From Lachnospiraceae bacterium (GTDB lineage Bacteria > Bacillota > Clostridia > Lachnospirales > Lachnospiraceae): a DNA stretch of 64,000 nucleotides. The translations under genes were made by a program, and so were the position numbers. The DNA lies in NCBI GenBank assembly GCA_031556725.1, contig JAVBSL010000016.1, positions 6,364 to 70,363 of the forward strand, given 5' to 3'. The notes beneath the pieces were generated by a model, which was not told the DNA's origin, ran no database searches, and saw only the letters and a program-made list of their open reading frames with translations. This document shows, one piece after another, positions 1 to 64,000 of this stretch (position 1 is the stretch's first letter; each line of letters opens with the position of its first letter).

Positions 1-267
1 GTTCAAAATTTTTCCATAGTAATTGAGTTTTTTTACTTCCTGCTCGTTAATCATTTCTTTCATTCCTGTTATATCTCCTTTAATTAGTTGGTCGAGAGAT
101 ACTTTAAATAATGAGCCGAGAAGCAACAGGCTATGAATATCTGGATAGCTTTTTCCATTCTCCCAATTTGAAATTGTCTGTCTTGTTACATACACCTTTT
201 CAGCCAATTCCTCTTGGGATAAATTCATATCCGTTCGGTATTTTTTAATATGTGCATTCAGCTCCAT
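1..267 (-). CDS. XRE-family helix-turn-helix transcriptional regulator (C-terminus runs off the window edge)
   Basis: Own minus-strand translation from the ATG at 267-265 gives MELNAHIKKYRTDMNLSQEELAEKVYVTRQTISNWENGKSYPDIHSLLLLGSLFKVSLDQLIKGD..., a Cro/CI-type HTH signature. An RBS (gaaaggag) lies 8 nt upstream. It is absent from the ORF track because there is no stop inside the window. Confidence 0.75.
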   Translation of the reverse strand, partial: MELNAHIKKYRTDMNLSQEELAEKVYVTRQTISNWENGKSYPDIHSLLLLGSLFKVSLDQLIKGDITGMKEMINEQEVKKLNYYGKILN

Positions 268-372
268 AAGACTTACTCCTTTCACAAGTGATTTATTCTC
301 TTGACCTGCTCTGAGAATAATGGCTTTTTCATTTTCTGTCTATCAAACCTGTTTTACTTTGCCGAAAACATA

Positions 373-392
373 GTGTCAAAAGTATTTGACAC
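373..392. promoter_or_regulatory. Perfect 8-4-8 palindrome GTGTCAAA-agta-TTTGACAC, candidate operator of the adjacent XRE regulator
   Basis: The inverted repeat was read directly. It lies about 105 nt upstream of the XRE gene start. Function is inferred only. Confidence 0.4.
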
Positions 393-684
393 CCAAAAAA
401 ACACTGAAAACAATTGGATTTTCGTTTGTAACTAAATATCTCTATTAATTCTGATTGGATTAATTATATCATTGTTAAGCCAAAAAATATAGCTTCATAT
501 ATACTCCGGAAATTCTACTTGTTTTTCACAAAGGGCGGTTAGTGCGTCAATACTTTGTCTTTTTTTCCATTTTTCAACCAAAAAGCCAGTATTTTCAAGG
601 GCTGTGAAGCATTCTAAGAAAAAGGGCGGTTAAATAGTCTAAACACCCTAAATAAGGGAGTGCAGTGCGTCAATAACACCTAAA

Positions 685-726
685 AACAGAAAAAACGGTC
701 TGTGAAATTTTCACAAACCATTTTTA
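685..726 (-). terminator. Intrinsic terminator downstream of prfA (A-run/T-run flanked, could act in both directions)
   Basis: On the minus strand: ggtttgtgaaa-attt-tcacagacc followed by gttttttctgttttt. The stem is 11 bp with one G.U. Confidence 0.6.
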
Positions 727-817
727 TTACAACATTATTCAATTGCTTTTCATTCTTCTAAAAAAATATCATTCAAAAAAACAACGCATATTCAAGGCTT
801 TTCGGCACCTCAAATGC

Positions 818-1903
818 CTATTCGTTCATCTTAGACAACTTTAAAGCTTGGTCCGCTGCAATAAGACTGTCAATAATTTCCTCAATATCTCCATCCATCA
901 CCGCATCCAGCCTATGCAGGGTCAGCTTAATCCGATGATCGGTAACTCTTCCCTGGGGAAAGTTATAAGTCCTGATCTTCTCCGAACGGTCACCTGTTCC
1001 CACTTGACTCTTCCTTAACTGCGCTTCAGCGTCATGTTGCTTTTCCTGTTCCAATTCATATAGCTTGGCACGAAGTACTCTTAGTGCTTTATCTTTGTTC
1101 TTCAACTGACTCTTTTCATCCTGGCAGGAAATCACGATTCCGGTGGGAATATGGGTCAAACGTACTGCCGAGTCGGTGGTGTTAACACTTTGCCCGCCGT
1201 TTCCCGAAGATCTAAACACATCAAATTTGCAGTCATTCATGTCAATATCTACTTCTACTTCTTCGATTTCCGGCATGATTGCCACGGTAATCGTGGAGGT
1301 GTGAATCCGGCCACCCGATTCTGTTTCCGGCACACGTTGTACCCGGTGCACACCACTTTCATATTTCAAGCGGGAATATGCTCCCTGTCCATTAATCATA
1401 AAACTGACATCCTTCACACCACCGATACCAATCTCGTCCATATTCATGGTTTCCACTTTCCAGCGCTTGCCTTCAGCATACTTCACATATACACGATACA
1501 TTTCAGCTGCAAAAAGAGCAGCTTCATCACCGCCTGCACCGGCACGGATTTCCACAATAACGTTTTTCTCGTCATTGGGGTCCTTGGGCAAAAGCAAAAT
1601 CTTCATTTCATTTTCCAGTTCTTCAATACGCTTCTTTGCTTCATTCAATTCTTCCTTAAGCATTCCACGCATATCTTCATCAGATTCTTCCTCCAGCATG
1701 GCGATGGAATCTTCTACGTCCTGATTGCACTTTTTATACTCTTTATAAGCTTCTACAAGGGGAGTCAAATCACTCTGTTCCTTCATCAGGGAACGAAAAC
1801 GCTCCTGATTACCGGTCACTGTGGGTTCGTTTAACTCACCCATTATTTCTTCAAATCTAATCAATAAATCTTCTAATCTGTCAAACACCTTTCGTTCCTC
1901 CAT
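818..1903 (-). CDS. prfA: Peptide chain release factor 1
   Basis: 361 aa with the GGQ motif ([11 protein letters not shown]) and the RF1-type PET tripeptide ([17 protein letters not shown]). It sits directly downstream of prmC. Confidence 0.95.
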
Positions 1904-2726
1904 ATATACCGAACACTACCCGATCTAATCCAGCCAGGTCTTTTACGACCTCTACTTCCTTAAAGCCACTCACTGTCATCAGTTCGCAAACGGCCTCTGC
2001 CTGGTCATATCCAATCTCTAAAAATAACATTCCGCCGGAATACAGATAATCTGCTGCTCCTGCAATAATCCGCCGGTAAAAGAAAAGTCCATCCACATCT
2101 CCATCCAATGCCTGCCGGGGTTCATAATCCCTGACTTCCTCTGACAGCGTTTCAATTACAGAAGATGCAATATAAGGAGGATTGGAAACAATAATATCAT
2201 ACTTCTCCGATACTGCTGCAAATAAATCGCTTTCCACAAATTCGGCATCTACCTGCTGACATTTCGCATTTTCTGCCGCCACAGCCAAAGCTTCCTTAGA
2301 AATATCAACACCGGTTCCCTTGCAATAATTAGAATATTTCAGCAAGCTTAATAAGATACATCCCGAACCGGTACACATATCCAGTATCGACTGTCCATCA
2401 TGGAGATACTTTAATACCTCCTCCACCAGAATCTCTGTATCCTGCCTGGGAATCAGCACATGAGGATTCACCTTAAAATTAAGCCCCATAAACTCCTGAT
2501 AACCTAAAATATACTGAAGCGGTTTACGTGTCCGGCGTTGACCAATAAGGTTTACATAACTTTCTCGCTTCTCTGCCTCAATTACTCTCTCACCATGGAC
2601 CAGTAAATCATGCTTAACCGTATGACAGACCGCTTCCAAAAGCAACCTGGCATCCAATTCAGCTTCTTCTATCCGGACAGCTTCCAACTGTTCCCTGCCC
2701 CATTCATAAAGTTCCCTGTAATTCAT
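1881..2726 (-). CDS. prmC: Release-factor glutamine N5-methyltransferase (HemK/PrmC)
   Basis: 281 aa with the NPPY motif (IIVSNPPYI) and a SAM-binding motif (DMCTGSGCI). It overlaps the prfA start by 23 nt, the classical prmC-prfA pairing. Confidence 0.9.
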
Positions 2727-2729
2727 CGG

Positions 2730-3752
2730 TTAATCCGCTTCCTCGGTTACTGAATCCGCCTCGGTTTCCTGATCGGCTTCGTCATTAAGCCATGTTTCAT
2801 CCACATCATACCCAAAGGTTTCCTTCTGGTATGCTTTCCAGTCAAACACCGCTTCCACTGCCTTCATGGCCACTTCTACCATCTGTTCGTCCGGTTCCTT
2901 GGTGGTCAGTCTTTGAATCAACATCCCCGGTGCCGACAATATTTTCACAATAATATTATCACTTCTTCCTGCCCAGCGGATAATTTCATAGGAAATCCCC
3001 GCAATCACCGGAACCAGTGCAATTCTTAATAATACCTTATAAAAAGTATTGTCCACTCTGATAAAGAAAAAGACAATAATACTTACAAAAATAACAAAAA
3101 ACATAAAACTGGTACCGCAGCGTTTATGCAGTCTGGAACTTCGCATAACATCCCGCGTAGTCAAAGGACGTCCCTTTTCAATACAATTAATACATTTATG
3201 TTCGGCGCCATGATACTGATAGAGCCGGTGAATATCCTTCATCAAACTGATCGCCACCACATAAATCAAGAAAATAGCAATTCGAATAACACCTTCCAGG
3301 ATGATGATCAATGAGCTGTTACGAATAAATCCCTTCATCCAATCGGACAAATAAAAAGGCAAAATCATAAAAATGGCAATCGCTAACACCACGGAAAACA
3401 CTGTCGTTAACGCCATCAATACTTTCTCCGCTTTATCCTTGAAAATCTTATTAAAAGCCTTGTCAAAGCCTGTCTCTTCGGCTTCACCATCCTCATAAAA
3501 GGAAGCCGAATGAGTAATGGTCTTCATCCCCAGAACCATGGAATCAATAAAATTAAGTACCCCTCTGATAAAAGGTACCTCCTTTATTTTACTGCCCGAC
3601 AAAGTTCCTCTGAAAACATCGATTTCCACATCAATCTCACCATCAGGCTTTCTGATGGCTACTGCATATTCATCCTTGTTTTTCATCATAACCCCTTCCA
3701 GAACGGCTTGTCCGCCGACACCGGAAGATACATTTTTTTTCTTTCTTGCCAT
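2730..3752 (-). CDS. DUF1385 (YqhQ-like) membrane protein
   Basis: 340 aa. The N-terminus GGQAVLEGVMMKN and the HGAEHK motif with several TM helices are typical of the DUF1385 family. The position between rpmE and prmC is conserved in Firmicutes. Confidence 0.7.
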   Translation of the reverse strand: MARKKKNVSSGVGGQAVLEGVMMKNKDEYAVAIRKPDGEIDVEIDVFRGTLSGSKIKEVPFIRGVLNFIDSMVLGMKTITHSASFYEDGEAEETGFDKAFNKIFKDKAEKVLMALTTVFSVVLAIAIFMILPFYLSDWMKGFIRNSSLIIILEGVIRIAIFLIYVVAISLMKDIHRLYQYHGAEHKCINCIEKGRPLTTRDVMRSSRLHKRCGTSFMFFVIFVSIIVFFFIRVDNTFYKVLLRIALVPVIAGISYEIIRWAGRSDNIIVKILSAPGMLIQRLTTKEPDEQMVEVAMKAVEAVFDWKAYQKETFGYDVDETWLNDEADQETEADSVTEEAD

Positions 3753-3838
3753 GATTATCCCTTCTATTTCCTACAGTAAGAAAAAATAAGGTTGAGATGT
3801 GACACCTCAACCTTTTGAACCATTGTTCATGCGTATAG

Positions 3839-4045
3839 CTATTTGCTTTCCACACCGTATTTCTTATTAAACTTATCAATACGTCCACGAGCCTGAGCCT
3901 GTTTCTGCTGTCCGGTATAGAACGGATGGCATGCGGAACAGATTTCCACGTGAATCTCAGGTTTGGTTGATCCTGTCACAAATGTGTTTCCACAGTTACA
4001 TGTTACTGTAGCCTGATGATAATCAGGATGAATTCCTTCTCTCAT
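3839..4045 (-). CDS. rpmE: 50S ribosomal protein L31 (Zn-ribbon type A)
   Basis: 68 aa beginning [10 protein letters not shown], with CNCG...[10 protein letters not shown]. Confidence 0.95.
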
Positions 4046-4162
4046 TTCTTCACCTCTCTATTGTTAAATATAAGTAGTTGTTCTCATCCACAAAACATCG
4101 GTTGCCGCAAAACAACCTTAATCAGTGTATCATAGGTTCCACTATCTTGCAAGTACTTTTCA

Positions 4163-5509
4163 TCATATGAATTTAATTTTTTTGACCATATTTACAAATT
4201 CCTGGTTATTTCTTGTTTTAGCAAACATATCCAGAATCCGATCCACCGATTCTTCCGGTTTCAAGCCATTCAGTGCCTTTCGCATGATATTCATGGCCTC
4301 CAATTCGTCGGTAGCTAAAAGCAAGTCCTCTCTTCTGGTACCCGACTTGGGAATGTCGATAGCCGGAAATACTCTTCGTTCCGAAAGCTTTCTGTCCAAA
4401 ATCAATTCCATATTACCGGTTCCCTTGAATTCCTCGTAAACCACATCGTCCATCTTGCTACCGGTATCCACCAGTGCTGTTGCCAAAATGGTCAGTGATC
4501 CGCCTTCCCGCATATTTCTGGCGGCACCAAAGATTCGCTTAGGCATATGAAGTGCCGTGGGGTCCAAACCACCTGACAAGGTTCTGCCGCTGGGAGGAAC
4601 GACCTGATTGTAGGCGCGGGTCAAACGGGTAATACTGTCAATGAGGATCATTACATCCTTCCCATGCTCTACCAGACGCCGGCCTCGTTCGATTACCATC
4701 TCCGACACTCGCTTGTGATGCTCCGGCAATTCATCAAAAGTCGAATAAATTACTTCTACATTCGGCCCTTCGATAGCTTCCTTAATATCGGTTACTTCCT
4801 CAGGACGTTCGTCAATCAATAAAATAATCAGATGGGTATCCGGTGAATTACGCTTAACCGACTTGGCCACATCTTTTAACAGCGTAGTTTTACCTGCTTT
4901 AGGCGGTGATACGATCATCCCTCTCTGGCCCTTGCCGACCGGACTGATCAAATCCATGATCCGCATGGCAACACTGGCACCGGGCATCTCCAGATGCATC
5001 CGCTCATTGGGGAAAATGGGGGTCATGTCCTCAAAATTACGACGGGTAGCTGCCACCTCCGGTAAATAACCATTGATGCTTTTTACCATCAAAAGTGCGG
5101 CGAACTTCTCCCCCTGTGATTTCACCCTGGTATTTCCTTCCAGAATATCCCCTGTTTTCAATCCAAACCGGCGTATCTGGCTGGGTGCCACATACACATC
5201 CCTTTCACCGGGTAAATAATTCTCACAACGAATAAAACCATATCCATCCGGCATCACTTCTAAGATACCGCTGGCAATAATGCCGCTGTCTAAGTCTGCC
5301 GGTGTTTTTTCTTCATCTCTTTTCTCTGTATTATTCCCTTCACCGCTTTCTTTAGCAGCTACACTATTTTTCTCTTTGTCCTTTTCATCCTCCTGCAGCA
5401 TCAAATCTACCAGTTCGGATTTCTTTAGTAATGAGGTGCCTTTTAAACCTCTTGCTTTGGCAACTGCACGCAAATCGGCAAGCCCCAGCGATTCATATTT
5501 TTCTCTCAT
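4163..5509 (-). CDS. rho: Transcription termination factor Rho
   Basis: 448 aa with an N-terminal Rho_N domain ([15 protein letters not shown]), an acidic/lysine-rich insert, Walker A ([10 protein letters not shown]) and the Rho RNA-binding core. Confidence 0.95.
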
Positions 5510-5610
5510 AAATACCTCTCTCTATGTAATTAATTCATTTATTGGGATTCAAAACAAGACCTGTTCTTTGATATGTTTCCTAGTATCTATGGTGTATTAT
5601 ACAACAATTG

Positions 5611-5642
5611 CAAAAAAAAGGGAAGAGTTTTTACTCTTCCCC
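5611..5642 (-). terminator. Intrinsic terminator of the symporter gene; the stop codon lies in the hairpin loop
   Basis: On the minus strand: gggaagag-taaaaa-ctcttccc followed by an 8-T run. The symporter stop (TAA, 5633-5631) is within the loop. Confidence 0.6.
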
Positions 5643-7187
5643 AATAGATTTTTTCTGTGAAACCTCAACTTTTCTGTTATAGCAGGAAAATACCGCATCA
5701 ATTCGCTTTTCTTCGGGCTTTTTCGTCAATAAGCTTACTACCGGTACTATCACCAATCCTGCTACCATTGCTAAAGCTCCGGCATTAATAGGGGATTTCA
5801 GCATAGTTGGGAAATATTTTCCGAACAACAAATTAGCAGTCATCAGAACCGTTCCGAAGATAAAGCTGCACCATACTGCCGGGGCTGTAGCCCTTTTCCA
5901 GTACAACCCATACAGGAACGGAGCCAGGAAAGCTCCTGCCAGTGCTCCCCAGGAAATACCCATCAACTGAGCAATAAAGGTAATTCTGCTCTTATACTGA
6001 ATAATTGCAATTACTACCGAAATAGCAATAAAGACAACAATTAAAATACGCATAACCAATAACTGTTTTTTCTCACTCATATTCTTAACAATATTGTCCT
6101 TCAAAAAGTCCAGTGTTAATGTGGAACTGGAAGCCATAACTAATGATGACAAAGTAGACATCGAAGCTGACAGTACCAAAATAACCACCAACCCGATTAA
6201 TAATGGCGACAGGTTCGATAACATTGCCGGAATAATTGCATCAAAGCCTTCTTTAGCCACATCAATTTTATCCGAATACAGTCTTCCGAATCCGCCCAGA
6301 AAATAACATCCACCGGAAATTACCAAAGCAAAAACTGTGGAAATAATAGTTCCCTTGCTAATAGCCCGTTCGCTTTTAATAGCATAAAACTTCTGTACCA
6401 TCTGCGGCAATCCCCAGGTTCCCAAAGAGGTTAACAGGATAACACCCAGCAAATTAACCGGATCGGGGCCGAAGAAGGAAGCAAATACCCCCGGCTGTGT
6501 CGAAACAGCCACATCCTCCACATAAGCCAGACTGTTAACCGCCTCCATAAAGCCGCCATTAGATTTTAATACTGCTGCCACAACTGCCACGATACCCACA
6601 AGCATAATAATTCCCTGAACAAAATCATTGATTGCGGTAGCCATATATCCGCCGGCTATTACATACACCCCTGTTAATACCGCCATTACAATAATACAAA
6701 TGGAATAATCAATATTAAATGCCATTCCGAAAAGTCGTGATAATCCATTATATAGGGATGCGGTATAAGGAATCAAAAATATGAAAACAATTGCGGATGC
6801 TCCGATTTTAAGAGCATTGCTGTCAAATCGCTTGCCAAAAAATTCCGGCATGGTAGCACTGTTCAAATGCTGGGACATAACTCTGGTCCGCCGGCCCAAA
6901 ATCACCCAGGCTAACATGGAGCCGATCAGGGCATTGCCGATACCGATCCAGGTCGATGCCAGGCCATATTTCCAGCCAAACTGACCTGCATATCCCACAA
7001 AAATAACTGCTGAAAAATAGGAAGTCCCGTAAGCAAATGCCGTCAGCCAGGGACCCACACTTCGTCCCCCTAAAACAAATCCGTTTACATCTGTGGTATG
7101 TTTGCGGCAGTATAACCCAATTCCAATCATAACTGCAAAAAATACCACCAACATCAATATTTGTATAATCATTTTCTCCATCCTCAC
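5631..7187 (-). CDS. Sodium:solute symporter family (SSS) transporter
   Basis: 518 aa with about 13 predicted TM helices and SSS-like motifs (GGRSVGPWLTAFAYGTSYFSA). The start may be a downstream in-frame Met (MEKM/MIIQ). Confidence 0.85.
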   Translation of the reverse strand: MRMEKMIIQILMLVVFFAVMIGIGLYCRKHTTDVNGFVLGGRSVGPWLTAFAYGTSYFSAVIFVGYAGQFGWKYGLASTWIGIGNALIGSMLAWVILGRRTRVMSQHLNSATMPEFFGKRFDSNALKIGASAIVFIFLIPYTASLYNGLSRLFGMAFNIDYSICIIVMAVLTGVYVIAGGYMATAINDFVQGIIMLVGIVAVVAAVLKSNGGFMEAVNSLAYVEDVAVSTQPGVFASFFGPDPVNLLGVILLTSLGTWGLPQMVQKFYAIKSERAISKGTIISTVFALVISGGCYFLGGFGRLYSDKIDVAKEGFDAIIPAMLSNLSPLLIGLVVILVLSASMSTLSSLVMASSSTLTLDFLKDNIVKNMSEKKQLLVMRILIVVFIAISVVIAIIQYKSRITFIAQLMGISWGALAGAFLAPFLYGLYWKRATAPAVWCSFIFGTVLMTANLLFGKYFPTMLKSPINAGALAMVAGLVIVPVVSLLTKKPEEKRIDAVFSCYNRKVEVSQKKSIGEE

Positions 7188-7199
7188 TCTTTCTTTCAG

Positions 7200-8834
7200 T
7201 TATGATTCATTCTGTGCTTCTACCAACCGCTTACCGCAGTATTTATCACGCAGCTTCGGTTTTTCAATCTTACCGGTAGGATTCCGGGGAATCTCGGCAA
7301 AAATAATTTTATTGGGGCGCTTATATCTGGGCAGCTGATGACAAAATGCACTCAGTTCTTCCTCTGTGCAAACCACATCCGGTTTTAATTCTACTACCGC
7401 CAACGTGGTTTCTCCCAAGCGTTTATCCGGGATACCGATCACCGCCACGTCATGAACCGCATTGTTATGGCGAATGAAATCCTCAATCTGCACAGGGTAA
7501 ATATTCTCACCGCCACTGATAATAACATCTTTCTTTCGGTCTACCAAAAAGATAAAGCCGTCCTCATCCTCCTTGGCCATATCGCCGGTAAACAGCCAGC
7601 CGTCCTTCAATACCTCGGCCGTTGCCTGCGGATCTTTATAATAGCATACCATCACACCGGGTCCTTTAACTGCCAGCTCACCAACATCACCTTTGACCAC
7701 CTCTGCTCGGTCTTCATCCACAATTTTGGTCTGCCAGCCGTAACCGGCCACACCGATGGCACCTACTTTATGTATATTTTCCATTCCCAGATGTACACAG
7801 CCCGGTCCAATGGATTCACTGAGACCGTAATTGGTATCATAGGCATGATTGGGAAAGTATTTCTTCCAGTTACGAATCAGACTGGGCGGTACCGGCTGCG
7901 CACCGATATGCATCAAACGCCACTGCTCAAGTTCATAATCGGCCAGGTTTACCTTTCCGCTTTCAATGGCTTCGATAATATCCTGTGCCCAGGGCACCAG
8001 TAGCCATACGATAGTACACTTTTCCTTAGAAACCGCATCCAAAATATAACGGGGTTTCGTTCCTTTCAGCAGAACCGCCTTACTTCCTGACAGTAATGAA
8101 CCAAACCAGTGCATCTTGGCACCCGTATGATACAGAGGCGGAATGCAAAGGAACACATCTTCCCTTGTCTGCTTGTGATGATTCTGCTCCACGCTGCAGG
8201 AATGCAGCAGGCTTGCATGAGTATGTAAAATTGCCTTGGGAAATCCTGTGGTTCCCGAAGAAAAATAAATAGCGGCGTCATCACTTTCCGTCAGTACCAT
8301 ATCCGGTGATTTGCTGGAACAGTTGGATGTCAGCGAATTATAATCTTCCGCAAAGGAAGGACAATTCTCGCCCACATAAAACAGCAATCGATTAGTACTG
8401 ATCTTATCAGCAATCTCCTCTACACGGCCGATAAACTCCGGTCCAAACATCAATATATCCACATCTGCCAGATTCACGCAGTATTCAATCTCATCCGGTG
8501 CATAACGAAAATTCAAAGGCACTGCCAGGGCTCCTGTCTTTAAGATGCCGAAATATATGGGCAGCCATTCCAGACAGTTGGTCAGTAATATTGCCACCTT
8601 ATCGCCCTTCTTGATTCCTCTGGAAATCAGAAGATTGGCCAAACGGTTGGCTTTTTCATTAAATACATGCCAGGTAATCTCCCGCCGGTAATAAGAAGAA
8701 GGATTGGGCTCAGTCAATTCATATTCTTTCCAAGTAACCCGCCGAACCTCGGTCACTTCCGGATTCACTTCTACCAGACTGATATCCTCTCCGTATCTTT
8801 CACTGTTTCTCTCTAACAAATCAATAATTGTCAT
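7200..8834 (-). CDS. AMP-forming acyl-CoA synthetase (AMP-binding family)
   Basis: 544 aa with the AMP-binding signature (YFSSGTTGFPKAILHTH), then TGD and GKIEK near the C-terminus. Confidence 0.85.
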   Translation of the reverse strand: MTIIDLLERNSERYGEDISLVEVNPEVTEVRRVTWKEYELTEPNPSSYYRREITWHVFNEKANRLANLLISRGIKKGDKVAILLTNCLEWLPIYFGILKTGALAVPLNFRYAPDEIEYCVNLADVDILMFGPEFIGRVEEIADKISTNRLLFYVGENCPSFAEDYNSLTSNCSSKSPDMVLTESDDAAIYFSSGTTGFPKAILHTHASLLHSCSVEQNHHKQTREDVFLCIPPLYHTGAKMHWFGSLLSGSKAVLLKGTKPRYILDAVSKEKCTIVWLLVPWAQDIIEAIESGKVNLADYELEQWRLMHIGAQPVPPSLIRNWKKYFPNHAYDTNYGLSESIGPGCVHLGMENIHKVGAIGVAGYGWQTKIVDEDRAEVVKGDVGELAVKGPGVMVCYYKDPQATAEVLKDGWLFTGDMAKEDEDGFIFLVDRKKDVIISGGENIYPVQIEDFIRHNNAVHDVAVIGIPDKRLGETTLAVVELKPDVVCTEEELSAFCHQLPRYKRPNKIIFAEIPRNPTGKIEKPKLRDKYCGKRLVEAQNES

Positions 8835-8929
8835 CTTAATTCTTCTTTCCGTAATTTACTTTCGCGGTTTAAAGCATTAACGCTTTTAACCACAAAAGTA
8901 CTATAACGCATATTATCCATAAAGTCAAG

Positions 8930-8958
8930 AAAAAGTCCGGCAAAACCGGACTTTTTTA
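8930..8958 (-). terminator. Intrinsic terminator after the ACT-domain gene
   Basis: agtccgg-caaaa-ccggact, flanked by an A-run and a T-run. Confidence 0.6.
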
Positions 8959-8965
8959 TCAGTAC

Positions 8966-9373
8966 TTATTCAAAGAATTCTACACCTGCACGGTTCAACA
9001 CATTAGTGGCCACTTCCAGATCAGAAGTTTTTATGGCCAAAGCCGCCTCGTCGGTACCGGTACACAATGCATACATATATTCAATGTTAATGCCTGCATT
9101 GCAGAGCACAGTCAATACCTTTTCCAAAGCTCCCACCTGATGATCCATCTTCACCGCCAGAATATCCGTTAATGTTGCCGACAAATCATTTTTCTTCAGA
9201 ATATCCCGTCCCCCTTTCGGGTCAGATACCAAAAGACGAAGCATTCCGTATTCACTGGTATCTGCCAGACTCAAAGAAATAATATTAATATTCTCTTCCT
9301 TCAGGATACGAAGCACATCCGAAAGTCTGCCTTCCCTGTTTTCCAAAAAAACCGATAATTGTTTCATATACAT
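8966..9373 (-). CDS. ACT domain-containing protein
   Basis: 135 aa with a tandem ACT-like fold pattern (LSVFLENREGRLSDVLRIL). It sits downstream of the PaaK-like ligase, as in many anaerobes. Confidence 0.8.
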   Translation of the reverse strand: MYMKQLSVFLENREGRLSDVLRILKEENINIISLSLADTSEYGMLRLLVSDPKGGRDILKKNDLSATLTDILAVKMDHQVGALEKVLTVLCNAGINIEYMYALCTGTDEAALAIKTSDLEVATNVLNRAGVEFFE

Positions 9374-9384
9374 ACCTCCGTCTT

Positions 9385-10683
9385 CTACACCAGTTTACGC
9401 TTGTCAATTACACGAACTGCTTTTCCCATACTTCTTTCGATGGTCCTGGGCTCTACCAGTTTCACCTTCACGGCCAGACCGACTGCTCCCTGAATGGTCC
9501 GTTCTATCTTCTTCGTCAGGTTTTCCAATGCCTTAATCTCATCGGAGAAGAAATGCTCTTCTACTTCTACCTGTACTTCCAGAATATCCAGATTATTCAC
9601 CCGGTCTACGATCATGATATAATGAGGAGAAGTTTCCCCCATTTCCAAAAGTGCTGCCTCTACCTGCGAAGGGAATACATTTACCCCGCGGATAATCAGC
9701 ATATCATCGGAACGTCCCTTGAACCGGCTGATTCTGGCTAAAGTTCTGCCACATTCACATTTATCATAATCAATGCTGGTCAAATCCTTGGTCCGATAAC
9801 GGATCAGCGGGATTCCCTCTTTGGTCAATGTGGTAAATACCAGTTCTCCGGTTTCTCCTGCACCAATAGGCTGTAGTGTTTCAGGTGAAATGATTTCCGG
9901 AAGAAAATGATCTTCATAAATATGCAGACCCTTATGATGGATACAGTCACACGCCACACCGGGTCCCATGATTTCCGACAAGCCGTAGATATCATGAGCA
10001 TTGATATGTAATTTATCTTCGATCTGCAAACGCATTGCCTCGGTCCACGGCTCGGCTCCGCAAATGGCAGCCTTCAGCTTAATATCACCCAGCTTTCCTT
10101 CTGCTTCCAGGGTTTCTGCAATATGTAACAAATAAGAAGGGGTACAGGCAATCGCTGTTACGCCAAAGTCTTCCATCATTGTAGTCAGCTTCTTGGTATT
10201 GCCGGTTGACATGGGTACAACCGTTGCTCCCAGATGCTCTGCGCCATAGTGGGCACCTAATCCGCCGGTAAATAATCCATAACCATATGCTACCTGGATG
10301 GTATCGCCTCTTCCCACACCTGCCATCGTCAACGCTCTGGCCACACATTCTGACCAGACATCAATATCTCTTCTGGTATAGCCAACTACGGTTGCTTTTC
10401 CGGTGGTTCCGCTGGATGCATGAATCCGGACAATTTCCGATTGTGGGGCTGCAAATAATCCAAAAGGATATGTATCCCGCAGGTCATCTTTAGTGGTATA
10501 GGGTAATTTGTGCAAATCCTCAATGCCATTAATATCTCCCGGCTCAATTCCAGCTCCCTGCATTTTTTTGCGGTAGTACTCTACATTGTGATAAACTCTG
10601 TTAACTGTCTTCACCAGTCTTTTGCTCTGCAGAACCGCCATTTCGTCACGGCTCATACACTCTTTTGCTTCATTCCATATCAT
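9385..10683 (-). CDS. paaK: Phenylacetate-CoA ligase family (arylacetate-CoA ligase)
   Basis: 432 aa, PaaK-type adenylate-forming enzyme ([17 protein letters not shown]; YGLSE; RTKD). Confidence 0.85.
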
Positions 10684-10713
10684 TTCATTTTCCTCCGAAA
10701 ATTTGATTAAAAT

Positions 10714-11283
10714 TTAAAGATTATACCCCAATTCGAAAGCCTTTTTATTTAATTCCACTGTTTTGGCCGGAACCGTCTGCTCTATTACGGTCAGCCAGTC
10801 CTCCTTCTTAAAATCCATGCGTTTAGCAGCCAAACCGATAATAATCGTATTAAACACCCGGGAGTTGCCCAGCTTTTTGGCTTCTTCCATGGCATCCACT
10901 ACCACCACATTGCGCCGTTCTTTCAGAGTTTCGATAATACCTTCCGGATACTCAGCCATCCCGGTCACCACCGTCATGGGATCCATCCGCTGGTCATTCA
11001 CGATCAACACGCCGTCTTTTTTCAAAAAATGCACATAACGCAGGGCTTCCAAACGTTCAAACGCAATCAGTACATCGGCCTGCCCTTCTTCCACGATGGG
11101 TTCTGCCACCTGATCACCGAAGCGCACATAAGTTACCACACTTCCGCCCCGCTGGGCCATTCCGTGCACTTCAGAAATCTTCACATCATATCCGGCAGTT
11201 TTGGTAATACCGCCTAAAATACGGCTGGTCAGCAGGGTTCCCTGGCCGCCCACGCCGACAATCATAATATTCTTTGTTTCCAT
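10714..11283 (-). CDS. iorB: Indolepyruvate:ferredoxin oxidoreductase subunit beta
   Basis: METKNIMIVGVGGQGTLLTSRILG... The start was moved to the ATG at 11283, directly after the iorA stop. The track ORF has a 12-aa upstream extension. Confidence 0.85.
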   Translation of the reverse strand: METKNIMIVGVGGQGTLLTSRILGGITKTAGYDVKISEVHGMAQRGGSVVTYVRFGDQVAEPIVEEGQADVLIAFERLEALRYVHFLKKDGVLIVNDQRMDPMTVVTGMAEYPEGIIETLKERRNVVVVDAMEEAKKLGNSRVFNTIIIGLAAKRMDFKKEDWLTVIEQTVPAKTVELNKKAFELGYNL

Positions 11284-11284
11284 C

Positions 11285-13090
11285 CTATTTCTCCTTCTTT
11301 TCCAAGCTGATTGCACCAAACTTACAATTGCTCATGCAAAGTCCGCAGCCGTTACACATCACTTCATCGATTTCCACGGTACCGTCGGCGGCTTTTCTCA
11401 TGGCCGGACAGCCGGGAACCAGACACATGCTACACTTCTTACATTTCTCACGGTCTACTTTACATTTGCCCTTAGGCACAAAATCTTTTAAAAGAGCACA
11501 GGGGGATTTAGCAATAATAACCGATACCGCCTCTCTTGCCACTTCCTGCTTAATGGTTTTCTCTAATTCTTCTATATCAAAAGCATCTACTTCATAAACA
11601 TGCTCAATGCCCAGTGATTTACACAGGTTCATGATATTGATCATGTAGGTTCTATCGCCCATCAGGGTTTTTCCGGTAGCCGCGTGATCCTGATGGCCGG
11701 TCATCCCGGTAGTTGAATTGTCAAGGATCATTACCGTTCCGGTAGCATTGTTGTAAACCATATTCATCAGTGAATTAATGCCCGTATGCAGGAAGGTGGA
11801 GTCACCGATTACTGCTACCCAGTCCTTTATGTACTCTCTGCCTTTGGCCTTTTCCATTCCATGTAGAGTAGAAATGCTGGCACCCATACAAACCGTGGTA
11901 TCTACAACATTCAAAGGAGCCACCGCCCCTAGCGTATAGCAGCCGATATCACCGGCGGCATGAATCTTTAATTTTTTAAGTACCGAATAAGTACTTCTGT
12001 GAGGACAGCCGGGACAAAGGATCGGCGGCCTGCCAGGTACACTTGCCGGTACGTCGAATTCCGTTTTTTCACCTAAAATGGCACCTTTAATCATTCGTAC
12101 ACTATATTCACCCTGAACGGTAAATATTTCCTTACCGATAGCTGCGATTCCCCAGGATTTTACCTGTTCTTCGATAACCGGTTCTAATTCTTCCACGATA
12201 TATAGCTTATCCACCTTAGCGGCAAATTCTTCAATCAATTTCCGGGGCAGGGGATGTACCAGGCCCAACTTCAAAATGCTGGCTTCGGGAAGGGCTTCCT
12301 TCACATATTGGTAAGGAATACCGCTTGTAATAACACCGATCTTAGTATCCTTGTACTCTACTTTATTCAGATCAAGAGTATTGGCATCTTCTGCCATTCT
12401 TTTCAGCCGTTCTTCCACAACTACATGACGTTTAATGGCATTACCCGGCATCATAACATTTTTGGCAACATCTCTGGTGTAAGACTTATCTTCCACTTCT
12501 ACTCGTTCTTCCAGATTCACAAACCCTTGTGAATGAGCCAGACGAGTTGTGGTCCGCACAATGATCGGAGTGTCATACTCCTCTGAAAATTCAAAAGCAC
12601 GTTTGGTAAATACTCTGGCTTCTTCACTGTCGGAAGGCTCTAACACCGGTACCATGGCAGCTCTTGCCACCATTCGGGTATCCTGTTCATTCTGAGAACT
12701 GTATATCCCCGGATCGTCAGCCGCTACCAGTACCAAACCGCCGTTCACACCGCTGTAAGATGCCGTATATAATGGATCGGAGGCCACATTAACACCCACG
12801 TGCTTCATGGAAACCAACGCACGCACGCCGCTCTGGGAAGCTCCGATAGCCACCTCCATGGCAACCTTTTCATTAGGGGACCACTCAGCATACAATTCGT
12901 CCTTATATTTAATAATATTCTCGCTGATTTCTGTACTGGGAGTACCGGGATAAGCCGCCGATACCTTTACGCCCGCTTCATAGGCACCTCTGGCAATGGC
13001 TGCATTGCCCAGCATAATTTCAGTCGTATTTGCAATTTCTTTACTCAAAACATTTCCACCTTTCGTAAAATAATATTGATTTTCAAACAT
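11285..13090 (-). CDS. iorA: Indolepyruvate:ferredoxin oxidoreductase subunit alpha
   Basis: 601 aa with a TPP-binding domain plus a C-terminal 2x[4Fe-4S] ferredoxin motif (CKKCSMCLVPGCPA...CNGCGLCMSNC). Confidence 0.9.
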   Translation of the reverse strand: MFENQYYFTKGGNVLSKEIANTTEIMLGNAAIARGAYEAGVKVSAAYPGTPSTEISENIIKYKDELYAEWSPNEKVAMEVAIGASQSGVRALVSMKHVGVNVASDPLYTASYSGVNGGLVLVAADDPGIYSSQNEQDTRMVARAAMVPVLEPSDSEEARVFTKRAFEFSEEYDTPIIVRTTTRLAHSQGFVNLEERVEVEDKSYTRDVAKNVMMPGNAIKRHVVVEERLKRMAEDANTLDLNKVEYKDTKIGVITSGIPYQYVKEALPEASILKLGLVHPLPRKLIEEFAAKVDKLYIVEELEPVIEEQVKSWGIAAIGKEIFTVQGEYSVRMIKGAILGEKTEFDVPASVPGRPPILCPGCPHRSTYSVLKKLKIHAAGDIGCYTLGAVAPLNVVDTTVCMGASISTLHGMEKAKGREYIKDWVAVIGDSTFLHTGINSLMNMVYNNATGTVMILDNSTTGMTGHQDHAATGKTLMGDRTYMINIMNLCKSLGIEHVYEVDAFDIEELEKTIKQEVAREAVSVIIAKSPCALLKDFVPKGKCKVDREKCKKCSMCLVPGCPAMRKAADGTVEIDEVMCNGCGLCMSNCKFGAISLEKKEK

Positions 13091-13098
13091 TCCTTACT

Positions 13099-13144
13099 AT
13101 CATATCACAGATTACTTTCCATGAAAACATTTTTGTGATATGAT
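13099..13144. promoter_or_regulatory. 11-bp perfect inverted repeat ATCATATCACA-N24-TGTGATATGAT in the divergent iorA / thioesterase promoter region
   Basis: Read directly. The candidate operator role is inference only. Confidence 0.35.
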
Positions 13145-13193
13145 TTTATTACATGTTTTGGAAAATATTTGTGTAAAAAGGAGTTATTAAAAT

Positions 13194-13670
13194 ATGAGAC
13201 CCACCAGACCAATCGATTATTCCCGGACCGAACAGGTCCATTTTCTGCGTTATGAAGATATCAACGGCGAAGGACGCCTTTTTGGTGGTAAACTGGTAGC
13301 CTGGATCGATGAGGTGGGCGGTATTACCGCCAGACGCCATACCAGTATGAAAGTAACCACCGCCGCCATTGATCACTTGCAATTCAAAAGTCCCGCTTAC
13401 CTAAACCAGTTAGTGGTAGTAACAGGACATGTAACCTATGTGGGCAGTAGTTCCGTGGAAGTTCGTGTTGATACCTATCTGGAGGAATTAGACGGCACCC
13501 GGCGTCCTATGAACCGGGCCTATGTGACGATGGTGGCATTGGATGAAAATGACAAACCTGCTCCCATTCCTTTTGATATTGCAATTGACAGCGAAGGGGC
13601 TAAGGGCGAATGGGAAAGTGCTTTAAAAAGAGTAGAATTAAGAAAGCAAAGACGGTTAGAAGGATTTTAA
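13194..13670 (+). CDS. Acyl-CoA thioesterase (hotdog fold, YciA/Acot-like)
   Basis: 158 aa; HANxxGxxFGG-like GEGRLFGGKLVAWIDEVGG and the hotdog pattern. Confidence 0.8.
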   Translation: MRPTRPIDYSRTEQVHFLRYEDINGEGRLFGGKLVAWIDEVGGITARRHTSMKVTTAAIDHLQFKSPAYLNQLVVVTGHVTYVGSSSVEVRVDTYLEELDGTRRPMNRAYVTMVALDENDKPAPIPFDIAIDSEGAKGEWESALKRVELRKQRRLEGF

Positions 13671-13671
13671 T

Positions 13672-13722
13672 AAAATCAGAGGATGCCGCAAAGTAAAGTA
13701 ACGCGGCATCCTCTGATTTTTA
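13672..13722. terminator. Bidirectional terminator between convergent genes
   Basis: Perfect 15-bp stem atcagaggatgccgc / gcggcatcctctgat with a flanking A-run and T-run. Confidence 0.7.
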
Positions 13723-14340
13723 CTATACACGTTGTATATATTTCCCTGTAATTTGATGCACCTGTGCATCCGGATCGATAAAGAGAACTCCGTTACAATC
13801 CACTCTGTCAATCTGACACTTGGGACCGATAGTGATATCACTACCGTTTACAGTCTCTGCAATGACTCCAATTAATTCTACCTTGGTCGCCTCCACCAGA
13901 TTCACCGTGGAATATTTCTTGGTAAAAGTACTGAGTATCTTGGCAAGTGTACTGACTCGTGAGCGGATGGTCACACTGTCACCCACCACTTCTCTGGCAC
14001 AGATAAAACCATCGGCATGGATTCGATCAGCTGAAATCTCTCCATCAATATTAATAACTCCTGTACAATCAATCTCCGTTGCCTCTATCTTATTATCATG
14101 GCTGACACTCATAACCCCTGTCACTTCCACTTTTCGTACATTAACACCATTGCGAAAATCCGATACGCCGGCACAATGAAGTAACTCAGCTTTTATTCCT
14201 CCTGAACAGTTCAAAACCCCATTCACACTAACTTCTTCGGCCTGAATATCCCCGGGGCAATTGTATACCCCATCTATTGACAAAATGCTGTATTCTCCGC
14301 TTCCGATTACACCTACTCCTTTAAAAGTTCCTGACTGCAT
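13723..14340 (-). CDS. Bactofilin-like / polymer-forming cytoskeletal family protein (YhbE/YhbF-like)
   Basis: 205 aa of degenerate beta-helix-type repeats (G.I.a..v.v.G...). It pairs with a YhbD-like gene, as in the B. subtilis yhbDEF locus. Confidence 0.55.
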   Translation of the reverse strand: MQSGTFKGVGVIGSGEYSILSIDGVYNCPGDIQAEEVSVNGVLNCSGGIKAELLHCAGVSDFRNGVNVRKVEVTGVMSVSHDNKIEATEIDCTGVINIDGEISADRIHADGFICAREVVGDSVTIRSRVSTLAKILSTFTKKYSTVNLVEATKVELIGVIAETVNGSDITIGPKCQIDRVDCNGVLFIDPDAQVHQITGKYIQRV

Positions 14341-14358
14341 ATTATTTCCTCCAATTAT

Positions 14359-14982
14359 TCAATGTAATAAGTGACTATAATTCACTTTAATATTGCTCAT
14401 AACCTGATCCAGTGTCATCGTTTCTACTAAGGATATCCCCGTGTCAAAAATCACCTCACTGCCTTCCCCGGCAAATGCCATGTGATATTTTCCATCTGCC
14501 ATAAAGAAAGCGCAATTAAATACCCCACCTTTTTGTTTCAATACCCCTGGCAGCGTCCGTTCTACCAAATCCACACTCTCCTCAGCATTAAGTTCCGCCT
14601 TACTGCTGATCCCCGAAAGCAACATCAGAAAAGCAACATCCGGTATCCGAAAGGTTTCCTGCATGGTCAAAGCAAGCACCCGCTCTAACACCTCCCGATT
14701 TATCTCCTTCACCAAGTCCAAATCTTCCCGGTAAATACAAGCCGTCACATCCGGCTCCAGCATCTTCGACAATTCCTCCAGCGAATAATTATCCTTAAGC
14801 TTCATTATCGCTCCAACCCTGGCAATAATCTGCTCCCGCGGAAAAAAGGTCTCCTGCCCCGTATAAGCAGACTGCTTCATAAACCACTCCTCCGGAATCA
14901 ACCTCTCCCTTTTCCACCTATACAACTGCCCATACGAAATTCCCATCAACTCTAAAAGTTCCTTCTTAGATATCATTTCCAC
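14359..14982 (-). CDS. DUF4004 / YhbD-like protein with N-terminal MerR-type HTH
   Basis: 207 aa. The N-terminus KKELLELMGISYGQLYRWKRERLIPEEWF...GQETFFPREQI matches the YhbD-type pattern as I recall it. Confidence 0.55.
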   Translation of the reverse strand: MEMISKKELLELMGISYGQLYRWKRERLIPEEWFMKQSAYTGQETFFPREQIIARVGAIMKLKDNYSLEELSKMLEPDVTACIYREDLDLVKEINREVLERVLALTMQETFRIPDVAFLMLLSGISSKAELNAEESVDLVERTLPGVLKQKGGVFNCAFFMADGKYHMAFAGEGSEVIFDTGISLVETMTLDQVMSNIKVNYSHLLH

Positions 14983-15000
14983 TCAAGCACCTCCTCGAAA

Positions 15001-15040
15001 CAATGTTTTGTTCTATCGTCTCAAGTGTAACAAAACATTG
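15001..15040. promoter_or_regulatory. 12-bp perfect inverted repeat CAATGTTTTGTT-N16-AACAAAACATTG just upstream of the YhbD-like gene
   Basis: Read directly, beginning 19 nt upstream of the start codon at 14982. A role as operator or promoter element is inferred. Confidence 0.35.
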
Positions 15041-15070
15041 TTCCATTGTCAACACTTTTATGAAAAATAA

Positions 15071-15150
15071 AAAATGCGAAATGTCCGTCAGTATCAGACA
15101 CAATTTCCAAGTGTCTGATAATGGCGTACATTTCGCATTTTATTGTTTTT
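15071..15150 (-). terminator. Long-stem terminator downstream of ilvE
   Basis: An imperfect stem of about 28 bp (atgcgaaatgtccgtcagtatcagacac / gtgtctgataatggcgtacatttcgcat), flanked by an A-run and a T-run. Confidence 0.65.
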
Positions 15151-15225
15151 TCTTCGGTGTGCGAGAAGTATGTTATGTACTGACCGGCGGCAGTTTTTTC
15201 ATCTTGCAGGACGGCTGCCTTCCCC

Positions 15226-15270
15226 GGCTTTCACAACCTTGCTTTTCACAACCTCGCTTTTCACAACCTC
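15226..15270. repeat. Tandem direct repeat, 3 x 15 bp (ggctttcacaacctt gcttttcacaacctc gcttttcacaacctc)
   Basis: Read directly. It abuts the ilvE stop codon (TGA, 15271-15269). Confidence 0.8.
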
Positions 15271-16339
15271 ACTTTACTTCCGTAACCCACCCCTCGGGTC
15301 CTTCGATCTTTCCTAATTGAATACCGGTTAAAGTATCATACAGCTTCTGGGTCAATTCCCCGATACCGCCATCGGCAATCTGCACCACTTCATCACCTTC
15401 TCGAAGATGACCTACAGGCGATACTACTGCTGCCGTTCCGGTTCCCCATACTTCTTCCAGTTCACCGCTCTTGGCCGCTTCAAACAATTCTTCTGCTGCG
15501 ATTTTTCGCTCCTCTACTTCATATCCCCACTGCTTACATAGCTCGATGCAGCTTCGTCTGGTAATACCGGGCAAAATACTGCCATTCAATACCGGAGTCA
15601 CCACTTTACCATTAATCTTAAAGAAGATGTTCATCGCTCCAACTTCTTCAATATATTTCCGTTCCACGCCATCTAACCACAGAACCTGTGAATATCCCGC
15701 CTCATGAGCCTTTACCTGCGCTTTCAGACTGGCTACATAATTGGCACCTGCCTTAGCTTCTCCCAAACCGCCCCGGACAGCCCGGACATATTCTGCTTCA
15801 ATCCATATTTTCACCGGATTCAAGCCTTCCGGATAATAAGCTCCTACCGGTGACAGAATAACTATAAATTTATACCGATTGGAAGGTCTTACCCCCAGAA
15901 AAGGATCGGTAGCAATAATAAACGGTCTGATATATAACGAAGTTCCCGGATTGGTGGGAATCCATGCTGCATCCAGTTTCACCAAATCCTTGATGGCCTG
16001 CACATAGTCCTCTTCCGGAATGGTGGGAATACAGATTCTTTCACAAGTATCATTAGAACGTCTGGCATTGCACTCCGGACGAAACAGCAATATTCTTCCA
16101 TCTTCGGCTTTATAGGCCTTCAAGCCTTCAAACAGCTCCTGTCCATAATGAAATACCATTGAAGATGGGTCCATGGCCAATGGTCCATAAGGAACAATTC
16201 TGGGATCAATCCAGCCCTTCCCCTCTTCATAGTCCATAATAAACATATGATCGGTAAAGATAGTACCGAAAGTTAACGGATTATCTGCCGCCGGCAAAGG
16301 TTTCGGATCAGTATTTTTTTCAATTCTGATGTTCAACAT
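15269..16339 (-). CDS. ilvE: Branched-chain amino acid aminotransferase
   Basis: 356 aa, class IV aminotransferase pattern (FEGLKAY...; EAKAGANY; GITR). Confidence 0.9.
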   Translation of the reverse strand: MLNIRIEKNTDPKPLPAADNPLTFGTIFTDHMFIMDYEEGKGWIDPRIVPYGPLAMDPSSMVFHYGQELFEGLKAYKAEDGRILLFRPECNARRSNDTCERICIPTIPEEDYVQAIKDLVKLDAAWIPTNPGTSLYIRPFIIATDPFLGVRPSNRYKFIVILSPVGAYYPEGLNPVKIWIEAEYVRAVRGGLGEAKAGANYVASLKAQVKAHEAGYSQVLWLDGVERKYIEEVGAMNIFFKINGKVVTPVLNGSILPGITRRSCIELCKQWGYEVEERKIAAEELFEAAKSGELEEVWGTGTAAVVSPVGHLREGDEVVQIADGGIGELTQKLYDTLTGIQLGKIEGPEGWVTEVK

Positions 16340-16363
16340 AATTATTCACTCCTCCATTGCATT

Positions 16364-16855
16364 TTACTTCACTCTTTCATACTTTACAAACGCATAAGTA
16401 ATATCAAAATAGGTCTGTTCATCACTATCCGCAGTAATTTGCCACTCTTTGGATTCATCCAGATTGGGAAAATAAGCATCGGCTGCATAAGCATGATCGA
16501 TCTTGGTTATATGTGCCACATCACAATATGGCAACATTTGTTTGTAGATACTTTCCCCGCCAATAATGTAAACATCTTCTGTTGGATAGTTCTGCAATTC
16601 CTCCCGCAGTTCTTCCAGACTATGCACCACCACTGCACCTTTCACCTGATAATCAAGATTAGCAGACAATATAATGTTGGTTCGATTCTGCAAAGGCTGT
16701 TTTTGGGGGAAAGTCTCCAAGGTCTTTCTTCCTAACACCACTACCTTCCCGGTAGTTTCTTCGCGGAAGAACTTATGATCTGCCGGAATTCTGATCAGCA
16801 AATCATTTTTATTGCCAATGGCCCAATTTTCATCTACTGCTGTAATTATATTCAT
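16364..16855 (-). CDS. folA: Dihydrofolate reductase
   Basis: 163 aa; MNIITAVDENWAIGNKNDLL, GRKT, IIGG motifs. Adjacent to thyA. Confidence 0.9.
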   Translation of the reverse strand: MNIITAVDENWAIGNKNDLLIRIPADHKFFREETTGKVVVLGRKTLETFPQKQPLQNRTNIILSANLDYQVKGAVVVHSLEELREELQNYPTEDVYIIGGESIYKQMLPYCDVAHITKIDHAYAADAYFPNLDESKEWQITADSDEQTYFDITYAFVKYERVK

Positions 16856-16876
16856 ATTATTTTAAACTTCCTTTAT

Positions 16877-17725
16877 TTAAATTGCAATAGGTATATTCTC
16901 AATTTGCGGACCGGTTTCATAATTTTCCACCCGCACATCATTTCTGGTAAACTCATAAAAATCCTTCACATCCGGATTCAGCCAGAAATCCGGAGCCTGT
17001 CCCGGCACCCGCGTAATCAATTCCTTAATAATCGGGATATGCCGGTCATAAATGTGCGCATCGGCTATTACATGAACCAGTTCTCCCACATTCATATCGC
17101 ATACCTGCGCCAGCATATGAACCAAAACCGCATACTGCACTACATTCCAGTTATTGGCCGCCAGCACATCCTGAGACCGTTGATTTAACACTGCATTCAG
17201 GGTTAACCTGTCTTCACCCTTTTTCTGGGTCACATTAAAAGTCATACTGTAAGCGCAGGGGTACAGATTCATCTCATGGAGATCCTGATGGACATAAATA
17301 TTTGTAATAATCCGGCGGCTAAAGGGATTGTTCTTCAAGTCATAAATCACCCGGTCCACCTGATCCATCATACCTTCTCTGTATTGATGTTTCACACCCA
17401 ACTGATAGCCGTAAGCCTTACCGATAGATCCTTCCTGATCTGCCCATTCGTCCCAGATATGACTGTGCAGATCATTGATATTATTGGATTTAGCCTGCCA
17501 GATCCAAAGCATTTCATCGGTAGCACTCTTTAAAGCGGTCCGCCGCAAGGTCAAAAGCGGAAACTCTTTTGCCAGGTCATAGCGGTTCACTATTCCAAAC
17601 TTTTTAATAGTATAGGCCGGTGTTCCATCCTCCCAGTGCGGGCGCACCTTTTCCCCTTCGGTACTTGTCCCATTATCTAATATATCCTTACACATATCGA
17701 TAAAAATGTGATCTGCTAAACTCAT
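16877..17725 (-). CDS. thyA: Thymidylate synthase (ThyA)
   Basis: ThyA motifs are present (RRIITNIY..., CAYSMTF, LNQRSQD). The track ORF (to 17926) overlaps the upstream gene. I place the start at MSLADH (ATG 17725) with agagg 7 nt upstream; the ATG at 17731 is an alternative. Confidence 0.9.
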   Translation of the reverse strand: MSLADHIFIDMCKDILDNGTSTEGEKVRPHWEDGTPAYTIKKFGIVNRYDLAKEFPLLTLRRTALKSATDEMLWIWQAKSNNINDLHSHIWDEWADQEGSIGKAYGYQLGVKHQYREGMMDQVDRVIYDLKNNPFSRRIITNIYVHQDLHEMNLYPCAYSMTFNVTQKKGEDRLTLNAVLNQRSQDVLAANNWNVVQYAVLVHMLAQVCDMNVGELVHVIADAHIYDRHIPIIKELITRVPGQAPDFWLNPDVKDFYEFTRNDVRVENYETGPQIENIPIAI

Positions 17726-17735
17726 CCTCATACCT

Positions 17736-19337
17736 CTAATCCCTGTCCCATTTATCACACAAAGAGTTAATCTGATCGGCAAATTTCGCCAAATCCTTAT
17801 TGGCAACACCCTCATTCTTACGAATAACAGCCACCAGTCTCTGACCTGCTGCCACCAGTCTGTTAAATACTTCAGAAATAGCTTTCGCCTTCTTCTGCAG
17901 ATAAACCGGTGCTGCTTCATATTCAAAAGTACCTGTCAGCAAGTTAAAACGGGTACCGCTATAAGGCGCATAAGCATCAATATCATACTCATTGTTCAGG
18001 CACTCTGCAAAGCTTTCGCTGACACTGTCCTCACCATGAACCACAAATACCTTCGCCGGCTTTTCTTCAAAACCGCCAACCCACTCAAGCAAACCCTCTT
18101 TATCCGCATGACCGGAAAGTCCTGCTAAAGTCTTGATCTGAGCACGAATCCCGATAGGTTCACCAAACAGCTTTACTTCTTCCGCTCCGTCTACGATGGT
18201 TCGTCCCAGCGTTCCCATAGCCTGGTATCCCACAAATAAAATCACACATTCCGGACGCCATAAATTATGTTTCAGATGATGCCTGATCCGGCCTGCTTCA
18301 CACATGCCCGATGCCGAAATAATGACCTTGGGTTCATTGTCAAAGTTAATCGCTTTAGACTCATCACTGGTAATAGATAAACGCAAACCCGGAAACGCAA
18401 TGGGATTAATACCCTGCCGTACCAGCGCAATGGCCTCATCATCAAAGCATCCCCATTCATTTTTATGGAAAATACCGGTAGCCTCTACCGCCAGAGGGCT
18501 GTCCACATATACCTCAAATCCATCATGCCCTTTGATTAGCCGGCCTTCCTTTATCTTTCTTAAAAAGTAAAGAATCTCCTGGGTCCTGCCAACGGCAAAA
18601 GAGGGTATTACCAGATTACCTCCTTTGTCAAAAGTGCTTTGAATAATCTCTGCTAATGAGCCCACATAATCCAAACGATCCTTGTCATGAAAACGATCGC
18701 CATAGGTGGATTCCATAATAACATAATCCGCTTCCGTCGTTTTCGCCGGATTTTTAATTAAAGGCTGATTTTTATTACCAATATCCCCTGAAAAAACTAT
18801 CTTCTTGGTATCTTTCTCTTCCGTCACCCACACTTCAATGCTGGAAGAACCAAGCAAATGACCAATATCTGTAAATCGAATCTTGATGCCTTCACTTAAT
18901 TCTACTTCATTGCCATAACGGCAAGGCACCAAACGCTTAATAACACCGTCTGCATCCTCCATGGTATATAGCGGTTCAACACTTTCCTGGATGGAATTTC
19001 GCTTGGCTTTACGGCTCTTCCATTCTGCCTCCTGCATCTGGATGTGTGCACAGTCTCTTAGCATGATACTGCACAGATCCGCAGTGGCCTCTGTGGTCAT
19101 AATCTGCCCTCTGAATCCTCTGGAGTATAAATGCGGCAACATACCGGAATGATCCACATGGGCATGAGTCAGCAATACATAATCAATTAATGACTCCTGA
19201 ACAGGCAGTTCGCAATTTTCAAAAGCATTACGTCCCTGCTCCATCCCATAATCCACTAAAATATGTTTTCCGCACGCATTCAAATAAGTACAGCTCCCTG
19301 TTACTTCATGACAGGCACCTATAAAGACCAGCTTCAT
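17736..19337 (-). CDS. MBL-fold beta-CASP family ribonuclease/hydrolase
   Basis: 533 aa; HAHVDHSG metallo-beta-lactamase motif followed by beta-CASP and an RNA-specificity-like C-terminal region. Confidence 0.8.
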   Translation of the reverse strand: MKLVFIGACHEVTGSCTYLNACGKHILVDYGMEQGRNAFENCELPVQESLIDYVLLTHAHVDHSGMLPHLYSRGFRGQIMTTEATADLCSIMLRDCAHIQMQEAEWKSRKAKRNSIQESVEPLYTMEDADGVIKRLVPCRYGNEVELSEGIKIRFTDIGHLLGSSSIEVWVTEEKDTKKIVFSGDIGNKNQPLIKNPAKTTEADYVIMESTYGDRFHDKDRLDYVGSLAEIIQSTFDKGGNLVIPSFAVGRTQEILYFLRKIKEGRLIKGHDGFEVYVDSPLAVEATGIFHKNEWGCFDDEAIALVRQGINPIAFPGLRLSITSDESKAINFDNEPKVIISASGMCEAGRIRHHLKHNLWRPECVILFVGYQAMGTLGRTIVDGAEEVKLFGEPIGIRAQIKTLAGLSGHADKEGLLEWVGGFEEKPAKVFVVHGEDSVSESFAECLNNEYDIDAYAPYSGTRFNLLTGTFEYEAAPVYLQKKAKAISEVFNRLVAAGQRLVAVIRKNEGVANKDLAKFADQINSLCDKWDRD

Positions 19338-19357
19338 ATTATATTATCTCCCATTGT

Positions 19358-19633
19358 TTATTGCGTACTGCAAATCCAATAATCTGCGCCACCATACATC
19401 CCTTCTACTGCCCCTGCAAATAAATCTCTGTCTTCTTCACTCTCTCTGTCCCCATGAAAAAAGAAAAAATTTACATGGAATTTCTCTTCCACCTCTTTTT
19501 TCAGCCGCTCGCCCCCTTCCTTATCTGCGGCCATAAATGCAATGTTACATCCTTCCCTGGCCCGCTGCGTAAGAATCGCTGCTTCTCTTTCACAGTTGTC
19601 TCCAATTATCACACATACTTTGGATTGCTTCAT
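19358..19633 (-). CDS. Small hypothetical protein resembling the N-terminal third of a short-chain dehydrogenase with a degenerate glycine motif
   Basis: 91 aa. KVCVIIGDNCEREAAILTQRAREGCNIAF... aligns by eye to the SDR pattern K.ALVTGass.IG.aia..la.eGa.V, but the TGxxxGxG motif and the catalytic half are missing. Confidence 0.35.
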   Translation of the reverse strand: MKQSKVCVIIGDNCEREAAILTQRAREGCNIAFMAADKEGGERLKKEVEEKFHVNFFFFHGDRESEEDRDLFAGAVEGMYGGADYWICSTQ

Positions 19634-19664
19634 ATAAATTCCTCCTTGTACATTAGTATCTGTC

Positions 19665-20393
19665 CTACAACAGATATCTCCAAATCACATATAGTATCGT
19701 CAAATGTAATGGATAAACCAGATAAAAAACCATTTTAAGTTTAATTCCCCTTTTTCCATTGTAAAACCAAATCAAAATAAACGCCGGCAAACAATACGCT
19801 TCCCATAAAAAGGACAGATATCCGATCACCAGTGCCTGCAGACGTTTTTCCCGGAACAGATAAAATATTCCGATCAGCATAATACCTTTCCATCCGTAAT
19901 CGGTATCAAGGAATGCCGCTGCACAGCCGCCTGCTGTCCAGCATAGTATTTTCCCCATCCAAATGGTATGCCACTGCTTCAAACGATATCCCGCTTCATC
20001 CATCGCCCAGATAGTAATAAATCCTATAAATAGAGTAAAAAAAACGTTTCGCCATGATGCCAGATTTAAAAAAGCATACTTAAACGGTAATTCTGATATA
20101 AAAGCAAAAATCAATAACCTTGCTGCATATTTTATTTTATCGGAGGTATGGAAAAAACCCTCCACCAGTAAAAAGCAATAAATAGGAAATGCCGTTCTTC
20201 CGATGTTACGCAGACAATGATAAACAAATTCCCATTTTTCATATGTCATAACGTCCGGAACAAGATATCCCATCCCCGGAAGTCTTCGCCAAAGTGCCAG
20301 TCCTGTATGGTCTATAATCATACTGATTATGGCGATTATCTTTAAAGTACTCCCAGTCAAGCCAATATTTATAAAGCTCTTATGTTCCGTCAC
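19665..20393 (-). CDS. TraX family membrane protein
   Basis: 242 aa polytopic protein. The LKIIAIISMIIDHTG N-terminus is typical of TraX-family proteins. Confidence 0.6.
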   Translation of the reverse strand: MTEHKSFINIGLTGSTLKIIAIISMIIDHTGLALWRRLPGMGYLVPDVMTYEKWEFVYHCLRNIGRTAFPIYCFLLVEGFFHTSDKIKYAARLLIFAFISELPFKYAFLNLASWRNVFFTLFIGFITIWAMDEAGYRLKQWHTIWMGKILCWTAGGCAAAFLDTDYGWKGIMLIGIFYLFREKRLQALVIGYLSFLWEAYCLPAFILIWFYNGKRGIKLKMVFYLVYPLHLTILYVIWRYLL

Positions 20394-20498
20394 GCTACCA
20401 TTCCTTACTTCTCTATCTTTGCCACCGAATTTTTTTATTTATTGTCAAATTATACCACAGTTGAATATTATAAAGCAAACATTATAACAAGGTAAAAT

Positions 20499-21056
20499 AT
20501 GTTTCTTGCAATTTATACCATCACCCTCCTGCTGGTAGCTGTGTCAATCGATGCTTTTACCGCAGGACTCTCCTATGGAATGAACAGAGTTAAAATCCCC
20601 TTTTCATCTGCCTTTATTATGTCCGCAATGTCCGGTACTTTTTTACTATTTTCCCTAGTGGCCGGATCTTTGCTACAAGATATCCTGCCACATAATTTCA
20701 TAAAATATTTTTCTTTTTCTGTTCTTTTTCTTTTAGGTCTTTATCGGCTCTTTGACACTTTCCTTCCCCGCACAATTGAAAATGTAAATAAGGATGATCT
20801 TACGGTCCTTTCTCCTAAAGAAGCCACCTTTTTGGGATTGGCACTGTCATTGGATAATGTTGCCGCCGGCTTTGGCTTTCAGGCCGCACTCCTTTCCCCG
20901 CTCCTTATTTTCGTTACTGCCGTAGCTGTAAATTTCCTGATTATCCGCCTGGGTTGTCTGGTAGGACGGGGAATCGTCACCCGCACTACCCTTAATCTGG
21001 CGTGGATCGGTGCCGTTTTGCTTCTGCTGTTAGCCTTCTCACGTCTCCTTCAATAA
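20499..21056 (+). CDS. YtaF / MntP-family membrane protein (putative Mn efflux or sporulation membrane protein)
   Basis: 185 aa; AVSIDAFTAGLSYGMNRVKIP and a second half-repeat ALSLDNVAAGFG. Confidence 0.65.
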   Translation: MFLAIYTITLLLVAVSIDAFTAGLSYGMNRVKIPFSSAFIMSAMSGTFLLFSLVAGSLLQDILPHNFIKYFSFSVLFLLGLYRLFDTFLPRTIENVNKDDLTVLSPKEATFLGLALSLDNVAAGFGFQAALLSPLLIFVTAVAVNFLIIRLGCLVGRGIVTRTTLNLAWIGAVLLLLLAFSRLLQ

Positions 21057-23744
21057 AGCCGGTTCCATCGGTACATCATCTTCCGTATTTTTTGTCTCCG
21101 AATTACTGCCTCCTAAAATCAACAGTTCATGCACCAGTAAGGGCGTAAGAGACAATGCCGCCAAGGCAATCCATTCCTGCCATGATAATCTGGTGGTTCC
21201 GAAGAGGCTGACAAAATACGGTATTTCTGTAACCAGCACCTGTAAAAAGATACCAAATACAAATGCCCCAATTAAAGCCATATTGTCAAAATGCCTCATT
21301 CGGAACACTGACTTATTAACATCACGCATGCCAATGGCATGAATCAGCTGACTCATCCCCAGAACAGTAAAGGCATGGGTCTGCGCTTTGGCAAGAACTT
21401 CACCGGAAGCCAGTATTTTTTCCAAATTCAGCAGATTTACCGGAATCCCTTTTGCAGTTAAAACAGCATAGGGTACTTGAATAAAAGCAAAAAGACTGAT
21501 AATGGCAATGACACTTCCATAACACAAGGTGCAGCTTAAGCCACCATGGGCAAATAAATTCTCCTTCTTGTTTCTGGGCTTTTGCTTCATCATTGCTTCC
21601 CCATCGTTTTTGTCCACTCCCAATGCCAGGGCCGGCAGGGAATCCGTAATCAAATTAATCCACAAGATATGGCTGGCCTTAAGAGGTGCCGGCAAACCGA
21701 TAAAAATAGCCGCCATCATGGTAATAATCTCACCAAAGTTAGACGAAAGCAGGAAAAGAATCGTCTTACGGATGTTCTCAAAAATCCCCCGGCCCTCTCG
21801 GATGGCTTTTTCAATTGTAGCAAAATTATCATCAGTCAAAACCAGATCTGCTGCATTTCTTGCCACATCGGTTCCCTCTTTGCCCATTGCAATTCCTACA
21901 TCGGCCGCTTTCAGAGACGGAGCATCATTGACACCGTCACCGGTCATGGCTACGATTTTTCCTCTTCCTTTCAATGCTTCCACAATCCGCACCTTATGCT
22001 CCGGTGATACTCGTGCATATACTCGGATATTTTCTACGATTTCCGCAAATTCCTGATCCGAAAGAGCTTCTAACTGGCTTCCCGAGAGACACTCTGATTT
22101 GCTGTGAGCAATTCCCAGCTCTTTAGCAATGGCAAATGCCGTATCAATATGATCACCGGTAATCATCACCGTATCGACGTGAGCTTCTTTAAAACTCTTT
22201 ACCGCTCCTGCCGCTTCCGGCCTGGCAGGATCAATCATCCCTACCAGTCCCACCAATACCATATCTGTTTCATTTTTTAAGTCCCCCCTGGTCTTAACTG
22301 CTATTGCCAGCACGCGCAGGGCCCGGGAAGCCATTTCATCGATAGCATGCAGGGCATCCCGCTTTCCCTGTTCTGTAAAAAGAACCTCTTTTCCATGGAC
22401 CATTACCTTGCTGCATCTGGCAATCATTTCATCGGCCGCCCCTTTGGTATAGGCTATTTTACTTTTACCCTTGCTATGTACCGTAGTCATTCTTTTTCTG
22501 CCTGAGTCAAAGGCCCACTCATCCACTCTGGGCTGTTCCCGCTCACAAATTATCCGGCTGCTTCCGAAGTCAGCCGCCATATCCAATAATGCCAGCTCAG
22601 TCGGGTCACCAATCCGGTTTCCCTGCTCGATTACCGCATCATTGCATAGGGTACAGCCTTCAATAAAAAGTTTGTGCTTTTCATAATCCAGTTCTTTAAC
22701 CGGCAGAATTCTCAGATCAGCATAACATTCCCGGACAGTCATCCGATTCCTCGTCAGGGTTCCTGTCTTATCCGAGCATACCACACTTACCGACCCCAGT
22801 GTTTCAACCGAAGGAAGCCGCCTCACGATCGTATTTACTTTTACCATGCTGGAGACACTTAAAGCAAGCACAATAGTAACAATGGCCGGCAGCCCTTCCG
22901 GTACTGCTGCCACTGCCAGCGAAATTGCCGTCAGCAGCATGTCTCCTATGTCCCGTTTTTGCAGAACAGCCACCCCAAAAAGAATCACGCAGATGACCAC
23001 CGCAACCATACTCAATACCTTACCCAAATCCGCAAGCCGCTTCTGCAGAGGTGTCATCTCATTTCCGCCATTATTAATCAAACCGGCAATTTTTCCGATC
23101 TGGGTATTCATCCCGGTAGCCACCACGATGCCCTCTCCTCTTCCGTAAGAAACCCCGGTGGACATAAATGCCATGTTTTTTTGATCACCGATACTGCTTT
23201 CCGTAGATATCCGAAATGCCGCATCCTTATCTACAGGTATTGACTCCCCGGTTAGGGCTGACTCTTCCACCTTCAGGTTCACTGCCAGGATCAGACGCAA
23301 ATCCGCCGGCACCTGCCGGCCTGCCTCTAAAAACACCACATCCCCGGGCACCAAATCGACACTGTCGATCTCTACTTTCCTGCCGTCCCGTCTGACCAGT
23401 GCTTTAGGGCTTGTCAACTGCTGCAGCGCTTCAATAGCCCGTCTGGCCTTCCCCTCCTGAAAAATTCCCATTAAAGAATTCAGTAGCACAACCACAATAA
23501 TAATTGCTGCTTCCCCAACTTCTTTTAAAAATAAGGATATGGCAACTGCTGCCAGTAAGATATAAATTAACGGATCATTCAACTGATCCCAAAAGAGAGC
23601 CAAAAACCCCTTTTTTTTCTTTTCTTCCAGCCGGTTTGCGCCATATTGCGCTGCCCGCTCTATTGCCTCCTCGCTGCTCAGTCCATACTCTTCATTACTC
23701 TCCAGCTGTTCTATCACATCCGCTGCTGTTTTGTCTGCATACAT
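21039..23744 (-). CDS. P-type cation-transporting ATPase (Ca2+/PMCA-SERCA-like, type IIA)
   Basis: DKTGTLT, TGES, MITGD, MTGDGVNDAPSLKAAD motifs. The start was set at MYADKTAADV (ATG 23744), preceded by ggaaagggga. The track ORF starts 24 codons earlier. Confidence 0.9.
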   Translation of the reverse strand: MYADKTAADVIEQLESNEEYGLSSEEAIERAAQYGANRLEEKKKKGFLALFWDQLNDPLIYILLAAVAISLFLKEVGEAAIIIVVVLLNSLMGIFQEGKARRAIEALQQLTSPKALVRRDGRKVEIDSVDLVPGDVVFLEAGRQVPADLRLILAVNLKVEESALTGESIPVDKDAAFRISTESSIGDQKNMAFMSTGVSYGRGEGIVVATGMNTQIGKIAGLINNGGNEMTPLQKRLADLGKVLSMVAVVICVILFGVAVLQKRDIGDMLLTAISLAVAAVPEGLPAIVTIVLALSVSSMVKVNTIVRRLPSVETLGSVSVVCSDKTGTLTRNRMTVRECYADLRILPVKELDYEKHKLFIEGCTLCNDAVIEQGNRIGDPTELALLDMAADFGSSRIICEREQPRVDEWAFDSGRKRMTTVHSKGKSKIAYTKGAADEMIARCSKVMVHGKEVLFTEQGKRDALHAIDEMASRALRVLAIAVKTRGDLKNETDMVLVGLVGMIDPARPEAAGAVKSFKEAHVDTVMITGDHIDTAFAIAKELGIAHSKSECLSGSQLEALSDQEFAEIVENIRVYARVSPEHKVRIVEALKGRGKIVAMTGDGVNDAPSLKAADVGIAMGKEGTDVARNAADLVLTDDNFATIEKAIREGRGIFENIRKTILFLLSSNFGEIITMMAAIFIGLPAPLKASHILWINLITDSLPALALGVDKNDGEAMMKQKPRNKKENLFAHGGLSCTLCYGSVIAIISLFAFIQVPYAVLTAKGIPVNLLNLEKILASGEVLAKAQTHAFTVLGMSQLIHAIGMRDVNKSVFRMRHFDNMALIGAFVFGIFLQVLVTEIPYFVSLFGTTRLSWQEWIALAALSLTPLLVHELLILGGSNSETKNTEDDVPMEPALLKET

Positions 23745-23828
23745 ACCAGATCCCCTTTCCACCTTGTCGTCCTCACAATAAGTGCTTGTACCTAATCTTA
23801 TGCTTGTACTTTTCATAATATTCGCAAT

Positions 23829-23857
23829 GAAAAAGGACCGTTATCAGCGGTCCTTTC
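23829..23857 (-). terminator. Intrinsic terminator after the Cys-repeat protein gene
   Basis: On the minus strand: aggaccg-ctgataa-cggtcct followed by ttttt. Confidence 0.6.
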
Positions 23858-23861
23858 ACTT

Positions 23862-24920
23862 TCAGCCGGTGGCTGGTGTTTCATTATCTTTAAAAGAGTC
23901 TCCGCATCTGGTACAGACATGCTGGGTATATCCCTTTTCTGTAGCAGTCGGTTTTATAATGGTAATTGCATAATTATGATTATCTTTATTGATGGGTATG
24001 GGTTCTATGTCTTCCGCGCCGCAGGAACAGTTTCCTGTTTTAATGCCCGCCTCGTTACAAGTAGCATCTTTATACACATACCAGACAAAACTATGGCTAT
24101 GCGGTGTAGGCGTGGGTGCTGCCGTAGGTGTTGGGCTGGGTGACGGCGTAGCTCCCGACGGAAGGGGCGATGTACTGGGTGATGGTGTGGGCGGCAGCTT
24201 GTCAATCGAACGGGAATCTATTAAAGTATGACATACATTACAAATCTTTTGTTTCAGCCCGGTCTCTGATATAGTTGCTTCCTTAATTACCGTCCAGTCT
24301 CCGGCCAAATGTCCGATTGCCGAAATATTTTGCTGATAGAAGGAACCACAGCTACAGGTATATCTTTTGATTCCCGCAACCGTACAAGTCGGTTCACTTT
24401 CAATGGATGCTATATACGCATGAACGTGGTTGGCACTGGCTGCCGCTCCGGTGGCCGGAATGATTTCCCGGGCAATCAGCTCATCACAATAAATACACTT
24501 CTTCACCCGTAATCCGGACTGATTTGCCGTAGGCTCTGTGGCAACCTCCCAATCATCAGCCACATGTCCTGCTGTGGGTATTTCCACATAATAAAAATCG
24601 CCGCAACTACAGATATATTTCATCCGACCGGCAGACATACAGGTTGCCTGTATATCTATCGTTTCCTTATAATCATGTACATGTCCTGCCAGCGTACTGC
24701 CGCTGCTTTCCGGTGTTGCCGTAGCATCTGTCGCTTCTCCGGCCTGTGCTTCCGCTGTCGGGGATTCGGTGGCGACAGCTATCGGTGCAGCATTTCCGCC
24801 CATATTGGGGTGAACCGAAGCATATATGATAACCCCTACTGTTGTCAGACATACTACTACTGCCAGTATTCCCAATATTGCATTCAGTACCTTCAGTATA
24901 CCGCTCATATTAATCCTCAC
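23862..24920 (-). CDS. Membrane-anchored protein with three Cys/His-rich ~78-aa repeats and a Pro/Thr/Ser linker
   Basis: 352 aa with an N-terminal TM helix (aa 8-34). Repeats start at H80, H165 and H274, each with the pattern HxH...TC..aG....CSCG...H...G....C..C. The PTPSPSTSPLPSGATPSPSPTPTAAPTPTP linker precedes repeat 3. Confidence 0.7.
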   Translation of the reverse strand: MRINMSGILKVLNAILGILAVVVCLTTVGVIIYASVHPNMGGNAAPIAVATESPTAEAQAGEATDATATPESSGSTLAGHVHDYKETIDIQATCMSAGRMKYICSCGDFYYVEIPTAGHVADDWEVATEPTANQSGLRVKKCIYCDELIAREIIPATGAAASANHVHAYIASIESEPTCTVAGIKRYTCSCGSFYQQNISAIGHLAGDWTVIKEATISETGLKQKICNVCHTLIDSRSIDKLPPTPSPSTSPLPSGATPSPSPTPTAAPTPTPHSHSFVWYVYKDATCNEAGIKTGNCSCGAEDIEPIPINKDNHNYAITIIKPTATEKGYTQHVCTRCGDSFKDNETPATG

Positions 24921-24947
24921 AAATGCATATTTTCTTCATTTGAAAAG

Positions 24948-24992
24948 CAAAAAACGCGATATTACCGATAATTATATCAATAATATCACGCT
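24948..24992 (-). terminator. Probable terminator downstream of tRNA-Gly
   Basis: On the minus strand: gcgtgatatta...taatatcgc imperfect hairpin followed by gttttttgc. Confidence 0.45.
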
Positions 24993-24999
24993 TTGTAAG

Positions 25000-25071
25000 A
25001 GCGCGAGACGGGACTCGAACCCGCGGCCCCGACCTTGGCAAGGTCGTGCTCCACCACTGAGCCACTCGCGC
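25000..25071 (-). tRNA. tRNA-Gly (anticodon GCC)
   Basis: Minus-strand read: GCGCGAGTGGCTCAGTGGTGGAGCACGACCTTGCCAAGGTCGGGGCCGCGGGTTCGAGTCCCGTCTCGCGCT. The acceptor is GCGCGAG/CTCGCGC, the anticodon loop is TTGCCAA, the T-arm has GGTTCGAGTCC, and the discriminator is U. CCA is not encoded. Confidence 0.85.
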
Positions 25072-25163
25072 ATGATTCGGTCTGCTTTTACAGACCGTTG
25101 TCTCACGGACAAATACTAATATACTATAGGATTTTTACTTTGTCAATGAATTTTTAAAATTTA

Positions 25164-26501
25164 TTATTCAATAATCTGATTGGCATATTTTACCCGATAT
25201 ATCCGGCGCAGGGACTCGTTAATCCGCTCTTCGGAAAGCGTTCCGTTGTTTACTGCTTCCAAAACCCCCTGGTATGCTTCTTCAAAGTTTTCCGGCATCA
25301 GCAGCATATCCACACCGGCCTGTAAGGCTTTGATGCACGCTTCATCGGAAGTATAATAATCGGTTATGGCTGCCATGTTTAAGGCATCGGTTATGACAAC
25401 ACCATTAAATCCCAGTTCTCCTCTTAAGATTTCAGTTATCATCTTAGAAGATATAGATGCCGGTGTGTTATCCCCGGTCACATTAGGAGCTGATAAATGG
25501 CTTACCATCACAAACGCTGCTCCCCCATCGATTCCTGACTTGAAGGGCACGAAATCAATTGCCCGCATTTCATCTAATGAACGTTCAGTCGCTGCCATTC
25601 CGCCATGTGAATCCTCTTCCGTATTACCTAATCCCGGGAAATGCTTCAGACAAGCATGAACGCCGGTATCCTTCAAACCACTCACAGCCGAAGAAACCAT
25701 ACTGCCCACCACATCTGCATCGGTTCCGAAGGAACGATCCCCAATTACCTTATTGTCTTCACTTGACAGCACATCTGCCACCGGGGCAAAATCCATATTA
25801 AATCCCAGCTCTCCCAAGTAACCGCCGATTATACTGGCCGCTTCATAAGCTTTGGCCGGATCACCTTCCTTGCCTATCTTACCCATGGAATCCACTTTCT
25901 CGCCAAGCTTGCTTTCCGCAACCCGGGCTACCGTTCCGCCCTCTTCATCAACACCTAAGAAAATGGGATATTTGCTCATGGTTCTGGTGTTATTCAGCAT
26001 CTCACTCAGCTGATCCTTGGACTGAATGTTGCTTTTAAAATAAATCAAACCGCCAACTGCATATTCACGAAGTTTTTCTTTGGTTGTGTCCCCTGCTCTG
26101 ATAACCTTAGTGGTTCCGGTTAATTCTTCCGGCGTAACAAAAAACAAGCCTGCCACCTTATCCTCTAAAGGAAGTTCCGCGATACAGTTCTCGACCACGC
26201 TATCCAAAGGATCAACTACTACATCTTCTTCCGGACTCGGTTCCACATAATCCGCCGGTGCTTCTACCGTAACAGGTTCTTCCTCTGCCGTCATTTCTGC
26301 CAGCTGGCGTTCCAGTTCTTCGGCTTGCTTTTGATCTTTCATGGTTCCTGCCAGATACTTCACACCAAACACGGCAGCACCGGCAATTCCCAGCACTAAT
26401 ACTACCATCGTAATATAGGCGATAACCTGATTGCGGATTCGCCGTTTTCTCCGGTACTCTCGTCTTTCCCATAATTCATCTTCTTGATAATTCTCTTCCA
26501 C
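25164..26501 (-). CDS. Glycoside hydrolase family 3 beta-N-acetylhexosaminidase (NagZ-like) with an N-terminal membrane anchor
   Basis: 445 aa with a TM helix near aa 25-47 and a GH3 N-domain (KHFPGLGNTEEDSH, VMVSH). Confidence 0.85.
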   Translation of the reverse strand: MEENYQEDELWERREYRRKRRIRNQVIAYITMVVLVLGIAGAAVFGVKYLAGTMKDQKQAEELERQLAEMTAEEEPVTVEAPADYVEPSPEEDVVVDPLDSVVENCIAELPLEDKVAGLFFVTPEELTGTTKVIRAGDTTKEKLREYAVGGLIYFKSNIQSKDQLSEMLNNTRTMSKYPIFLGVDEEGGTVARVAESKLGEKVDSMGKIGKEGDPAKAYEAASIIGGYLGELGFNMDFAPVADVLSSEDNKVIGDRSFGTDADVVGSMVSSAVSGLKDTGVHACLKHFPGLGNTEEDSHGGMAATERSLDEMRAIDFVPFKSGIDGGAAFVMVSHLSAPNVTGDNTPASISSKMITEILRGELGFNGVVITDALNMAAITDYYTSDEACIKALQAGVDMLLMPENFEEAYQGVLEAVNNGTLSEERINESLRRIYRVKYANQIIE

Positions 26502-27077
26502 TTTTACTGCTCCCTTATAAAATATTATCTACTACATATAGTATATCATACCCTATTTTTCCCAATATTTCCACATAAACATGCATGTTTTCACAAAAAT
26601 TAATAAATTAACCGGCACACGGTCGAAGCGGGCATTAATCTCTTTTTGATTAACACCCGCTCCTAAACTTCATTGTCCAATGGCCTTTACCTCCAGCTTT
26701 GGATTTTCCCGAATATTCTCTTGAAAGTTTTTTCGTTGGAATATTCAGTATTCAATTGTAGTAAACTTTTTCTTTCGTATTCTTTCCATTCTTCTTTTGT
26801 ACGATGGTACTGTAACGTTTAGATATTTCTTCTTTTGTCTTCCGTTACTTCTTCAGATGTACTTGAGTACGATTTTCGATTCGAACTGCATCTTGCGATA
26901 CTTCTTTCACTACCGATTTTCTCGCTTTTCTTCTTTCGTGCTCTGTTCTTTTGTACTTTAAAAGTTTACTGTTAAACAAGCTTTACTTCATTTCTAAAAC
27001 TCAACTAACTGTTTCGGTGGACTGTACCTTCCTTTCGTTGGATTTTATCTATATGAACTAGAACTGTTTATAAGTTT

Positions 27078-27105
27078 ATTATAGCATCCTTTTTTAATTT
27101 GTCAA
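27078..27105 (-). promoter_or_regulatory. Near-consensus sigma-A promoter (TTGACA-N16-TGcTATAAT) firing toward 26501
   Basis: Minus-strand read: gTTGACAaattaaaaaaggaTGcTATAATaaac. The -35 is 27105-27100 and the -10 is 27083-27078, with an extended -10 TG. Confidence 0.55.
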
Positions 27106-27253
27106 CACATTTTGAAATTATTTTTACTTTTTTTACATTTTATTCCTTTTTACCATTTTATAACAGTTTTTTCATTGTTTTATTTCATATTAAGTATATA
27201 TTTCATGTTTTTATGATATTTCACAAACAATTTCAGCTATTTTTACAATAAAA

Positions 27254-27300
27254 ATCCCAAGATTACATCAGTTTATGCTGCTGAATCTCGGGATTTTTTT
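27254..27300 (-). terminator. Intrinsic terminator of the MCP gene
   Basis: atcccgagatt / aatcttgggat stem (one mismatch), followed on the minus strand by tttttatt and flanked by a T-run on the plus strand. Confidence 0.65.
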
Positions 27301-27317
27301 CTTTTTGTCGTTTTATC

Positions 27318-29021
27318 TTATTTAATTTGAAAAACACTGACTGTTTTCATCATCACATCGGTTTGTGAATTCAATTCCTCTGCGGCCGCTGCACTCTCTT
27401 CCGAAACGGAAGAATTCGCCAGCACAACACCGGTAATTCCATCAATATCCTGCACAATCTTTTCCAGTTCCTCGGCCTGTTGGAAAGAGGCTGTGGTAAT
27501 CTCCCTAACCAGTTCTTCCTGACTCTTGGTACTTTCCACAATTTTCTGCAAGGTTTTGGCAGTTTCCTCCACAATACGGGTTCCGACTTTGGTGGTTTCG
27601 ATACATTTCTGTATCAATGCTGTAGTATCTCTGGTGGCACTTCCGCTCTTATCCGCCAGACTGCCGATTTCCGATGCCACTACCGCAAAACCGCGGCCTG
27701 CTTCTCCTGCTCTGGCAGCTTCGATAGAAGCGTTCAATGACAGCAGATTGGTTTGATCAGAGATTTCTTCGATGGATTGAATAATATCCTGAATCTCATT
27801 CGTACTGCCTTCAATGGCTTTCATGGCTTCTACCATTTCTTCCATCTGTTTGGTTCCTGTATAGACGATTTCATTGGCCCGACCGGACAACATACCTACC
27901 TTTTTGGCATTTTCCGCATTAGTCGTTACTTTTTCGGATATGCTCTTAACTGCACCGGTCAGTACGTCGATTACTTCTGCTTCCTTTACGGTACCTTCCG
28001 CAAGCAGATTTGCACCTTCCGCAACCTGGCCGGAAGTACAGACCATCTCCTGTGATGCTTTTTTAATATTGCTCAACGCTTGATTAAAGGATTTAATAAA
28101 ATCATTGATCGATGTCTTTATTTCATGGAAATCGCCCTCAAAATCTTCGACAATTTCCACATTCATATTTTTCTCGGACATTTCGGTAGTAACTCGTGAG
28201 ATTTCTTTAATGTACCGCTTTAACATCACAATCATCTCACGGAAGGAGTCGGCCAAACTTCCGATTTCATCATCCTTGACCGATTGCACCTCGATATCCA
28301 GATGCCCTTCACTCATACTCTTGGCAACAATCATCATTTCATTCAGGGGTGTACAAATCTCAACAGCCAGTTGATTGGACTTTCTATTACCTACAATTAT
28401 TGCAATTGCAGTCATGATGACAATTACACCCAGTAAAATACCGGTTAAAACATCCGCACTTTGGGCAGTATCCCGGCATACGTCAATGTTGATTACCAAC
28501 AGCTCATCGATACTATTCTTGATTTGCTGTGCGTAAGGTTCCTGGTCATTTTTTATCATATGAAAGGCCTTCTCACTGATCATCTTATTAAACGCCGCCG
28601 TACTTTGAACTTCAGAAGCAATACTTACCACTTCCTCTGTATACTTGTTAAAGTTTCCAAGACTGGCTTCGATATCAGCAAATAAATCCCGCTCTTTCTG
28701 AGTGATACAGGTGGGTTTCAGCACCTCAAGTCTTTCATTCAGTTTTTCCTGGTCCTGAGTGATCTGGTTTCCCAGTTCCTGCTTCCTCGCATTTTCAGTC
28801 TCCAAAACCAGCGCCCGCAGATTCGTTCTGATATTCCCCAGCAATATACCGCATTCGCCCATATAACCCTGGCTTAAACCGTAGTTTTCGATTGCAAACT
28901 GGTAATCCGAACCAATCTTCAGCAAAGATGCCAGACTGATCGCTGCACTAATCACCATGAAAATCATGACAATTTTAAATGACTGCTTCGTTTTTGCTTT
29001 GATACCCCTTCTCTTTTCCAT
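27318..29021 (-). CDS. Methyl-accepting chemotaxis protein
   Basis: Two TM helices, a HAMP domain and a highly conserved MCP signalling hairpin ([32 protein letters not shown]). The start was set at MEKRRG (ATG 29021) behind gggagg. Confidence 0.9.
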
Positions 29022-29064
29022 ACATAACCTCCCAATCATGCGAGAACAGTTTTACATTAGTTTT

Positions 29065-30300
<1,236 letters not shown>

Positions 30301-30341
30301 TAGTTCTTCCTCCATGCATCTCAATACTATTTATCGAAATA

Positions 30342-30369
30342 AGTATATCATAAGAGTTTTCATTTGCAA
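30342..30369 (-). promoter_or_regulatory. Candidate glyA promoter (TTGCAA-N16-TGaTATACT)
   Basis: Minus-strand read: TTGCAAatgaaaactcttaTGaTATACT. Confidence 0.4.
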
Positions 30370-30499
30370 ACAAAATGCGTGTCCTGGAATGAAAGTGCAC
30401 AAGATTGCCCTATTTTTACCATAAAAAAACAACTCTTGCCATCCGAAACAATCACTGCTAAAATAAGAAAAGTAATCAGACAAATGATGGAGTACCGAC

Positions 30500-31438
30500 A
30501 TGTATCATATTATTGTAAATCCTGCCTCCAAATCGGGACACGGCAGAAAAATGTGGGACGCACTTGAACCGGTCTTTAAAAAAAAGAAAATTATGTACGA
30601 TGTGGTTTTTTCTAAGCACACCGGACATATTATTCAATATGTAAAAGATTTGACTTCGAACTTGCCAAAGGAACCTGCCGAACCGCTCCGCCTGATTATT
30701 CTGGGCGGCGACGGAACTTTAAATGAAGTCCTGCAAGGTGTTGCTGATTTTGACCGGGTTGAAATCGGCTATATTCCTACCGGCTCCAGCAATGATCTGG
30801 CCAGAGACCTACGGTTACCCAAAGATCCGCAGATCACATTGGAACGCATCCTGTCCGGTCAGGTTCACCGCCTGGTAGATATCGGTTCGGTGACTTATAA
30901 CGAAACCAAACAGACACGCTTCTTTGCTGTAAGCAGCGGTATCGGTTTTGATGCAGCGGTCTGTCAGGAAGCACTGGTGTCCCGCCTGAAAAAAATATTA
31001 AACAAAATCGGATTGGGAAAACTGATTTATCTGGCAATTGCCTTAAAACAGATTATTACAGCCAAAAAGGTGGCTTGTAACATATATTTGGACAATAGTA
31101 CCGAACCGGTGCACTACAAAAAATTTTTATTTGCTGCCGGTATGGTTCATCAATATGAAGGCGGCGGCTTCAAGTTCTGTCCTGACGCCGTCACCAACGA
31201 CGGGCTTCTGGATATTTGCACAGTAGGGAGCCTTCCCAAGTTGGTCATCCTCTTGGCACTGCCTACTGCTTTTTGGGGAAAACATTACATCTTTCCCGGC
31301 ATCGACAGCTACCGCTGTCAAACCTTAACCATTGAGACTTCTGCCCCCCTGTGGGTACATACCGATGGTGAATCGGAGCAGCAGTCACGCTCGGTCACCA
31401 TGACCTGCTATAAAGAGAAATTACATTTATTGGTTTAA
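30500..31438 (+). CDS. Diacylglycerol kinase family lipid kinase (YegS/DagK-like)
   Basis: 312 aa; IILGGDGTLNEV and GSSNDLAR motifs. Confidence 0.85.
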   Translation: MYHIIVNPASKSGHGRKMWDALEPVFKKKKIMYDVVFSKHTGHIIQYVKDLTSNLPKEPAEPLRLIILGGDGTLNEVLQGVADFDRVEIGYIPTGSSNDLARDLRLPKDPQITLERILSGQVHRLVDIGSVTYNETKQTRFFAVSSGIGFDAAVCQEALVSRLKKILNKIGLGKLIYLAIALKQIITAKKVACNIYLDNSTEPVHYKKFLFAAGMVHQYEGGGFKFCPDAVTNDGLLDICTVGSLPKLVILLALPTAFWGKHYIFPGIDSYRCQTLTIETSAPLWVHTDGESEQQSRSVTMTCYKEKLHLLV

Positions 31439-31484
31439 TATTTACTGGTTTAGCTGCGGACCGTCCGCAGTACGGAGGAGAATT

Positions 31485-32153
31485 ATGAAAAACTTTTTAC
31501 TCAAGTATAAGCATGGGCTGCCGCTTATGCTCTACATGATCATCTATTTAGCCTGGTTTGCGTACCTGGAAAAGACTGTAACCAATTCCTACACTTTGAT
31601 CCATTTGAAAGCGGATGACTACATTCCTTTTCTGGAAATTTTCGTTATTCCTTATTTTCTCTGGTTTTTTTATGTTTCGGTGGTGGTTCTGTATGGCCTC
31701 TTCAAAGACAAAACCGGATATTACAAAAACTGTATTTTCCTTTTTACCGGAATGACGATTTTCCTATTGATTTCCACCCTTTGGCCCAACGGTCAAAACC
31801 TGCGGCCCTATATCCTGCCTAACGAAAACTTCCTTACCCAGATGGTCAGGGGACTCTATAGAACCGATACACCCACCAATATTTGGCCCAGTATCCATGT
31901 TTACAACTCCCTGGGAACCCACTTTGCCGTATTGCGCTCCGCACAATTACACAAAAATAAATGGCTTTGCAACGGCTCTTTAGTTCTATGCATCTCCATT
32001 ATTCTCTCCACCATGTTCATCAAACAGCACTCCATCTTTGATGTCATCACCGCCTTCATCATGGCTGCCGTCATGTACCTGGTAGTTTATCAGGGAGATA
32101 GAATCTTGGGCGGAAGATTAGTCCGCAAGCCCGACAGCGTACAAGAAAATTAA
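31485..32153 (+). CDS. PAP2-like (phosphatidic acid phosphatase type 2 / PAP2_C) membrane protein
   Basis: 222 aa polytopic protein with WPSIHV ... KQHSIFDV, resembling the PAP2 C2/C3 motifs. Confidence 0.6.
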   Translation: MKNFLLKYKHGLPLMLYMIIYLAWFAYLEKTVTNSYTLIHLKADDYIPFLEIFVIPYFLWFFYVSVVVLYGLFKDKTGYYKNCIFLFTGMTIFLLISTLWPNGQNLRPYILPNENFLTQMVRGLYRTDTPTNIWPSIHVYNSLGTHFAVLRSAQLHKNKWLCNGSLVLCISIILSTMFIKQHSIFDVITAFIMAAVMYLVVYQGDRILGGRLVRKPDSVQEN

Positions 32154-32183
32154 TTTGCAGGACTATTGTCAGGAAACTTACGC

Positions 32184-32455
32184 GGGGCCCGGCTCAGCCG
32201 TCTGACTCGTTTAAATAGGTAATACACAAGTGTTTCTGCGATTTTTGAAAATTTGTAATGATTTCTTAGTGAAAAATTTTATAGCTTCAATTAAAAATCA
32301 GCAACTGTCCGACGAACAACGTGAGGAGTTTTGCTGATTTTTGATTTGCCTTTTGCTATAAAATTTTCCACTTAGAAATCAAACAAATTAGAAACATGAG
32401 CAGAAATTCTTGTGTACTACATATTTAAACGAGTCAGACGGCTGAGCCGGGCCCC
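32184..32455. repeat. 272-nt imperfect palindrome (long hairpin element C) between convergent genes
   Basis: The outer 33 bp are perfect (ggggcccggctcagccgtctgactcgtttaaata / tatttaaacgagtcagacggctgagccgggcccc). Further paired blocks are atttcttagtgaaaaattttatagc / gctataaaattttccacttagaaat and aaaaatcagcaa / ttgctgattttt. Confidence 0.85.
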
Positions 32456-32480
32456 CTCATAACCCCTTACAATCCCCCAC

Positions 32481-33506
32481 CTAATTGAACTTAAAAAACC
32501 GGCGGCAGATTTTGTAGCCTTCCACGGATATCTTCCGACCTCCCTTTCCGGGGAGGTTGGTAGAGCTTCCAAGAAATCCATAGCGCAGGCGCTTATGCAG
32601 AATCCAATCTTTCTTTTGGATATATTCCCATAATTCTTTCTTTTTTTCCAGATTTTCATCTGTTCCGGAACGTATCATTAATATAGAAGAAACAGTGGTA
32701 ATGATTTCCAGATAATTCAACATATATCTATAAAGTTTACGGTTTCCGGCAATAGCAGTCCGGTTTTCAGCAAGATAATCAACCATCATCTTGTTAACTC
32801 CAATCTGCTGGTCAATTCGGCCGATCATAATATCTTCATTTACCGACTGGTCTTCCCGGCCGATATAATAACGGTAAAAATTCACATCCAGATAATACAT
32901 ATTTTTAACATAAGGAAGAGGCTCGAATACAAAGAGATTGTCCACATAAAAAGTGTGCTCCGGCAGCTTCAGTCCACATTCACGCAACAGTTTAGTCCGG
33001 AAAATCACTGAATGCATCAGCATATATTGACCCTTCCTAAAATGCCGGATATCCTTCCACTGGAACAGTTCTCCCTGAGGAAGAGCATGTCCGTAGCGCA
33101 TAACTTTATTTCGCTTTTCGCCTTCCTTTTCATAAACAAAATTGCTGATCAGCATATCTAACATCGTTTCTCCGCCAGCCAGCTCCTGCAAGATACGAAG
33201 AATTGCCTGGTAAGCTTCTTCTTTTACCCAGTCATCACTGTCTACCACTTTAAAAAACAATCCCGTGGCGTGCTCGATACCGGCATTCACTGCCGAACCA
33301 TGTCCGCCATTTTCTTTATCCACCACTTGTACCACCGTGGGGTGTTCCGCCTGATACTGTCTGGCAATGGATAGGGTTTCATCCCGGGAACCATCATCTA
33401 CAATAATGATTTCAACATCTTCACCGCCTTGCAGCAAAGAATCAATACACTTTCTCATATAGCCTGCCGAATTGTAGCAGGGCACCGTAACTGTCAACAC
33501 TTTCAT
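32481..33506 (-). CDS. Family 2 glycosyltransferase
   Basis: 341 aa; VTVPCYNSAGYMRKCIDSLL, IIIVDDGSRDET, DSDD motifs. Confidence 0.85.
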   Translation of the reverse strand: MKVLTVTVPCYNSAGYMRKCIDSLLQGGEDVEIIIVDDGSRDETLSIARQYQAEHPTVVQVVDKENGGHGSAVNAGIEHATGLFFKVVDSDDWVKEEAYQAILRILQELAGGETMLDMLISNFVYEKEGEKRNKVMRYGHALPQGELFQWKDIRHFRKGQYMLMHSVIFRTKLLRECGLKLPEHTFYVDNLFVFEPLPYVKNMYYLDVNFYRYYIGREDQSVNEDIMIGRIDQQIGVNKMMVDYLAENRTAIAGNRKLYRYMLNYLEIITTVSSILMIRSGTDENLEKKKELWEYIQKKDWILHKRLRYGFLGSSTNLPGKGGRKISVEGYKICRRFFKFN

Positions 33507-33527
33507 ATCAATGACCTGGCCTTTCCA

Positions 33528-35279
33528 CTATTTATCCATACCTAATTTTATATTCAAAAATTCCGCATAAGCTGCATAAGCCGACGGAATCGGATACCGT
33601 TCCTGAACATCACCTGTTTCCACAAAGATCATACCGTCGTCACTGCTCTGATTCTCAGTCAGTTCATCTACTTTGACAATATATCCGGTCATATGCCATT
33701 CTTTGTGGGTAAAAATATGCTTGCCGGGCGGCAATTCTTTGATGTAGATTGCCTGTACACCAATGGCTGCTAATTCCCGTAAAACTTCTTTATCTGATAA
33801 GTGTCCCTCTAATGTCGGAAATTCATACATGCCGGCTAATAATCCCTTATCCGGCCGCTTCTTCAAAGCCACTGTTTTGTCCTTACGCAGAATCAAAATG
33901 GTTTTATTTTCCTTTTTACGTTCCTTTTTAATCACTTTTACCGGAAATTCCGTTTCCCTGCCTGTCAAATGCGCAGCACATAACTCCTTCAGGGGGCATT
34001 GCGTGCATTGGGGTGCACCACCAGGAAGGCAGACCATCGCTCCCAAATCCATCATCGCCTGATTAAAATCCCCGGGCCGTTTGCCTGGAATCACTGCCTG
34101 CAGTTCCTGTTCAACCCTTTTTCTAATCTCCGGTCTGGTAACATCAGCACCGTCTGCCCACAAACGAGCTATTATCCGCAGCACGTTACCGTCCACGGCG
34201 GCCGCTCTTTGTCCGTAAGCAATGGAACTCACCGCACCTGCTGTGTAGTTTCCGATTCCGGAAAGCTTCTTCAGGTCTTCGTAGGCTGATGGCATGACAC
34301 CATCATACTCATCCATCACCTGCCTTGCTGCTTTTTGCATATTGCGCACCCGGTTATAATAGCCAAGGCCTTCCCACAGCTTCAGAAGCGTTTCTTCCTG
34401 TGCCTTAGCAAGACTCCTGATATCAGGCAGCGCCTCGATAAATCTCGCATAATAAGGCTTGACCGCTTCTACTCTGGTCTGCTGCAGCATGATTTCCGAA
34501 ACCCACACATGATAGGGGGTTGGTTCCTCCCGCCAGGGCAAAATCCGTCTTTTTGTATCATACCACTTTAATAAGGGAGTGGCAATCTCATCCAGTAGAG
34601 AAAGTTTCACCGGCACCTCTTTTCGGATCTCCATCCTCACGGGCGTCACCAGACAATCATATGCCAGAACCTGCACACCGGCAGCCCTGGCCTCCCGCAA
34701 GGCTTCGGCAAATTCCGGTTGGATTTCTTCGTTGGGCTTAAAGCAAATCACATCTTCCATCTGTACTACCAAAAGAATATATGCCTGATAGCCTTTTCGA
34801 ACCGCTTCCGTCAATTCCTTTACATGTTTGACAGCCCGCTCGGAAGGAGCATCCGGAAAATATACCACATTGTCCTTTTCAAGTGTTACCCCCTTCACTT
34901 CTATTAAGATTTTTTTCTGCCCTGCCTCCGCATAAAAATCAAGCCGTGAATCTCCGTATCGGTATTCCGGCTTCAAAGTCTGCAGGTTTGGAAATAAAAT
35001 TTTCTTTTTAAGCCACTCTGCCACTGCCATATTGGGTGCCTGAGAATCCATATTGATCAGACGCGAACCCTTTTGTACTGCAACCAGATCATAACGGGTG
35101 CTGCGTTCCGGCTTATCACTTTCAGCCAGAAACACCTTGGCATTCTCGGTCAGCAATTCCTGACACCTGCCGGTGTTTTTCACATGTACCCGCTCTGTGT
35201 TCCCTTCTATGTCCACATTGGCAATAAACCGATTAGGACGGCTTAGAAACCGTCCTTCGATTATCTTCTGATACTCCAC
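33528..35279 (-). CDS. mutY: Fusion protein: N-terminal SfsA (DNA/RNA nuclease SfsA family) + C-terminal A/G-specific adenine DNA glycosylase MutY
   Basis: 583 aa in one uninterrupted frame. Residues 1 to about 228 are SfsA-like (RFLSRPNRFIANV...VHVKNTGRCQELL...DSRLDF). From about residue 235 the sequence is MutY-like (LLKWYDTKRRILPWR, VSEIMLQQT, GLGYYNR, Fe-S loop CLPGGAPQCTQCPLKELC, Nudix-like C-terminus). The GTG start overlaps the upstream stop by 1 nt. Confidence 0.8.
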   Translation of the reverse strand: MEYQKIIEGRFLSRPNRFIANVDIEGNTERVHVKNTGRCQELLTENAKVFLAESDKPERSTRYDLVAVQKGSRLINMDSQAPNMAVAEWLKKKILFPNLQTLKPEYRYGDSRLDFYAEAGQKKILIEVKGVTLEKDNVVYFPDAPSERAVKHVKELTEAVRKGYQAYILLVVQMEDVICFKPNEEIQPEFAEALREARAAGVQVLAYDCLVTPVRMEIRKEVPVKLSLLDEIATPLLKWYDTKRRILPWREEPTPYHVWVSEIMLQQTRVEAVKPYYARFIEALPDIRSLAKAQEETLLKLWEGLGYYNRVRNMQKAARQVMDEYDGVMPSAYEDLKKLSGIGNYTAGAVSSIAYGQRAAAVDGNVLRIIARLWADGADVTRPEIRKRVEQELQAVIPGKRPGDFNQAMMDLGAMVCLPGGAPQCTQCPLKELCAAHLTGRETEFPVKVIKKERKKENKTILILRKDKTVALKKRPDKGLLAGMYEFPTLEGHLSDKEVLRELAAIGVQAIYIKELPPGKHIFTHKEWHMTGYIVKVDELTENQSSDDGMIFVETGDVQERYPIPSAYAAYAEFLNIKLGMDK

Positions 35280-36208
35280 TATATCGCAACCTCTTCTGTT
35301 TTATGTTTATACGGAACCTTAGCCGAAGGCACTACCTGTGCTGCCGGAACCGCATGAACTTCCTGATCGTCAAAGAATATATGAGCGCCAAAAGCTTTCA
35401 GCACATCCCTTTTAGCAATACCTCCTAAAAAAAAAGCTTCATCGATCCGCACATTCCAAGCCCGCAGGGTACGGATAACCCGCTCGTGAGCCGGCGCGCT
35501 TCTGGCCGTTACCAAGGCTGTTCTGATGGGCACCTGTTCCATGGAAAACTCTTCCTGCAAATCGGAAATCACCTTTAAGAACTTGGCAAATGGCCCTGCC
35601 GCTAAGGGATTACAGGCATGAAGCCGTTCATTTTCTTCAAAGGCTTCCAAACCGCTGGCCTGATAAATCTGCTCCGATTCATCCGAAAACAGCACCGCAT
35701 CACCATCAAACGCAATCCTGATCTGGGAAATCTCTTCCTCACTGCTATACCTTTGCTCATTTCCGCAATAGATCGTACCCGCTGCAATTCCGGCATCAAT
35801 CGCCAGCTGCACATCTTCCTCATCCGCTGACAGAAATAAATCTGTTTTAAAAGCTTCCAGATAAGGTGCCAGAAAAGCTCCGCTGGCCAATACTGCCCGA
35901 GAAATATTCAATCCATAATGGGCAATGGTATTAAAAACCCGTAAGGAAGTATCCGGACTGTTATGAGACATGATAATTACTTCTACCCGGCCTTCCTGCC
36001 CCGGAATGCGATTCAGATTAAGCAGCGCTTTAATCAGTGCAAAACCGGGCCCCGGTTCCAATATTTCCTCCTCATGTTCCAACTGATACCGGCAATAGGC
36101 ATCTACCCCTTCTTTTTCAAAAATCTCATTTTCCTTGGTGAGATTAAAAAGGGCTCTGGATGAAACACCTACTACCAAACGATTATTTAAACAATATGCC
36201 ACAGGCAC
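35279..36208 (-). CDS. Putative 5'-nucleotidase (cytosolic 5'-nucleotidase-like family)
   Basis: 309 aa. The assignment is from remembered family resemblance (LVVGVSSRALFNL..., AFDGDAVLFSDESE, HAD-like DxD). Moderate confidence only. Confidence 0.5.
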   Translation of the reverse strand: MPVAYCLNNRLVVGVSSRALFNLTKENEIFEKEGVDAYCRYQLEHEEEILEPGPGFALIKALLNLNRIPGQEGRVEVIIMSHNSPDTSLRVFNTIAHYGLNISRAVLASGAFLAPYLEAFKTDLFLSADEEDVQLAIDAGIAAGTIYCGNEQRYSSEEEISQIRIAFDGDAVLFSDESEQIYQASGLEAFEENERLHACNPLAAGPFAKFLKVISDLQEEFSMEQVPIRTALVTARSAPAHERVIRTLRAWNVRIDEAFFLGGIAKRDVLKAFGAHIFFDDQEVHAVPAAQVVPSAKVPYKHKTEEVAI

Positions 36209-36213
36209 ACCTC

Positions 36214-36777
36214 CTATCTGTTGCTTTCGAACCTCCTCATAGTCAGCAGACAGTGCCGCAGCTGTTCAAAACGGTCTTCGGTATCCCCATCCTCGATTTC
36301 CACATCAATTGCCACCGCCATGGTAGTAATCATATGATCGTCAATGCGATGATGAAGCCCCGCTAAAATCCGCAAGCGCTGCTCACATGTATCCGCCCCT
36401 AAAAATTCCATCACCAGAGGGTCAACACCTTCTATGTTTTCGTTATCTTCAACTTGTTCTTTTTCCAGTTGTTTTGTTTCTTCTTGTTCAATCTCTATTT
36501 GCTCCGTTTTTACCTGTTCTGCTGCTTCACCTTGCAGATTTTGCAGTTCAAACCGGTATTCCTGCAAAACTTCGGGATACTTATTCCGGTCCACCGGCTC
36601 CATGAACATCTCTAGGGGACGGGCATAAGCTCTATAATCACCATATAAAGCCTGATATATAACCATGGTTTCACCACTTTCGCTATGCTCCGCCAAAGTA
36701 ACTATCTGATATAAATTTCCATTAAAATGTCTATAAACTTCTTGTGGTTGTGGGTTGCTTCGCATATCTTCCTCCAA
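36214..36777 (-). CDS. DUF1653 domain protein with an acidic linker and extra C-terminal domain
   Basis: The YRHFNGNLYQIVTLAEHSESGETMVIYQALYGDYRAYARPLEMF core is typical of DUF1653. Confidence 0.6.
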   Translation of the reverse strand: MEEDMRSNPQPQEVYRHFNGNLYQIVTLAEHSESGETMVIYQALYGDYRAYARPLEMFMEPVDRNKYPEVLQEYRFELQNLQGEAAEQVKTEQIEIEQEETKQLEKEQVEDNENIEGVDPLVMEFLGADTCEQRLRILAGLHHRIDDHMITTMAVAIDVEIEDGDTEDRFEQLRHCLLTMRRFESNR

Positions 36778-36832
36778 ATTATAATAAACTTCTTTTTATT
36801 ATAATCTCAAATTCACAGCTTGTCATTCTCTT

Positions 36833-37255
36833 TTACACATCTGTTTCCATAAATTCATAAGAAACATCAAATCCATTCATCAAAACTTCCATTTTAACTA
36901 ACTCACTCATTAATTCGGAACGTTTTACATTATCCAGCTGACTAATCTTCTTATTATATATGGAAACCGTATATGTCCGAGTCTCCTGACTTTCCCTTTC
37001 ATCGTTTGCTGTCCCCTTCGCAACCTCCTTCGGAGAAATCACCTTCGTCATATTAATCCCGCTGTTATAATACCCCGCCTCATCCAAAAAGTTCCTTAAC
37101 CCGCTCCGATATTCCTTCTCCATCACCTGATAATACCGCTCATCTTCATGAGACACCTTCCTCTCCTTCCCCACCACCTGAATAGAACAACCACACAAAA
37201 AAATAACCGTAAACAAAACCACCAACCTCACCCAATTGCTTTTCATCCTTTTCAT
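36833..37255 (-). CDS. Small lipoprotein, unknown function
   Basis: A signal peptide plus lipobox (VIFLCGCS). The start was set at MKRMKSNW (ATG 37255) behind ggagg. Confidence 0.6.
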   Translation of the reverse strand: MKRMKSNWVRLVVLFTVIFLCGCSIQVVGKERKVSHEDERYYQVMEKEYRSGLRNFLDEAGYYNSGINMTKVISPKEVAKGTANDERESQETRTYTVSIYNKKISQLDNVKRSELMSELVKMEVLMNGFDVSYEFMETDV

Positions 37256-37398
37256 CCCATTACCTCCGTCCATCCCACACCTTTAATCTCTTAACAACTC
37301 TGTAATTCCATCATAGCAGTTCAAGTGTCCCATAAAACGGACTCCGTAATGTAAATTGAAAATTTATAATAATGCCACCGGTCTGCAAGCGGTGCTCA

Positions 37399-37531
37399 CG
37401 GAAAACCCAGCGGCCCCCCAAAACCGTGGCAAAAGGACAGAAACGGAAACGAGATATCGTAATTTATTCCATTACAATACCTCGCTCCGCTTCTGTCCTT
37501 TCCACAACCTCCAGGCCGCGTCCCCCTTCCG
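37399..37531 (-). repeat. Long hairpin element D (core-deleted relative of the 41.8-kb and 58.9-kb elements)
   Basis: The loop is ttattcc (37464-37470). The arms are aaaggacagaaacggaaacgagatatcgtaat / attacaatacctcgctccgcttctgtccttt, and pairing extends outward to about 37399/37531. The transition-type mismatches I could align (about ten) are G.U on the minus strand. Confidence 0.75.
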
Positions 37532-37551
37532 ATACCCTTCCGCAACCCTAC

Positions 37552-38529
37552 CTACACGCTATATTTCACTATCAGCAATTCCACACTCATGATATCATTC
37601 ATTCGTCCGGTTTTTACTGCTTCCTCCGCTTCCACACAGGCCGTCACTGCTTTCCGCAGATCCTCCCGCTTGAACTTGGCCGCCTGGGCCACATACTTCC
37701 CGGCAATAAACCCCGGCAGATTTACCTTGGCACCGATAGCCTTGTTATCATACCCTTTTCCTTTCAGTTCTTTAACCTGCAGCAAGACGTTAAACTGTCT
37801 GGCAATCAGAAACAATATCCGCATCGGCTGTTCTTTCAGTGCCAGCAAATCATAATAAAGCCGCAATGCTTCTTTTTGCTTTTTATCCGCTACCGCACCC
37901 ACCATATCAAAAATATGATTGGAAATACGGGTGGTACAGATCGTATCTACATCATTTTCGGTAATCACATCCCGGTCCATGCAATAGCAGACCAGTTTTT
38001 CCAGTTCGCCCTTAATATTCTCCATATCGGTGCCGGTCTTGCCAATCAGATATACTGCTGTACGCTCGGTAATCTGCTTTCCTTCTTTTTTCAGAATACC
38101 GGCAATCCAGCGTTTTAAGGTGTCCTCATCCTGTTCGGGGAATTCCACCGCCCCGCTCATTCCCTGCAGCAGCTTGAACATCTTCCCCCGCTTGTCCACC
38201 TCAGCCTCCACAAACAGAATGCTGGTGCTTTCCGGAACACTTTTCAGATATTCAATCATCTTTTCATCCGCGCTCTTGAACAAACCGCTGTTTTCCCAGA
38301 TAATCACCCGTCGGTCAGCAAAAAAGGGCAGGGTTTCCGCCAAATCAATGATTTCCGGAACAGTGACTGCTTTTCCTTCATAATAGTTATAGTTCATGGT
38401 ATCCTCGTCGCTGATAAGGACCTTTTTTAATTTATCCCGATATTGCCTGCGGAGATAGGATTCTTCTCCGTAAAACAGATAGATCTGTTTCAAATTTCCT
38501 GTTTTAATATCTTCATTCAGTGCCTTCAT
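37552..38529 (-). CDS. holA: DNA polymerase III subunit delta
   Basis: HolA-like (IYLFYGEESYL...). The start was set at MKALNED (ATG 38529) behind agaggg. Confidence 0.8.
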   Translation of the reverse strand: MKALNEDIKTGNLKQIYLFYGEESYLRRQYRDKLKKVLISDEDTMNYNYYEGKAVTVPEIIDLAETLPFFADRRVIIWENSGLFKSADEKMIEYLKSVPESTSILFVEAEVDKRGKMFKLLQGMSGAVEFPEQDEDTLKRWIAGILKKEGKQITERTAVYLIGKTGTDMENIKGELEKLVCYCMDRDVITENDVDTICTTRISNHIFDMVGAVADKKQKEALRLYYDLLALKEQPMRILFLIARQFNVLLQVKELKGKGYDNKAIGAKVNLPGFIAGKYVAQAAKFKREDLRKAVTACVEAEEAVKTGRMNDIMSVELLIVKYSV

Positions 38530-38659
38530 TGGTTCGCCCTCTATTCTTATCTGAATCAATTATACCTTGCCTACATTCGGAAAATCAATAGTTGCAACAT
38601 AAAACTAATGGTGGTATACTAAATCCTTGGAATTTACAACAAAAAGAAATGAGGTATTT

Positions 38660-40486
38660 ATGTTACAAAAAAGAGAAGATGTTAGAAATATTGCCATTAT
38701 TGCCCATGTTGATCACGGCAAGACCACTTTGGTAGATGAACTGCTGAAACAAAGCGGTGTATTCCGGGAGCATCAGGAGGTGGCCGAGCGGGTCATGGAC
38801 TCCAATGATATCGAACGGGAACGAGGCATCACCATTCTGGCAAAAAATACAGCCGTTACTTATAAAAATACCAAAATCAATATTATTGATACTCCGGGCC
38901 ACGCTGACTTCGGCGGCGAGGTGGAGCGGGTTTTAAAAATGGTAAATGGCGTTATCCTTGTAGTGGATGCTTTTGAAGGTGCCATGCCCCAAACCAAGTT
39001 CGTTCTGCGGAAAGCTCTGGAAATGAAGCTGCCGGTAATTGTTTGTATTAATAAAATCGACCGTCCCGAGGGCCGGCCGGAAGAAGTTATCGATGAAGTT
39101 CTGGAACTTTTAATGGATCTGGATGCCGATGAAGCACAGTTAGACTGTCCCTTTATCTTTGCCTCTGCCAAAACCGGTACTGCTTCCCTGGATATGGAAG
39201 CCGAAAGCACCAATATGATTCCCCTGTTTGAAACCATTCTGGACTATATTCCAGCACCGGAAGGTGATCCTGAAGCCGGAACTCAGGTCTTGATCAGTAC
39301 CATTGATTATAATGAATATGTGGGCCGGATAGGCGTAGGTAAGGTGGACAACGGTGCCATCTGCGTCAATCAGGAGGTGGTGATCGTGAATCATCATGAC
39401 CCTGAGAAGCAGAAAAAAGTAAAAGTCAGCAAGTTATATGAATTTGATGGTTTAAATAAAGTAGAAGTAAAGGAAGCCGGTATCGGTTCGATCGTGGCCA
39501 TTTCCGGTATTACGGACATTCATATCGGTGATACCCTGTGTGCTGTTGAAAATCCTGTTCCGATTCCTTTTCAGAAGATCTCCGAACCCACCATTGCCAT
39601 GCATTTTGTGGTAAATGACTCTCCCCTTGCCGGCAAAGAAGGCAAGTATGTGACCAGCCGCCATCTGCGCGACCGTCTTTTCCGGGAATTGAACACCGAT
39701 GTTTCCTTAAGAGTAGAAGAAACCGAAACCACTGAGGCCTTTAAGGTATCCGGCCGTGGGGAGCTGCATCTTTCGGTATTGATTGAAAATATGCGCCGGG
39801 AAGGCTTTGAATTTGCTGTCAGCAAAGCTGAGGTTCTTTATCGGACCGATGAAAAGGGCCACAAACTGGAGCCGATGGAATTAACCTATGTGGATGTGCC
39901 CGATGAATTCTCCGGTGCGGTCATCGAAAAACTCAGCCAGCGAAAAGGTGAGCTGCGCAATATGGGCGCTGCTTCCGGCGGCTATACCCGTCTGGAATTC
40001 TCCATTCCTGCCCGCGGATTGATCGGTTACCGGGGTGAATTCTTAACTGATACCAAAGGAAATGGTATTATGAACAGCATCTTTGATGGCTACGGTCCTT
40101 ATAAGGGTGATATCCAATACCGTAAATTAGGTTCTCTGATTGCTTATGAAGCCGGTGATGCGGTTACCTACGGACTTTTCAATGCCCAGGAGCGTGGTGC
40201 TTTATTTATCGGTGCCGGCGAAAAAGTTTATGCCGGCATGGTTATCGGTGAAAGTGCCAGAGGTGAGGATATTGAAATCAATGTATGTAAGAAGAAACAG
40301 TTAACCAACACCCGTTCTTCCGGTGCGGACGATGCCCTGCGTTTATCTCCGCCGAAGGTATTAAGTCTGGAGCAGGCTCTGGAATTTATTGATACCGATG
40401 AGTTGCTGGAGGTTACTCCTTCTTCCCTACGAATCCGGAAGAAAATTCTTGATCCTACCTTGCGGAAACGAGCCGGCAATAAATAA
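38660..40486 (+). CDS. typA: Translational GTPase TypA/BipA
   Basis: IAIIAHVDHGKTTLVD, DTPGHADF, NKID motifs with a BipA C-terminal domain. The start was set at MLQKRED (ATG 38660) behind gagg. Confidence 0.95.
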   Translation: MLQKREDVRNIAIIAHVDHGKTTLVDELLKQSGVFREHQEVAERVMDSNDIERERGITILAKNTAVTYKNTKINIIDTPGHADFGGEVERVLKMVNGVILVVDAFEGAMPQTKFVLRKALEMKLPVIVCINKIDRPEGRPEEVIDEVLELLMDLDADEAQLDCPFIFASAKTGTASLDMEAESTNMIPLFETILDYIPAPEGDPEAGTQVLISTIDYNEYVGRIGVGKVDNGAICVNQEVVIVNHHDPEKQKKVKVSKLYEFDGLNKVEVKEAGIGSIVAISGITDIHIGDTLCAVENPVPIPFQKISEPTIAMHFVVNDSPLAGKEGKYVTSRHLRDRLFRELNTDVSLRVEETETTEAFKVSGRGELHLSVLIENMRREGFEFAVSKAEVLYRTDEKGHKLEPMELTYVDVPDEFSGAVIEKLSQRKGELRNMGAASGGYTRLEFSIPARGLIGYRGEFLTDTKGNGIMNSIFDGYGPYKGDIQYRKLGSLIAYEAGDAVTYGLFNAQERGALFIGAGEKVYAGMVIGESARGEDIEINVCKKKQLTNTRSSGADDALRLSPPKVLSLEQALEFIDTDELLEVTPSSLRIRKKILDPTLRKRAGNK

Positions 40487-40505
40487 AAGAATATGTATCC
40501 TGATG

Positions 40506-40535
40506 CAGCGCAGAGATTTGTTGGTCTCTGCGCTG
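40506..40535. terminator. Shared hairpin between convergent typA and tyrS
   Basis: Perfect 11-bp stem cagcgcagaga / tctctgcgctg, followed on the plus strand by a T-rich tract. Confidence 0.55.
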
Positions 40536-40541
40536 TTCTTC

Positions 40542-41753
40542 TCATTTAATGATTTTCAGAAATTTCTTTTTCCCGATTTTTACTACTTCATTGCATATCA
40601 TTACCCGCGTCAGATCTTCCATAGTAAATTTTTCACCCTCAATGCTGATGCCACCTTGCGCAAGAAGCCGGTTGAACTCGCTTTTGCTAGATACATAACC
40701 TTCAGACACGAGCTGCGGAATGATATCTTTCAGGAGGTCACCTTCCACATCAATGACCAGTTCGGGAACATCATCCGGGATGCCCTTGACAGAAAAGGCT
40801 GCATGATAAAAAGCTTTTGCCTTTTCTACTGCCTCGGCATCATGGTATAGGGAAGTAATGGTTTCAGCCAGCGTTAATTTAATATCTCTGGGGTTGGCTC
40901 CTTCAGCCAATTGTTTTCCAATAGCTTCTATCTCATCGGGATGAACATCCGTAACCAGTTCAAAGTAACGAATAATCAAGTTGTCCGGCACTTCCATAGC
41001 CTTTTTAAACATCACCTGCGCCGGTTCATCAATACCAATGTAATTCCCCAGACTCTTGCTCATTTTCTCCACCCCGTCCAATCCTTCCAATATGGGCATA
41101 AAAAGGGCAATCTGCTGCTCTTTCCCCATAGCCTTCTGCAGGGTTCTTCCCATCAGAATATTAAAAGTCTGATCCGTACCGCCCATTTCAATGTCCGCAT
41201 TTAGATGCACCGAATCATAAGCCTGCATCAACGGATAAAAAAACTCATGGATACCGATCGGCACCTGATTACGGAAGCGGTTCTCAAAATCATCCCGCTC
41301 CAGCATCCTCGCCACCGTAGTCACCGACGCCAGCTTAAGCACCTCCTCCAAAGCAAGCTTCGAAAGCCACTCACTGTTAAAACAAACCTGCGTCTTTTCC
41401 CGATCCAACACCTTAAATATCTGTGCGCAATAAGTAGCCGCATTCTCCCTCACCTGTCCTTCGGACAGTGCACTTCTTCCTTTTGCCTTCCCCGTAGGAT
41501 CCCCAATCTTACCGGTAAAATCACCGATAATAATCACAGCCTTATGCCCCATCTCCTGCATCTGCCTAATCTTCCGAAGCACCACCGTATGCCCCAAATG
41601 AATATCCGGAGCCGTTGGGTCAAGCCCTAACTTAACAACCAGCGGTTGCTTAGCAGCAACCGATCTTTCCAGCTTAGCCAACAATTCCTCACGATTCACC
41701 AACTTACAAACGCCCTTTTCAATAATCCTGATTTGTTCCTGTGCACTTAACAT
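40542..41753 (-). CDS. tyrS: Tyrosine--tRNA ligase
   Basis: 403 aa; HIGH-type motif (DIHLGH), KMSKS, and a C-terminal S4-like domain. Confidence 0.95.
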   Translation of the reverse strand: MLSAQEQIRIIEKGVCKLVNREELLAKLERSVAAKQPLVVKLGLDPTAPDIHLGHTVVLRKIRQMQEMGHKAVIIIGDFTGKIGDPTGKAKGRSALSEGQVRENAATYCAQIFKVLDREKTQVCFNSEWLSKLALEEVLKLASVTTVARMLERDDFENRFRNQVPIGIHEFFYPLMQAYDSVHLNADIEMGGTDQTFNILMGRTLQKAMGKEQQIALFMPILEGLDGVEKMSKSLGNYIGIDEPAQVMFKKAMEVPDNLIIRYFELVTDVHPDEIEAIGKQLAEGANPRDIKLTLAETITSLYHDAEAVEKAKAFYHAAFSVKGIPDDVPELVIDVEGDLLKDIIPQLVSEGYVSSKSEFNRLLAQGGISIEGEKFTMEDLTRVMICNEVVKIGKKKFLKIIK

Positions 41754-41786
41754 GATTTTTCTTTTCTCCTTTCATAACCTGCTTTT

Positions 41787-41998
41787 CCGACAATTACAAG
41801 ACTTATACTCGGCAACGAGATGCTACAATTTATTTTGTGTAAATCCCTTTTTGTCACGAAAATGAAACTTTAATTCGTGGAGCTCGCTTGTGCGAACACG
41901 AATTATGCTTAAGGTTCATTGTAGTGTTTGGCAAAACAGGATTGGAACAAAATAAATTGTCGCATCCCGCTGCCGAGTATAAGTCTTGTAATTGTCGG
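41787..41998 (-). repeat. Long hairpin element A (212 nt) inside the tyrS 5' leader
   Basis: The outer 28 bp are perfect (ccgacaattacaagacttatactcggca / tgccgagtataagtcttgtaattgtcgg) and pairing continues to an apical region near 41881-41897. The core is homologous to 58938-58980. Confidence 0.85.
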
Positions 41999-42017
41999 TC
42001 AACAACCCCCCGAGGAC

Positions 42018-42329
42018 AAAAAAATCCCGTCCTCATGTTTCCATAAGGACGAGATGTATCTCGCGTTACCACCTTATTTTATAAACAGCTCACACTGTTT
42101 ACCTCATCAGGTACGGTCCTGCTCCTACTGCTGCCGGCGATACCCTTGCACACGATGACGGGGTGCTTATCCGTCGCAGCCTACTTAGTTTCCCGTTCGG
42201 TGCGCAACTCAAAGAGGTATTCACATCCGCTATCCCCACGCCTCTCATCGACCGGCTGCTTTCTGTCAGGCTTCCTGAATGTTACTATTTCTTATCATAG
42301 TCTTTGCTTTCTCTATGAAATTGTTAATT
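42018..42329 (-). promoter_or_regulatory. T-box riboswitch leader, tyrosine specifier (UAC), with terminator
   Basis: All reads are minus-strand:
- Stem I 5' side: CUAUGAUAAGAAAUAGUAAC (K-turn/AGUA).
- Distal motif: ACAGAAAGC.
- Specifier context: GUGAA-UAC-C (UAC = 42219-42217).
- T-box sequence: AAUAAGGUGGUAACGCGAG (about 42061-42079).
- Terminator: CGUCCU...AGGACGGG plus U7 (42018-42053). Confidence 0.8.
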
Positions 42330-42335
42330 GTCTGT

Positions 42336-42364
42336 ATCTTATACCCAATTTTTGCCCCTGTCAA
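42336..42364 (-). promoter_or_regulatory. Candidate promoter of the tyrS T-box leader (TTGACA-N17-TAAGAT)
   Basis: Minus-strand read: cTTGACAggggcaaaaattgggtaTAAGATacag. Confidence 0.55.
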
Positions 42365-42372
42365 GCAAAAAT

Positions 42373-42789
42373 TTATTCTGCCATTTCTTCCTGCATTAGC
42401 TTTAAGGCATTATTGAATTCCATTGCCACACGGCTGGCATTTACTTTCATCAGGAAAAAGACCACCACATCGATTACCAGCACAGATCCCCCTATGGCAA
42501 CCGTTATTTCCATACTGATCAGGGCATTGCCAAACCAGGCAAAGGAAAGAATAGCTATTTCCAACAAAATCAAATGCAGAATCTCCCGAAAGATTCGCTG
42601 CCGCCGGTTCAATACCTTACGGGAATAATATACCGCTTCCGGAAGCATGCCCACTGCCGCAAAGAGAAAGGGGGCAAAGAAGTTATCATATCCGACTTTC
42701 AAATCCGGAGCCAGAAAAACACCAATAGTCCCCATTGCAGCCGTAATACAAGCCGATATCAGCAGGTAATTAATAATAATTTTTTTCAT
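42373..42789 (-). CDS. DUF3021-like small membrane protein (partner of the LytTR regulator)
   Basis: 138 aa with 4 TM helices. Its start overlaps the LytTR gene stop by 4 nt. Confidence 0.6.
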   Translation of the reverse strand: MKKIIINYLLISACITAAMGTIGVFLAPDLKVGYDNFFAPFLFAAVGMLPEAVYYSRKVLNRRQRIFREILHLILLEIAILSFAWFGNALISMEITVAIGGSVLVIDVVVFFLMKVNASRVAMEFNNALKLMQEEMAE

Positions 42790-43241
42790 CTTTTATTTTC
42801 TCCCTTTCCCATAACCACTTTTTTCAAATCAGGAACATACTGCCTGGTAATAATAATCTGTTCATCATTTTTCATATGTGCCACAAACCGCCCATTGATT
42901 TCCGGACTGATACATGTAAGCCGCATCAAATTCAAAATGACCTGCTTGGAACAGCGGATAAAATGGTGGCTCCGGCATTCTTCCTCTAACTCATAAAGCC
43001 GCTTCTTCACTTCATATATTTCCTTGTGAGTATAGGCAAATACTTTTTCATCCACCGCCTCAAAATAATAAATATTTTCCAGGGGAAGGGTAAACCTCTT
43101 TTCATTCAGATAACCGGTTATCGTGTAGCCCTGACTGGCGGCAAATTTCCGGATTGCTTCAAATTCTCCGGTCATTTCCACACATTCCAGAACCACCTGT
43201 TCTTCCGCCTTATTCTGAATCTTTCTCATAACTACTTTCAT
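42786..43241 (-). CDS. LytTR-family DNA-binding protein (stand-alone, no receiver domain)
   Basis: A LytTR domain pattern (IYYFEAVDEKVFAYTHKEIYEVKKRLYELEE...FIRCSKQVILNL). The start was set at MKVVMRK (ATG 43241), just after the upstream stop at 43246. Confidence 0.75.
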   Translation of the reverse strand: MKVVMRKIQNKAEEQVVLECVEMTGEFEAIRKFAASQGYTITGYLNEKRFTLPLENIYYFEAVDEKVFAYTHKEIYEVKKRLYELEEECRSHHFIRCSKQVILNLMRLTCISPEINGRFVAHMKNDEQIIITRQYVPDLKKVVMGKGENKR

Positions 43242-43245
43242 ACGC

Positions 43246-44568
43246 TCAATATTCCTCTGCAAATGCCGGCCTGGTACCATTTTTAAAAATGCTGTCAAAA
43301 AATTCCAGCACCACCTCATTCATCTTTTCCACCCCATATCTGGCGTCTATCTTTCCTACTCCCAACTGTCTTGCTAAAAAGGGAGAAAACAAAGGCAAAT
43401 CTGTAAAATTCAGATGACCGGCTTTTCTAAATACCACCGAATATGCTTCAATTGCCCCATCGGCAGCATAAAAATTATAATACTTTTCACCGGTACTTTC
43501 CACAAGTTCTTTGGCCGCCTCGTAATGATCTTCCGCATATATATTTAAAAGCGGAACCGGATAAGGTTCTTCATTCAGAATCGGAAATCCGTTCTCAACG
43601 CCTACTGCCTCACCCAGCATGGAACCATCCAGATCGATCACCGCTCCGATATCCTCTCTGGTCCTTCCCAGCACCGCACCGGCGGTACCGCCCAGCGAAT
43701 GTCCGAACAATCCGATCTTAGTGCTATCCACCTGGATAAAAGGTGTACCGCTATCGGCCGCCGCCAGCTGCAATATGGTATCCAGTACAAAGTCCTCATC
43801 ATCCACCCGCAGCTTCAGCCATTCCTGCGTAGTTTGATAAATCATTTCTTCATCTTCCGATGCATTAATAGTATAAACACTGTTTATAAAATCCATATTG
43901 ACCGGTGTAAAGACCCCTTCCGTATCTAAAGTAAAAAAAGCATGATAGGTATGGCCGATACTTGCCACCACGTAGCCGTGAGATGCCAACTGTTCAAAGG
44001 TAGACTGATTGCTGCCGGAAAACCCAAAAGCACCATGGGAGAATACCAGCAGCGGATAAGTTTCACCGGTATCCTCCTCCGGATACCAGAATTCTACCGT
44101 CAGCTTTCGGTGAGGCGCAGCCTCCCCCTCTTTTACTACAGCAAAAGTTTCGATTCGTTCTTCATCAGTCCATGTATATTTACTGTATGCAACTGCCCAC
44201 TCTCCATCCGGGGTAACAGGTCTGAACTGAGGACATATTATTGCGAGCAGCAACGCCATATAATACAAAAATACTTTTCCAATAAAGTTCCCGATAACAT
44301 TGCCAATATGAAACGCTTTTTCTTTGCTCTGCTTCTTAATTAATCCAATCACTGCCACCAGCGCCTGCACCAGAAGCACCAATGCAATGGCATAATACCT
44401 GAATCCCCATTCCAGCACCCCGGTCAGCAAAAGGACCGTAAGCAGCACAAATTCTCCAATCCTGACAATCCGTCTTTCCTTCACATGCCGCTCATTTTGC
44501 ATTAAATCCCAAATCATCAAAAATACTTCCACTGCAATCAGCAAAACCAATACTATATTTCCCATCAA
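43246..44568 (-). CDS. Membrane-anchored alpha/beta hydrolase (PAF-acetylhydrolase/dienelactone-hydrolase-like)
   Basis: 440 aa with 3-4 N-terminal TM helices, then an alpha/beta fold with the nucleophile elbow GHSLGG. Confidence 0.7.
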   Translation of the reverse strand: MMGNIVLVLLIAVEVFLMIWDLMQNERHVKERRIVRIGEFVLLTVLLLTGVLEWGFRYYAIALVLLVQALVAVIGLIKKQSKEKAFHIGNVIGNFIGKVFLYYMALLLAIICPQFRPVTPDGEWAVAYSKYTWTDEERIETFAVVKEGEAAPHRKLTVEFWYPEEDTGETYPLLVFSHGAFGFSGSNQSTFEQLASHGYVVASIGHTYHAFFTLDTEGVFTPVNMDFINSVYTINASEDEEMIYQTTQEWLKLRVDDEDFVLDTILQLAAADSGTPFIQVDSTKIGLFGHSLGGTAGAVLGRTREDIGAVIDLDGSMLGEAVGVENGFPILNEEPYPVPLLNIYAEDHYEAAKELVESTGEKYYNFYAADGAIEAYSVVFRKAGHLNFTDLPLFSPFLARQLGVGKIDARYGVEKMNEVVLEFFDSIFKNGTRPAFAEEY

Positions 44569-44675
44569 AATTCCTCCATTCGCTTAATAAACTCCATTAT
44601 AATTTCGAAAATCTTAATTTCAATAAACTTTCGATGAATTGCATTTTAGCGAGGTGAGTTGCATCTGAAACGGGC

Positions 44676-44710
44676 AAAAAAAGACGAGGTTCATAACATC
44701 CTCGTCCCTT
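44676..44710 (-). terminator. Intrinsic terminator of mgtE
   Basis: On the minus strand: gacgagg-atgttatgaa-cctcgtc followed by T8. Confidence 0.6.
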
Positions 44711-44730
44711 GCGTTCTGTTCACTCACAGT

Positions 44731-46080
44731 TTATATCTTTAATATTCTCTGAGCAATCTGGAAATATACAATTAAAGACAGTGCATCTACAATCGTGGTG
44801 ATAAAAGGGCTTGCCATAACCGCCGGGTCCAGGCCGATTTTTTTTGCCAATATGGGTAAGGTACAACCAATAATTTTGGCTAAAATGACCGTTACCACAA
44901 TCGTCAGACATACTACCATGGCTACCGGAATCCCAACCTTATCAAACAGCATCAGTTTAACAAAATAAGCGCCTGAAAGTGTAATTCCACAGCAAATTGA
45001 TACTAATATCTCTTTTCCCCAAATGGTGGGAATATTTTTATATTCAATTTCTCCCAGTGACAACCCACGGATTATGGTTACACTGGCCTGCCCGCCGGCA
45101 TTACCACCGGTATCCATCAGCATCGGAATAAAGGCCATCAGGATTGGAACAATACTTAAGGCCTCCTCAAAGGAGGTAATGATCTTGCCGGTAAAAGTCG
45201 CTGAAATCATCAGCAGCAACAGCCAGGGTATCCGGCTCTTCCAGGTTTCAAAAACACCCGTTTTTAAATAGGGCTTATCCGTCGGCACAATAGCGGCCAT
45301 TTTCTCGATATCTTCCGTGGTTTCTTCTTCCAGGATATCCACAACGTCATCCACGGTAATGATACCTACTAACCGGTTTTCGTTATCTACTACCGGCATC
45401 GCAATAAAATCATATTTGGAGAACTGTCTGGCAACCTCTTCCTGATCCATAAGGGTATTCAGATAAATAACGTTCTCACTCATAATATCACTGATTACGG
45501 TGTCTGCTGAACTAAGCAGCAACTGACGCAGGGCTACCGCTCCTACCAGTGTTCGTTTTGAATCTAATACATAACATACATTGATGGTTTCACTATCCAC
45601 ACCCACCCTGCGGATTCGGGCAACAGCTTCTTCCACTGTCATATCTTCCTTCAAATCCACATATTCTACCGTCATAATGCTACCGGCAGAGTCTTCCGGA
45701 TAGCGCAGTAAATGGTTAATATCCCTGCGAGTCTCCGCATTGGCATTAGCCAACAATTTTTTTACCATATTAGCAGGCATTTCTTCCAGAAAATCTACCG
45801 CATCATCGGCCATCAGGTTATTAATGATATTAGCCGCTTCCCGGTCAGACAAGGACGTGATAATATATTGCTGATCATCCACCTCCAGATAGGAAAAAAC
45901 ATCTGCTGCCATACTTTTGGGCAGAATCCGGAAAATCTTTAACTGCGCTTCCTCCTCCAGTTCTCCCATGACTACAGCAATATCGGCAATATTCATATCT
46001 GCCAGTCTTTGACGAAGTCTTGTATATTGCTTAGTCTCCAACAGTTCCTTGATTACATCTAACTCCTTGATTTCGTCCAT
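44731..46080 (-). CDS. mgtE: Magnesium transporter MgtE
   Basis: 449 aa with an MgtE N-domain, tandem CBS domains and a C-terminal TM domain (DTGGNAGGQ). Confidence 0.95.
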   Translation of the reverse strand: MDEIKELDVIKELLETKQYTRLRQRLADMNIADIAVVMGELEEEAQLKIFRILPKSMAADVFSYLEVDDQQYIITSLSDREAANIINNLMADDAVDFLEEMPANMVKKLLANANAETRRDINHLLRYPEDSAGSIMTVEYVDLKEDMTVEEAVARIRRVGVDSETINVCYVLDSKRTLVGAVALRQLLLSSADTVISDIMSENVIYLNTLMDQEEVARQFSKYDFIAMPVVDNENRLVGIITVDDVVDILEEETTEDIEKMAAIVPTDKPYLKTGVFETWKSRIPWLLLLMISATFTGKIITSFEEALSIVPILMAFIPMLMDTGGNAGGQASVTIIRGLSLGEIEYKNIPTIWGKEILVSICCGITLSGAYFVKLMLFDKVGIPVAMVVCLTIVVTVILAKIIGCTLPILAKKIGLDPAVMASPFITTIVDALSLIVYFQIAQRILKI

Positions 46081-46211
46081 CGCAATTCTTCTCCTTATTC
46101 GTGATTTTTATGCTCCTACATGGGAGGGGGACATCTGAACTTGACTGCGTACTTCGCTCCATAAAAACCACCACCTTTCGTGAATTGCCTTCTATCAATT
46201 TAGCGCATTTA

Positions 46212-46874
46212 CTACCTGTTTGTCAACGTAAAATCTTTGTAAAATCCGGCTCCGGTCACTTCCGCTGCCGCTTTGGCCGCCGTAACTTCGGTTACAGCCT
46301 TCTTAATGTCTTCAGTATCTTCAAAAGGAAGCATAATATCCATCTCTACCTTTTCTTCATAACGGGACTGTAATATCGGTATATTCCGCTGTCCCAGCAA
46401 GTATTGGATTTTCCCCACTTCCGGATACTCTGCCCGGATGGTCAGCGCACTGCCGTAACGCATCCGCATGACGGAAGTATTTTTGATTCCTTCCTGTACC
46501 GCCTGAGTGTAGGCCCGTACCAATCCGCCGGTTCCCAGCAAAGTTCCGCCAAAATACCTTGTCACTACCACTGCAATGTTGGTTAATCCCGCCCCATTTA
46601 AAACCTCCAGCATCGGCTTTCCGGCGGTTCCCTGGGGTTCCCCATCATCACTATAGCGTACCAGTTCACTTTTCCTTCCGATTATATATGCTGTACAGTT
46701 ATGTCTGGCATCCCAATACTTTTTCTTAATTTCTTCAATAAAATGCAAGGCCTCTTCTTCCGACCAAACCGGCGCTACCGTCGCAATAAATCTTGATTTT
46801 TTCTCAACAATCTCGCCCGTTCCTCTTTCCGCTATCTCCAGATAAGGCCGAATATCTTCCTGCTTTTCGTTCAT
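46212..46874 (-). CDS. yigZ: YigZ / IMPACT-family protein (UPF0029)
   Basis: EKKSRFIATVAPV...HNCTAYI...DDGEPQGTAGKPML. The start was set at MNEKQED (ATG 46874) behind ggagg. Confidence 0.8.
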   Translation of the reverse strand: MNEKQEDIRPYLEIAERGTGEIVEKKSRFIATVAPVWSEEEALHFIEEIKKKYWDARHNCTAYIIGRKSELVRYSDDGEPQGTAGKPMLEVLNGAGLTNIAVVVTRYFGGTLLGTGGLVRAYTQAVQEGIKNTSVMRMRYGSALTIRAEYPEVGKIQYLLGQRNIPILQSRYEEKVEMDIMLPFEDTEDIKKAVTEVTAAKAAAEVTGAGFYKDFTLTNR

Positions 46875-47069
46875 ACTGCCTCCGATTTTTCTGCAAATGG
46901 TGCCTCTAAAGTAGTTTAACATAAAGCCGAATAAAAGTATAAGATTTTGTGAACAATTCTTAATATGGAAGAAAAAACCTTTATTTTGATGGAAAAGTTT
47001 GGTATACTTGGGTGATATCAGCAGAATTTCATCTAATACGGTTCTGCTCAGATTATGCAGGAGGTAACT

Positions 47070-49814
47070 ATGAATTACGGAAAAAGAGGTGTCCGTGCAA
47101 AGCAGAAAGCTTTGAACTCCACCGGCGGAAAATGGGGGAAAAAGGTATTACTGACCTTCTTCAATCTTATTCTCATTTGCTTAATAGCAGTAGGCATCAT
47201 TGCTGCCTGTGCCGGTTTCGGGGTGTTTAAAGGCATTATCGATACTGCGCCGGACATTAGTAATATTAACGTAACCCCGACAGGCTTTTCAACCTTTGCC
47301 TATGATATCGAGGGTAACAATATAGCCAAATTGGTTAACAAAAATTCCAATCGAATCCCTGTGGGCAAAGATATGATTCCGGAAAATCTTTCACATGCTT
47401 TTGTTTCCATCGAGGATGAGCGTTTTTATGAACATAACGGTATTGATATCCAAGGTATTTTTCGTGCTGCTTATGTAGGTATCAAGAATAAATTTGATTT
47501 TTCGGAAGGGGCCAGTACCATTACCCAACAGCTTTTGAAAAACAATGTATTTACCGACTGGACCAGCGAAAAAAGCTTTGCGGAAAAAGCCAAGCGAAAG
47601 GTACAGGAACAATATCTGGCCCTGGAGCTTGAAAAAATCATGTCCAAAGAAGATATTCTGGTTAACTATATGAACAGCATCAACCTGGGCCAGAATACTC
47701 TGGGTGTACAGGCAGCATCACAACGTTATTTTAACAAGTCGGTAAAGGATTTAAACCTTTCCGAATGTGCTGTTATTGCTGCTATTACCCAAAATCCCAC
47801 CCGTTTTAACCCGATATCCCATCCTACGGATAACGCTGAACGGCGTAAAAAGGTTCTTGGAAATATGCTGAAGCATGAGTATATTACCCAAACCCAATAT
47901 GATGATGCAATTGCCGATGATGTGTATTCCCGCATTCAGGTAGTGGATGAAGAAGTTGCTGATGACGCTACCAATTCTTATTTTGTAGATGCACTGATTG
48001 ATGATGTGATGGAAGATTTGCTGGCTGCCGGTTACAATGAAACTCAGGCGTATACGCTTCTGTATAGCGGCGGTTTGAAGATTTATACCACTCAGGACCC
48101 GGCTATTCAAAAGATTTGCGATGACGTCTTTTTAAATGAAGAAAACTATCCGGCTAACACCCGGTGGTATCTTAATTATGATTTGACTATCGAAAAGGCC
48201 AACGGAGATAAAGAGAACCACAGCAAAGAAATGTTAAAGGATTACTTTTTGGAATCAAACCGCGACTTTAATTTGATTTTCAATTCGCAAGAGGAAGCAT
48301 ATGATGCCATTGCAGAATATAAAGCTGTTGTTATGTCAAGCGGCGACGAGGAAATTGGTGAAAAAATCAGTTTAACACCTCAGCCTCAGGTTTCCATTAC
48401 AGTTGAAGATCAAAGTACCGGTCATGTGGCTGCCATGGTAGGTGGCCGCGGTACCAAAACCGGAAGCCGAACCCTGAATCGTGCGGTAGATGCCAAACGT
48501 CAGCCCGGTTCCTGCTTTAAAATTGTTGCTGTTTATGCACCGGCTCTTGACAGTGCCGGATTAACCCTGGCTACCGTCCAGAATGATGCACCTTTTAACT
48601 ATGCTGATGGCCGGCCGGTTAGCAACTGGTGGTCAACGGGATACCGCGGACTGGCCTCCTTACGAGACGGTATCCGCGACTCGATGAATATTATTGCCGT
48701 AAAGACTTTAACCCAGATTACCCCCCAGTTAGGTTTTGACTACCTGCTGAACTTTGGTTTCACAACACTGGTAGACCGGGAAGAAGTAACCGTGGGCGGC
48801 AAAACCGATATCCATTCCGATATCGTACAGTCACTTGCTTTGGGCGGTGTTACAAAGGGTGTAACCAACCTGGAATTAAATGCTTCCTATGCTGCCATTG
48901 CCAATGGTGGTATGTACATTAAGCCTAAGCTATATACCCGGATAATCGATCATGATGGTAACGTCCTGCTTGATAATACCAATCCCGTGTCCAGACAGGT
49001 TATTAAGGAAACTACTGCTTATCTGCTGACCCATGCCATGACGGATGTTGTGACCTCTGGAACCGGTACTGCTGTTAATTTTGGTGGCATGGCGATTGCC
49101 GGAAAAACCGGAACCACCTCCCTTTACAATGATGTGTGGTTTGCCGGATATACTCCTTACTATACCGCAACCACCTGGACCGGATATGACAATAACGTAA
49201 AATTGCGTAAGGGCGAGGAACAAGCCCTGTCCAAGAAACTATGGCGGGCGGTTATGTCACAGATCCACGAAGACTTACCCAGCCTTACCTTCCAGGTACC
49301 TTCCGGTATCGTTCAGGCAACGGTATGTTCCCGTTCCGGTAAATTGCCGATCGCCGGACTTTGTGACGGTACCTTAAGAACCGAATACTTTGCCGAAGGA
49401 ACAGTACCTACGGACAGTTGCAACGCCCACTATCAGGGTATGGTATGTCAATACTCAAACTTACCTGCATGTGAGTCCTGTCCTTTCATGGTTCCCGGCG
49501 TGCTGGAATTGACTCCTCCGGAAGACCCCTCCTTATTGAGCGGTTCCGGAACTGCACCTGCCAATGTAGGCGGTGCTTCCATTACCAAAGAGGTGGTTAA
49601 TGAAGATGGATCCATAACCAACATCGTTATTCCGCAGACTAATACAGCATCCTGCCCGCATAATCTGGAATTCTTCGCTAATCCGGATGCACCGGCAATT
49701 ATTGAACAACAACGTAATGAAATGAATATGGCCGCAGCGGCGGCACAGGCGGCGGCTGAAGCTGCCAATGCGATTCCCGCTCTTCCGATGGGCGAGGAAA
49801 ATGCTCCCGAGTAG
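47070..49814 (+). CDS. Class A penicillin-binding protein (PBP1A, transglycosylase + transpeptidase)
   Basis: GT51 motifs (EDERFYEHNGID, GASTITQQL) and transpeptidase motifs (SCFK, SMN, KTGT). The start was set at MNYGKRG (ATG 47070) behind aggagg. Confidence 0.9.
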   Translation: MNYGKRGVRAKQKALNSTGGKWGKKVLLTFFNLILICLIAVGIIAACAGFGVFKGIIDTAPDISNINVTPTGFSTFAYDIEGNNIAKLVNKNSNRIPVGKDMIPENLSHAFVSIEDERFYEHNGIDIQGIFRAAYVGIKNKFDFSEGASTITQQLLKNNVFTDWTSEKSFAEKAKRKVQEQYLALELEKIMSKEDILVNYMNSINLGQNTLGVQAASQRYFNKSVKDLNLSECAVIAAITQNPTRFNPISHPTDNAERRKKVLGNMLKHEYITQTQYDDAIADDVYSRIQVVDEEVADDATNSYFVDALIDDVMEDLLAAGYNETQAYTLLYSGGLKIYTTQDPAIQKICDDVFLNEENYPANTRWYLNYDLTIEKANGDKENHSKEMLKDYFLESNRDFNLIFNSQEEAYDAIAEYKAVVMSSGDEEIGEKISLTPQPQVSITVEDQSTGHVAAMVGGRGTKTGSRTLNRAVDAKRQPGSCFKIVAVYAPALDSAGLTLATVQNDAPFNYADGRPVSNWWSTGYRGLASLRDGIRDSMNIIAVKTLTQITPQLGFDYLLNFGFTTLVDREEVTVGGKTDIHSDIVQSLALGGVTKGVTNLELNASYAAIANGGMYIKPKLYTRIIDHDGNVLLDNTNPVSRQVIKETTAYLLTHAMTDVVTSGTGTAVNFGGMAIAGKTGTTSLYNDVWFAGYTPYYTATTWTGYDNNVKLRKGEEQALSKKLWRAVMSQIHEDLPSLTFQVPSGIVQATVCSRSGKLPIAGLCDGTLRTEYFAEGTVPTDSCNAHYQGMVCQYSNLPACESCPFMVPGVLELTPPEDPSLLSGSGTAPANVGGASITKEVVNEDGSITNIVIPQTNTASCPHNLEFFANPDAPAIIEQQRNEMNMAAAAAQAAAEAANAIPALPMGEENAPE

Positions 49815-49831
49815 GGGCAAGCTCATCCAAC

Positions 49832-49872
49832 AAAAAACACACCGGATATTTACGCTCCGGTGTGCTTTTTTA
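49832..49872. terminator. Bidirectional terminator between PBP1A and the accessory block
   Basis: cacaccgga-tatttacgc-tccggtgtg, flanked by A6 and T6. Confidence 0.7.
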
Positions 49873-49880
49873 TGTTTGCT

Positions 49881-50309
49881 TTATAATTCGGAAAGACCAT
49901 TGATTAAAAACAGTTCCATAGGTTCTTCATATTGCGGAATATTAATCAGTAATCCACCCGCATCTTGATATCCCATTTTCCTGTAAAAGTGCTGAGCATC
50001 TTCATCCACTTGTGTAGATGTCATGATCATTCCATATCCTAATCGCTTCATGTCTTTTTCCCAAAAATCCATAAGTATTTTTCCGTAACCCTTATGTTGA
50101 TATTCCCAATCCACGAAAAGCATTGTACAAAAAGGGGTATTATCCCAAAAAAGATTGTATCTGAGTAAACCAATCGGATCCTGATCTTCTAGTAATACAT
50201 ATCCCATTTTATCTCTGATTTTCTTTTCAAATTCAGCCTCTGGCAAATGACTGTCCAGTTTAAACCAAAAAAGTTTATCTTCCTTTTGAACATATCTGAC
50301 ACTTATCAT
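49881..50309 (-). CDS. GNAT family N-acetyltransferase
   Basis: The GNAT core (FVDWEYQHKGYGKILM...HFYRKMGY). The start was set at MISVRYV (ATG 50309) behind ggagg. The track ORF has a 49-aa upstream extension that overlaps the neighbouring gene. Confidence 0.75.
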   Translation of the reverse strand: MISVRYVQKEDKLFWFKLDSHLPEAEFEKKIRDKMGYVLLEDQDPIGLLRYNLFWDNTPFCTMLFVDWEYQHKGYGKILMDFWEKDMKRLGYGMIMTSTQVDEDAQHFYRKMGYQDAGGLLINIPQYEEPMELFLINGLSEL

Positions 50310-50371
50310 AACATCCTCCACCAGTTTCTCTATAAAGTTACCAGCCACTGTCCATTTGTTAATAAATCGCC

Positions 50372-51427
50372 CTAGACTAAAAAAGATGTCATATATACTG
50401 GTACATATCTGATATTTTCTTTCCTGTCTACATCCTTTTGTGAAATAATATAGCAATCATTTATGTGTTTAGAATATCGGTTTCTTAACTCTGTCAGTGA
50501 ATCATGTTTTCCAACTCCAGAAGATTTAACCTCTATAGCAGACACCTTTGCTCTCTGTGATATCAAAAAATCAATTTCATAATAATGTGTGCTTCCTTCC
50601 TTTTTCCATGTATGGTAATATAGCTCTCTTCCCGTTGCTGTTAACATTTGTGCAACGATATTTTCGTACAAATATCCTAAATTAGCCGGAAGTTTATCCG
50701 ATAAAAGTTTTGCATATATTTCATTTTCTGCAACAGGTCTATCTATAAACATTAATGTAATAAATAATCCTGTATCTGCGATATATAGTTTATAGCTATC
50801 AAGATCTTTCGTAAGCGATAAGCTTGCTCTCGGATCAGTTGAATTGTAACACGGTAAAACCGTTTTCGAATCAATCAAGTCATATATAAGATTATCATCC
50901 TTGGATGTTTTTCTTTTACCAAGTGCAGCAGATACTCGATATTTTTTTGTATCTTTAGACAATTGTGCCGGTATAGAATGATACATTGCCGATAATCTGC
51001 CAGACGGATCAATTTTTTTAAAATCCTCTTCATATAATTTAATAATCTGCCGTTTTACTTGATCAATCATCGAAAAATTATCACCGCCCACATATGCTTC
51101 AATTGCCTGCGGCATTCCGCCAACCGCCATATACACTCTTACATCACGCATAAGCTTTCGGTTTACTGACTGGCCAATTCCTTTTTTCATTTCAAATAAG
51201 TTTTGCAACATTGAATAGTTTTTATCTGTTGCATCACAAAATTCTTCATAATCCATTGGGTATACTTGAATTTTCATTTCTTCTGATGGAATCAATATAT
51301 CTTTTACATTCTTTTTTATTGAGATTAACGATCCCGTCTCGATATAATGATATCTTCCATCTTTTACTAAATGCTTAATCGCCTGCCTTTCTTTTAAAAT
51401 ACATATATTTCCTCCTATTTTCCATTC
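50372..51427 (-). pseudogene. 5'-truncated AAA-ATPase (DUF4143-type) gene remnant
   Basis: The open frame reads ...ILKERQAIKHLVKDGRYHYIETGSLISIKKNVKDILIPSEEMKIQVYPMDYEEF..., typical of the region after the ATPase core. There is no Walker A and no in-frame ATG with an RBS upstream. The frame is closed by TGA at 51430-51428. Confidence 0.6.
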
Positions 51428-51464
51428 TCATTTTCCATTTATGCATTTCTTCAAAATTACTATA

Positions 51465-52358
51465 TTATATTTTGTGCATTTCTTCAACATTTTGCCCTAA
51501 ATAATCATAAAACTTTTCATGCAAATCACGCATTTCTGCCGGTGCATTCATAGAATGCTGATACATAAATTGGTGTCCAAATTTACTTCGAAAAATAATT
51601 CTAAGAGCTTTGGTAAAAATCCAAGTCGGACATATCATAAATAAATTAAATTTAAAGGGAGAAAGCATCTTCTTTTCTGAAAGTATCTTAAAATTAGCTT
51701 TCATTCTTTTGGCTGTTTGTGCCATGATTTTTTTATCAAGATATACTCTCTCAGGATATTCACTCATATAATATGCATCTGCAATCGGCACCACCATTCC
51801 AAGGTGAGAAACTTGCCAATTATGCATACTTGATACGATTTGATATGGTATATGACTCTTTCGAAATACATACGCAAGTGTCTTTTGCCTTGTACTTTGC
51901 TTCCCACTTATTTCACCAAAAGTTGTAGGCTGAATAATCTTGGGGGTAAGAGCTGCATTTAGTATCCCATTTTCTATACTGCCGCCTGCTCCCGGAAATG
52001 CCGGTAAAATTCTTCCCTCGCCACAAATTTTTCCCCAATTACTATATATTTCTATTGTATTTACCATAGTCACAATATTCGGACTTTTGTTATTTTTCAG
52101 TTCTAAAAGGGCTTCCTCTACCTGCTCTTCCCTAACAGTTAAAAAGATGAAATCAAATTCAACGTTTGTTTGCAATACGTCAAGAATTTGAACATTTGCC
52201 TTTTTTACCTGATGCTTATTAATATATTGCAAACCATTCTCCTGCAAATATTTTAACCGTTTTCCTCTGGCATAAACCGAAACATCAAATCCTGCTTCTG
52301 AAAATAGTGATGCATATAAACTTCCGATAACACCTGCCCCATATATTAGAATTCGCAA
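51465..52358 (-). CDS. Ketopantoate reductase (ApbA/PanE) family oxidoreductase
   Basis: 297 aa with the Rossmann N-terminus MRILIYGAGVIGSLYASLF. Confidence 0.7.
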   Translation of the reverse strand: MRILIYGAGVIGSLYASLFSEAGFDVSVYARGKRLKYLQENGLQYINKHQVKKANVQILDVLQTNVEFDFIFLTVREEQVEEALLELKNNKSPNIVTMVNTIEIYSNWGKICGEGRILPAFPGAGGSIENGILNAALTPKIIQPTTFGEISGKQSTRQKTLAYVFRKSHIPYQIVSSMHNWQVSHLGMVVPIADAYYMSEYPERVYLDKKIMAQTAKRMKANFKILSEKKMLSPFKFNLFMICPTWIFTKALRIIFRSKFGHQFMYQHSMNAPAEMRDLHEKFYDYLGQNVEEMHKI

Positions 52359-52604
52359 ACTGTTTCCCTCACTTTTTCTTTCCCTGCTCTTCGCTCCTAA
52401 ATTCGTTGAAAATACTGCTCAGACAATGTTTTCACCTAATATTATTTTAGGCATTGTGGTCAAACATCGGTTCCATCGCTTGTAGAATTTTTCTATATCA
52501 AATTTTGATACCCTCTTTAACCGCATTAAAACCCTTTTGTTTATGGGTACGTTTTATATAGTGAACATCTATAACACCTTCTTGACTTATCTCGGTTCTA
52601 CAAA

Positions 52605-53153
52605 CTACAACTTCTTAATCATCACAAACTCATCGCTATAGGTACCATCATCATATTTCATGGCATTTACATGCTTTCCGGTTTCTATAAATCCATTTTT
52701 CTCATAAAGACTCCTGGCAGCCTTGTTTCCATCCACAACTTCAAGTTCTATCTGTTCATAACCGATCTTTCTTGCCAATTCGGATAAATATTCAATCATC
52801 GCCGTTCCAAGGCCCAGTCCCCAATATTCTTTCTTAAGAGCTATTGCCAAAGAACATCTATGCTGAATTTTTCTCTTATTTCCAAGTCCATTTATACTAC
52901 AGTTACCTGCTACTTTACCATCAACTAATCCCATCATCATTACGGAGTTTTCATCTTCCAGCAAACGATTCAAAATCTCTTTTTCGCCATCTACTGTATA
53001 TGTGACTTCATCCGGATATCGCAAGAGAAAAGGAGTCTCCGTAGATGTTGTCTTTAAATACGCAATCATATCCTCGGCATAATCTGTACTTGTTGGACAT
53101 AATATGCATTCTTTACTATTCTTTAAGGTTATTTTACGTTCTTCAAATCTCAT
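52605..53153 (-). CDS. GNAT family N-acetyltransferase
   Basis: 182 aa; ALKKEYWGLGLGTAMIEYL...LYEKNGF. Confidence 0.8.
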   Translation of the reverse strand: MRFEERKITLKNSKECILCPTSTDYAEDMIAYLKTTSTETPFLLRYPDEVTYTVDGEKEILNRLLEDENSVMMMGLVDGKVAGNCSINGLGNKRKIQHRCSLAIALKKEYWGLGLGTAMIEYLSELARKIGYEQIELEVVDGNKAARSLYEKNGFIETGKHVNAMKYDDGTYSDEFVMIKKL

Positions 53154-53166
53154 ATAAATCTCCCTG

Positions 53167-53646
53167 TCAATTTAATTTTAATTCCATATACAACTCTGCA
53201 CTTTTATTATCATTATAAACAGGTATTTCAGCAAATCCATGCTTATGATATAAGTGCACCGCCATACGGAGTTCTTTTCTGGAATCGAGGCGCATTTTAT
53301 CAAACCCATTTTCTCGTGAATAAGAAATTGCGGTTTCAAGCAATAAATGCCCATAGCCCTTACCTTGGTATTCTTTTAGCATAAACATTCGCTTCAATTC
53401 TGCAACTTTTTCTTCTTTATCCTCTACACTGATATTTCTAACGGCAACCGTCCCTATCAATAAATCACCCTCGTAAAGACACCACATACAGCCCTTTGCC
53501 ATGTACTCTTTTTGAATATTTACGGTATCTGAATGTCTGTCATTTGGTTCATAGCCCCAACCTAAATCAGTGAAACATTTATAATAGAATTCTTCAATAT
53601 CCTGTTGCATTTCATTATTATATATTCTTAATTCAGCCATTTTCAT
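53167..53646 (-). CDS. GNAT family N-acetyltransferase
   Basis: 159 aa; MLKEYQGKGYGHLLLETAI...LYHKHGF. Confidence 0.8.
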   Translation of the reverse strand: MKMAELRIYNNEMQQDIEEFYYKCFTDLGWGYEPNDRHSDTVNIQKEYMAKGCMWCLYEGDLLIGTVAVRNISVEDKEEKVAELKRMFMLKEYQGKGYGHLLLETAISYSRENGFDKMRLDSRKELRMAVHLYHKHGFAEIPVYNDNKSAELYMELKLN

Positions 53647-53655
53647 GATTCCTTA

Positions 53656-54192
53656 TCAATATAATTCAGCAGTATAAATCTCTTCCACCGGAAATGTTAT
53701 CTTTACCAATCCTACAGAAACAAACTCTCCGCTGAGTTTTTTAAATTCATGTAATATCAAATCACTTGCCTTATAAAAAACACTATCGTCGTCTTCTCCG
53801 GTCAGGGCTATTGTACAATGTGGAACCCAACCATTTGGACAATACCATTCCCAACCGGTTTTATCAAAATCACTTAAATATTCATGTAATTCTTGATGAA
53901 ATCGGTACATACTGCTATTCATTATCGGTGATACATAAATCGTCTTTGTATCATTAAACATTCCTACTGAACCAATGTATGCCGGCATTCGCTTATGGTC
54001 TTGGGCAAAATTTTTTAATTGTTCTATACATTTTTCTTCCTCCACATCATTAAAGCAAGCTAATGTAAGATGTGGGCGTATTTTCCATTCTAAATACTTC
54101 GTACTTAATTTTTCATCTGCTATTCTTTTAGCTAAATTAAAAAGTTTCTGTTCTGTTTCTTTATCATAATATAATTCAATTGCATATTGCAT
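53656..54192 (-). CDS. 2H phosphoesterase superfamily protein (LigT / 2'-5' RNA ligase-like)
   Basis: Two HxT/S motifs (RPHLTLACF and VPHCTIAL). The start was set at MQYAIELYY (ATG 54192) behind ggagg. Confidence 0.7.
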   Translation of the reverse strand: MQYAIELYYDKETEQKLFNLAKRIADEKLSTKYLEWKIRPHLTLACFNDVEEEKCIEQLKNFAQDHKRMPAYIGSVGMFNDTKTIYVSPIMNSSMYRFHQELHEYLSDFDKTGWEWYCPNGWVPHCTIALTGEDDDSVFYKASDLILHEFKKLSGEFVSVGLVKITFPVEEIYTAELY

Positions 54193-54277
54193 ATCATTCT
54201 CCTCCATAAATTCTTTAGGTTAGAATTTATCTTTCTTAGTTTTCTAAAAATTTGAATTTGATAACTACACATTATGC

Positions 54278-54862
54278 TTATAATGCGCATATTTTATCAA
54301 GTTGAAATGGAAGTTCAGACAAGCAAAGTTTGTAATAATTATCGACAGCTCTTGCTCGTCTTTTATCGGCGTGATGTTCGTCGTATATGGCGATAATTTT
54401 TTTCATCCATGTTACTTCACTTGGCGCTGCCACAGACAAAAATCTTAAAACGACTAAAGATGAGTCAAAACATTCTCCTAAATAGCAACCATGATAACCA
54501 AAGCAAGTGGCTTTAAGACGATTAAGAGTTCGTTTTGTCATTTCGACTACATCAGGGTTACTTGGTGCAAATAGGTTTAATAACCGCAGTATTTCCAACT
54601 CATACATATTGCCATTTAGTATATGAGTTTTAGGCAGTTGCCCCATAATTGTTTTAAGTTTCTTACCATCATTTTGTGGTGCAGAGAAGAATAAAGGATG
54701 TCGTGCTTTGGCAATAGGCTTTTCATCATAGCTTTCATGATCCTTGGGAGTGTTGGCTATCAAAAGAAATTGACTGACTATGTAAGTTTTCTCCTTATCA
54801 GAAAATACCTCACCTGCTAATATTCGCCTATTTGTTTCGAGTAACAGTTCATATTCAATCAT
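54278..54862 (-). CDS. Hypothetical protein, no family recognised
   Basis: A 194-aa ORF in the same orientation and spacing as its neighbours. It contains CFGYHGCYLGECF. Confidence 0.5.
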   Translation of the reverse strand: MIEYELLLETNRRILAGEVFSDKEKTYIVSQFLLIANTPKDHESYDEKPIAKARHPLFFSAPQNDGKKLKTIMGQLPKTHILNGNMYELEILRLLNLFAPSNPDVVEMTKRTLNRLKATCFGYHGCYLGECFDSSLVVLRFLSVAAPSEVTWMKKIIAIYDEHHADKRRARAVDNYYKLCLSELPFQLDKICAL

Positions 54863-55079
54863 AAAATCATCTCCTATATATTTACTTTAAATCAATAAAT
54901 AAGACAGCAGTACGTCATATTACAAAATATAAATTATCTACATCCAGTCCGCCCCGTCAACTTCTGATTCGTCGAAACTTGTGTCACTGGTGGTGACGCA
55001 AATAATATTTTCTCTTTTTAGCTTAAATCGCTCATTTTTTTCAATTTAATCACTTATTAATTTCACATGCTTATACTGT

Positions 55080-55544
55080 CTACAATTCCTCAAACGATTC
55101 ATCAATGTATGTGCATAGTTCCCATGTTGTGAATGTTCCCTCGTCAATCATACGATTAATTTCATCACGGCTTACCCACTTTGCATTGCAGGTTTCATCA
55201 GGAGCAAGAATTATAGTTGCTATGTTTACATTTTGCCGAAACAACCAAACATCAACCAAACCGTGACATTCCTCGTTGCAGCACCGTAAGTGATGTTGAA
55301 TCATTCGTCCGTTCTGCGGCTCAAGAATTATGCCTAATTCTTCTTTCGCCTCCTTCAATGCCGTAGTTAAGCTATCATCTCCAGCAATCACATTTCCGCC
55401 CGTGCATTCCCATATATTGGGGAACATCTTGTTAGGCGATCTTTGCGATATAAGGTATTCGCCTTTGTTCATGGGCTTGCCACGCTCGTGAACACGTCCT
55501 GTAACATTACCGTTTTTATCTAATATATCCCAAAGTTCAATCAA
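55080..55544 (-). CDS. NUDIX hydrolase
   Basis: A Nudix box variant (GNVIAGDDSLTTALKEAKEELGI). Confidence 0.7.
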   Translation of the reverse strand: MIELWDILDKNGNVTGRVHERGKPMNKGEYLISQRSPNKMFPNIWECTGGNVIAGDDSLTTALKEAKEELGIILEPQNGRMIQHHLRCCNEECHGLVDVWLFRQNVNIATIILAPDETCNAKWVSRDEINRMIDEGTFTTWELCTYIDESFEEL

Positions 55545-56166
55545 GCTTATTCCTCTTTTTTCCCCACCTGTATAATAATTTATCTGCTACAAAAACAATA
55601 TATCCTATCGCAAGAAAAGCAGCTGTAAGTCCCAAAACGCTCAGCATTACTGTTCCCCATCCAAGGACGTCTGAATCTATAAAGAAGTATGGATAATGAC
55701 TTCCGTCATAGAATGTCATACCTAGCTTCGCTGCAATGACAGTAAATATGTAATAGCACAGTGGTATAATCAGCCATTTGAAGGGATCAAGTCTGTTTAA
55801 TCGCCCTTTTGGGTCAAACACAACCCAATCCAATATCGAAAGTACCGGAACAAAAAGATGTACAATCAGGTTGGCCAATGGAGAAGTACCTTCTGCCATT
55901 TCAAATCCGGCACCTACCAGGATAAACCAGTAAATCAATAGAGTAACCGTGATAGCCATAATTACAGCTCCCTTTGCGTGGATAGCCCATGTGCTTTCAC
56001 CACGTACCCCGTCTTTTTTGATTGCCTGAACAACTGCAATACCGGCGGCAAGAAAATAAAGTAAACAAAAGAGATTGCTTAATATCGTATAATACAAAAA
56101 CATCGCGGGCGCAAAACTCCCGTTTGGTAATCCGGAATTAAGGTAAAGGCCAATTGCCGTTACCAT
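55537..56166 (-). CDS. Polytopic membrane protein (Pr6Pr/FAR-17a-AIG1-like by recollection)
   Basis: 209 aa with about 6 TM helices. The family assignment is tentative. Confidence 0.5.
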   Translation of the reverse strand: MVTAIGLYLNSGLPNGSFAPAMFLYYTILSNLFCLLYFLAAGIAVVQAIKKDGVRGESTWAIHAKGAVIMAITVTLLIYWFILVGAGFEMAEGTSPLANLIVHLFVPVLSILDWVVFDPKGRLNRLDPFKWLIIPLCYYIFTVIAAKLGMTFYDGSHYPYFFIDSDVLGWGTVMLSVLGLTAAFLAIGYIVFVADKLLYRWGKKRNKLD

Positions 56167-56181
56167 GATTATAACGTGCGC

Positions 56182-56844
56182 CTAAAGCACAAACATTAAA
56201 AACAAAACAATCCATGACTTTCTGATATCCCTATTGACAAGCAAGTAAGCTGCACCAAACATAAACCCTGATATGGCTGATAGTATACCGTTGGCCGGGT
56301 CAAAGAAACCACGACTGAGGATATGTGCTATACCCCAAGTCAAGCCGCAAACAATTCCGCCCCACGGTAAATTTGTTTTTTTTGTCCAACTTTCAAATGC
56401 TTTTTGACCAAAAACTATTATTAGTAAAAACATTACCGTTTCAACCATATAGTAGATATATTGAAACACAAACCGCAGCGGTCCGTTTGCATTGAACTCA
56501 CTAATTACTTTGAAATTCATGCCCCAGGCTATATAGCTTATCACCAATGAAAGTACAACTGCAAAAATTACGGTACCATATTGCCAAAGCTTCATCTTTT
56601 CGCCTTTTGCAAATATATCAAAGCCCGTTTTCTTTTTTGCGATTCGCACAAGCAAAACAGCCGTGAAACTCCACAATATGCAGGTTACAATCCAATGCAA
56701 AATTAATTGCCAGTGTGGTCCCTGAAAACTTGCAATTTCCCCAAAGGCAAGATAGCCAAGCCCAATTACTAAAAATTCCAACCCAAGCCCTAAAAATGCA
56801 CCCAACGCAAACAGTAAATACTTCCATCCCAAACTTTTCATCAA
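56182..56844 (-). CDS. Polytopic membrane protein (possibly CPBP/Abi-like)
   Basis: 220 aa with about 6 TM helices. WGIAHIL and a conserved-looking Glu in YYMVETVMF. Weak assignment. Confidence 0.45.
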   Translation of the reverse strand: MMKSLGWKYLLFALGAFLGLGLEFLVIGLGYLAFGEIASFQGPHWQLILHWIVTCILWSFTAVLLVRIAKKKTGFDIFAKGEKMKLWQYGTVIFAVVLSLVISYIAWGMNFKVISEFNANGPLRFVFQYIYYMVETVMFLLIIVFGQKAFESWTKKTNLPWGGIVCGLTWGIAHILSRGFFDPANGILSAISGFMFGAAYLLVNRDIRKSWIVLFLMFVL

Positions 56845-56886
56845 ACTGCCTCCTCCATTTTTACAAAGTAATCTTTTTTGCTTAAT

Positions 56887-57369
56887 TTATAGTTGCTTTT
56901 TCATATATCCACAGGTAAAAGGAAAAAAATCAAACTTTTTTGTTCCGATGTGCTCTGCCCCATGCCGCTCATACCACTTGCGCAATTTAACATTCTCTTC
57001 AACAATATCAATATTCATTTGGATACAACCTTGTGCTCTGCCTTGTTCGCAAGCATGTTCAAGAAGTTTTTCACCTATCTTTTTATGTCTGAATTCTTCC
57101 AAAACACATAAATTACTCAGTTCGCACTCATTTTCATTTTTTATTAGTAGAGAATAATAGCCAACAATTTTATGGTTTTCTATGTAAGCAAACATTAGTC
57201 TTTTTTCTTCTTCTAAATGCCACATGAGGCGTTCTTCAGTTGTGGCAAATGCTGTAAATCGCGGTGCATTATCTATAGTGAAATTAAAATCATTTGCCAC
57301 TGTCATAAAACTTTTACTAATTACTTCCACACACTCTTTTATATTATCTTTTTCAATCTGCTTAATCAT
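56887..57369 (-). CDS. GNAT family N-acetyltransferase
   Basis: 160 aa; VLEEFRHKKIGEKLLEHA...WYERHGA. Confidence 0.8.
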   Translation of the reverse strand: MIKQIEKDNIKECVEVISKSFMTVANDFNFTIDNAPRFTAFATTEERLMWHLEEEKRLMFAYIENHKIVGYYSLLIKNENECELSNLCVLEEFRHKKIGEKLLEHACEQGRAQGCIQMNIDIVEENVKLRKWYERHGAEHIGTKKFDFFPFTCGYMKKQL

Positions 57370-57410
57370 ATGTTCTACCTCACGAATTGGAATTTACCCT
57401 CCGCTATCGC

Positions 57411-57872
57411 TTAATTCACCAAAAAATAGTCCTTTATTTCATCAAGCAAAAAGTCTTCAATCACTTCAATCTCGCTTATATAGCTACCTGCTTTTATAAC
57501 ATCCCTGCATTTAATAAACGACCAGTTTTCCTGTCTCCCCTTAAAGTCGGGGTTATTGGCATATACTATGCCTTCAAAACCTGTCCAGATTATCGCTGAT
57601 GCACATAACGGACATGGTTCAAATGTAGAATATAACCAGTATCCCGGCAGTTTATCTGTTTTTAGTTGCTTACATGCATTTCTAATAGCATTTATTTCCG
57701 CATGTGCAGTCGGATCGTGGTCCTTCCAGATTGTTGTTTCACCTTTAGCGACTATATTACCTTGCGGATTGATAACTGCCGCAACTATTCCTTTGTCATC
57801 CCATGCATCTTTAATCAATTCCCTCATAATTCTTTCACTTGGATGTTTTATATTTTCTATCATTATAATCAT
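57411..57872 (-). CDS. Nucleoside/nucleotide deaminase, CDA zinc-binding family
   Basis: HAEINAI and PCPLCASAI zinc-ligand motifs. Confidence 0.8.
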   Translation of the reverse strand: MIIMIENIKHPSERIMRELIKDAWDDKGIVAAVINPQGNIVAKGETTIWKDHDPTAHAEINAIRNACKQLKTDKLPGYWLYSTFEPCPLCASAIIWTGFEGIVYANNPDFKGRQENWSFIKCRDVIKAGSYISEIEVIEDFLLDEIKDYFLVN

Positions 57873-58007
57873 CTCCTATCCATTCTGATTTTCTATTTAG
57901 AAGCAAATTGCTATAATTCAACTACTTTGTTCCCCGCCTTATGAAATGAGTGAAAACAACTACTGCTTTCACTCATCTCTTATGCCTTATTTTCTTACAT
58001 AACACTC

Positions 58008-58543
58008 TTACTTCGCAGTTTTGCAATCTATGCTTTTTCCTTTACGAAGTTTTTTGCATATCTGTTCAATTAACTTCTGAGCCGCACCCTGCTCAATTCC
58101 AATCTCTAAAATATTCATCCTCACAGCCTCCCATTCTTCTGACTGTTTCACTTCACTAACTATCTCATTCAATTTTTCTATCCGCTTATCCTTCACCAGT
58201 ATCTCAGGGTTATCCAGACTTGTCTTTTTCATGTACTGCAGCAAACTCACCAGTTCCGGCTTTCCTTCTTTACTCGTCATATTTAGAAATATATTGAACT
58301 GGCGATTCTTGTTATCCATCGCCCAAGCATCCAGACGAATCGCCCGCTTTCCACTCTTGTTTAGGACCACCTGCTCTACTTCCACCTCTTCCAGCAAAAG
58401 ATCCTCCTCATCCATTATGATACTGAGAACATTTTCGTATGCCGTCTTTTGGCGCATCACCGACAAAACAAAGCAAAATCACTTAAATTGAGCTCGTAGT
58501 TTTCAGACAGCAGTGGGTATCCTGTTACTTTTTCTTCTTCCAT
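58008..58543 (-). pseudogene. Disrupted Rpn-family / PD-(D/E)XK 'putative transposase' gene
   Basis: From ATG 58543: MEEEKVTGYPLLSENYELNLSDFALFCR, then a stop. The track ORF 58008-58466 continues in another frame (VMRQKTAYENVLSI...RAIRLDAWAMDNKNRQFNIF...). The nuclease core between FNI and the C-terminal helical region appears to be deleted. Confidence 0.65.
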
Positions 58544-58857
58544 ATGTTTCTTCCTTTCTGCTTATTGGCAGAAAGTTTCTCATCTATGTCTCTCTGCCTG
58601 TTTATTAGGGATTTCAGCAAAGAGTTCAGATCTTGAGATAGCCCAATACGGCTAAAGAAATATAGATAAAAAAGTTTAGAATTCATTGCTTATCCGTATC
58701 GTAACATATGGATATTAAAAAGTAAATCTATTTCGTGCGAGCGCCATACCTGCTGTTTCACTGCCTGATGTATGAATGGTTGTGAAGGTTTTAACCCTCA
58801 CTCGCTTTTTAAAGTTTTTTCGCAAAGTGCAAGTTGAGATACCGGCCCGCAGGGCCG

Positions 58858-59056
58858 TTAGATTAAGGCAAGAGCCAGCAACGAGAAAAAGCAATTTATT
58901 CCGTAAAAATCCCTTTTTACCATGGAGATGAGACTTAAATTCGTGGAGCCCGCTCGTGCGAACACGAATTTTGCTTAAGGCTCATCGAAATGCTTGGTAA
59001 AACAGGATTTGAACGGAACAAATTGCTTTTCTCATTGTCGGCTCTGCCTAATCTAA
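58858..59056 (-). repeat. Long hairpin element B (199 nt), homologous to element A
   Basis: The arms are ttagattaaggcaagagccagcaacgagaaaaagcaatttattccg / cggaacaaattgcttttctcattgtcggctctgcctaatctaa. The core 58938-58980 is almost identical to 41872-41913. It starts 17 nt after the stop of the isomerase-like gene. Confidence 0.85.
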
Positions 59057-59072
59057 CCCCCGCCGCCCCGAT

Positions 59073-60554
59073 TTAAAAAGGATTTTCGGTTTTGTAGCGT
59101 GCGTTCTTTGGCTGATTGTAGCCGATTTCTTCTACGTCTACGCCGATATATTTGAATACTTCATATAAAGCTTTGCCGAAGTGACCAAATGCTACAGCAC
59201 CGTGGTGAGGATAGTTTCCTTCGATCAGTACGTGGCGGTAAAATCTTCCCATCTCCGGAATAGCGAATACACCGATACCACCAAAGGATTTGGTTGCTAC
59301 AGGGAGAACTTCGCCGTGTGCAATGTAAGCGCGAAGAATATTATCAGCGGTTGACTGTAAGCGGTAGAAGGTAATATCGCCAGGCATGATATCGCCTTCC
59401 AGCGTTCCCTGTGTTACTTCTTCAGGCAGGTTTCTGGCCATGATCATCTGGTATTTCATATTACAGAAGGACAGCTTCTTGGAGTTGGTATTTCCGCAGT
59501 GGAAGCCCATGAAGGTATCTTTATGGGTATAGTCAAATTTACCTTTGATAGCTTCTTCATACATATCAGCCGGTACGGAGTTGTTGATATCAAGCAGGGT
59601 AACTACGTCATCGCTGACAGCAGTTCCGATAAACTCGCTTAAGCATCCATAAATATCTACTTCACAGGATACGGGAATGCCCATTCCGGTGAGACGGCTG
59701 TTTACGTAGCAGGGAACAAAACCAAACTGGGTCTGGAATGCCGGCCAGCATTTTCCGGCGATTGCAACATATTTACGATAGCCTTTGTGTGCCTCTACCC
59801 AATCCAACAGGGTCAGTTCATACTGAGCCAGTTTCGGTAATACTTCGGGTTTCATATTGCCCTGTCCCAGTTCCTCTTCCATTTCTTTCACTTTAGCAGG
59901 GATTCTGGGGTCATTATCCAATTTATGATATGCTTCGAATAAATCTAATTCTGAGTTCTCTTCGATTTCCACGCCCAGGTTGTAAAGCTGCTTAATGGGT
60001 GCATTACAAGCCAGGAAGTTAAGCGGGCGGGGACCGAAGCTGATAATCTTTAAGTCTTTCAAACCAACGATTGCGCGGGCAATGGGAACAAACTCATTGA
60101 TCATATCTGCACATTCTTCAGCGTTTCCTACCGGATATTCCGGGATATAAGCTTTGATGTTACGAAGCTTCAGGTTGTAGCTGGCATTCAGCATACCACA
60201 GTATGCATCACCACGTCCGCCAACCAGATCATTCTGTGATTCTTCTGCTGCTGCTACGAACATAGCCGGTCCGTCAAAATGTTTCGCTAACAAAGTTTCG
60301 GAGATTTCCGGTCCGAAGTTGCCTAAGTAAACACATAATGCGTTACAGCCGGCAGCTTTGATATCCTCTAATGCCTGTACCATGTGGATTTCACTTTCCA
60401 CAATACAGATCGGACATTCATAGATGTCTGCTTTTCCGTATTTGTCCTCATATGCTTTGATTAACGCTTTTCTTCTGTTTACCGATAAAGACTCCGGAAA
60501 ACAGTCACGGCTTACAGCCACGATACCAATTTTTACTTGTGGTAAATTATTCAT
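59073..60554 (-). CDS. L-fucose/L-arabinose isomerase family protein
   Basis: 493 aa with the family-typical N-terminus (KIGIVAVSRDCFP) and a C-terminal catalytic region. The substrate is unknown. Confidence 0.8.
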   Translation of the reverse strand: MNNLPQVKIGIVAVSRDCFPESLSVNRRKALIKAYEDKYGKADIYECPICIVESEIHMVQALEDIKAAGCNALCVYLGNFGPEISETLLAKHFDGPAMFVAAAEESQNDLVGGRGDAYCGMLNASYNLKLRNIKAYIPEYPVGNAEECADMINEFVPIARAIVGLKDLKIISFGPRPLNFLACNAPIKQLYNLGVEIEENSELDLFEAYHKLDNDPRIPAKVKEMEEELGQGNMKPEVLPKLAQYELTLLDWVEAHKGYRKYVAIAGKCWPAFQTQFGFVPCYVNSRLTGMGIPVSCEVDIYGCLSEFIGTAVSDDVVTLLDINNSVPADMYEEAIKGKFDYTHKDTFMGFHCGNTNSKKLSFCNMKYQMIMARNLPEEVTQGTLEGDIMPGDITFYRLQSTADNILRAYIAHGEVLPVATKSFGGIGVFAIPEMGRFYRHVLIEGNYPHHGAVAFGHFGKALYEVFKYIGVDVEEIGYNQPKNARYKTENPF

Positions 60555-60607
60555 TTATTTAGCCTCCTTATCCTGCTTCTGTGCAGGTTATTTATTATTT
60601 AATATTA

Positions 60608-61225
60608 TTATTTTACGTCTAAGTTTTCTCCTACAAGACCCATGGGACTGCCTTCCGCCAATCCACCCTCAGGATGTCCCAGCAGCCATTTATTTACTGC
60701 CGTAAGATGTCCGTCTTCGCCGCCTGCATGAGAAGCCTTCAAGGGGTAATTGGTGCCCTTGGGTAAAACGATGGTAACTCGGAAACCATTGCCATCCACT
60801 GAGCAGGGTGCATAATGCAGGCTGGTTCCATAAAGCTCTACCGCACTTCCCTTGGGAAGCAGAAAAGCTTCCGCTTTGGCTGTATCATAGGTAAAATCAG
60901 CCGTGATGTCCTGCTGCATTCCCAGGATCAGGATGGCATCGGTAGCAGCCACATTGATCTCCGAACCTTTATGATACTCAAAAGCGTTCAGTTTGGTATT
61001 GTGTCCGTTGCAATAGCCGATTTGAATCGGCATCTCGCCATAAGCCTTAACTTCCAACTCCTTCATCACCGGAAGGGCTTCCAGTTCCGCAATGCTGGGC
61101 TCATATACCACATCTGCCGGCAGAGGTGTATTCTGCATGGCCTCAACTAATGCTGTAAAATCTACGTCATCCACAATGCGTCCATATTTTTTGAAAGCAT
61201 CGTCTGTTACTTTTAAAACATTCAT
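60608..61225 (-). CDS. DUF4867-like protein (cupin/ureidoglycolate-lyase-like fold suspected)
   Basis: 205 aa. It sits between the kinase and the isomerase. The family name comes from recollection of similar clostridial operons. Confidence 0.55.
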   Translation of the reverse strand: MNVLKVTDDAFKKYGRIVDDVDFTALVEAMQNTPLPADVVYEPSIAELEALPVMKELEVKAYGEMPIQIGYCNGHNTKLNAFEYHKGSEINVAATDAILILGMQQDITADFTYDTAKAEAFLLPKGSAVELYGTSLHYAPCSVDGNGFRVTIVLPKGTNYPLKASHAGGEDGHLTAVNKWLLGHPEGGLAEGSPMGLVGENLDVK

Positions 61226-61237
61226 TACCTTTCCTCC

Positions 61238-62707
61238 TTATTTAATTTTCTCAAAAATGGATTTGCAAGCCGGATAGATTTCCTTAAACTGCTGATATCT
61301 TGCTTCGTACTTGGCCACCAGCTCTGCTTCCGGCTCTACCGTATCTACCACCTTAACAATTTTGGCTGCTGCCGCTTCAACACTTTCAAATTCACCGCAG
61401 GCTACTGCTGCCAGCATGGCACCGCCTAAAGCCGGTCCTTCTTCACTTTCGATTACATCTACCTTTAAATTCAGGATATTGGCAATCATCTTTTTCCATA
61501 AGGGACTCTTGGCTCCGCCACCGCAGATTTTGGTTCTTTCGATCTTAATTCCCAATGATTTGGCCACTTCAAAGGAATCTCTTAAAGCAAAAGCCACACC
61601 TTCCAATACAGCCTGGGTCATATCGGTTCTGGTAGTATCCATGGTCATTCCGATAAAAGTACCTCTGGCATCCGGATTGTTATGGGGAGACCGCTCGCCC
61701 ATCAGGTAAGGCAGGAAATAAACATGATTATCGCCAAGTCCGCTGATATCTCTTTGTTCTTCCGCATATTTATTGGTTCCGATAATATCTTCCATCCACC
61801 ATTTGTTGCAGGAAGCGGCACTGAGCATACATCCCATCAGATGATAGGTTCCGTCAGCATGGGCAAAAGCATGAAGGGCATTGTATTTATCCACCCCAAA
61901 CTTCTTGGAAGAAATAAAGATGGTCCCGCTGGTTCCCAGGGAAATATTACACATACCATCGCCTACCGTTCCGGTTCCCACTGCTGCTGCGGCATTATCA
62001 CCGGCACCTGCTGCCACTTTTACCGCCTCTGGCAATCCCAGTTCTGCTGCCACTGCCGGTGTTATGGTACCAACTGCTTCATAGCTTTCATAAAGCTTAG
62101 GCAGCATATCGGTGGTTATGCCGCAGATATCACACATTTCTTTGGACCAGCAGCGATTCTTCACATCCATCAGAAGCATTCCGGAAGCATCCGATACATC
62201 GGTACAATTTACGCCGGTAAGTTTATATGCTATGTAATCCTTAGGCAGCATAATCCTGGCAATCCGGGCGAAATTCTCCGGTTCTTTATTCTTTACCCAC
62301 AGTACCTTCGGGGCCGTAAACCCAGTAAACGAAATGTTGGCCGTGTACTCGGATAATTTATCCTTACCAATTACCTGATTCAAATAATCACATTCCTCGT
62401 AAGTCCGGCCATCATTCCATAAAATCGCCGGACGGATTACCTGATCCTGATCATCCAAAATCACCAGGCCATGCATCTGACCGCCAAAGCTGATACCGGC
62501 CACCTGAGACTTGTCGGCTCCCGCCAGCAGTTCCTTGATCCCTGCCATGGTCTGTTCATACCAATCTTCCGGTTTCTGTTCTGACCATCCGGGATGAGGA
62601 AAATAAAGGGGATATTCTTTAGATACAATATTCTGTATCTTTCCTTCTCCATCCATCAATAGTAACTTTACTGCGCTTGTCCCCAAATCAACACCAATAT
62701 ATAGCAT
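61238..62707 (-). CDS. xylB: Xylulokinase (FGGY carbohydrate kinase)
   Basis: 489 aa; MLYIGVDLGTSAVK N-terminus and FGGY signature regions (GGGAKSPLW). Confidence 0.9.
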   Translation of the reverse strand: MLYIGVDLGTSAVKLLLMDGEGKIQNIVSKEYPLYFPHPGWSEQKPEDWYEQTMAGIKELLAGADKSQVAGISFGGQMHGLVILDDQDQVIRPAILWNDGRTYEECDYLNQVIGKDKLSEYTANISFTGFTAPKVLWVKNKEPENFARIARIMLPKDYIAYKLTGVNCTDVSDASGMLLMDVKNRCWSKEMCDICGITTDMLPKLYESYEAVGTITPAVAAELGLPEAVKVAAGAGDNAAAAVGTGTVGDGMCNISLGTSGTIFISSKKFGVDKYNALHAFAHADGTYHLMGCMLSAASCNKWWMEDIIGTNKYAEEQRDISGLGDNHVYFLPYLMGERSPHNNPDARGTFIGMTMDTTRTDMTQAVLEGVAFALRDSFEVAKSLGIKIERTKICGGGAKSPLWKKMIANILNLKVDVIESEEGPALGGAMLAAVACGEFESVEAAAAKIVKVVDTVEPEAELVAKYEARYQQFKEIYPACKSIFEKIK

Positions 62708-62739
62708 TTTCTACCTCCTTATATATCTGTTTCTCCTGT

Positions 62740-62753
62740 TGTGCTCGAGCACA
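62740..62753. promoter_or_regulatory. Perfect 14-bp palindrome TGTGCTCGAGCACA, candidate LacI-family operator in front of xylB
   Basis: Read directly, 33 nt upstream of the xylB ATG. The shape matches LacI/GalR operators (TGnnnnCGnnnnCA). Confidence 0.55.
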
Positions 62754-62886
62754 TTTAATGGTTTTACTTTTTGTGCCGATGTATCAACCGGATGTTTTTA
62801 TCATAGTACTTTTTTTCATAAAAATCAATAGAAAGTTTTGACTTTTTCGGTCCTTTGTGTTAATTTTTATGTAATGCTTTATTTCT

Positions 62887-62911
62887 CGTGTGTCCGTGCA
62901 CGTTTCACACG
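62887..62911. promoter_or_regulatory. Near-palindrome CGTGTG-tc-CGTGCACG-ttt-CACACG upstream of the LacI-family gene
   Basis: Read directly. It is a possible second or autoregulatory operator. Confidence 0.35.
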
Positions 62912-62944
62912 TAATATATTTTTTGAAAAGGAGTTTATCCTGAT

Positions 62945-63967
62945 ATGACTACTATCCGTGAAATCGCCGAACTGGCAGGTGTCTCCAGGGGCACTGTAGA
63001 CAGAGTTTTAAATAAAAGAGGGGCTGTAAATCCTCAAACCGAAGAACGCATCTGGGAAATTGCCAAAGCCCTTAATTATAAACCCAACAAAGCCGGCATT
63101 GTTCTGGCGGCTCAAAAGAGAAAGCTGGTATTAGGCGTGGTTTTGTTTGGTTCAGGAAATCCTTTTTTTGATCTGGTTGAAATGGGAATTACCAAGAAAG
63201 CAAAAGAATTGGATGAATATAATTGTTCGGTTGTCGTAAAGAGAGTGGCTGACGGCGTGGAAGAACAGTTAGCGGCTATTAACGAATTGTTGGAAGAGGG
63301 GATTCACGGCCTGGCCCTCTCTCCTTATAATGATGAGCGAATCATTCAGGCTATCACCAGATGTCATGAACAGAATATCCCGGTAGTTACTCTTAATACC
63401 GACATTCCTTCCGCCAAGCGGATGGCTTATGTAGGCAGCAATTATTTTCACTCCGGTGAAACTGCCGGCGGATTGATGCACCTTATCACCCATGATGAGG
63501 TAAATATCGGCATTGTCACCGGTTCCCCCAACGTTTTGTGTCATACCGAGCGGATTGCCGGCTTTTCCGCCTGTATCGCCGAGCATTATCCACAGTTAAA
63601 AATTATCCAGACTGTCGAAAACAATGATGATGATATTGTCAGTTATGATCTGACTACCAAATTACTGACTGAGCACCCCGAGATTAATGCTCTGTTCTTT
63701 ACTGCCGGGGGCGTTTATGGCGGCTGCCGGGCGGTAACCACCCTGGGGCGTGAAAAAGATATGACCATTCTCACTTTTGATGATATTCCTACCACCAAAG
63801 AGTATATTTTAAATAACATTATCTCTGCTACCATTTGTCAGCAGCCGGTATTACAAGGTTCTAAGCCTCTGGATATTTTATTTGCCTATCTTACAACCGG
63901 CGAGTTGCCTCGTAAGGAAATGAATTATACCCAGGTGGATATCCGGATTAAGGAAAATATGTACTAA
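62945..63967 (+). CDS. LacI-family transcriptional regulator
   Basis: 340 aa with an N-terminal HTH (MTTIREIAELAGVSRGTVDRVLN) and a periplasmic-binding-protein-like sugar-binding domain. Confidence 0.9.
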   Translation: MTTIREIAELAGVSRGTVDRVLNKRGAVNPQTEERIWEIAKALNYKPNKAGIVLAAQKRKLVLGVVLFGSGNPFFDLVEMGITKKAKELDEYNCSVVVKRVADGVEEQLAAINELLEEGIHGLALSPYNDERIIQAITRCHEQNIPVVTLNTDIPSAKRMAYVGSNYFHSGETAGGLMHLITHDEVNIGIVTGSPNVLCHTERIAGFSACIAEHYPQLKIIQTVENNDDDIVSYDLTTKLLTEHPEINALFFTAGGVYGGCRAVTTLGREKDMTILTFDDIPTTKEYILNNIISATICQQPVLQGSKPLDILFAYLTTGELPRKEMNYTQVDIRIKENMY

Positions 63968-64000
63968 AGGCTTTTATATGATTTCAAAATAATTTCTTTT

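What the first reader, a model, noticed from the sequence alone, without database searches (positions are those of the whole stretch)
37399..37531. Core-less relative of the hairpin family whose mismatches are G.U only on the mRNA-sense strand
The 5' arm of element D, ...cggaaacgagatatcgtaatttattcc, matches the family block in A (cggcaacgagatgctacaatttatttt) and in B (cagcaacgagaaaaagcaatttattcc). It then turns back after a 7-nt loop (ttattcc, 37464-37470). It therefore looks like a family member lacking the central core of about 110 nt.

I traced the pairing by hand out to about 37399/37531. Every mismatch that I could align as a transition is A.C or C.A on the plus strand, and therefore U.G or G.U on the minus strand. 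The positions are 37454/37480, 37458/37476, 37443/37490, 37424-37425/37506-37507, 37422-37423/37508-37509, 37420/37511 and 37404-37405/37525-37526.

The minus strand is the strand of the flanking holA and lipoprotein genes. Both purine and pyrimidine transitions occur within the same arm. Selection on an RNA duplex would produce that pattern, whereas one-directional deamination damage would not.
Basis: partly seen in the sequence, partly recalled or inferred. Interest (0 to 1): 0.62.

Follow-up and report, generated by a model that had tools for sequence, protein, structure and literature searches.

The report
Core-less hairpin repeat after holA
Just after the holA gene of an uncultured gut Lachnospiraceae bacterium lies a 133-base hairpin, a shortened copy of a repeated palindromic element, whose imperfect pairs are all of the kind that RNA tolerates on the messenger strand; this suggests it is kept as an RNA structure, which is interesting but of a kind already known in bacteria.

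Summary
As RNA, window 37399-37531 folds to -74.7 kcal/mol on the minus (holA-sense) strand and -51.4 on the plus strand. The minus strand has 13 G.U pairs; the plus strand has none. In the inner stem (37420-37511) there are 32 Watson-Crick pairs, 9 G.U pairs, no A.C pairs and no transversions.

D is a real relative of elements B (58857-59057) and A (41787-41998). It lacks their apical domain of about 125-134 nt. Its loop, GGAAUAA, is stem sequence in A and B, so D is an asymmetric internal deletion derivative.

The apical domain is multi-copy in the source metagenome and appears in metatranscriptome contigs. The closest relative genome lacks both D and A. It has a plain intrinsic terminator where D sits.

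Best reading: D is a truncated member of a lineage-private, MITE/bcr1/ERIC-like palindromic repeat family. It is co-transcribed in the holA 3'UTR and held under RNA-level pairing constraint, probably as a 3'-end protective or processing hairpin.

No RNA contig covers D itself. The size of the bias and internal controls still favour selection. I rate it a new member of a known kind, of moderate interest.

The parts
37399..37531 (-). Element D: a long imperfect hairpin of 55 predicted pairs. The part from about 37407 to 37519 is robust; the outermost pairing is ambiguous.
   Evidence: RNA fold -74.7 (minus) against -51.4 (plus). 13 G.U pairs on the minus strand, 0 on the plus.
37464..37470 (-). 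The 7-nt loop, GGAAUAA in RNA sense. It is homologous to 3'-arm stem sequence of A and B and marks the internal deletion.
37461..37470 (-). Conserved family block GGAAUAAAUU (plus strand aatttattcc). It is identical in B; A has AAAAUAAAUU.
37448..37454 (-). Conserved family block UCUCGUU (plus strand aacgaga), identical in A, B and D. The 5'-arm partners differ only by G.U-compatible changes: AGCGAGG in D, AGCGGGA in A, AAUGAGA in B.
37552..38559 (-). holA (DNA polymerase III delta subunit). The called product is 325 aa, starting at about 38529. The stop codon lies 20 nt upstream of D.
37375..37392 (-). A weak small hairpin followed by an interrupted U-rich tract. It aligns with the canonical intrinsic terminator of the closest relative, so it is the decayed ancestral holA terminator.
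36833..37273 (-). Downstream small ORF with a lipobox-like signal (FLCGC), a putative lipoprotein. It has no Pfam match.
58857..59057 (-). Element B, a full-length family member that starts just after the stop codon of a fucose-isomerase-like gene (stop codon 59073-59075). Its multi-copy conserved unit is 58891-59026.
41787..41998 (-). Element A, a full-length family member inserted between the tyrS T-box terminator and the tyrS ribosome-binding site.

Best explanation
D is a truncated copy of a lineage-private family of palindromic intergenic repeats. Elements A and B in this window, and roughly ten or more further copies in the source metagenome, belong to the same family.

A full-length copy is a hairpin of about 200-210 nt. 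It has a sequence-conserved apical domain of about 134 nt and a basal stem that varies between copies but always stays paired. D lost the apical domain by an asymmetric internal deletion and kept the basal stem.

D sits 20 nt after the holA stop codon with no terminator in between, so it must be transcribed as part of the holA 3'UTR. This step is inferred from position. There it would fold into an RNA duplex of about 55 bp. That fold is predicted, not measured.

The stem has accumulated only substitutions that keep RNA pairing: A-U to G.U and G-C to G.U on the sense strand, plus full compensatory changes relative to A and B. This indicates purifying selection on the RNA hairpin, not on the DNA palindrome.

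The most likely role, which is inferred, is as a 3'-end structure of the holA transcript. It could block 3'-to-5' exonucleases, or act as a processing or termination boundary that separates holA from the downstream lipoprotein gene. In that role it would replace the canonical terminator, which the nearest relative still has at this spot and which has decayed here. Cleavage of so long a duplex by RNase III is plausible but untested.
For: - Strand asymmetry and pair statistics.
- Family homology and the deletion geometry.
- Compensatory evolution. In the three-way table, B and D share 36 paired columns: 18 identical, 6 changed on one side, 12 changed on both sides. A against B gives 73 pairs, 17 changed on both sides, 6 on one side and none broken, with G.U pairs conserved at the same columns.
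- Polarised G.U origins include both A-to-G (5 cases) and C-to-U (2 cases).
- Insertion polymorphism. The closest relative, L009 (holA 90% aa identity, syntenic at about 82% nt identity), lacks D and A and has a 10-bp intrinsic terminator after holA. That terminator aligns with a degenerate hairpin 6 nt downstream of D.
- Multi-copy and transcribed. At 80% likeness, 22 DNA contigs and 14 RNA contigs match B's apical 134 nt. Summed depth is 200-320 against about 30 in the flanks. One 669-nt RNA contig spans a whole copy.
- An RNA contig joins the gene upstream of B to the 5' half of B at gene-like depth. No RNA contig covers the 3' half or the next 270 nt, although a DNA unitig does. This fits a transcript boundary at B.
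- All three family members lie in the same orientation relative to their transcription units, in UTRs.
- Precedent. bcr1 in the Bacillus cereus group is transcribed, unevenly distributed between related strains, and keeps its RNA structure through compensatory changes (PMC3184786). Correia elements are cleaved by RNase III, and ERIC elements affect mRNA stability in an orientation-dependent way (PMC2229807, PMC10969869).
Against: - No RNA contig covers holA or D in the only two metatranscriptomes available. These are held as assembled contigs only, so absence of a contig is uninformative.
- D has no close copy at 80% likeness or above in the metagenome. Selection is therefore inferred from a single sequence plus two diverged relatives.
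- The window has a strong GC skew, +0.2 on the minus strand, so some G.U excess is expected from mutation alone.
- A and B show only a mild bias in their arms, 2:1 and 3:1.
- D is not followed by a proper U-tract, so it does not look like a terminator.
- No target-site duplication, conserved outer terminus or cognate transposase was found, so mobility is inferred only from presence/absence and copy number.
- The function as a stabiliser, boundary or RNase III site is wholly inferred.
Confidence: 0.6

Rival explanations
1. D is a dead relic of the repeat family. Its G.U-only pattern would then be a mutational footprint. Strand-asymmetric deamination of C (to U) and A (to hypoxanthine, read as G) on the sense, leading DNA strand, acting on an originally perfect palindrome, gives G.T mismatches on that strand in both arms without any selection.
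For: - Strong GC skew across the whole window.
- The minus strand of D is very rich in G and U: G 48, C 24, U 36, A 25.
- Both polarised change types, A-to-G and C-to-U, are deaminations of the same strand.
- The apical domain, which is the sequence-conserved part of the family, is gone.
Against: - Composition at four-fold and intergenic sites predicts a share of only 0.50-0.58, not 12 of 12 (p about 2e-4 to 2e-3).
- There are no transversions and no A.C mismatches among the 41 aligned base positions (44 alignment columns, 3 of them gaps) of the inner stem.
- Hairpin C lies on the same replication strand and shows 2:2 with 13 transversions. Hairpin I3 shows 0:3. The L009 hairpin shows no sense preference.
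- holA appears weakly expressed, so transcription-coupled damage should be low.
Confidence: 0.13
2. The constraint acts on single-stranded or cruciform DNA, not on RNA. The hairpin would be recognised on one DNA strand by a transposase, recombinase or replication factor, as with IS200/IS605 ends, REP/RAYT or attC sites, and G.T wobble pairs would be tolerated there.
For: - The family is palindromic, multi-copy and polymorphic for insertion.
- The multi-copy unit has sharp similarity boundaries with 13-nt inverted ends, GCAATTTATTCCG and CGGAACAAATTGC.
- The window cannot separate replication strand from transcription strand, because almost all genes lie on the minus strand.
Against: - With DNA parameters the two strands differ by only 4.7 kcal/mol, against 23.3 as RNA.
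- D lacks the conserved unit that a protein would presumably recognise, yet its stem is still kept paired.
- Elements known to act as single-stranded DNA use short hairpins, not stems of 55-100 bp.
- No transposase or RAYT gene was found in the surveyed neighbourhood (not exhaustive).
Confidence: 0.1
3. D acts on the downstream gene, or is a gene in its own right. It could be a 5'-UTR or leader structure, an attenuator for the lipoprotein gene, or a precursor processed into a small RNA.
For: - D lies 125 nt upstream of the lipoprotein start codon.
- Element A shows that the family can reside in a 5'UTR.
- Part of D's 3' arm is complementary to the downstream small hairpin (arms 37373-37385 and 37419-37431, 77% complementary). 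This would allow an alternative fold.
Against: - The relative L009 expresses the same gene pair without D, and the sequence conserved between the window and L009 starts downstream of D.
- No promoter-like site lies directly upstream of D on the minus strand.
- No Rfam family matches.
Confidence: 0.1

Closest known systems
bcr1 (Group A interspersed repeats of the Bacillus cereus group)
   Same: Both are intergenic repeats in Firmicutes of about 150-200 nt. Both are unevenly distributed between close relatives, transcribed with neighbouring genes, and keep their RNA secondary structure through compensatory base changes (PMC3184786).
   Different: bcr1 has defined terminal inverted repeats and a 5-bp target duplication, and folds as a cruciform-like double stem-loop. 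The present family is a single long hairpin. Its basal ends vary between copies, no target duplication is visible, and there is no sequence similarity to bcr1.
ERIC / Correia (NEMIS) / RUP-type bacterial MITEs
   Same: All are whole-element imperfect palindromes, co-transcribed into long RNA stem-loops in UTRs. Their effects on mRNA depend on orientation: RNase E exposure for ERIC, RNase III cleavage for Correia. Shorter internal-deletion variants exist (PMC2229807, PMC10969869).
   Different: Those families conserve their termini and duplicate TA or short targets. Here the apical 134 nt is the conserved part and the termini diverge. No RNase cleavage has been shown. The host is a Lachnospiraceae bacterium, and the family was not found in any collection searched.
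SPRITE and REP/BIME elements acting as 3'-end mRNA stabilisers or terminator-like repeats
   Same: They sit immediately after stop codons, and the upstream transcript is bounded by the repeat. D occupies the place of a canonical terminator.
   Different: REPs are GC-rich palindromes of 20-40 nt linked to RAYT transposases. SPRITE carries a true terminator with a U-tract. D is a 55-bp stem rich in G.U pairs and has no adjacent U-tract.

Membership tests
A/B hairpin family of this window | Shared arm sequence blocks (GGAAUAAAUU ... UCUCGUU) at the homologous position and in the same orientation | tested here: met
   E = 8e-5 against B; 0 of 1000 and 1 of 1000 shuffles; about 71% identity in both arms.
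A/B hairpin family of this window | Conserved apical domain of about 134 nt (window 58891-59026 in B) | tested here: not met
   D keeps only the first 12 nt (gtaatttattcc) and the last 5 nt (attac). The rest is deleted. At 80% likeness or above, nothing in the metagenome matches D except its own contig.
A/B hairpin family of this window | Long hairpin that is more stable on the strand of the surrounding transcription unit | tested here: met
   Differences in fold energy are 6.2 kcal/mol for A, 15.6 for B and 23.3 for D.
Bacterial MITE (Correia / ERIC / RUP / bcr1 type) | Dispersed multi-copy repeat in different flanking contexts | tested here: met
   There are three copies in 64 kb. In the metagenome, 22 DNA contigs match the B core, with distinct loose ends and 7-10 times the flank depth. 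D itself is single-copy.
Bacterial MITE (Correia / ERIC / RUP / bcr1 type) | Presence/absence polymorphism at orthologous sites in close relatives | tested here: met
   L009 lacks both A (26 nt there against 237 nt in the window) and D (145 nt against 303 nt).
Bacterial MITE (Correia / ERIC / RUP / bcr1 type) | Conserved terminal inverted repeats at the element ends | tested here: inconclusive
   The outer ends differ between A, B and D. Only the inner 134-nt unit has conserved 13-nt inverted ends.
Bacterial MITE (Correia / ERIC / RUP / bcr1 type) | Target-site duplication flanking the insertion | tested here: inconclusive
   The flanks of A and D cannot be aligned well enough with the empty sites in L009 to define a duplication.
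Bacterial MITE (Correia / ERIC / RUP / bcr1 type) | A cognate autonomous insertion sequence or transposase with matching ends | not testable with these tools
No transposase was seen among the window ORFs that were scanned.
Rho-independent (intrinsic) terminator | GC-rich stem followed directly by a U-tract | tested here: not met
   One search finds only weak internal or partial matches. The hairpin base is followed by ...GGGUUUUCCGUGAGC. The true terminator homologue is the decayed hairpin at 37375-37392.
Any Rfam family | Covariance-model match | tested here: not met
   The gathering-threshold scan of the window found only a T-box and a tRNA. The permissive scan over element A gave only spurious hits to plant miRNA precursors, far below threshold.

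The most novel reading that the evidence does not exclude
The family may not be an ordinary MITE. It may be a new class of cis-acting structured RNA in termite- and invertebrate-gut Lachnospiraceae. Members would have a sequence-constrained apical domain of 134 nt (invariant AAUUCGUGUUCGCA apex) on a freely covarying basal stem, with ten or more transcribed copies per genome placed just after stop codons or in leaders.

On this reading D shows that the basal duplex alone is functional and is kept by selection after the apical domain is lost. Its unusually high G.U content (22% of inner pairs) would be adaptive: it preserves a long RNA duplex while breaking the DNA palindrome that would otherwise be unstable during replication.
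Probability: 0.15. Interest if true: 0.65.

Novelty: new member of a known kind. Interest (0 to 1): 0.4.

Why it matters
If the reading is right, D is a clean natural example of a mobile palindromic repeat that has been domesticated at the RNA level. The part that makes the family recognisable has been deleted, the original terminator next to it has decayed, and yet the remaining stem evolves only through RNA-compatible substitutions. That separates selection for an RNA duplex from selection for transposition more sharply than intact MITEs usually allow.

It also flags an undescribed repeat family in uncultured gut Lachnospiraceae. One copy sits between a T-box riboswitch and its essential tyrS gene.

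The general phenomenon is already documented for bcr1, ERIC and Correia elements, namely MITE-like repeats that fold in mRNAs and affect stability or processing. A specialist would find this a neat case and not a surprise.

Tried and rejected
- Rfam. The gathering scan of the window and a permissive scan over element A found no family.
- Genome collection. A scan with the arm block RRAATAAATTN6TCTCGTTNCYG gave 8 hits in unrelated phyla, none in a hairpin, so all are chance matches. This used the only genome scan. It shows that the source genome is not among the species representatives.
- Metagenome collection. The apical-loop pattern gave 0 hits. The core-base pattern gave 32 hits, none resembling the core, so all are chance matches. 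Viral contigs gave 0 hits and 2 chance hits.
- A protein search with the spurious ORF that runs through element A, meant to catch other copies, found no candidate.
- The look-up of encoding contigs with the TTG-start holA ORF and with the first ORF of the window found nothing on record. The last ORF returned only a 2.8-kb contig.
- MAFFT misaligned D's 5' arm. I replaced that with a partner-by-partner table anchored on the 3' arm.
- Terminator-loop insertion. I considered that D had inserted into the loop of the ancestral terminator and rejected it, because the terminator homologue lies downstream of D.
- Empty target site. I considered that D is a site that never held the core and rejected it, because D carries the first 12 nt of the conserved unit as its loop and upper stem.
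- Other strand-asymmetric folds, such as 24040-24260, are purely compositional (z = 0.7).
- Hairpins C, I3, L009:3784-3954 and L013:~6040-6180 are unrelated in sequence to A, B and D.
- The RNA contig ends at hairpin C coincide with DNA unitig breaks, so they were discarded as assembly-graph artefacts.

Full report
**Observation**

Window 37399-37531 is an imperfect inverted repeat with a 7-nt loop at 37464-37470.

- As RNA, the minus strand folds to -74.7 kcal/mol with 55 pairs (z = -9.05). The plus strand folds to -51.4 kcal/mol with 42 pairs (z = -8.9).
- The minus-strand fold contains 13 G.U pairs and the plus-strand fold none.
Two further G.U pairs (37448/37485 and 37416/37513) were missed. 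The outermost register is ambiguous.
- A direct arm-against-arm alignment gives 44 Watson-Crick matches, 12 mismatches that are G.U on the minus strand, none that are G.U on the plus strand, 4 transversions (all in the outer part) and 6 gap positions. Within 37420-37511 the counts are 32 / 9 / 0 / 0 / 3.
- With DNA parameters the two strands differ by only 4.7 kcal/mol.
- In a sliding 133-nt scan of the whole window, D is the most stable structure and ranks among the top four of 4258 windows for strand asymmetry. The background is -5.3 +/- 6.8 kcal/mol in favour of the G-rich minus strand.
- An independent Logan contig from the DNA run matches the region without any difference.

**Surroundings**

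- The ORF at 37552-38559(-) is holA (Pfam DNA_pol3_delta and its C-terminal domain). Its stop codon is 20 nt upstream of D.
- The ORF at 36833-37273(-) has a lipobox-like signal and no Pfam hit.
- holA homologues place the organism among Lachnospiraceae from termite and other invertebrate guts.
- The window shows a GC skew of about -0.2 on the plus strand throughout. Nearly all genes lie on the minus strand.

**The family**

- Elements A (41787-41998) and B (58857-59057) are hairpins of about 200-210 nt. They are 80% identical over 148 nt.
- Both fold better on the minus strand: -115.6 against -109.4 for A, and -119.7 against -104.1 for B.
- A against B gives 73 consensus pairs. Of these, 17 changed on both sides, 6 changed on one side and none is broken. 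G.U pairs are conserved at the same columns.
- D matches B over 50 nt at 72% identity (E = 8e-5 in the window).
- D's RNA-sense 3' arm beats 1000 of 1000 dinucleotide shuffles against B and 999 of 1000 against A, at the homologous place.
- With gaps allowed, both arms of D and B are about 71% identical out to the GC-rich base.
- The blocks GGAAUAAAUU and UCUCGUU are shared. The 5'-arm partners of UCUCGUU differ only by G.U-compatible changes.
- D's loop GGAAUAA is stem sequence in A and B. D is therefore a B-type element with an asymmetric deletion of the apical roughly 125 nt, and not an ancestor that lacked the core.

**Copy number and transcription**

- When the metagenome contigs were laid on B at 80% likeness, 22 DNA contigs and 14 metatranscriptome contigs matched 58891-59026. 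They had different flanks. Summed depth was 200-320 (DNA) and up to about 120 (RNA), against about 30 and 14 in B's own flanks. One of the DNA contigs is element A. One 669-nt RNA contig spans a whole copy with flanks on both sides.
- At 95% likeness, an RNA contig joins the fucose-isomerase-like gene to the 5' half of B. No RNA contig covers the 3' half or the next 270 nt, although a DNA unitig does. This suggests a transcript boundary at B but does not prove it.
- D itself has no second copy at 80% or above and no RNA contig. holA and tyrS are not covered by any RNA contig, so transcription of D rests on its position alone.

**Comparative evidence**

- The nearest genome, L009 (GCA_031555615.1), has holA at 90% aa identity and is collinear at about 82% nt identity. 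It lacks A (26 nt there against 237 nt in the window) and lacks D (145 nt against 303 nt).
- After holA, L009 has a canonical intrinsic terminator with a 10-bp stem and a U-run. That terminator aligns with a weak hairpin and an interrupted U-tract at 37375-37392, just downstream of D.
- So D was inserted, or was retained only in this lineage, between the stop codon and the old terminator, and the terminator has since decayed.
- Conversely, L009 carries an unrelated 171-nt hairpin after mgtE where the window has a plain terminator. Long hairpins therefore come and go in this clade.

**Selection or mutation?**

Deamination of C and of A on the sense DNA strand would create G.U in both arms. The changes that can be polarised with A and B as outgroups are A-to-G (5 cases) and C-to-U (2 cases). 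The following still argue for selection:

- Composition at four-fold and intergenic sites predicts that only 0.50-0.58 of transition mismatches should be G.U on the minus strand. That gives p(12 of 12) of about 2e-4 to 2e-3.
- The inner stem has no transversions at all.
- Hairpin C lies on the same replication strand and shows 2:2 with 13 transversions. Hairpin I3 shows 0:3. The L009 hairpin has no sense preference.
- holA appears weakly expressed, so transcription-coupled damage should be low.
- The basal stems of A, B and D have diverged heavily yet remain paired. B and D share 36 paired columns, 12 of which changed on both sides.

RNA-level pairing constraint is therefore the best explanation, although it rests on few sequences.

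**Mechanism proposed**

D is co-transcribed in the holA 3'UTR and folds into an RNA duplex of about 55 bp. That duplex is maintained by selection, probably as a 3'-end protective or processing boundary that replaced the decayed terminator. RNase III cleavage is plausible.

- Shown: the structure prediction, the strand asymmetry, the homology, the insertion polymorphism, and the presence of relatives in RNA.
- Inferred: transcription of D, selection on the RNA hairpin, and its function.

**Comparison with known systems**

- No Rfam family matches.
- The family was not found in the GTDB species representatives, the JGI metagenomes, IMG/VR or the protein database.
- In kind it matches the transcribed, structure-conserving interspersed repeats bcr1, ERIC, Correia and RUP (PMC3184786, PMC2229807, PMC10969869).
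- It departs from the classical MITE definition in three ways. The apical domain, not the termini, is the conserved part. No target duplication is visible. No transposase partner could be sought.
- D fails the test for an intrinsic terminator.

**Verdict**

D is a new, truncated member of a new family belonging to a known kind of element. Interest is moderate.

Noticed in passing
window 41787-41998 (with the T-box at 42042-42307 and tyrS at 40542-41753, all on the minus strand): Family member A, a hairpin of about 100 bp, sits between the T-box terminator and the ribosome-binding site of the tyrosyl-tRNA synthetase gene. The relative L009 has only 26 nt there. A large structured insertion inside the leader of an essential gene regulated by a riboswitch is unusual.
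   Followed up: partly
window 58891-59026 (apical unit of B): This 134-nt unit is present at about 7-10 times flank depth in the DNA metagenome and at high depth in the metatranscriptome, with many different flanks. Positions 58957-58970 are invariant across copies, while the apical loop at 58950-58956 is variable. The unit has 13-nt inverted ends, GCAATTTATTCCG and CGGAACAAATTGC.
   Followed up: partly
window 32184-32455: Hairpin C is a 272-nt palindrome unrelated in sequence to A, B and D. It lies between the convergent PAP2-family and glycosyltransferase genes. It has no strand bias (2:2 G.U) and 13 transversion mismatches, and served here as an internal control.
   Followed up: partly
window 15063-15149: A hairpin with a 39-bp stem, followed on the minus strand by UUUUUUAUUUUU, lies downstream of an aminotransferase class IV gene. 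It looks like an unusually long intrinsic terminator. Its few wobble pairs favour the plus strand.
   Followed up: no
L009:3784-3954 against window 44664-44731: The closest relative carries an unrelated 171-nt hairpin after mgtE, with arms 91% complementary, where the window has an ordinary terminator. Another unrelated long hairpin lies at L013:~6040-6180. Long private palindromes seem to be gained or lost often in this clade.
   Followed up: partly
window 1-64000: GC skew is very strong and uniform, about -0.2 on the plus strand, and about 50 of 57 larger genes lie on the minus strand. The minus strand is therefore presumably the leading strand throughout. As a result, minus-sense RNA folds on average 5.3 kcal/mol better per 133 nt from composition alone.
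   Followed up: yes
window 24040-24260: This is the most plus-favoured fold in the window (-44.9 against -18.3). It lies inside a minus-strand ORF with no Pfam match. It is purely compositional (z = 0.7 against shuffles) and not a structure.
   Followed up: yes
window 42045-42074: A low-depth metatranscriptome contig matches the T-box terminator region with one extra A after 42057 and unlike flanks. It probably comes from a related strain or from another T-box leader.
   Followed up: no

Follow-up and report, generated by a model that had tools for sequence, protein, structure and literature searches.

An apparent lineage-specific insertion of a multi-copy hairpin repeat between the T-box terminator and the ribosome-binding site of tyrS in an uncultured Lachnospiraceae-like bacterium

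Introduction

In the trp leader of Streptococcus pneumoniae, a BOX repeat is located between two T-boxes; it is co-transcribed with the leader, and regulation is retained (PMC3049150). BOX elements are modular (boxA, boxB and boxC) and have known terminal inverted repeats (TIRs) and target-site duplications (TSDs). The Correia elements of Neisseria (CREE/NEMIS, ~100-150 bp) are dispersed hairpin-forming repeats that are transcribed inside mRNAs; RNase III binds and cleaves their hairpins, and neighbouring genes are expressed differently as a result of the hairpins (PMC2649163, PMC10969869). Their TIRs are 26 bp long and conserved, their ends form promoters, and a TA duplication and an IHF site are present as well. 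REPINs, which occur mainly in Proteobacteria, are extragenic hairpins of ~90-110 nt that are mobilised by RAYTs and whose copies form within-genome populations. Their ends (the REP 16-mers) are highly conserved, the apical spacer is variable and poorly conserved, and compensatory changes are frequent (PMC3116915). In classical MITEs, too, the terminal repeats are the conserved part. SPRITEs are enriched directly after coding sequences or between convergent genes, where they are possible 3'-end structures of transcripts, and consist of an 18-bp duplex followed by a U-rich tract. Integron attC sites are imperfect palindromes that are recognised by structure more than by sequence and lie directly after stop codons in one orientation. 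Their outer boxes are conserved (RYYYAAC...GTTRRRY) while the centre is variable, and they need an integron integrase and a cassette array.

Here, we describe a 212-nt hairpin (element A) in the tyrS leader of an uncultured Lachnospiraceae-like bacterium from an invertebrate gut metagenome, together with a second copy (element B) and two further long hairpins (C and D). A, B and C lie in a contiguous stretch of 64,000 nt, referred to as the window throughout; D lies in the closest relative. Like the BOX repeat of S. pneumoniae, A is a small structured non-coding repeat inside the T-box-controlled 5' leader of a Firmicute, and both would fold independently of the riboswitch and leave its regulation apparently intact. 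But A is a single 212-nt rod placed after the terminator and before the ribosome-binding site (RBS), and has no sequence similarity to BOX. Its location is unusual, not unprecedented. By analogy, the Correia elements may be the best model for what A does in the tyrS mRNA, although in the A/B family the ends are private, the apex is conserved and no sequence is shared with them. With REPINs, A and B share the extragenic position, a hairpin form in which no classical TIRs and no clear TSDs were found, the compensatory changes, and the occurrence in more than one copy per genome. Their conservation pattern, however, is the inverse of that of a REPIN, and no RAYT gene is present in the window. B, C and D resemble SPRITEs in their positions, and no TSD is established for SPRITEs either, but the hairpins described here are 170-270 nt long and have no U-tract. 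Structure conserved over sequence, a shared orientation and a position after a stop codon are also reminiscent of attC sites. We nevertheless rejected an attC identity: A lacks the boxes, B contains GTTAGAT...ATCTAAC and thus the reversed order, and neither an integrase nor a cassette array was found.

Results

Structure of the tyrS leader and of hairpin A

The elements of the tyrS leader and copy B are compiled in Table 1. UAC occupies the specifier position of the T-box, as judged from the RF00230 match (42042-42307, minus strand), and the ATG of tyrS is located at 41753-41751. A first-pass annotation, made from the sequence alone, had placed a 212-nt hairpin between the terminator of the Tyr T-box and the RBS, and all of its coordinates proved correct. 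A is separated by 19 nt from the U-run and by ~16 nt from the Shine-Dalgarno (SD) sequence. The same annotation had described the outer 28 bp as perfect and two mismatches further inside as A.C on the plus strand but G.U on the mRNA strand; both statements hold. The outer arms are exact complements, and the pattern occurs at 41787-41814 and 41971-41998 only, with 0 occurrences expected by chance.

Table 1. Features of the tyrS leader and copy B (window coordinates)
Feature	Position	Strand	Basis
Putative sigma-70-like promoter of the tyrS leader, TTGACA-17-TAAGAT	42336..42364	-	consensus scan; conserved in the relative's leader
T-box riboswitch leader, specifier UAC (Tyr)	42042..42307	-	RF00230, 105.4 bits vs gathering score 93
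T-box intrinsic terminator, 14-bp stem (42055-42024) and U-run (42024-42018)	42018..42055	-	terminator scan and sequence
G-rich junction segment GGGGGGTTGTTGA, from conserved leader to hairpin	41999..42011	-	unalignable with the relative
Hairpin element A, 212 nt, rod of 84-88 bp	41787..41998	-	fold, complementary arms; relative lacks the element
5' outer arm of A (mRNA sense), 28 nt	41971..41998	-	perfect complement of 41787-41814; private to A
Apical core of the hairpin family, ~130 nt, conserved	41826..41959	-	common to copy B and other metagenome contigs
3' outer arm of A (mRNA sense), 28 nt	41787..41814	-	perfect complement of 41971-41998
Tail AAAAGCAGGTTAT, from hairpin A to conserved RBS block	41774..41786	-	unalignable with the relative
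Shine-Dalgarno sequence AGGAG of tyrS	41766..41770	-	predicted pairing with terminator U-run, with or without hairpin A
tyrS, tyrosine-tRNA ligase, 403 aa	40542..41753	-	ORF; PF00579; homologues named tyrosine-tRNA ligase
Copy B, 201 nt, same orientation as A, preceded by GGGGCGGCGGGG (59058-59069)	58857..59057	-	similarity to A; relative lacks B

Folding of the minus strand from 41760 to 42030 recovered the long stem with a free energy of -126.9 kcal/mol, compared to -60 +/- 4 kcal/mol for 200 dinucleotide shuffles (z = -16.5; 0 shuffles were as good). For A itself, 88 pairs were predicted on the mRNA strand, including the two G.U pairs. The spacer between T-box and tyrS has a folding density of -0.45 kcal/mol/nt in the window, while 20 orthologous tyrS leaders range from -0.08 to -0.35 kcal/mol/nt; 19 of these 20 have values >= -0.24, and the value of -0.35 belongs to the remaining one (L003). 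An independent Logan contig from the same run covers the whole of hairpin A with identical sequence and at even depth. Therefore, A is not an assembly artefact.

The RF00230 match stops at 42042 and thus before the hairpin, and the orthologous T-box leaders have no such hairpin. A U-run does not follow A on either strand, and the terminator scan finds the T-box terminator only. In a search of A against Rfam 15 (gathering scores; E <= 10), the only matches were meaningless ones to plant miRNA precursors, which reached 32 bits against a gathering score of 200.

The hairpin site is empty in the closest relative

TyrS proteins of the GTDB species representatives are at most ~71% identical to that of the window. 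The closest relative found by protein search is a metagenome-assembled genome from the same sample (GCA_031555615.1), the TyrS of which is 84% identical. Its locus is syntenic, with the same gene order and ~83% DNA identity, and its T-box leader (on contig L083) is ~95% identical up to the terminator U-run. The first-pass annotation had suggested comparing filled and empty sites in the tyrS leaders of close relatives, and in this one the hairpin site is empty: the distance from the U-run to the ATG is 48 nt, compared to 264 nt (19 + 212 + 33) in the window. Homology between the two leaders ends at GTCCTC (42017-42012). Strictly speaking, the difference is a replacement of 27 unalignable nt in the relative by 238 nt (42012-41774) in the window, and the junction segment GGGGGGTTGTTGA (41999..42011) is possibly part of the inserted DNA.

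We also measured the distance from the end of the T-box model to the ATG. It amounts to 288 nt (76 + 212) in the window; of two relatives, the closest one has 74 nt and one with 73% identity has 115 nt. Among 20 further orthologues, 19 have 46-193 nt and one (L053) has ~362 nt. The earlier statement that T-box leaders normally run directly into the RBS is therefore roughly right, in the sense that 46-193 nt lie between the model end and the ATG in 21 of 22 orthologues. Deleting the 212 nt in silico results in a spacer like that of the 22 orthologous leaders, and a comparable hairpin is present neither in the leader of the relative nor in the 21 other orthologous tyrS leaders. Based on these comparisons, we interpret the 212-nt hairpin as a lineage-specific insertion of an uncatalogued multi-copy non-coding repeat and not as a part of the riboswitch. 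With one relative compared, a deletion of A from the relative instead of a gain in the window lineage is a formal alternative.

Long spacers between T-box and ATG occur in other Clostridia (L053, 2623-2986, ~362 nt; L003, 2227-2415, 187 nt; L019, 2807-3001, 193 nt), and the tyrS spacer of L003 holds two moderate hairpins (-65 kcal/mol). Insertions may thus have taken place independently at the same permissive spot. We also considered that the arms of A and B are template-switch copies of the native flank or terminator, but in local alignments the empty-site sequence of the relative aligned no better than shuffles, so that this origin is either rejected or the comparison is underpowered.

A and B are copies of a repeat with a conserved apex and a private base

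Copy B starts 15 nt past the stop codon of a fucose-isomerase-like gene, ~17 kb from A. At the syntenic sites of the relative both copies are absent, and the site of B is occupied by an ordinary terminator. The cores of A and B (41812-41959 and 58878-59025) are ~80% identical. When metagenome contigs were aligned to A at 80% likeness, the depth rose from 21 to ~190 over 41826-41959 only; overall, the depth on A and B is five- to ten-fold higher over the apical core only (41826-41959 and 58890-59025, respectively). The core was found in 12-19 further DNA contigs and in 9-14 metatranscriptome contigs of the source metagenome, all with different flanks. A and B are the only copies readable at full length, the others being contig pieces, and a second copy with the outer arms of A was not found among the contigs of the source metagenome. 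As to several copies per genome, there are the two copies 17 kb apart, the other cores being in metagenome contigs not assigned to genomes. Taken together, the apex is conserved (~80-87%) and the basal arms are private to each copy. The outer 20-39 nt of A and B differ in sequence, yet with indels permitted, the arms of A and B and that of a B-like RNA contig seem to be homologous.

Outside the source metagenome, the core pattern had 0 matches in the GTDB species genomes. A looser core pattern gave one match in the JGI metagenomes, a chance match in high-GC coding DNA, and no match in IMG/VR. Likewise, blastn gave no match to the family in plasmids and phages, and among other public runs the element was found in runs of one study only. 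The outer arm of A had been considered as a phage-matching guide, but this was rejected since it has no exact match in IMG/VR. A Logan contig that added 1.7 kb beyond the window contained no family copy.

With 212 and 201 nt, both copies are small enough for MITEs, which stay below ~300-600 bp, the ORFs overlapping them are short (<= 76 aa), and no ORF is conserved, the ORF ends differing between A and B. The best flanking direct repeats are compatible with chance for A (p = 0.21), B (p = 0.18) and C (p = 0.26) and reach p = 0.05 for D, with a combined Fisher value of 0.055; a clear TSD was thus not found. Conserved TIRs are missing as well: the ends of each copy are inverted repeats, but their sequences differ between A and B. 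Pfam scans of ~50 ORFs, which are housekeeping genes, detected no transposase, reverse transcriptase, RAYT or integrase in the 64-kb window. Because conserved termini, a clear target duplication, an ORF and a nearby transposase are all lacking, the family is not a proven MITE. Membership of A and B among MITEs or REPINs is not established; what is established is that they work like an intergenic hairpin repeat.

We next compared A and B pair by pair on the mRNA strand. All 73 pairs are intact; 17 of them differ on both sides, and six differ on one side with G.U as the result. In slid controls, with partners shifted by 1-3 columns, 40-46% of the cells pair and 0-2 double changes are seen. The apex is kept in sequence, whereas the basal 20-39 nt are kept only in their pairing. 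The sense strand folds better than its complement, both for A (-112.9 vs -108.7 kcal/mol) and for B (-99.6 vs -91.9 kcal/mol), and has 10 G.U pairs compared to 2. RNA-level selection could be behind this asymmetry. However, the G-rich leading strand (GC skew -0.2) is likewise the minus strand, and a hand calculation that allows for base composition leaves the surplus of sense-strand G.U pairs marginal (p ~0.06). Folded DNA of the lagging-strand template accounts for the asymmetry equally well, and the common orientation of A and B and their G.U excess are confounded with the replication strand.

Long hairpins differ between the window and the relative at four sites

Hairpin C, which folds over its whole length of 272 nt (32184-32455; ~-153 kcal/mol for each of the two strands), separates convergent genes for PAP2 and GT2 proteins. 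The stop codons of these genes are 9 nt apart in the relative, which lacks C, and 327 nt apart in the window. Other metagenome contigs also contain the apical core of C (32295-32405), flanked by different sequences. C was considered as a member of the A/B family and rejected, its sequence being unrelated. Hairpin D is private to the relative; it has a length of 171 nt (L083, 7030-7200) and lies 22 nt past the mgtE stop codon. At this site, the window contains an ordinary intrinsic terminator (GACGAGG...CCTCGTCTTTTTTT, 44665-44700), which makes D a reciprocal case of filled and empty sites. The likeness of D to B is marginal (14 of 500 shuffles). Over ~45 kb of shared synteny, the two genomes thus differ in four long hairpins, of which A, B and C occur in the window only and D in the relative only. 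Therefore, long hairpins turn over quickly in this lineage. All four adjoin a terminator or a stop codon.

On the minus strand, the inserted segments of A, B and C open with a G-rich tract where the homology to the relative ends (GGGGGG at 42006-42011, GGGGCGGCGGGG at 59058-59069 and GTGGGGGATTGTAAGGGG at 32456-32480, respectively). The G-run at the junction of C includes GTGGGGG, and D has no G-rich tract. Such a tract might belong to the element, reflect a preferred target or mark the junction.

Some further differences between the two genomes were observed. At 49814-59075, the window has a 9.2-kb block of 13 small minus-strand genes, among them genes for four GNAT acetyltransferases, a NUDIX protein, a LigT-like 2'-5' RNA ligase, a cytidine deaminase, a DUF4143 protein and ApbA; the relative has a single gene here, encoding an 869-aa protein with Flg_new domains. 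The GC content falls to 0.36 at 52-56 kb, and copy B lies at the edge of this block. An MCP chemoreceptor gene (27234-29072) is found in the window only. Conversely, ~2.9 kb adjoining a tRNA gene (L090, 9534-12449; tRNA gene at 25000-25071 of the window) are found in the relative only. Both genomes encode a fusion of SfsA (N-terminal OB and nuclease domains) to a MutY-like HhH-GPD glycosylase with NUDIX_4, which is a 583-aa ORF (33528-35279) in the window and was called with 593 aa in the relative. A near-palindrome between two genes at 15063-15149, with 39-nt arms that are 85% complementary, a 9-nt loop and A/T runs on either side, is probably a bidirectional terminator, judging by its sequence.

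Transcription of the hairpins and predicted effect of A on the leader

One RNA contig, identical to the window, extends from the fucose-isomerase-like gene through the 5' arm of B to its apex; an exact RNA contig over the 3' arm of B and beyond was not found in the metatranscriptome. Family members are hence transcribed together with neighbouring genes. For C, too, RNA contigs from the PAP2 and the GT2 gene both enter the arms. The metatranscriptome depth on tyrS is zero, at a DNA depth of 21, and carry-over of DNA in the RNA run is therefore low. From the leader sequence, it is reasonable that read-through transcripts of tyrS carry hairpin A, since the consensus scan revealed no sigma-70-like promoter site between A and tyrS. 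None of the outcomes that the first-pass annotation had named as refuting it was observed.

The influence of A on its flanks was studied by partition-function folding of the leader with and without 41787-41998. The flanks pair alike in both cases, the terminator U-run with the purine tract of the SD. The predicted probability of GGAG being unpaired is 0.31 with A and 0.32 without A if folding starts at the terminator, and 0.29 and 0.42, respectively, if it starts at the transcription start site. In these folding models, A behaves as an insulated rod and leaves the accessibility of the RBS nearly unchanged, and for this reason the insertion fits toleration. In more detail, the U-run of the T-box (42018-42024) is predicted to pair with the SD tract GGAGAAAAG (41761-41770), with a probability of being unpaired of ~0.1-0.3, with or without A. 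According to this thermodynamic prediction, the pairing could add translational damping to the read-through transcript.

Discussion

A probable tolerated, structure-maintained insertion

The first-pass annotation had listed four possible roles of A without choosing among them, namely a processing site for a double-strand-specific RNase, a 5' stabiliser, a second regulatory layer and a tolerated insertion of a mobile hairpin. The last is the reading that we favour, as it is supported by the empty site in the relative, a dispersed multi-copy family and the insulated rod in the folding models. As a whole, the explanation that A is a tolerated selfish insertion of a repeat family in the tyrS leader, maintained by its structure and a likely RNase III substrate, has in our estimate a probability of roughly 0.6. 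A is one copy of a family of ~200-nt non-coding hairpins that fold over their whole length, and would behave as a small non-autonomous mobile element. It would have entered the tyrS leader after the split from the nearest sequenced relative, landing downstream of the decision point of the T-box, the terminator, and upstream of the RBS. The T-box would still set the ratio of termination to read-through, and read-through transcripts would carry A folded on itself as an insulated double-stranded rod. The U-run and the purine tract of the SD are expected to keep the same relation as without A, and it is because of this that an essential gene would tolerate A in its leader.

By analogy, a rod of ~85 bp with a perfect basal duplex of 28 bp would be a likely substrate of RNase III. 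A cut would detach the coding mRNA from the riboswitch, and a remnant of the stem would stay at the new 5' end. The family would be maintained through the hairpin itself, the apex by its sequence and the base by its pairing. A conserved apex on a base conserved in pairing only points to structure-dependent propagation, via single-stranded DNA or RNA, and not to a transposase that reads terminal repeats.

Other explanations of hairpin A

The hairpin could also have been exapted as a regulatory or processing module and thus serve the host as a second layer of tyrS control, for example as an obligatory maturation site for RNase III, as a 5' stabiliser by which the half-life of the mRNA is set, or as a roadblock that dampens read-through. 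It is strictly kept by compensatory change, and for A as well as for B the fold of the sense strand is the more stable one. Moreover, B, C and D are found at the usual places of terminators, and two of the hairpin sites have an ordinary terminator in the other genome, which suggests that such hairpins can assume an RNA 3'-end function. But the compensatory changes separate lineages of the family and need not mean selection at tyrS, the strand asymmetry is marginal once base composition is considered, and the predicted accessibility of the RBS is unchanged. The closest relative and the other orthologous leaders, moreover, regulate tyrS without this hairpin. We regard exaptation as unlikely. A related idea is that the elements are a source of small RNAs, the 130-nt core being released from host transcripts by cuts in the variable basal duplex, as rRNAs are from their processing stems. 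This would fit the fairly sharp boundaries of the core, its variable paired flanks of at least 20 bp, and the presence of cores in metatranscriptome contigs, with a depth of up to 30 for one of them. However, the 'boundary' may be an alignment failure, given that the outer arms of A and B look homologous after indels, and the core is a further stretch of the same rod, without conserved large loops. The RNA evidence consists of assembled contigs without ends or strand, that for B is continuous with the upstream gene, and there is no match to an Rfam family. We therefore give a small-RNA function very little credence.

The elements might instead act at the level of DNA, as a folded single-stranded substrate for recombination or transposition by a structure-specific enzyme, comparable to REPIN/RAYT, IS200/IS605 or integron attC, in which case their presence in mRNA would be incidental. 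The conservation of structure over sequence, the failure to find TIRs or TSDs, and the placement of the G.T-tolerant strand of both A and B on the lagging-strand template would agree with this, and the same compensatory pattern is known from REPINs (PMC3116915). What speaks against it is that the apex is conserved and the ends are variable, the inverse of a REPIN, that A has no attC boxes and B has them in the wrong order, and that no gene for an HUH or a tyrosine recombinase was found in the window. We judge it quite improbable as an explanation of its own; it concerns the mode of movement and is compatible with the insertion of a tolerated repeat. Finally, the 28-bp perfect inverted repeats that flank the segment could be those of an inverton, or the hairpin could have arisen during assembly. 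Yet the interior is wholly palindromic and has no promoter, metagenome contigs at 90% likeness contain neither a flipped orientation nor variant letters, and no invertase gene is nearby in the 64-kb window; as for an artefact, two assemblies agree and diverged copies exist elsewhere. Both can practically be dismissed.

A wider proposal, which we put forward as a speculation with rather poor odds, is that A/B and, independently, C and D are representatives of a class of structure-defined mobile hairpins, the propagation mode and host use of which are undescribed for bacterial repeats. Such a class would be characterized by a conserved apex, a private but always paired base, a G-rich 5' junction and sites adjoining terminators or stop codons. 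It would have no terminal repeats, target duplication or nearby transposase and may move via an intermediate of single-stranded DNA or RNA. Its members may replace intrinsic terminators or serve as RNA modules processed by RNase III.

Implications

What is new is a family of a small structured intergenic repeat. Repeats inside leaders are known, so that no new regulatory principle is involved. The combination of a conserved apex with a private base, unlike that of REPINs and classical MITEs, deserves a census, as does the association with terminators. That a ~85-bp rod persists between terminator and RBS in the leader of an essential aminoacyl-tRNA synthetase gene is a natural experiment, which bears on the modularity of riboswitch leaders and on RNase III and mRNA decay in Clostridia. 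Hairpins turn over between two congeneric gut bacteria, often at the places of terminators, so that much of the UTR variation in uncultured Lachnospiraceae may stem from hairpin repeats.

Follow-up and report, generated by a model that had tools for sequence, protein, structure and literature searches.

Two long hairpins of a Lachnospiraceae genome, best explained as worn copies of a probable MITE family

The window (the whole 64-kb stretch of Lachnospiraceae DNA analysed here) carries two very long hairpins, A and B, each lying next to a gene of the minus strand, which is also the core-sense strand of both elements. Element B, a hairpin of 201 nt at 58857-59057 (minus strand), is found 16-17 nt past the stop codon (59073-59075) of a fucose-isomerase-like gene (59073-60554, minus strand; Pfam PF02952), whose protein as translated from the listed ORF has no database record and which is the last gene of an FGGY kinase / DUF4867 / isomerase cluster. 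A spacing of 17 nt had been read from the sequence beforehand; the extent of the self-complement BLAST match makes the palindrome one base longer on each side than first noted. Element A, the second copy, is a hairpin of 212 nt at 41787-41998 (minus strand) in the leader of tyrS, which encodes tyrosine--tRNA ligase (40542-41753, minus strand; NCBIfam TIGR00234, E = 3e-109). The T-box leader of this gene occupies 42042-42307 (minus strand; Rfam RF00230, 105 bits), and A sits within the 5' UTR between the T-box terminator (42024-42055, from a terminator scan) and the tyrS ribosome-binding site, that is, downstream of the terminator. The flanking genes that were scanned comprise tyrS, BipA and a LytTR protein around A, and the FGGY kinase, DUF4867, the fucose-isomerase-like protein, a deaminase and a GNAT protein around B; no transposase, reverse transcriptase or integrase is found among them, in agreement with the original prediction.

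The synteny upstream of the B cluster is kept across Lachnospiraceae, while the downstream synteny is not. The FGGY kinase / DUF4867 / fucose-isomerase-like cluster itself (window 59073-62707; loci L004-L083) is unusually conserved, the isomerase-like protein being 87-91% identical across Acetatifactor, Kineothrix, Waltera and Eisenbergiella. This is in contrast with the TyrRS of the source genome, for which just one relative exceeds 73%.

Both elements fold into a single continuous hairpin, with energies of -109 kcal/mol (plus strand) and -116 kcal/mol (minus strand) for A (z = -14 to -16), and of -97 and -107 kcal/mol, respectively, for B (z = -11); none of the shuffles reached an equal fold energy, and the presence of very long hairpins at these positions is thus borne out. 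A 33-nt central block occurs exactly twice in the 64-kb window, at 41872-41904 and 58938-58970, where none would be expected by chance, which upholds the near-identical centre described earlier. BLAST aligns A 41812-41959 with B 58878-59025 over 148 bp at 80% identity, and detects no similarity between the outer ~25 bp of the two elements. The arms differ in a compensated manner, A having caatttattttgt/acaaaataaattg where B has caatttattccg/cggaacaaattg (left arm against the reverse complement of the right). The outer arms of A are complementary at 28 of 28 positions, those of B nearly fully so. The transition mismatches, claimed to be mostly G·U on minus-strand RNA, do favour the minus over the plus strand, by 4:1 in A and 6:1 in B. 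The central modules, at 41834-41950 in A and 58900-59016 in B (both minus strand), match a 117-position covariance model (cmsearch E = 1e-33 and 2e-36, respectively); the same bulges are kept in the apical module of A and B, and the model aligns these bulges across the family.

The tyrS leader of the nearest relative, GCA_031555615.1 (TyrRS identity 84%), provides an empty site for comparison. Its T-box leader is ~93% identical, and the interval from terminator to ribosome-binding site is free of any element. The window derives from an uncultured genome of the Lachnospiraceae/Clostridiales. An identical TyrRS is found on one contig of Logan sample SRR23967709, and the independent Logan assembly of the reads gives A exactly (L001:50-261); A is therefore not an assembly artefact. 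Aligned with the spacer at the relative's empty site, the arms of A score 8.0 against a shuffle mean of 7.6. As this is no significant similarity, the arms were not copied from local flanking DNA, and outward growth of a palindrome from the flanking DNA was dropped as a candidate.

Members of the family beyond the window were not reached by the simplest searches. The exact core pattern GGAGCNCGCTNGTGCGAACACGAA, which is overly strict, had 0 matches in genome contigs (185,579 species representatives) and in metagenome contigs. By blastn, A had no match in plasmids or phages, and a canonical copy (see below) had none in plasmids. A BLAST comparison of A, B and a third long hairpin of the window (C, described below) with 1.44 Mb of related Lachnospiraceae loci likewise gave no match, overlooking a member that was seen by eye. 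This third member, E (L043:2981-3232), comes from the mouse-gut Lachnospiraceae MAG MGBC140131 and is one of the long hairpins seen in a scan of 80 Lachnospiraceae loci around homologues of B's neighbour gene. Its apical ~90 nt recur on the minus strand of both A and B, a compensated apical-stem pair among them. A covariance model of the E/A/B apical region (R1) matches A, B and E only in 1.5 Mb, with scores of 135 bits for B and 126 bits for A.

A relaxed motif built from the positions common to A, B and E (TCGTGTT N8-16 TCCACGAWTT N1-4 AGTYTCA) is present in more than 120 metagenome contigs among the matches listed, mostly from human or animal gut, and the sampled contigs contain at least 45 independent flank contexts. 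The elements had been taken for a dispersed family from two copies, and this view holds. Apart from A and B, the other copies are known from metagenome contigs, some of them chimeric at the repeat. In Coprococcus comes, one common copy occupies the interval between aroB and prs (prs 100% identical); all eight C. comes places that were fetched have it, among them one NCBI assembly, as does a sister lineage. Many contigs terminate within the element, as is expected of a multicopy repeat. In L123, L149, L161, L188, L201 and others, the left flank of one MITE locus is joined to the right flank of another and the arms are unpaired; these are probably chimeric assemblies across the repeat, the alternative being real recombination between copies. 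A hicAB toxin-antitoxin pair is inserted directly beside the prs-aroB MITE in some C. comes strains (L207, L209, L210: 3933-4536) and is absent from others. No paper describing the sequence was found, nor any relevant one on a MITE in Lachnospiraceae or Coprococcus, in a literature search of incomplete coverage, and a search with sequence strings returned only unrelated primers; this probable MITE family of gut Lachnospiraceae is apparently previously undescribed.

The anatomy of the element is best seen in its more complete copies. Recognisable TIR pairs (at most 5 mismatches in 20) are present in 12 copies, and the canonical element was defined from the eight of these in which the TIRs are 232-236 bp apart. 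It is ~235 bp long and bounded by TIRs of ~20 bp (GATTCGGGTGTCAAAAGCCC; also given as GATTCGGGTGTCAAAAGCCCTG). Each arm features a subterminal TIR-like motif (GCACAAAAGAA / TTCTTTTGTGC), near which the 161-nt forms end; hairpin extents range from 153 to 318 nt, with clusters at ~161, 187 and 273 nt. The apical module of ~90 nt is asymmetric and strongly conserved, and the whole element can be folded into one hairpin. One copy has lost the central ~66 nt and retains its TIRs.

Perfect 7-bp direct repeats are found just outside the TIRs in L098 (CTATAAT), L194 (CATATAG) and L121 (TCAATAG). The duplication has one mismatch in L175 and L109 and is more degenerate in others; its length is 7 bp, or possibly 8 bp. 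L098 and L121 are ~99% identical over 298 bp, with unrelated flanks and different duplications, a combination characteristic of recent transposition; a third locus of this subfamily is L194. All three loci have a 47-nt insert in the right arm, itself a small hairpin (GTCCTAAGG...CCTTAGGAC), probably another small palindromic element that inserted into the arm, and L098 and L121 have an extra 16-nt palindromic insert (AAAACAAATTTTGTTT) in the left arm. The proposal that the core element is nested into pre-existing palindromes is unnecessary, given subfamilies with complete TIR-to-TIR homology.

Bacterial elements of the MITE class are under ~400 bp, and the present family, at 153-318 nt and with no transposase gene in the scanned flanks, is within this size. 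Its dispersed copies include near-identical ones at different loci, and eight contigs hold two copies each, six of these pairs having been aligned. Insertion polymorphism is seen in the tyrS leader, where A is missing from GCA_031555615.1; the C. comes copy, however, is fixed in all eight places and in the sister lineage. A cognate autonomous IS was not found: in 2.4 Mb of loci no two TIRs are paired at a spacing of 240-4000 bp, plasmids yielded nothing, and two matches of the TIR in viral contigs are chance-like and unconvincing. The TIR may resemble the left end of IS256 (GATAAAGTCCGT...). Together, canonical relatives with TIRs and 7-bp target-site duplications make it highly probable that the A/B family is a MITE-type non-autonomous transposon of gut Lachnospiraceae.

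Within such a family, A and B are best explained as old, worn copies. One end of B (GTTAGATTAAGGCAAGAGCC, 58857-58876, no strand assigned) resembles, by eye, a shortened family TIR, and the opposite end (GGCTCTGCCTAATCTAAC, 59040-59057, likewise) is its inverted partner; B is described as a degenerate copy. The ends of A are not convincingly recognisable as the family TIR; part of its arm (GGCAGCGGGATGCG...ACAATTT) resembles the arm of the E/L110 subfamily (GGCTGCGGAGCGCG...GCAATTT), again as judged by eye. No target-site duplication is seen at B, and A is flanked by TTGTTGA and GTTATGA, to be compared with ATGTTGA in the relative's empty site; a clear duplication was thus not found at either element. 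The outermost arms of A and B had been called unrelated. This is correct in that the two show no similarity to each other, but the ends of B do resemble the shortened TIR, and the unrelatedness of the arms is interpreted as subfamily divergence. The original prediction had also set its own reading against a core that maps to the termini of a known IS or MITE with target-site duplications. The TIRs and 7-bp duplications of canonical relatives largely bear this out, except that the MITE is an unnamed one and the core is central.

The central region and the arms differ greatly in conservation. Mean identity between independent copies is 82% over the central 90 nt and ~60% over 50 nt of arm on each side, the shuffle baseline being 56%, while within copies the arms are complementary (Watson-Crick) at 1623 of 1836 aligned positions (88%). 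The picture of a conserved core with differing yet self-complementary arms, drawn initially from A and B, thus extends to the family. Two copies on one contig have the core in common and different arms; within a subfamily, the arms are copied faithfully. A centre that is better conserved than the termini is the reverse of what is typical of a MITE. When 74 distinct copies are aligned on the model, 30 of the 42 pairs of the core region have changed on both sides, so that additional copies do contain the compensatory changes anticipated by the original prediction. The paired cells amount to 89.7%, compared with 76.6% in shuffles and 32-47% in controls with slid partners; the alignment is fitted to the structure and hence biased towards it, and by this model the covariation effect is nevertheless large.

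Compensated change is also seen between orthologous copies. The sister lineage of C. comes shows two compensated pairs in the apical stem, and two compensated pairs also distinguish L096 from L132, whose flanks have diverged by 12%. The flanks of L153 and L119 are 97-98% identical, yet two blocks of 6-7 bp have been coordinately replaced in both arms. On these alignments, point mutation and selection cannot yield a coordinated block replacement at such low divergence, and simple transposition does not explain coordinated change in orthologous copies. The candidates for such a change in place are conversion by a paralogous copy, a second insertion into the same site, and hairpin-templated copying. 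The last has a counterpart in quasipalindrome template switching within imperfect inverted repeats, reportedly described by Ripley in 1982 and in later E. coli work. This process copies a change in one arm to the other, including multi-base blocks, without selection, and fits the differences between orthologous copies; it is, however, a mutational process and not an element family, and alone it would erase the bulges that are kept in the family core.

Several other long hairpins were observed in the window and in related genomes. Hairpin C (window 32184-32455) is 272 nt long, with a fold energy of -155 kcal/mol (z = -22) and 34 perfectly paired outer bp; the convergent genes on its two sides encode a PAP2-family protein and a glycosyltransferase. 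It shows no similarity to A or B and has no homologue in any fetched locus. A, B and C are each followed on the plus strand by a C-rich tract (42000-42011, 59058-59069 and 32456-32483, respectively); read on the minus strand, this is a G-rich tract lying 5' of the hairpin. At the relative's empty site there is no G-run such as the one beside A, and most canonical copies are without such a tract. An 87-nt hairpin at 15063-15149 consists of two 39-nt arms (85% complementary) and a 9-nt loop. Hairpin D, a G+C-rich hairpin of 171 nt after mgtE in the relative (L002:7030-7200, GCA_031555615.1), corresponds in the window (44568-44731) to an ordinary terminator-like hairpin only. Gain or loss of unrelated long hairpins between the two genomes has therefore run in both directions.

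Directly downstream of the fucose-isomerase-like gene of Waltera and Acetatifactor lie the hairpin families F and G/J (L039:11527-11772 and 11800-11941; L059:11569-11964; L058:11535-11664; L063:11537-11677). G/J has REP-like ends (GTAGCC...GGCTAC) and is in opposite orientation in the two genera, with the flanks apparently inverted too. Comparison of element F between the sister species Waltera hominis and W. acetigignens (L039 against L059, alignment A3 columns 66-310) shows that the terminal 10 bp (GAACTCCCGG) and the core are kept, with ~27 bp of both arms wholly replaced, pairing retained and flanks nearly identical, which is the same pattern of coordinated arm change as in orthologous MITE copies. 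In three genomes, Kineothrix alysoides among them (L026:2763-2946, L020:2972-3095, L031:2989-3110), a 60-nt hairpin (GTAAG...CTTAC) and a second one of 33 nt form a conserved intergenic arrangement ~7 kb upstream of the isomerase-like gene; in L026 the arrangement is partly duplicated in tandem.

The strong covariation could also be taken to mean that the element is a structured non-coding RNA, or a cis-acting mRNA element such as a 3' stabiliser, an RNase III site or an sRNA, whose mobility is secondary. The core-sense (minus) strand of A and B folds better by 6-10 kcal/mol, the bulges of the apical module are retained, and A, B and E are all in sense orientation to their neighbouring genes. 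G·U-type mismatches favour the core-sense strand by 163:39 in the model alignment; a single fixed pair, however, accounts for 68 of the 163 cells, and that strand was the one to which the alignment had been fitted. A strand-symmetric count over the arms gives 60:34 (p = 0.01), driven by a few copies. Against an RNA element, the family occurs in both orientations over ~70 contexts (tandem 18 vs 14, convergent 20, divergent 20, by crude ORF calls with some redundancy), so that the leaning towards a 3' UTR and minus-strand RNA that had been proposed from B is not sustained. No promoter-like site is present in or beside A or B. Rfam returned only the T-box and tRNA for the whole window and nothing for the elements, for five canonical loci or, with a canonical copy, even at E = 1, in keeping with the earlier failure to recognise an RNA family; at the E-value threshold, a generic long-hairpin match to the plant MIR2670 was obtained (28.8 bits, the gathering score being 117), and none for L110. 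Moreover, the TIRs and target-site duplications, together with the near-identical copies found at new loci, show a life cycle at the DNA level. An RNA with incidental mobility is accordingly judged unlikely; the G·T/G·U strand bias modestly suggests that one of the strands is important in single-stranded form and is not evidence for an mRNA element. Two further RNA or DNA signals were considered and set aside. In an intrinsic terminator, a U-run follows a short G+C-rich stem on the transcribed strand, and the terminator scan found no such site on the minus strand of A or B (B has just a 5-bp stem on the plus strand), supporting the statement that these are not simple terminators. Integron attC sites have 5'-RYYYAAC ... 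GTTRRRY-3' core sites that end an imperfect palindrome beside gene cassettes; B has the reversed arrangement (GTTAGAT...ATCTAAC), A lacks either motif, and there is no cassette array.

The same hint of a single-strand bias, together with conserved asymmetric apical bulges that could serve as a protein recognition site, would suit a REPIN-like element moved as ssDNA by a RAYT or by an IS200/IS605-type HUH tyrosine transposase that recognises the hairpin. As in REPINs, the entire element forms a hairpin whose arms change in a compensatory way (PMC3116915), and another hairpin family in related genomes, G/J, has the GTAGCC...GGCTAC ends. The A/B family, on the other hand, has no GTAG terminal motif, and at 235 bp is about twice the typical REPIN size. 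REPINs consist of REP units with a conserved 5' GTAG, are associated with a RAYT gene and have no target-site duplication; the 7-bp duplications and 20-bp TIRs of the canonical copies thus set the family apart from them, and IS200/IS605 and RAYT-type transposition is not known to yield such duplications or TIRs. Movement of this kind is considered very improbable. Hardly credible at all is an origin of A and B as local products, be it assembly artefacts, a recent segmental duplication or de novo template-switch palindromes made from flanking DNA. The window does stem from a metagenome-assembled genome, and the perfect outer arms of A look like those of a young templated copy; but A is reproduced in an independent assembly, its arms do not match the empty-site spacer, and A and B, at 80% identity and with further copies elsewhere, are no recent duplicates. 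The census of the family, over many studies and in all the C. comes places, effectively refutes this explanation.

The probable assignment to the MITEs can be compared with what is known of related systems. Bacterial MITEs, which include Correia/NEMIS of Neisseria, Chunjie of Geobacter and Nezha of cyanobacteria, have TIRs and flanking duplications, lack a transposase and form long stem-loops, that of Chunjie having ~ -98 to -130 kcal/mol (PMC3184786). The A/B family resembles these three in being small and non-coding, with TIRs, duplications and many intergenic copies, and bacterial MITEs generally in its insertion-site polymorphism between relatives and its very stable stem-loop; the fold energies of A and B are in the same range as those of Chunjie. 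It differs in that its central ~90 nt are the best conserved part, whereas the arms and even the TIRs vary. No sequence relationship to the named bacterial MITEs is known, and no cognate IS was found for the A/B family. The duplication is 7 bp long at AT-rich sites, in which it departs from the Correia elements with their TA duplication.

The bcr1 element of the Bacillus cereus group, of ~155 bp and with 5-bp direct repeats, forms a cruciform of two independent stem-loops; compensatory changes keep its double-stranded structure, it is reported to be transcribed, and its distribution is non-conserved between strains (PMC3184786). By description, the A/B family is similar as a Firmicute element with short flanking direct repeats and compensatory changes, but it forms one hairpin and has 7-bp duplications. 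REPINs are REP doublets that form hairpins and are mobilised by RAYTs; they are described in RAYT-containing genomes, such as those of Pseudomonas, E. coli and Nostoc, and compensatory changes are common in them (PMC3116915). The A/B family shares with REPINs a hairpin as the replicative unit, with conserved blocks and a spacer or arm that is free as long as it pairs. The conserved blocks of REPINs are at the two ends, whereas in the A/B family the centre is conserved too, and more strongly; REPINs, of ~70-110 nt, are also without the signature of TIRs plus duplication.

From the TIRs and duplications we infer that the MITE would be mobilised in trans by a DDE-type transposase, in a cut-and-paste or copy-and-paste manner, with a staggered cut of 7 bp (possibly 8 bp) at AT-rich targets. 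Sequence constraint would be limited to the termini, the subterminal motif and the apical module, and the remaining arm sequence would only be required to pair; with pairing as the sole requirement, subfamilies would have drifted to arms that are unrelated and still self-complementary. Pairing may be maintained by selection on transposition-competent lineages for a single-stranded hairpin that unites the ends or, alternatively, by hairpin-templated copying (quasipalindrome template switching) or conversion between copies. In the present genome, A has been tolerated in the tyrS leader and B behind the sugar operon, and mRNA stability or processing would be influenced only secondarily, if at all.

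A variant of this model is that the ~90-nt apical module is the actual functional unit, a single-strand-specific signal (RNA or ssDNA) for which the MITE is the vehicle. The module may, for example, be a small RNA with a defined structure, or a hairpin recognised by a strand-specific enzyme for mobilisation or processing. We regard this as rather doubtful. If true, it would account for a centre that is better conserved than the termini, for the lean of the mismatches to G·T on one strand, and for the compensated changes that orthologous copies go on acquiring in place.

As a probable MITE, the family enlarges the known mobile DNA of gut Lachnospiraceae by an abundant member, and one of its hosts, Coprococcus comes, is a common human commensal. 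Its repeats break metagenome assemblies, with many contigs ending in the element and several looking chimeric. Its insertions give rise to strain-level polymorphisms and can enter regulatory leaders, here the stretch separating a T-box riboswitch from tyrS. With dozens of copies, the family is also a natural data set that could help to separate selection for a hairpin from hairpin-templated mutation.
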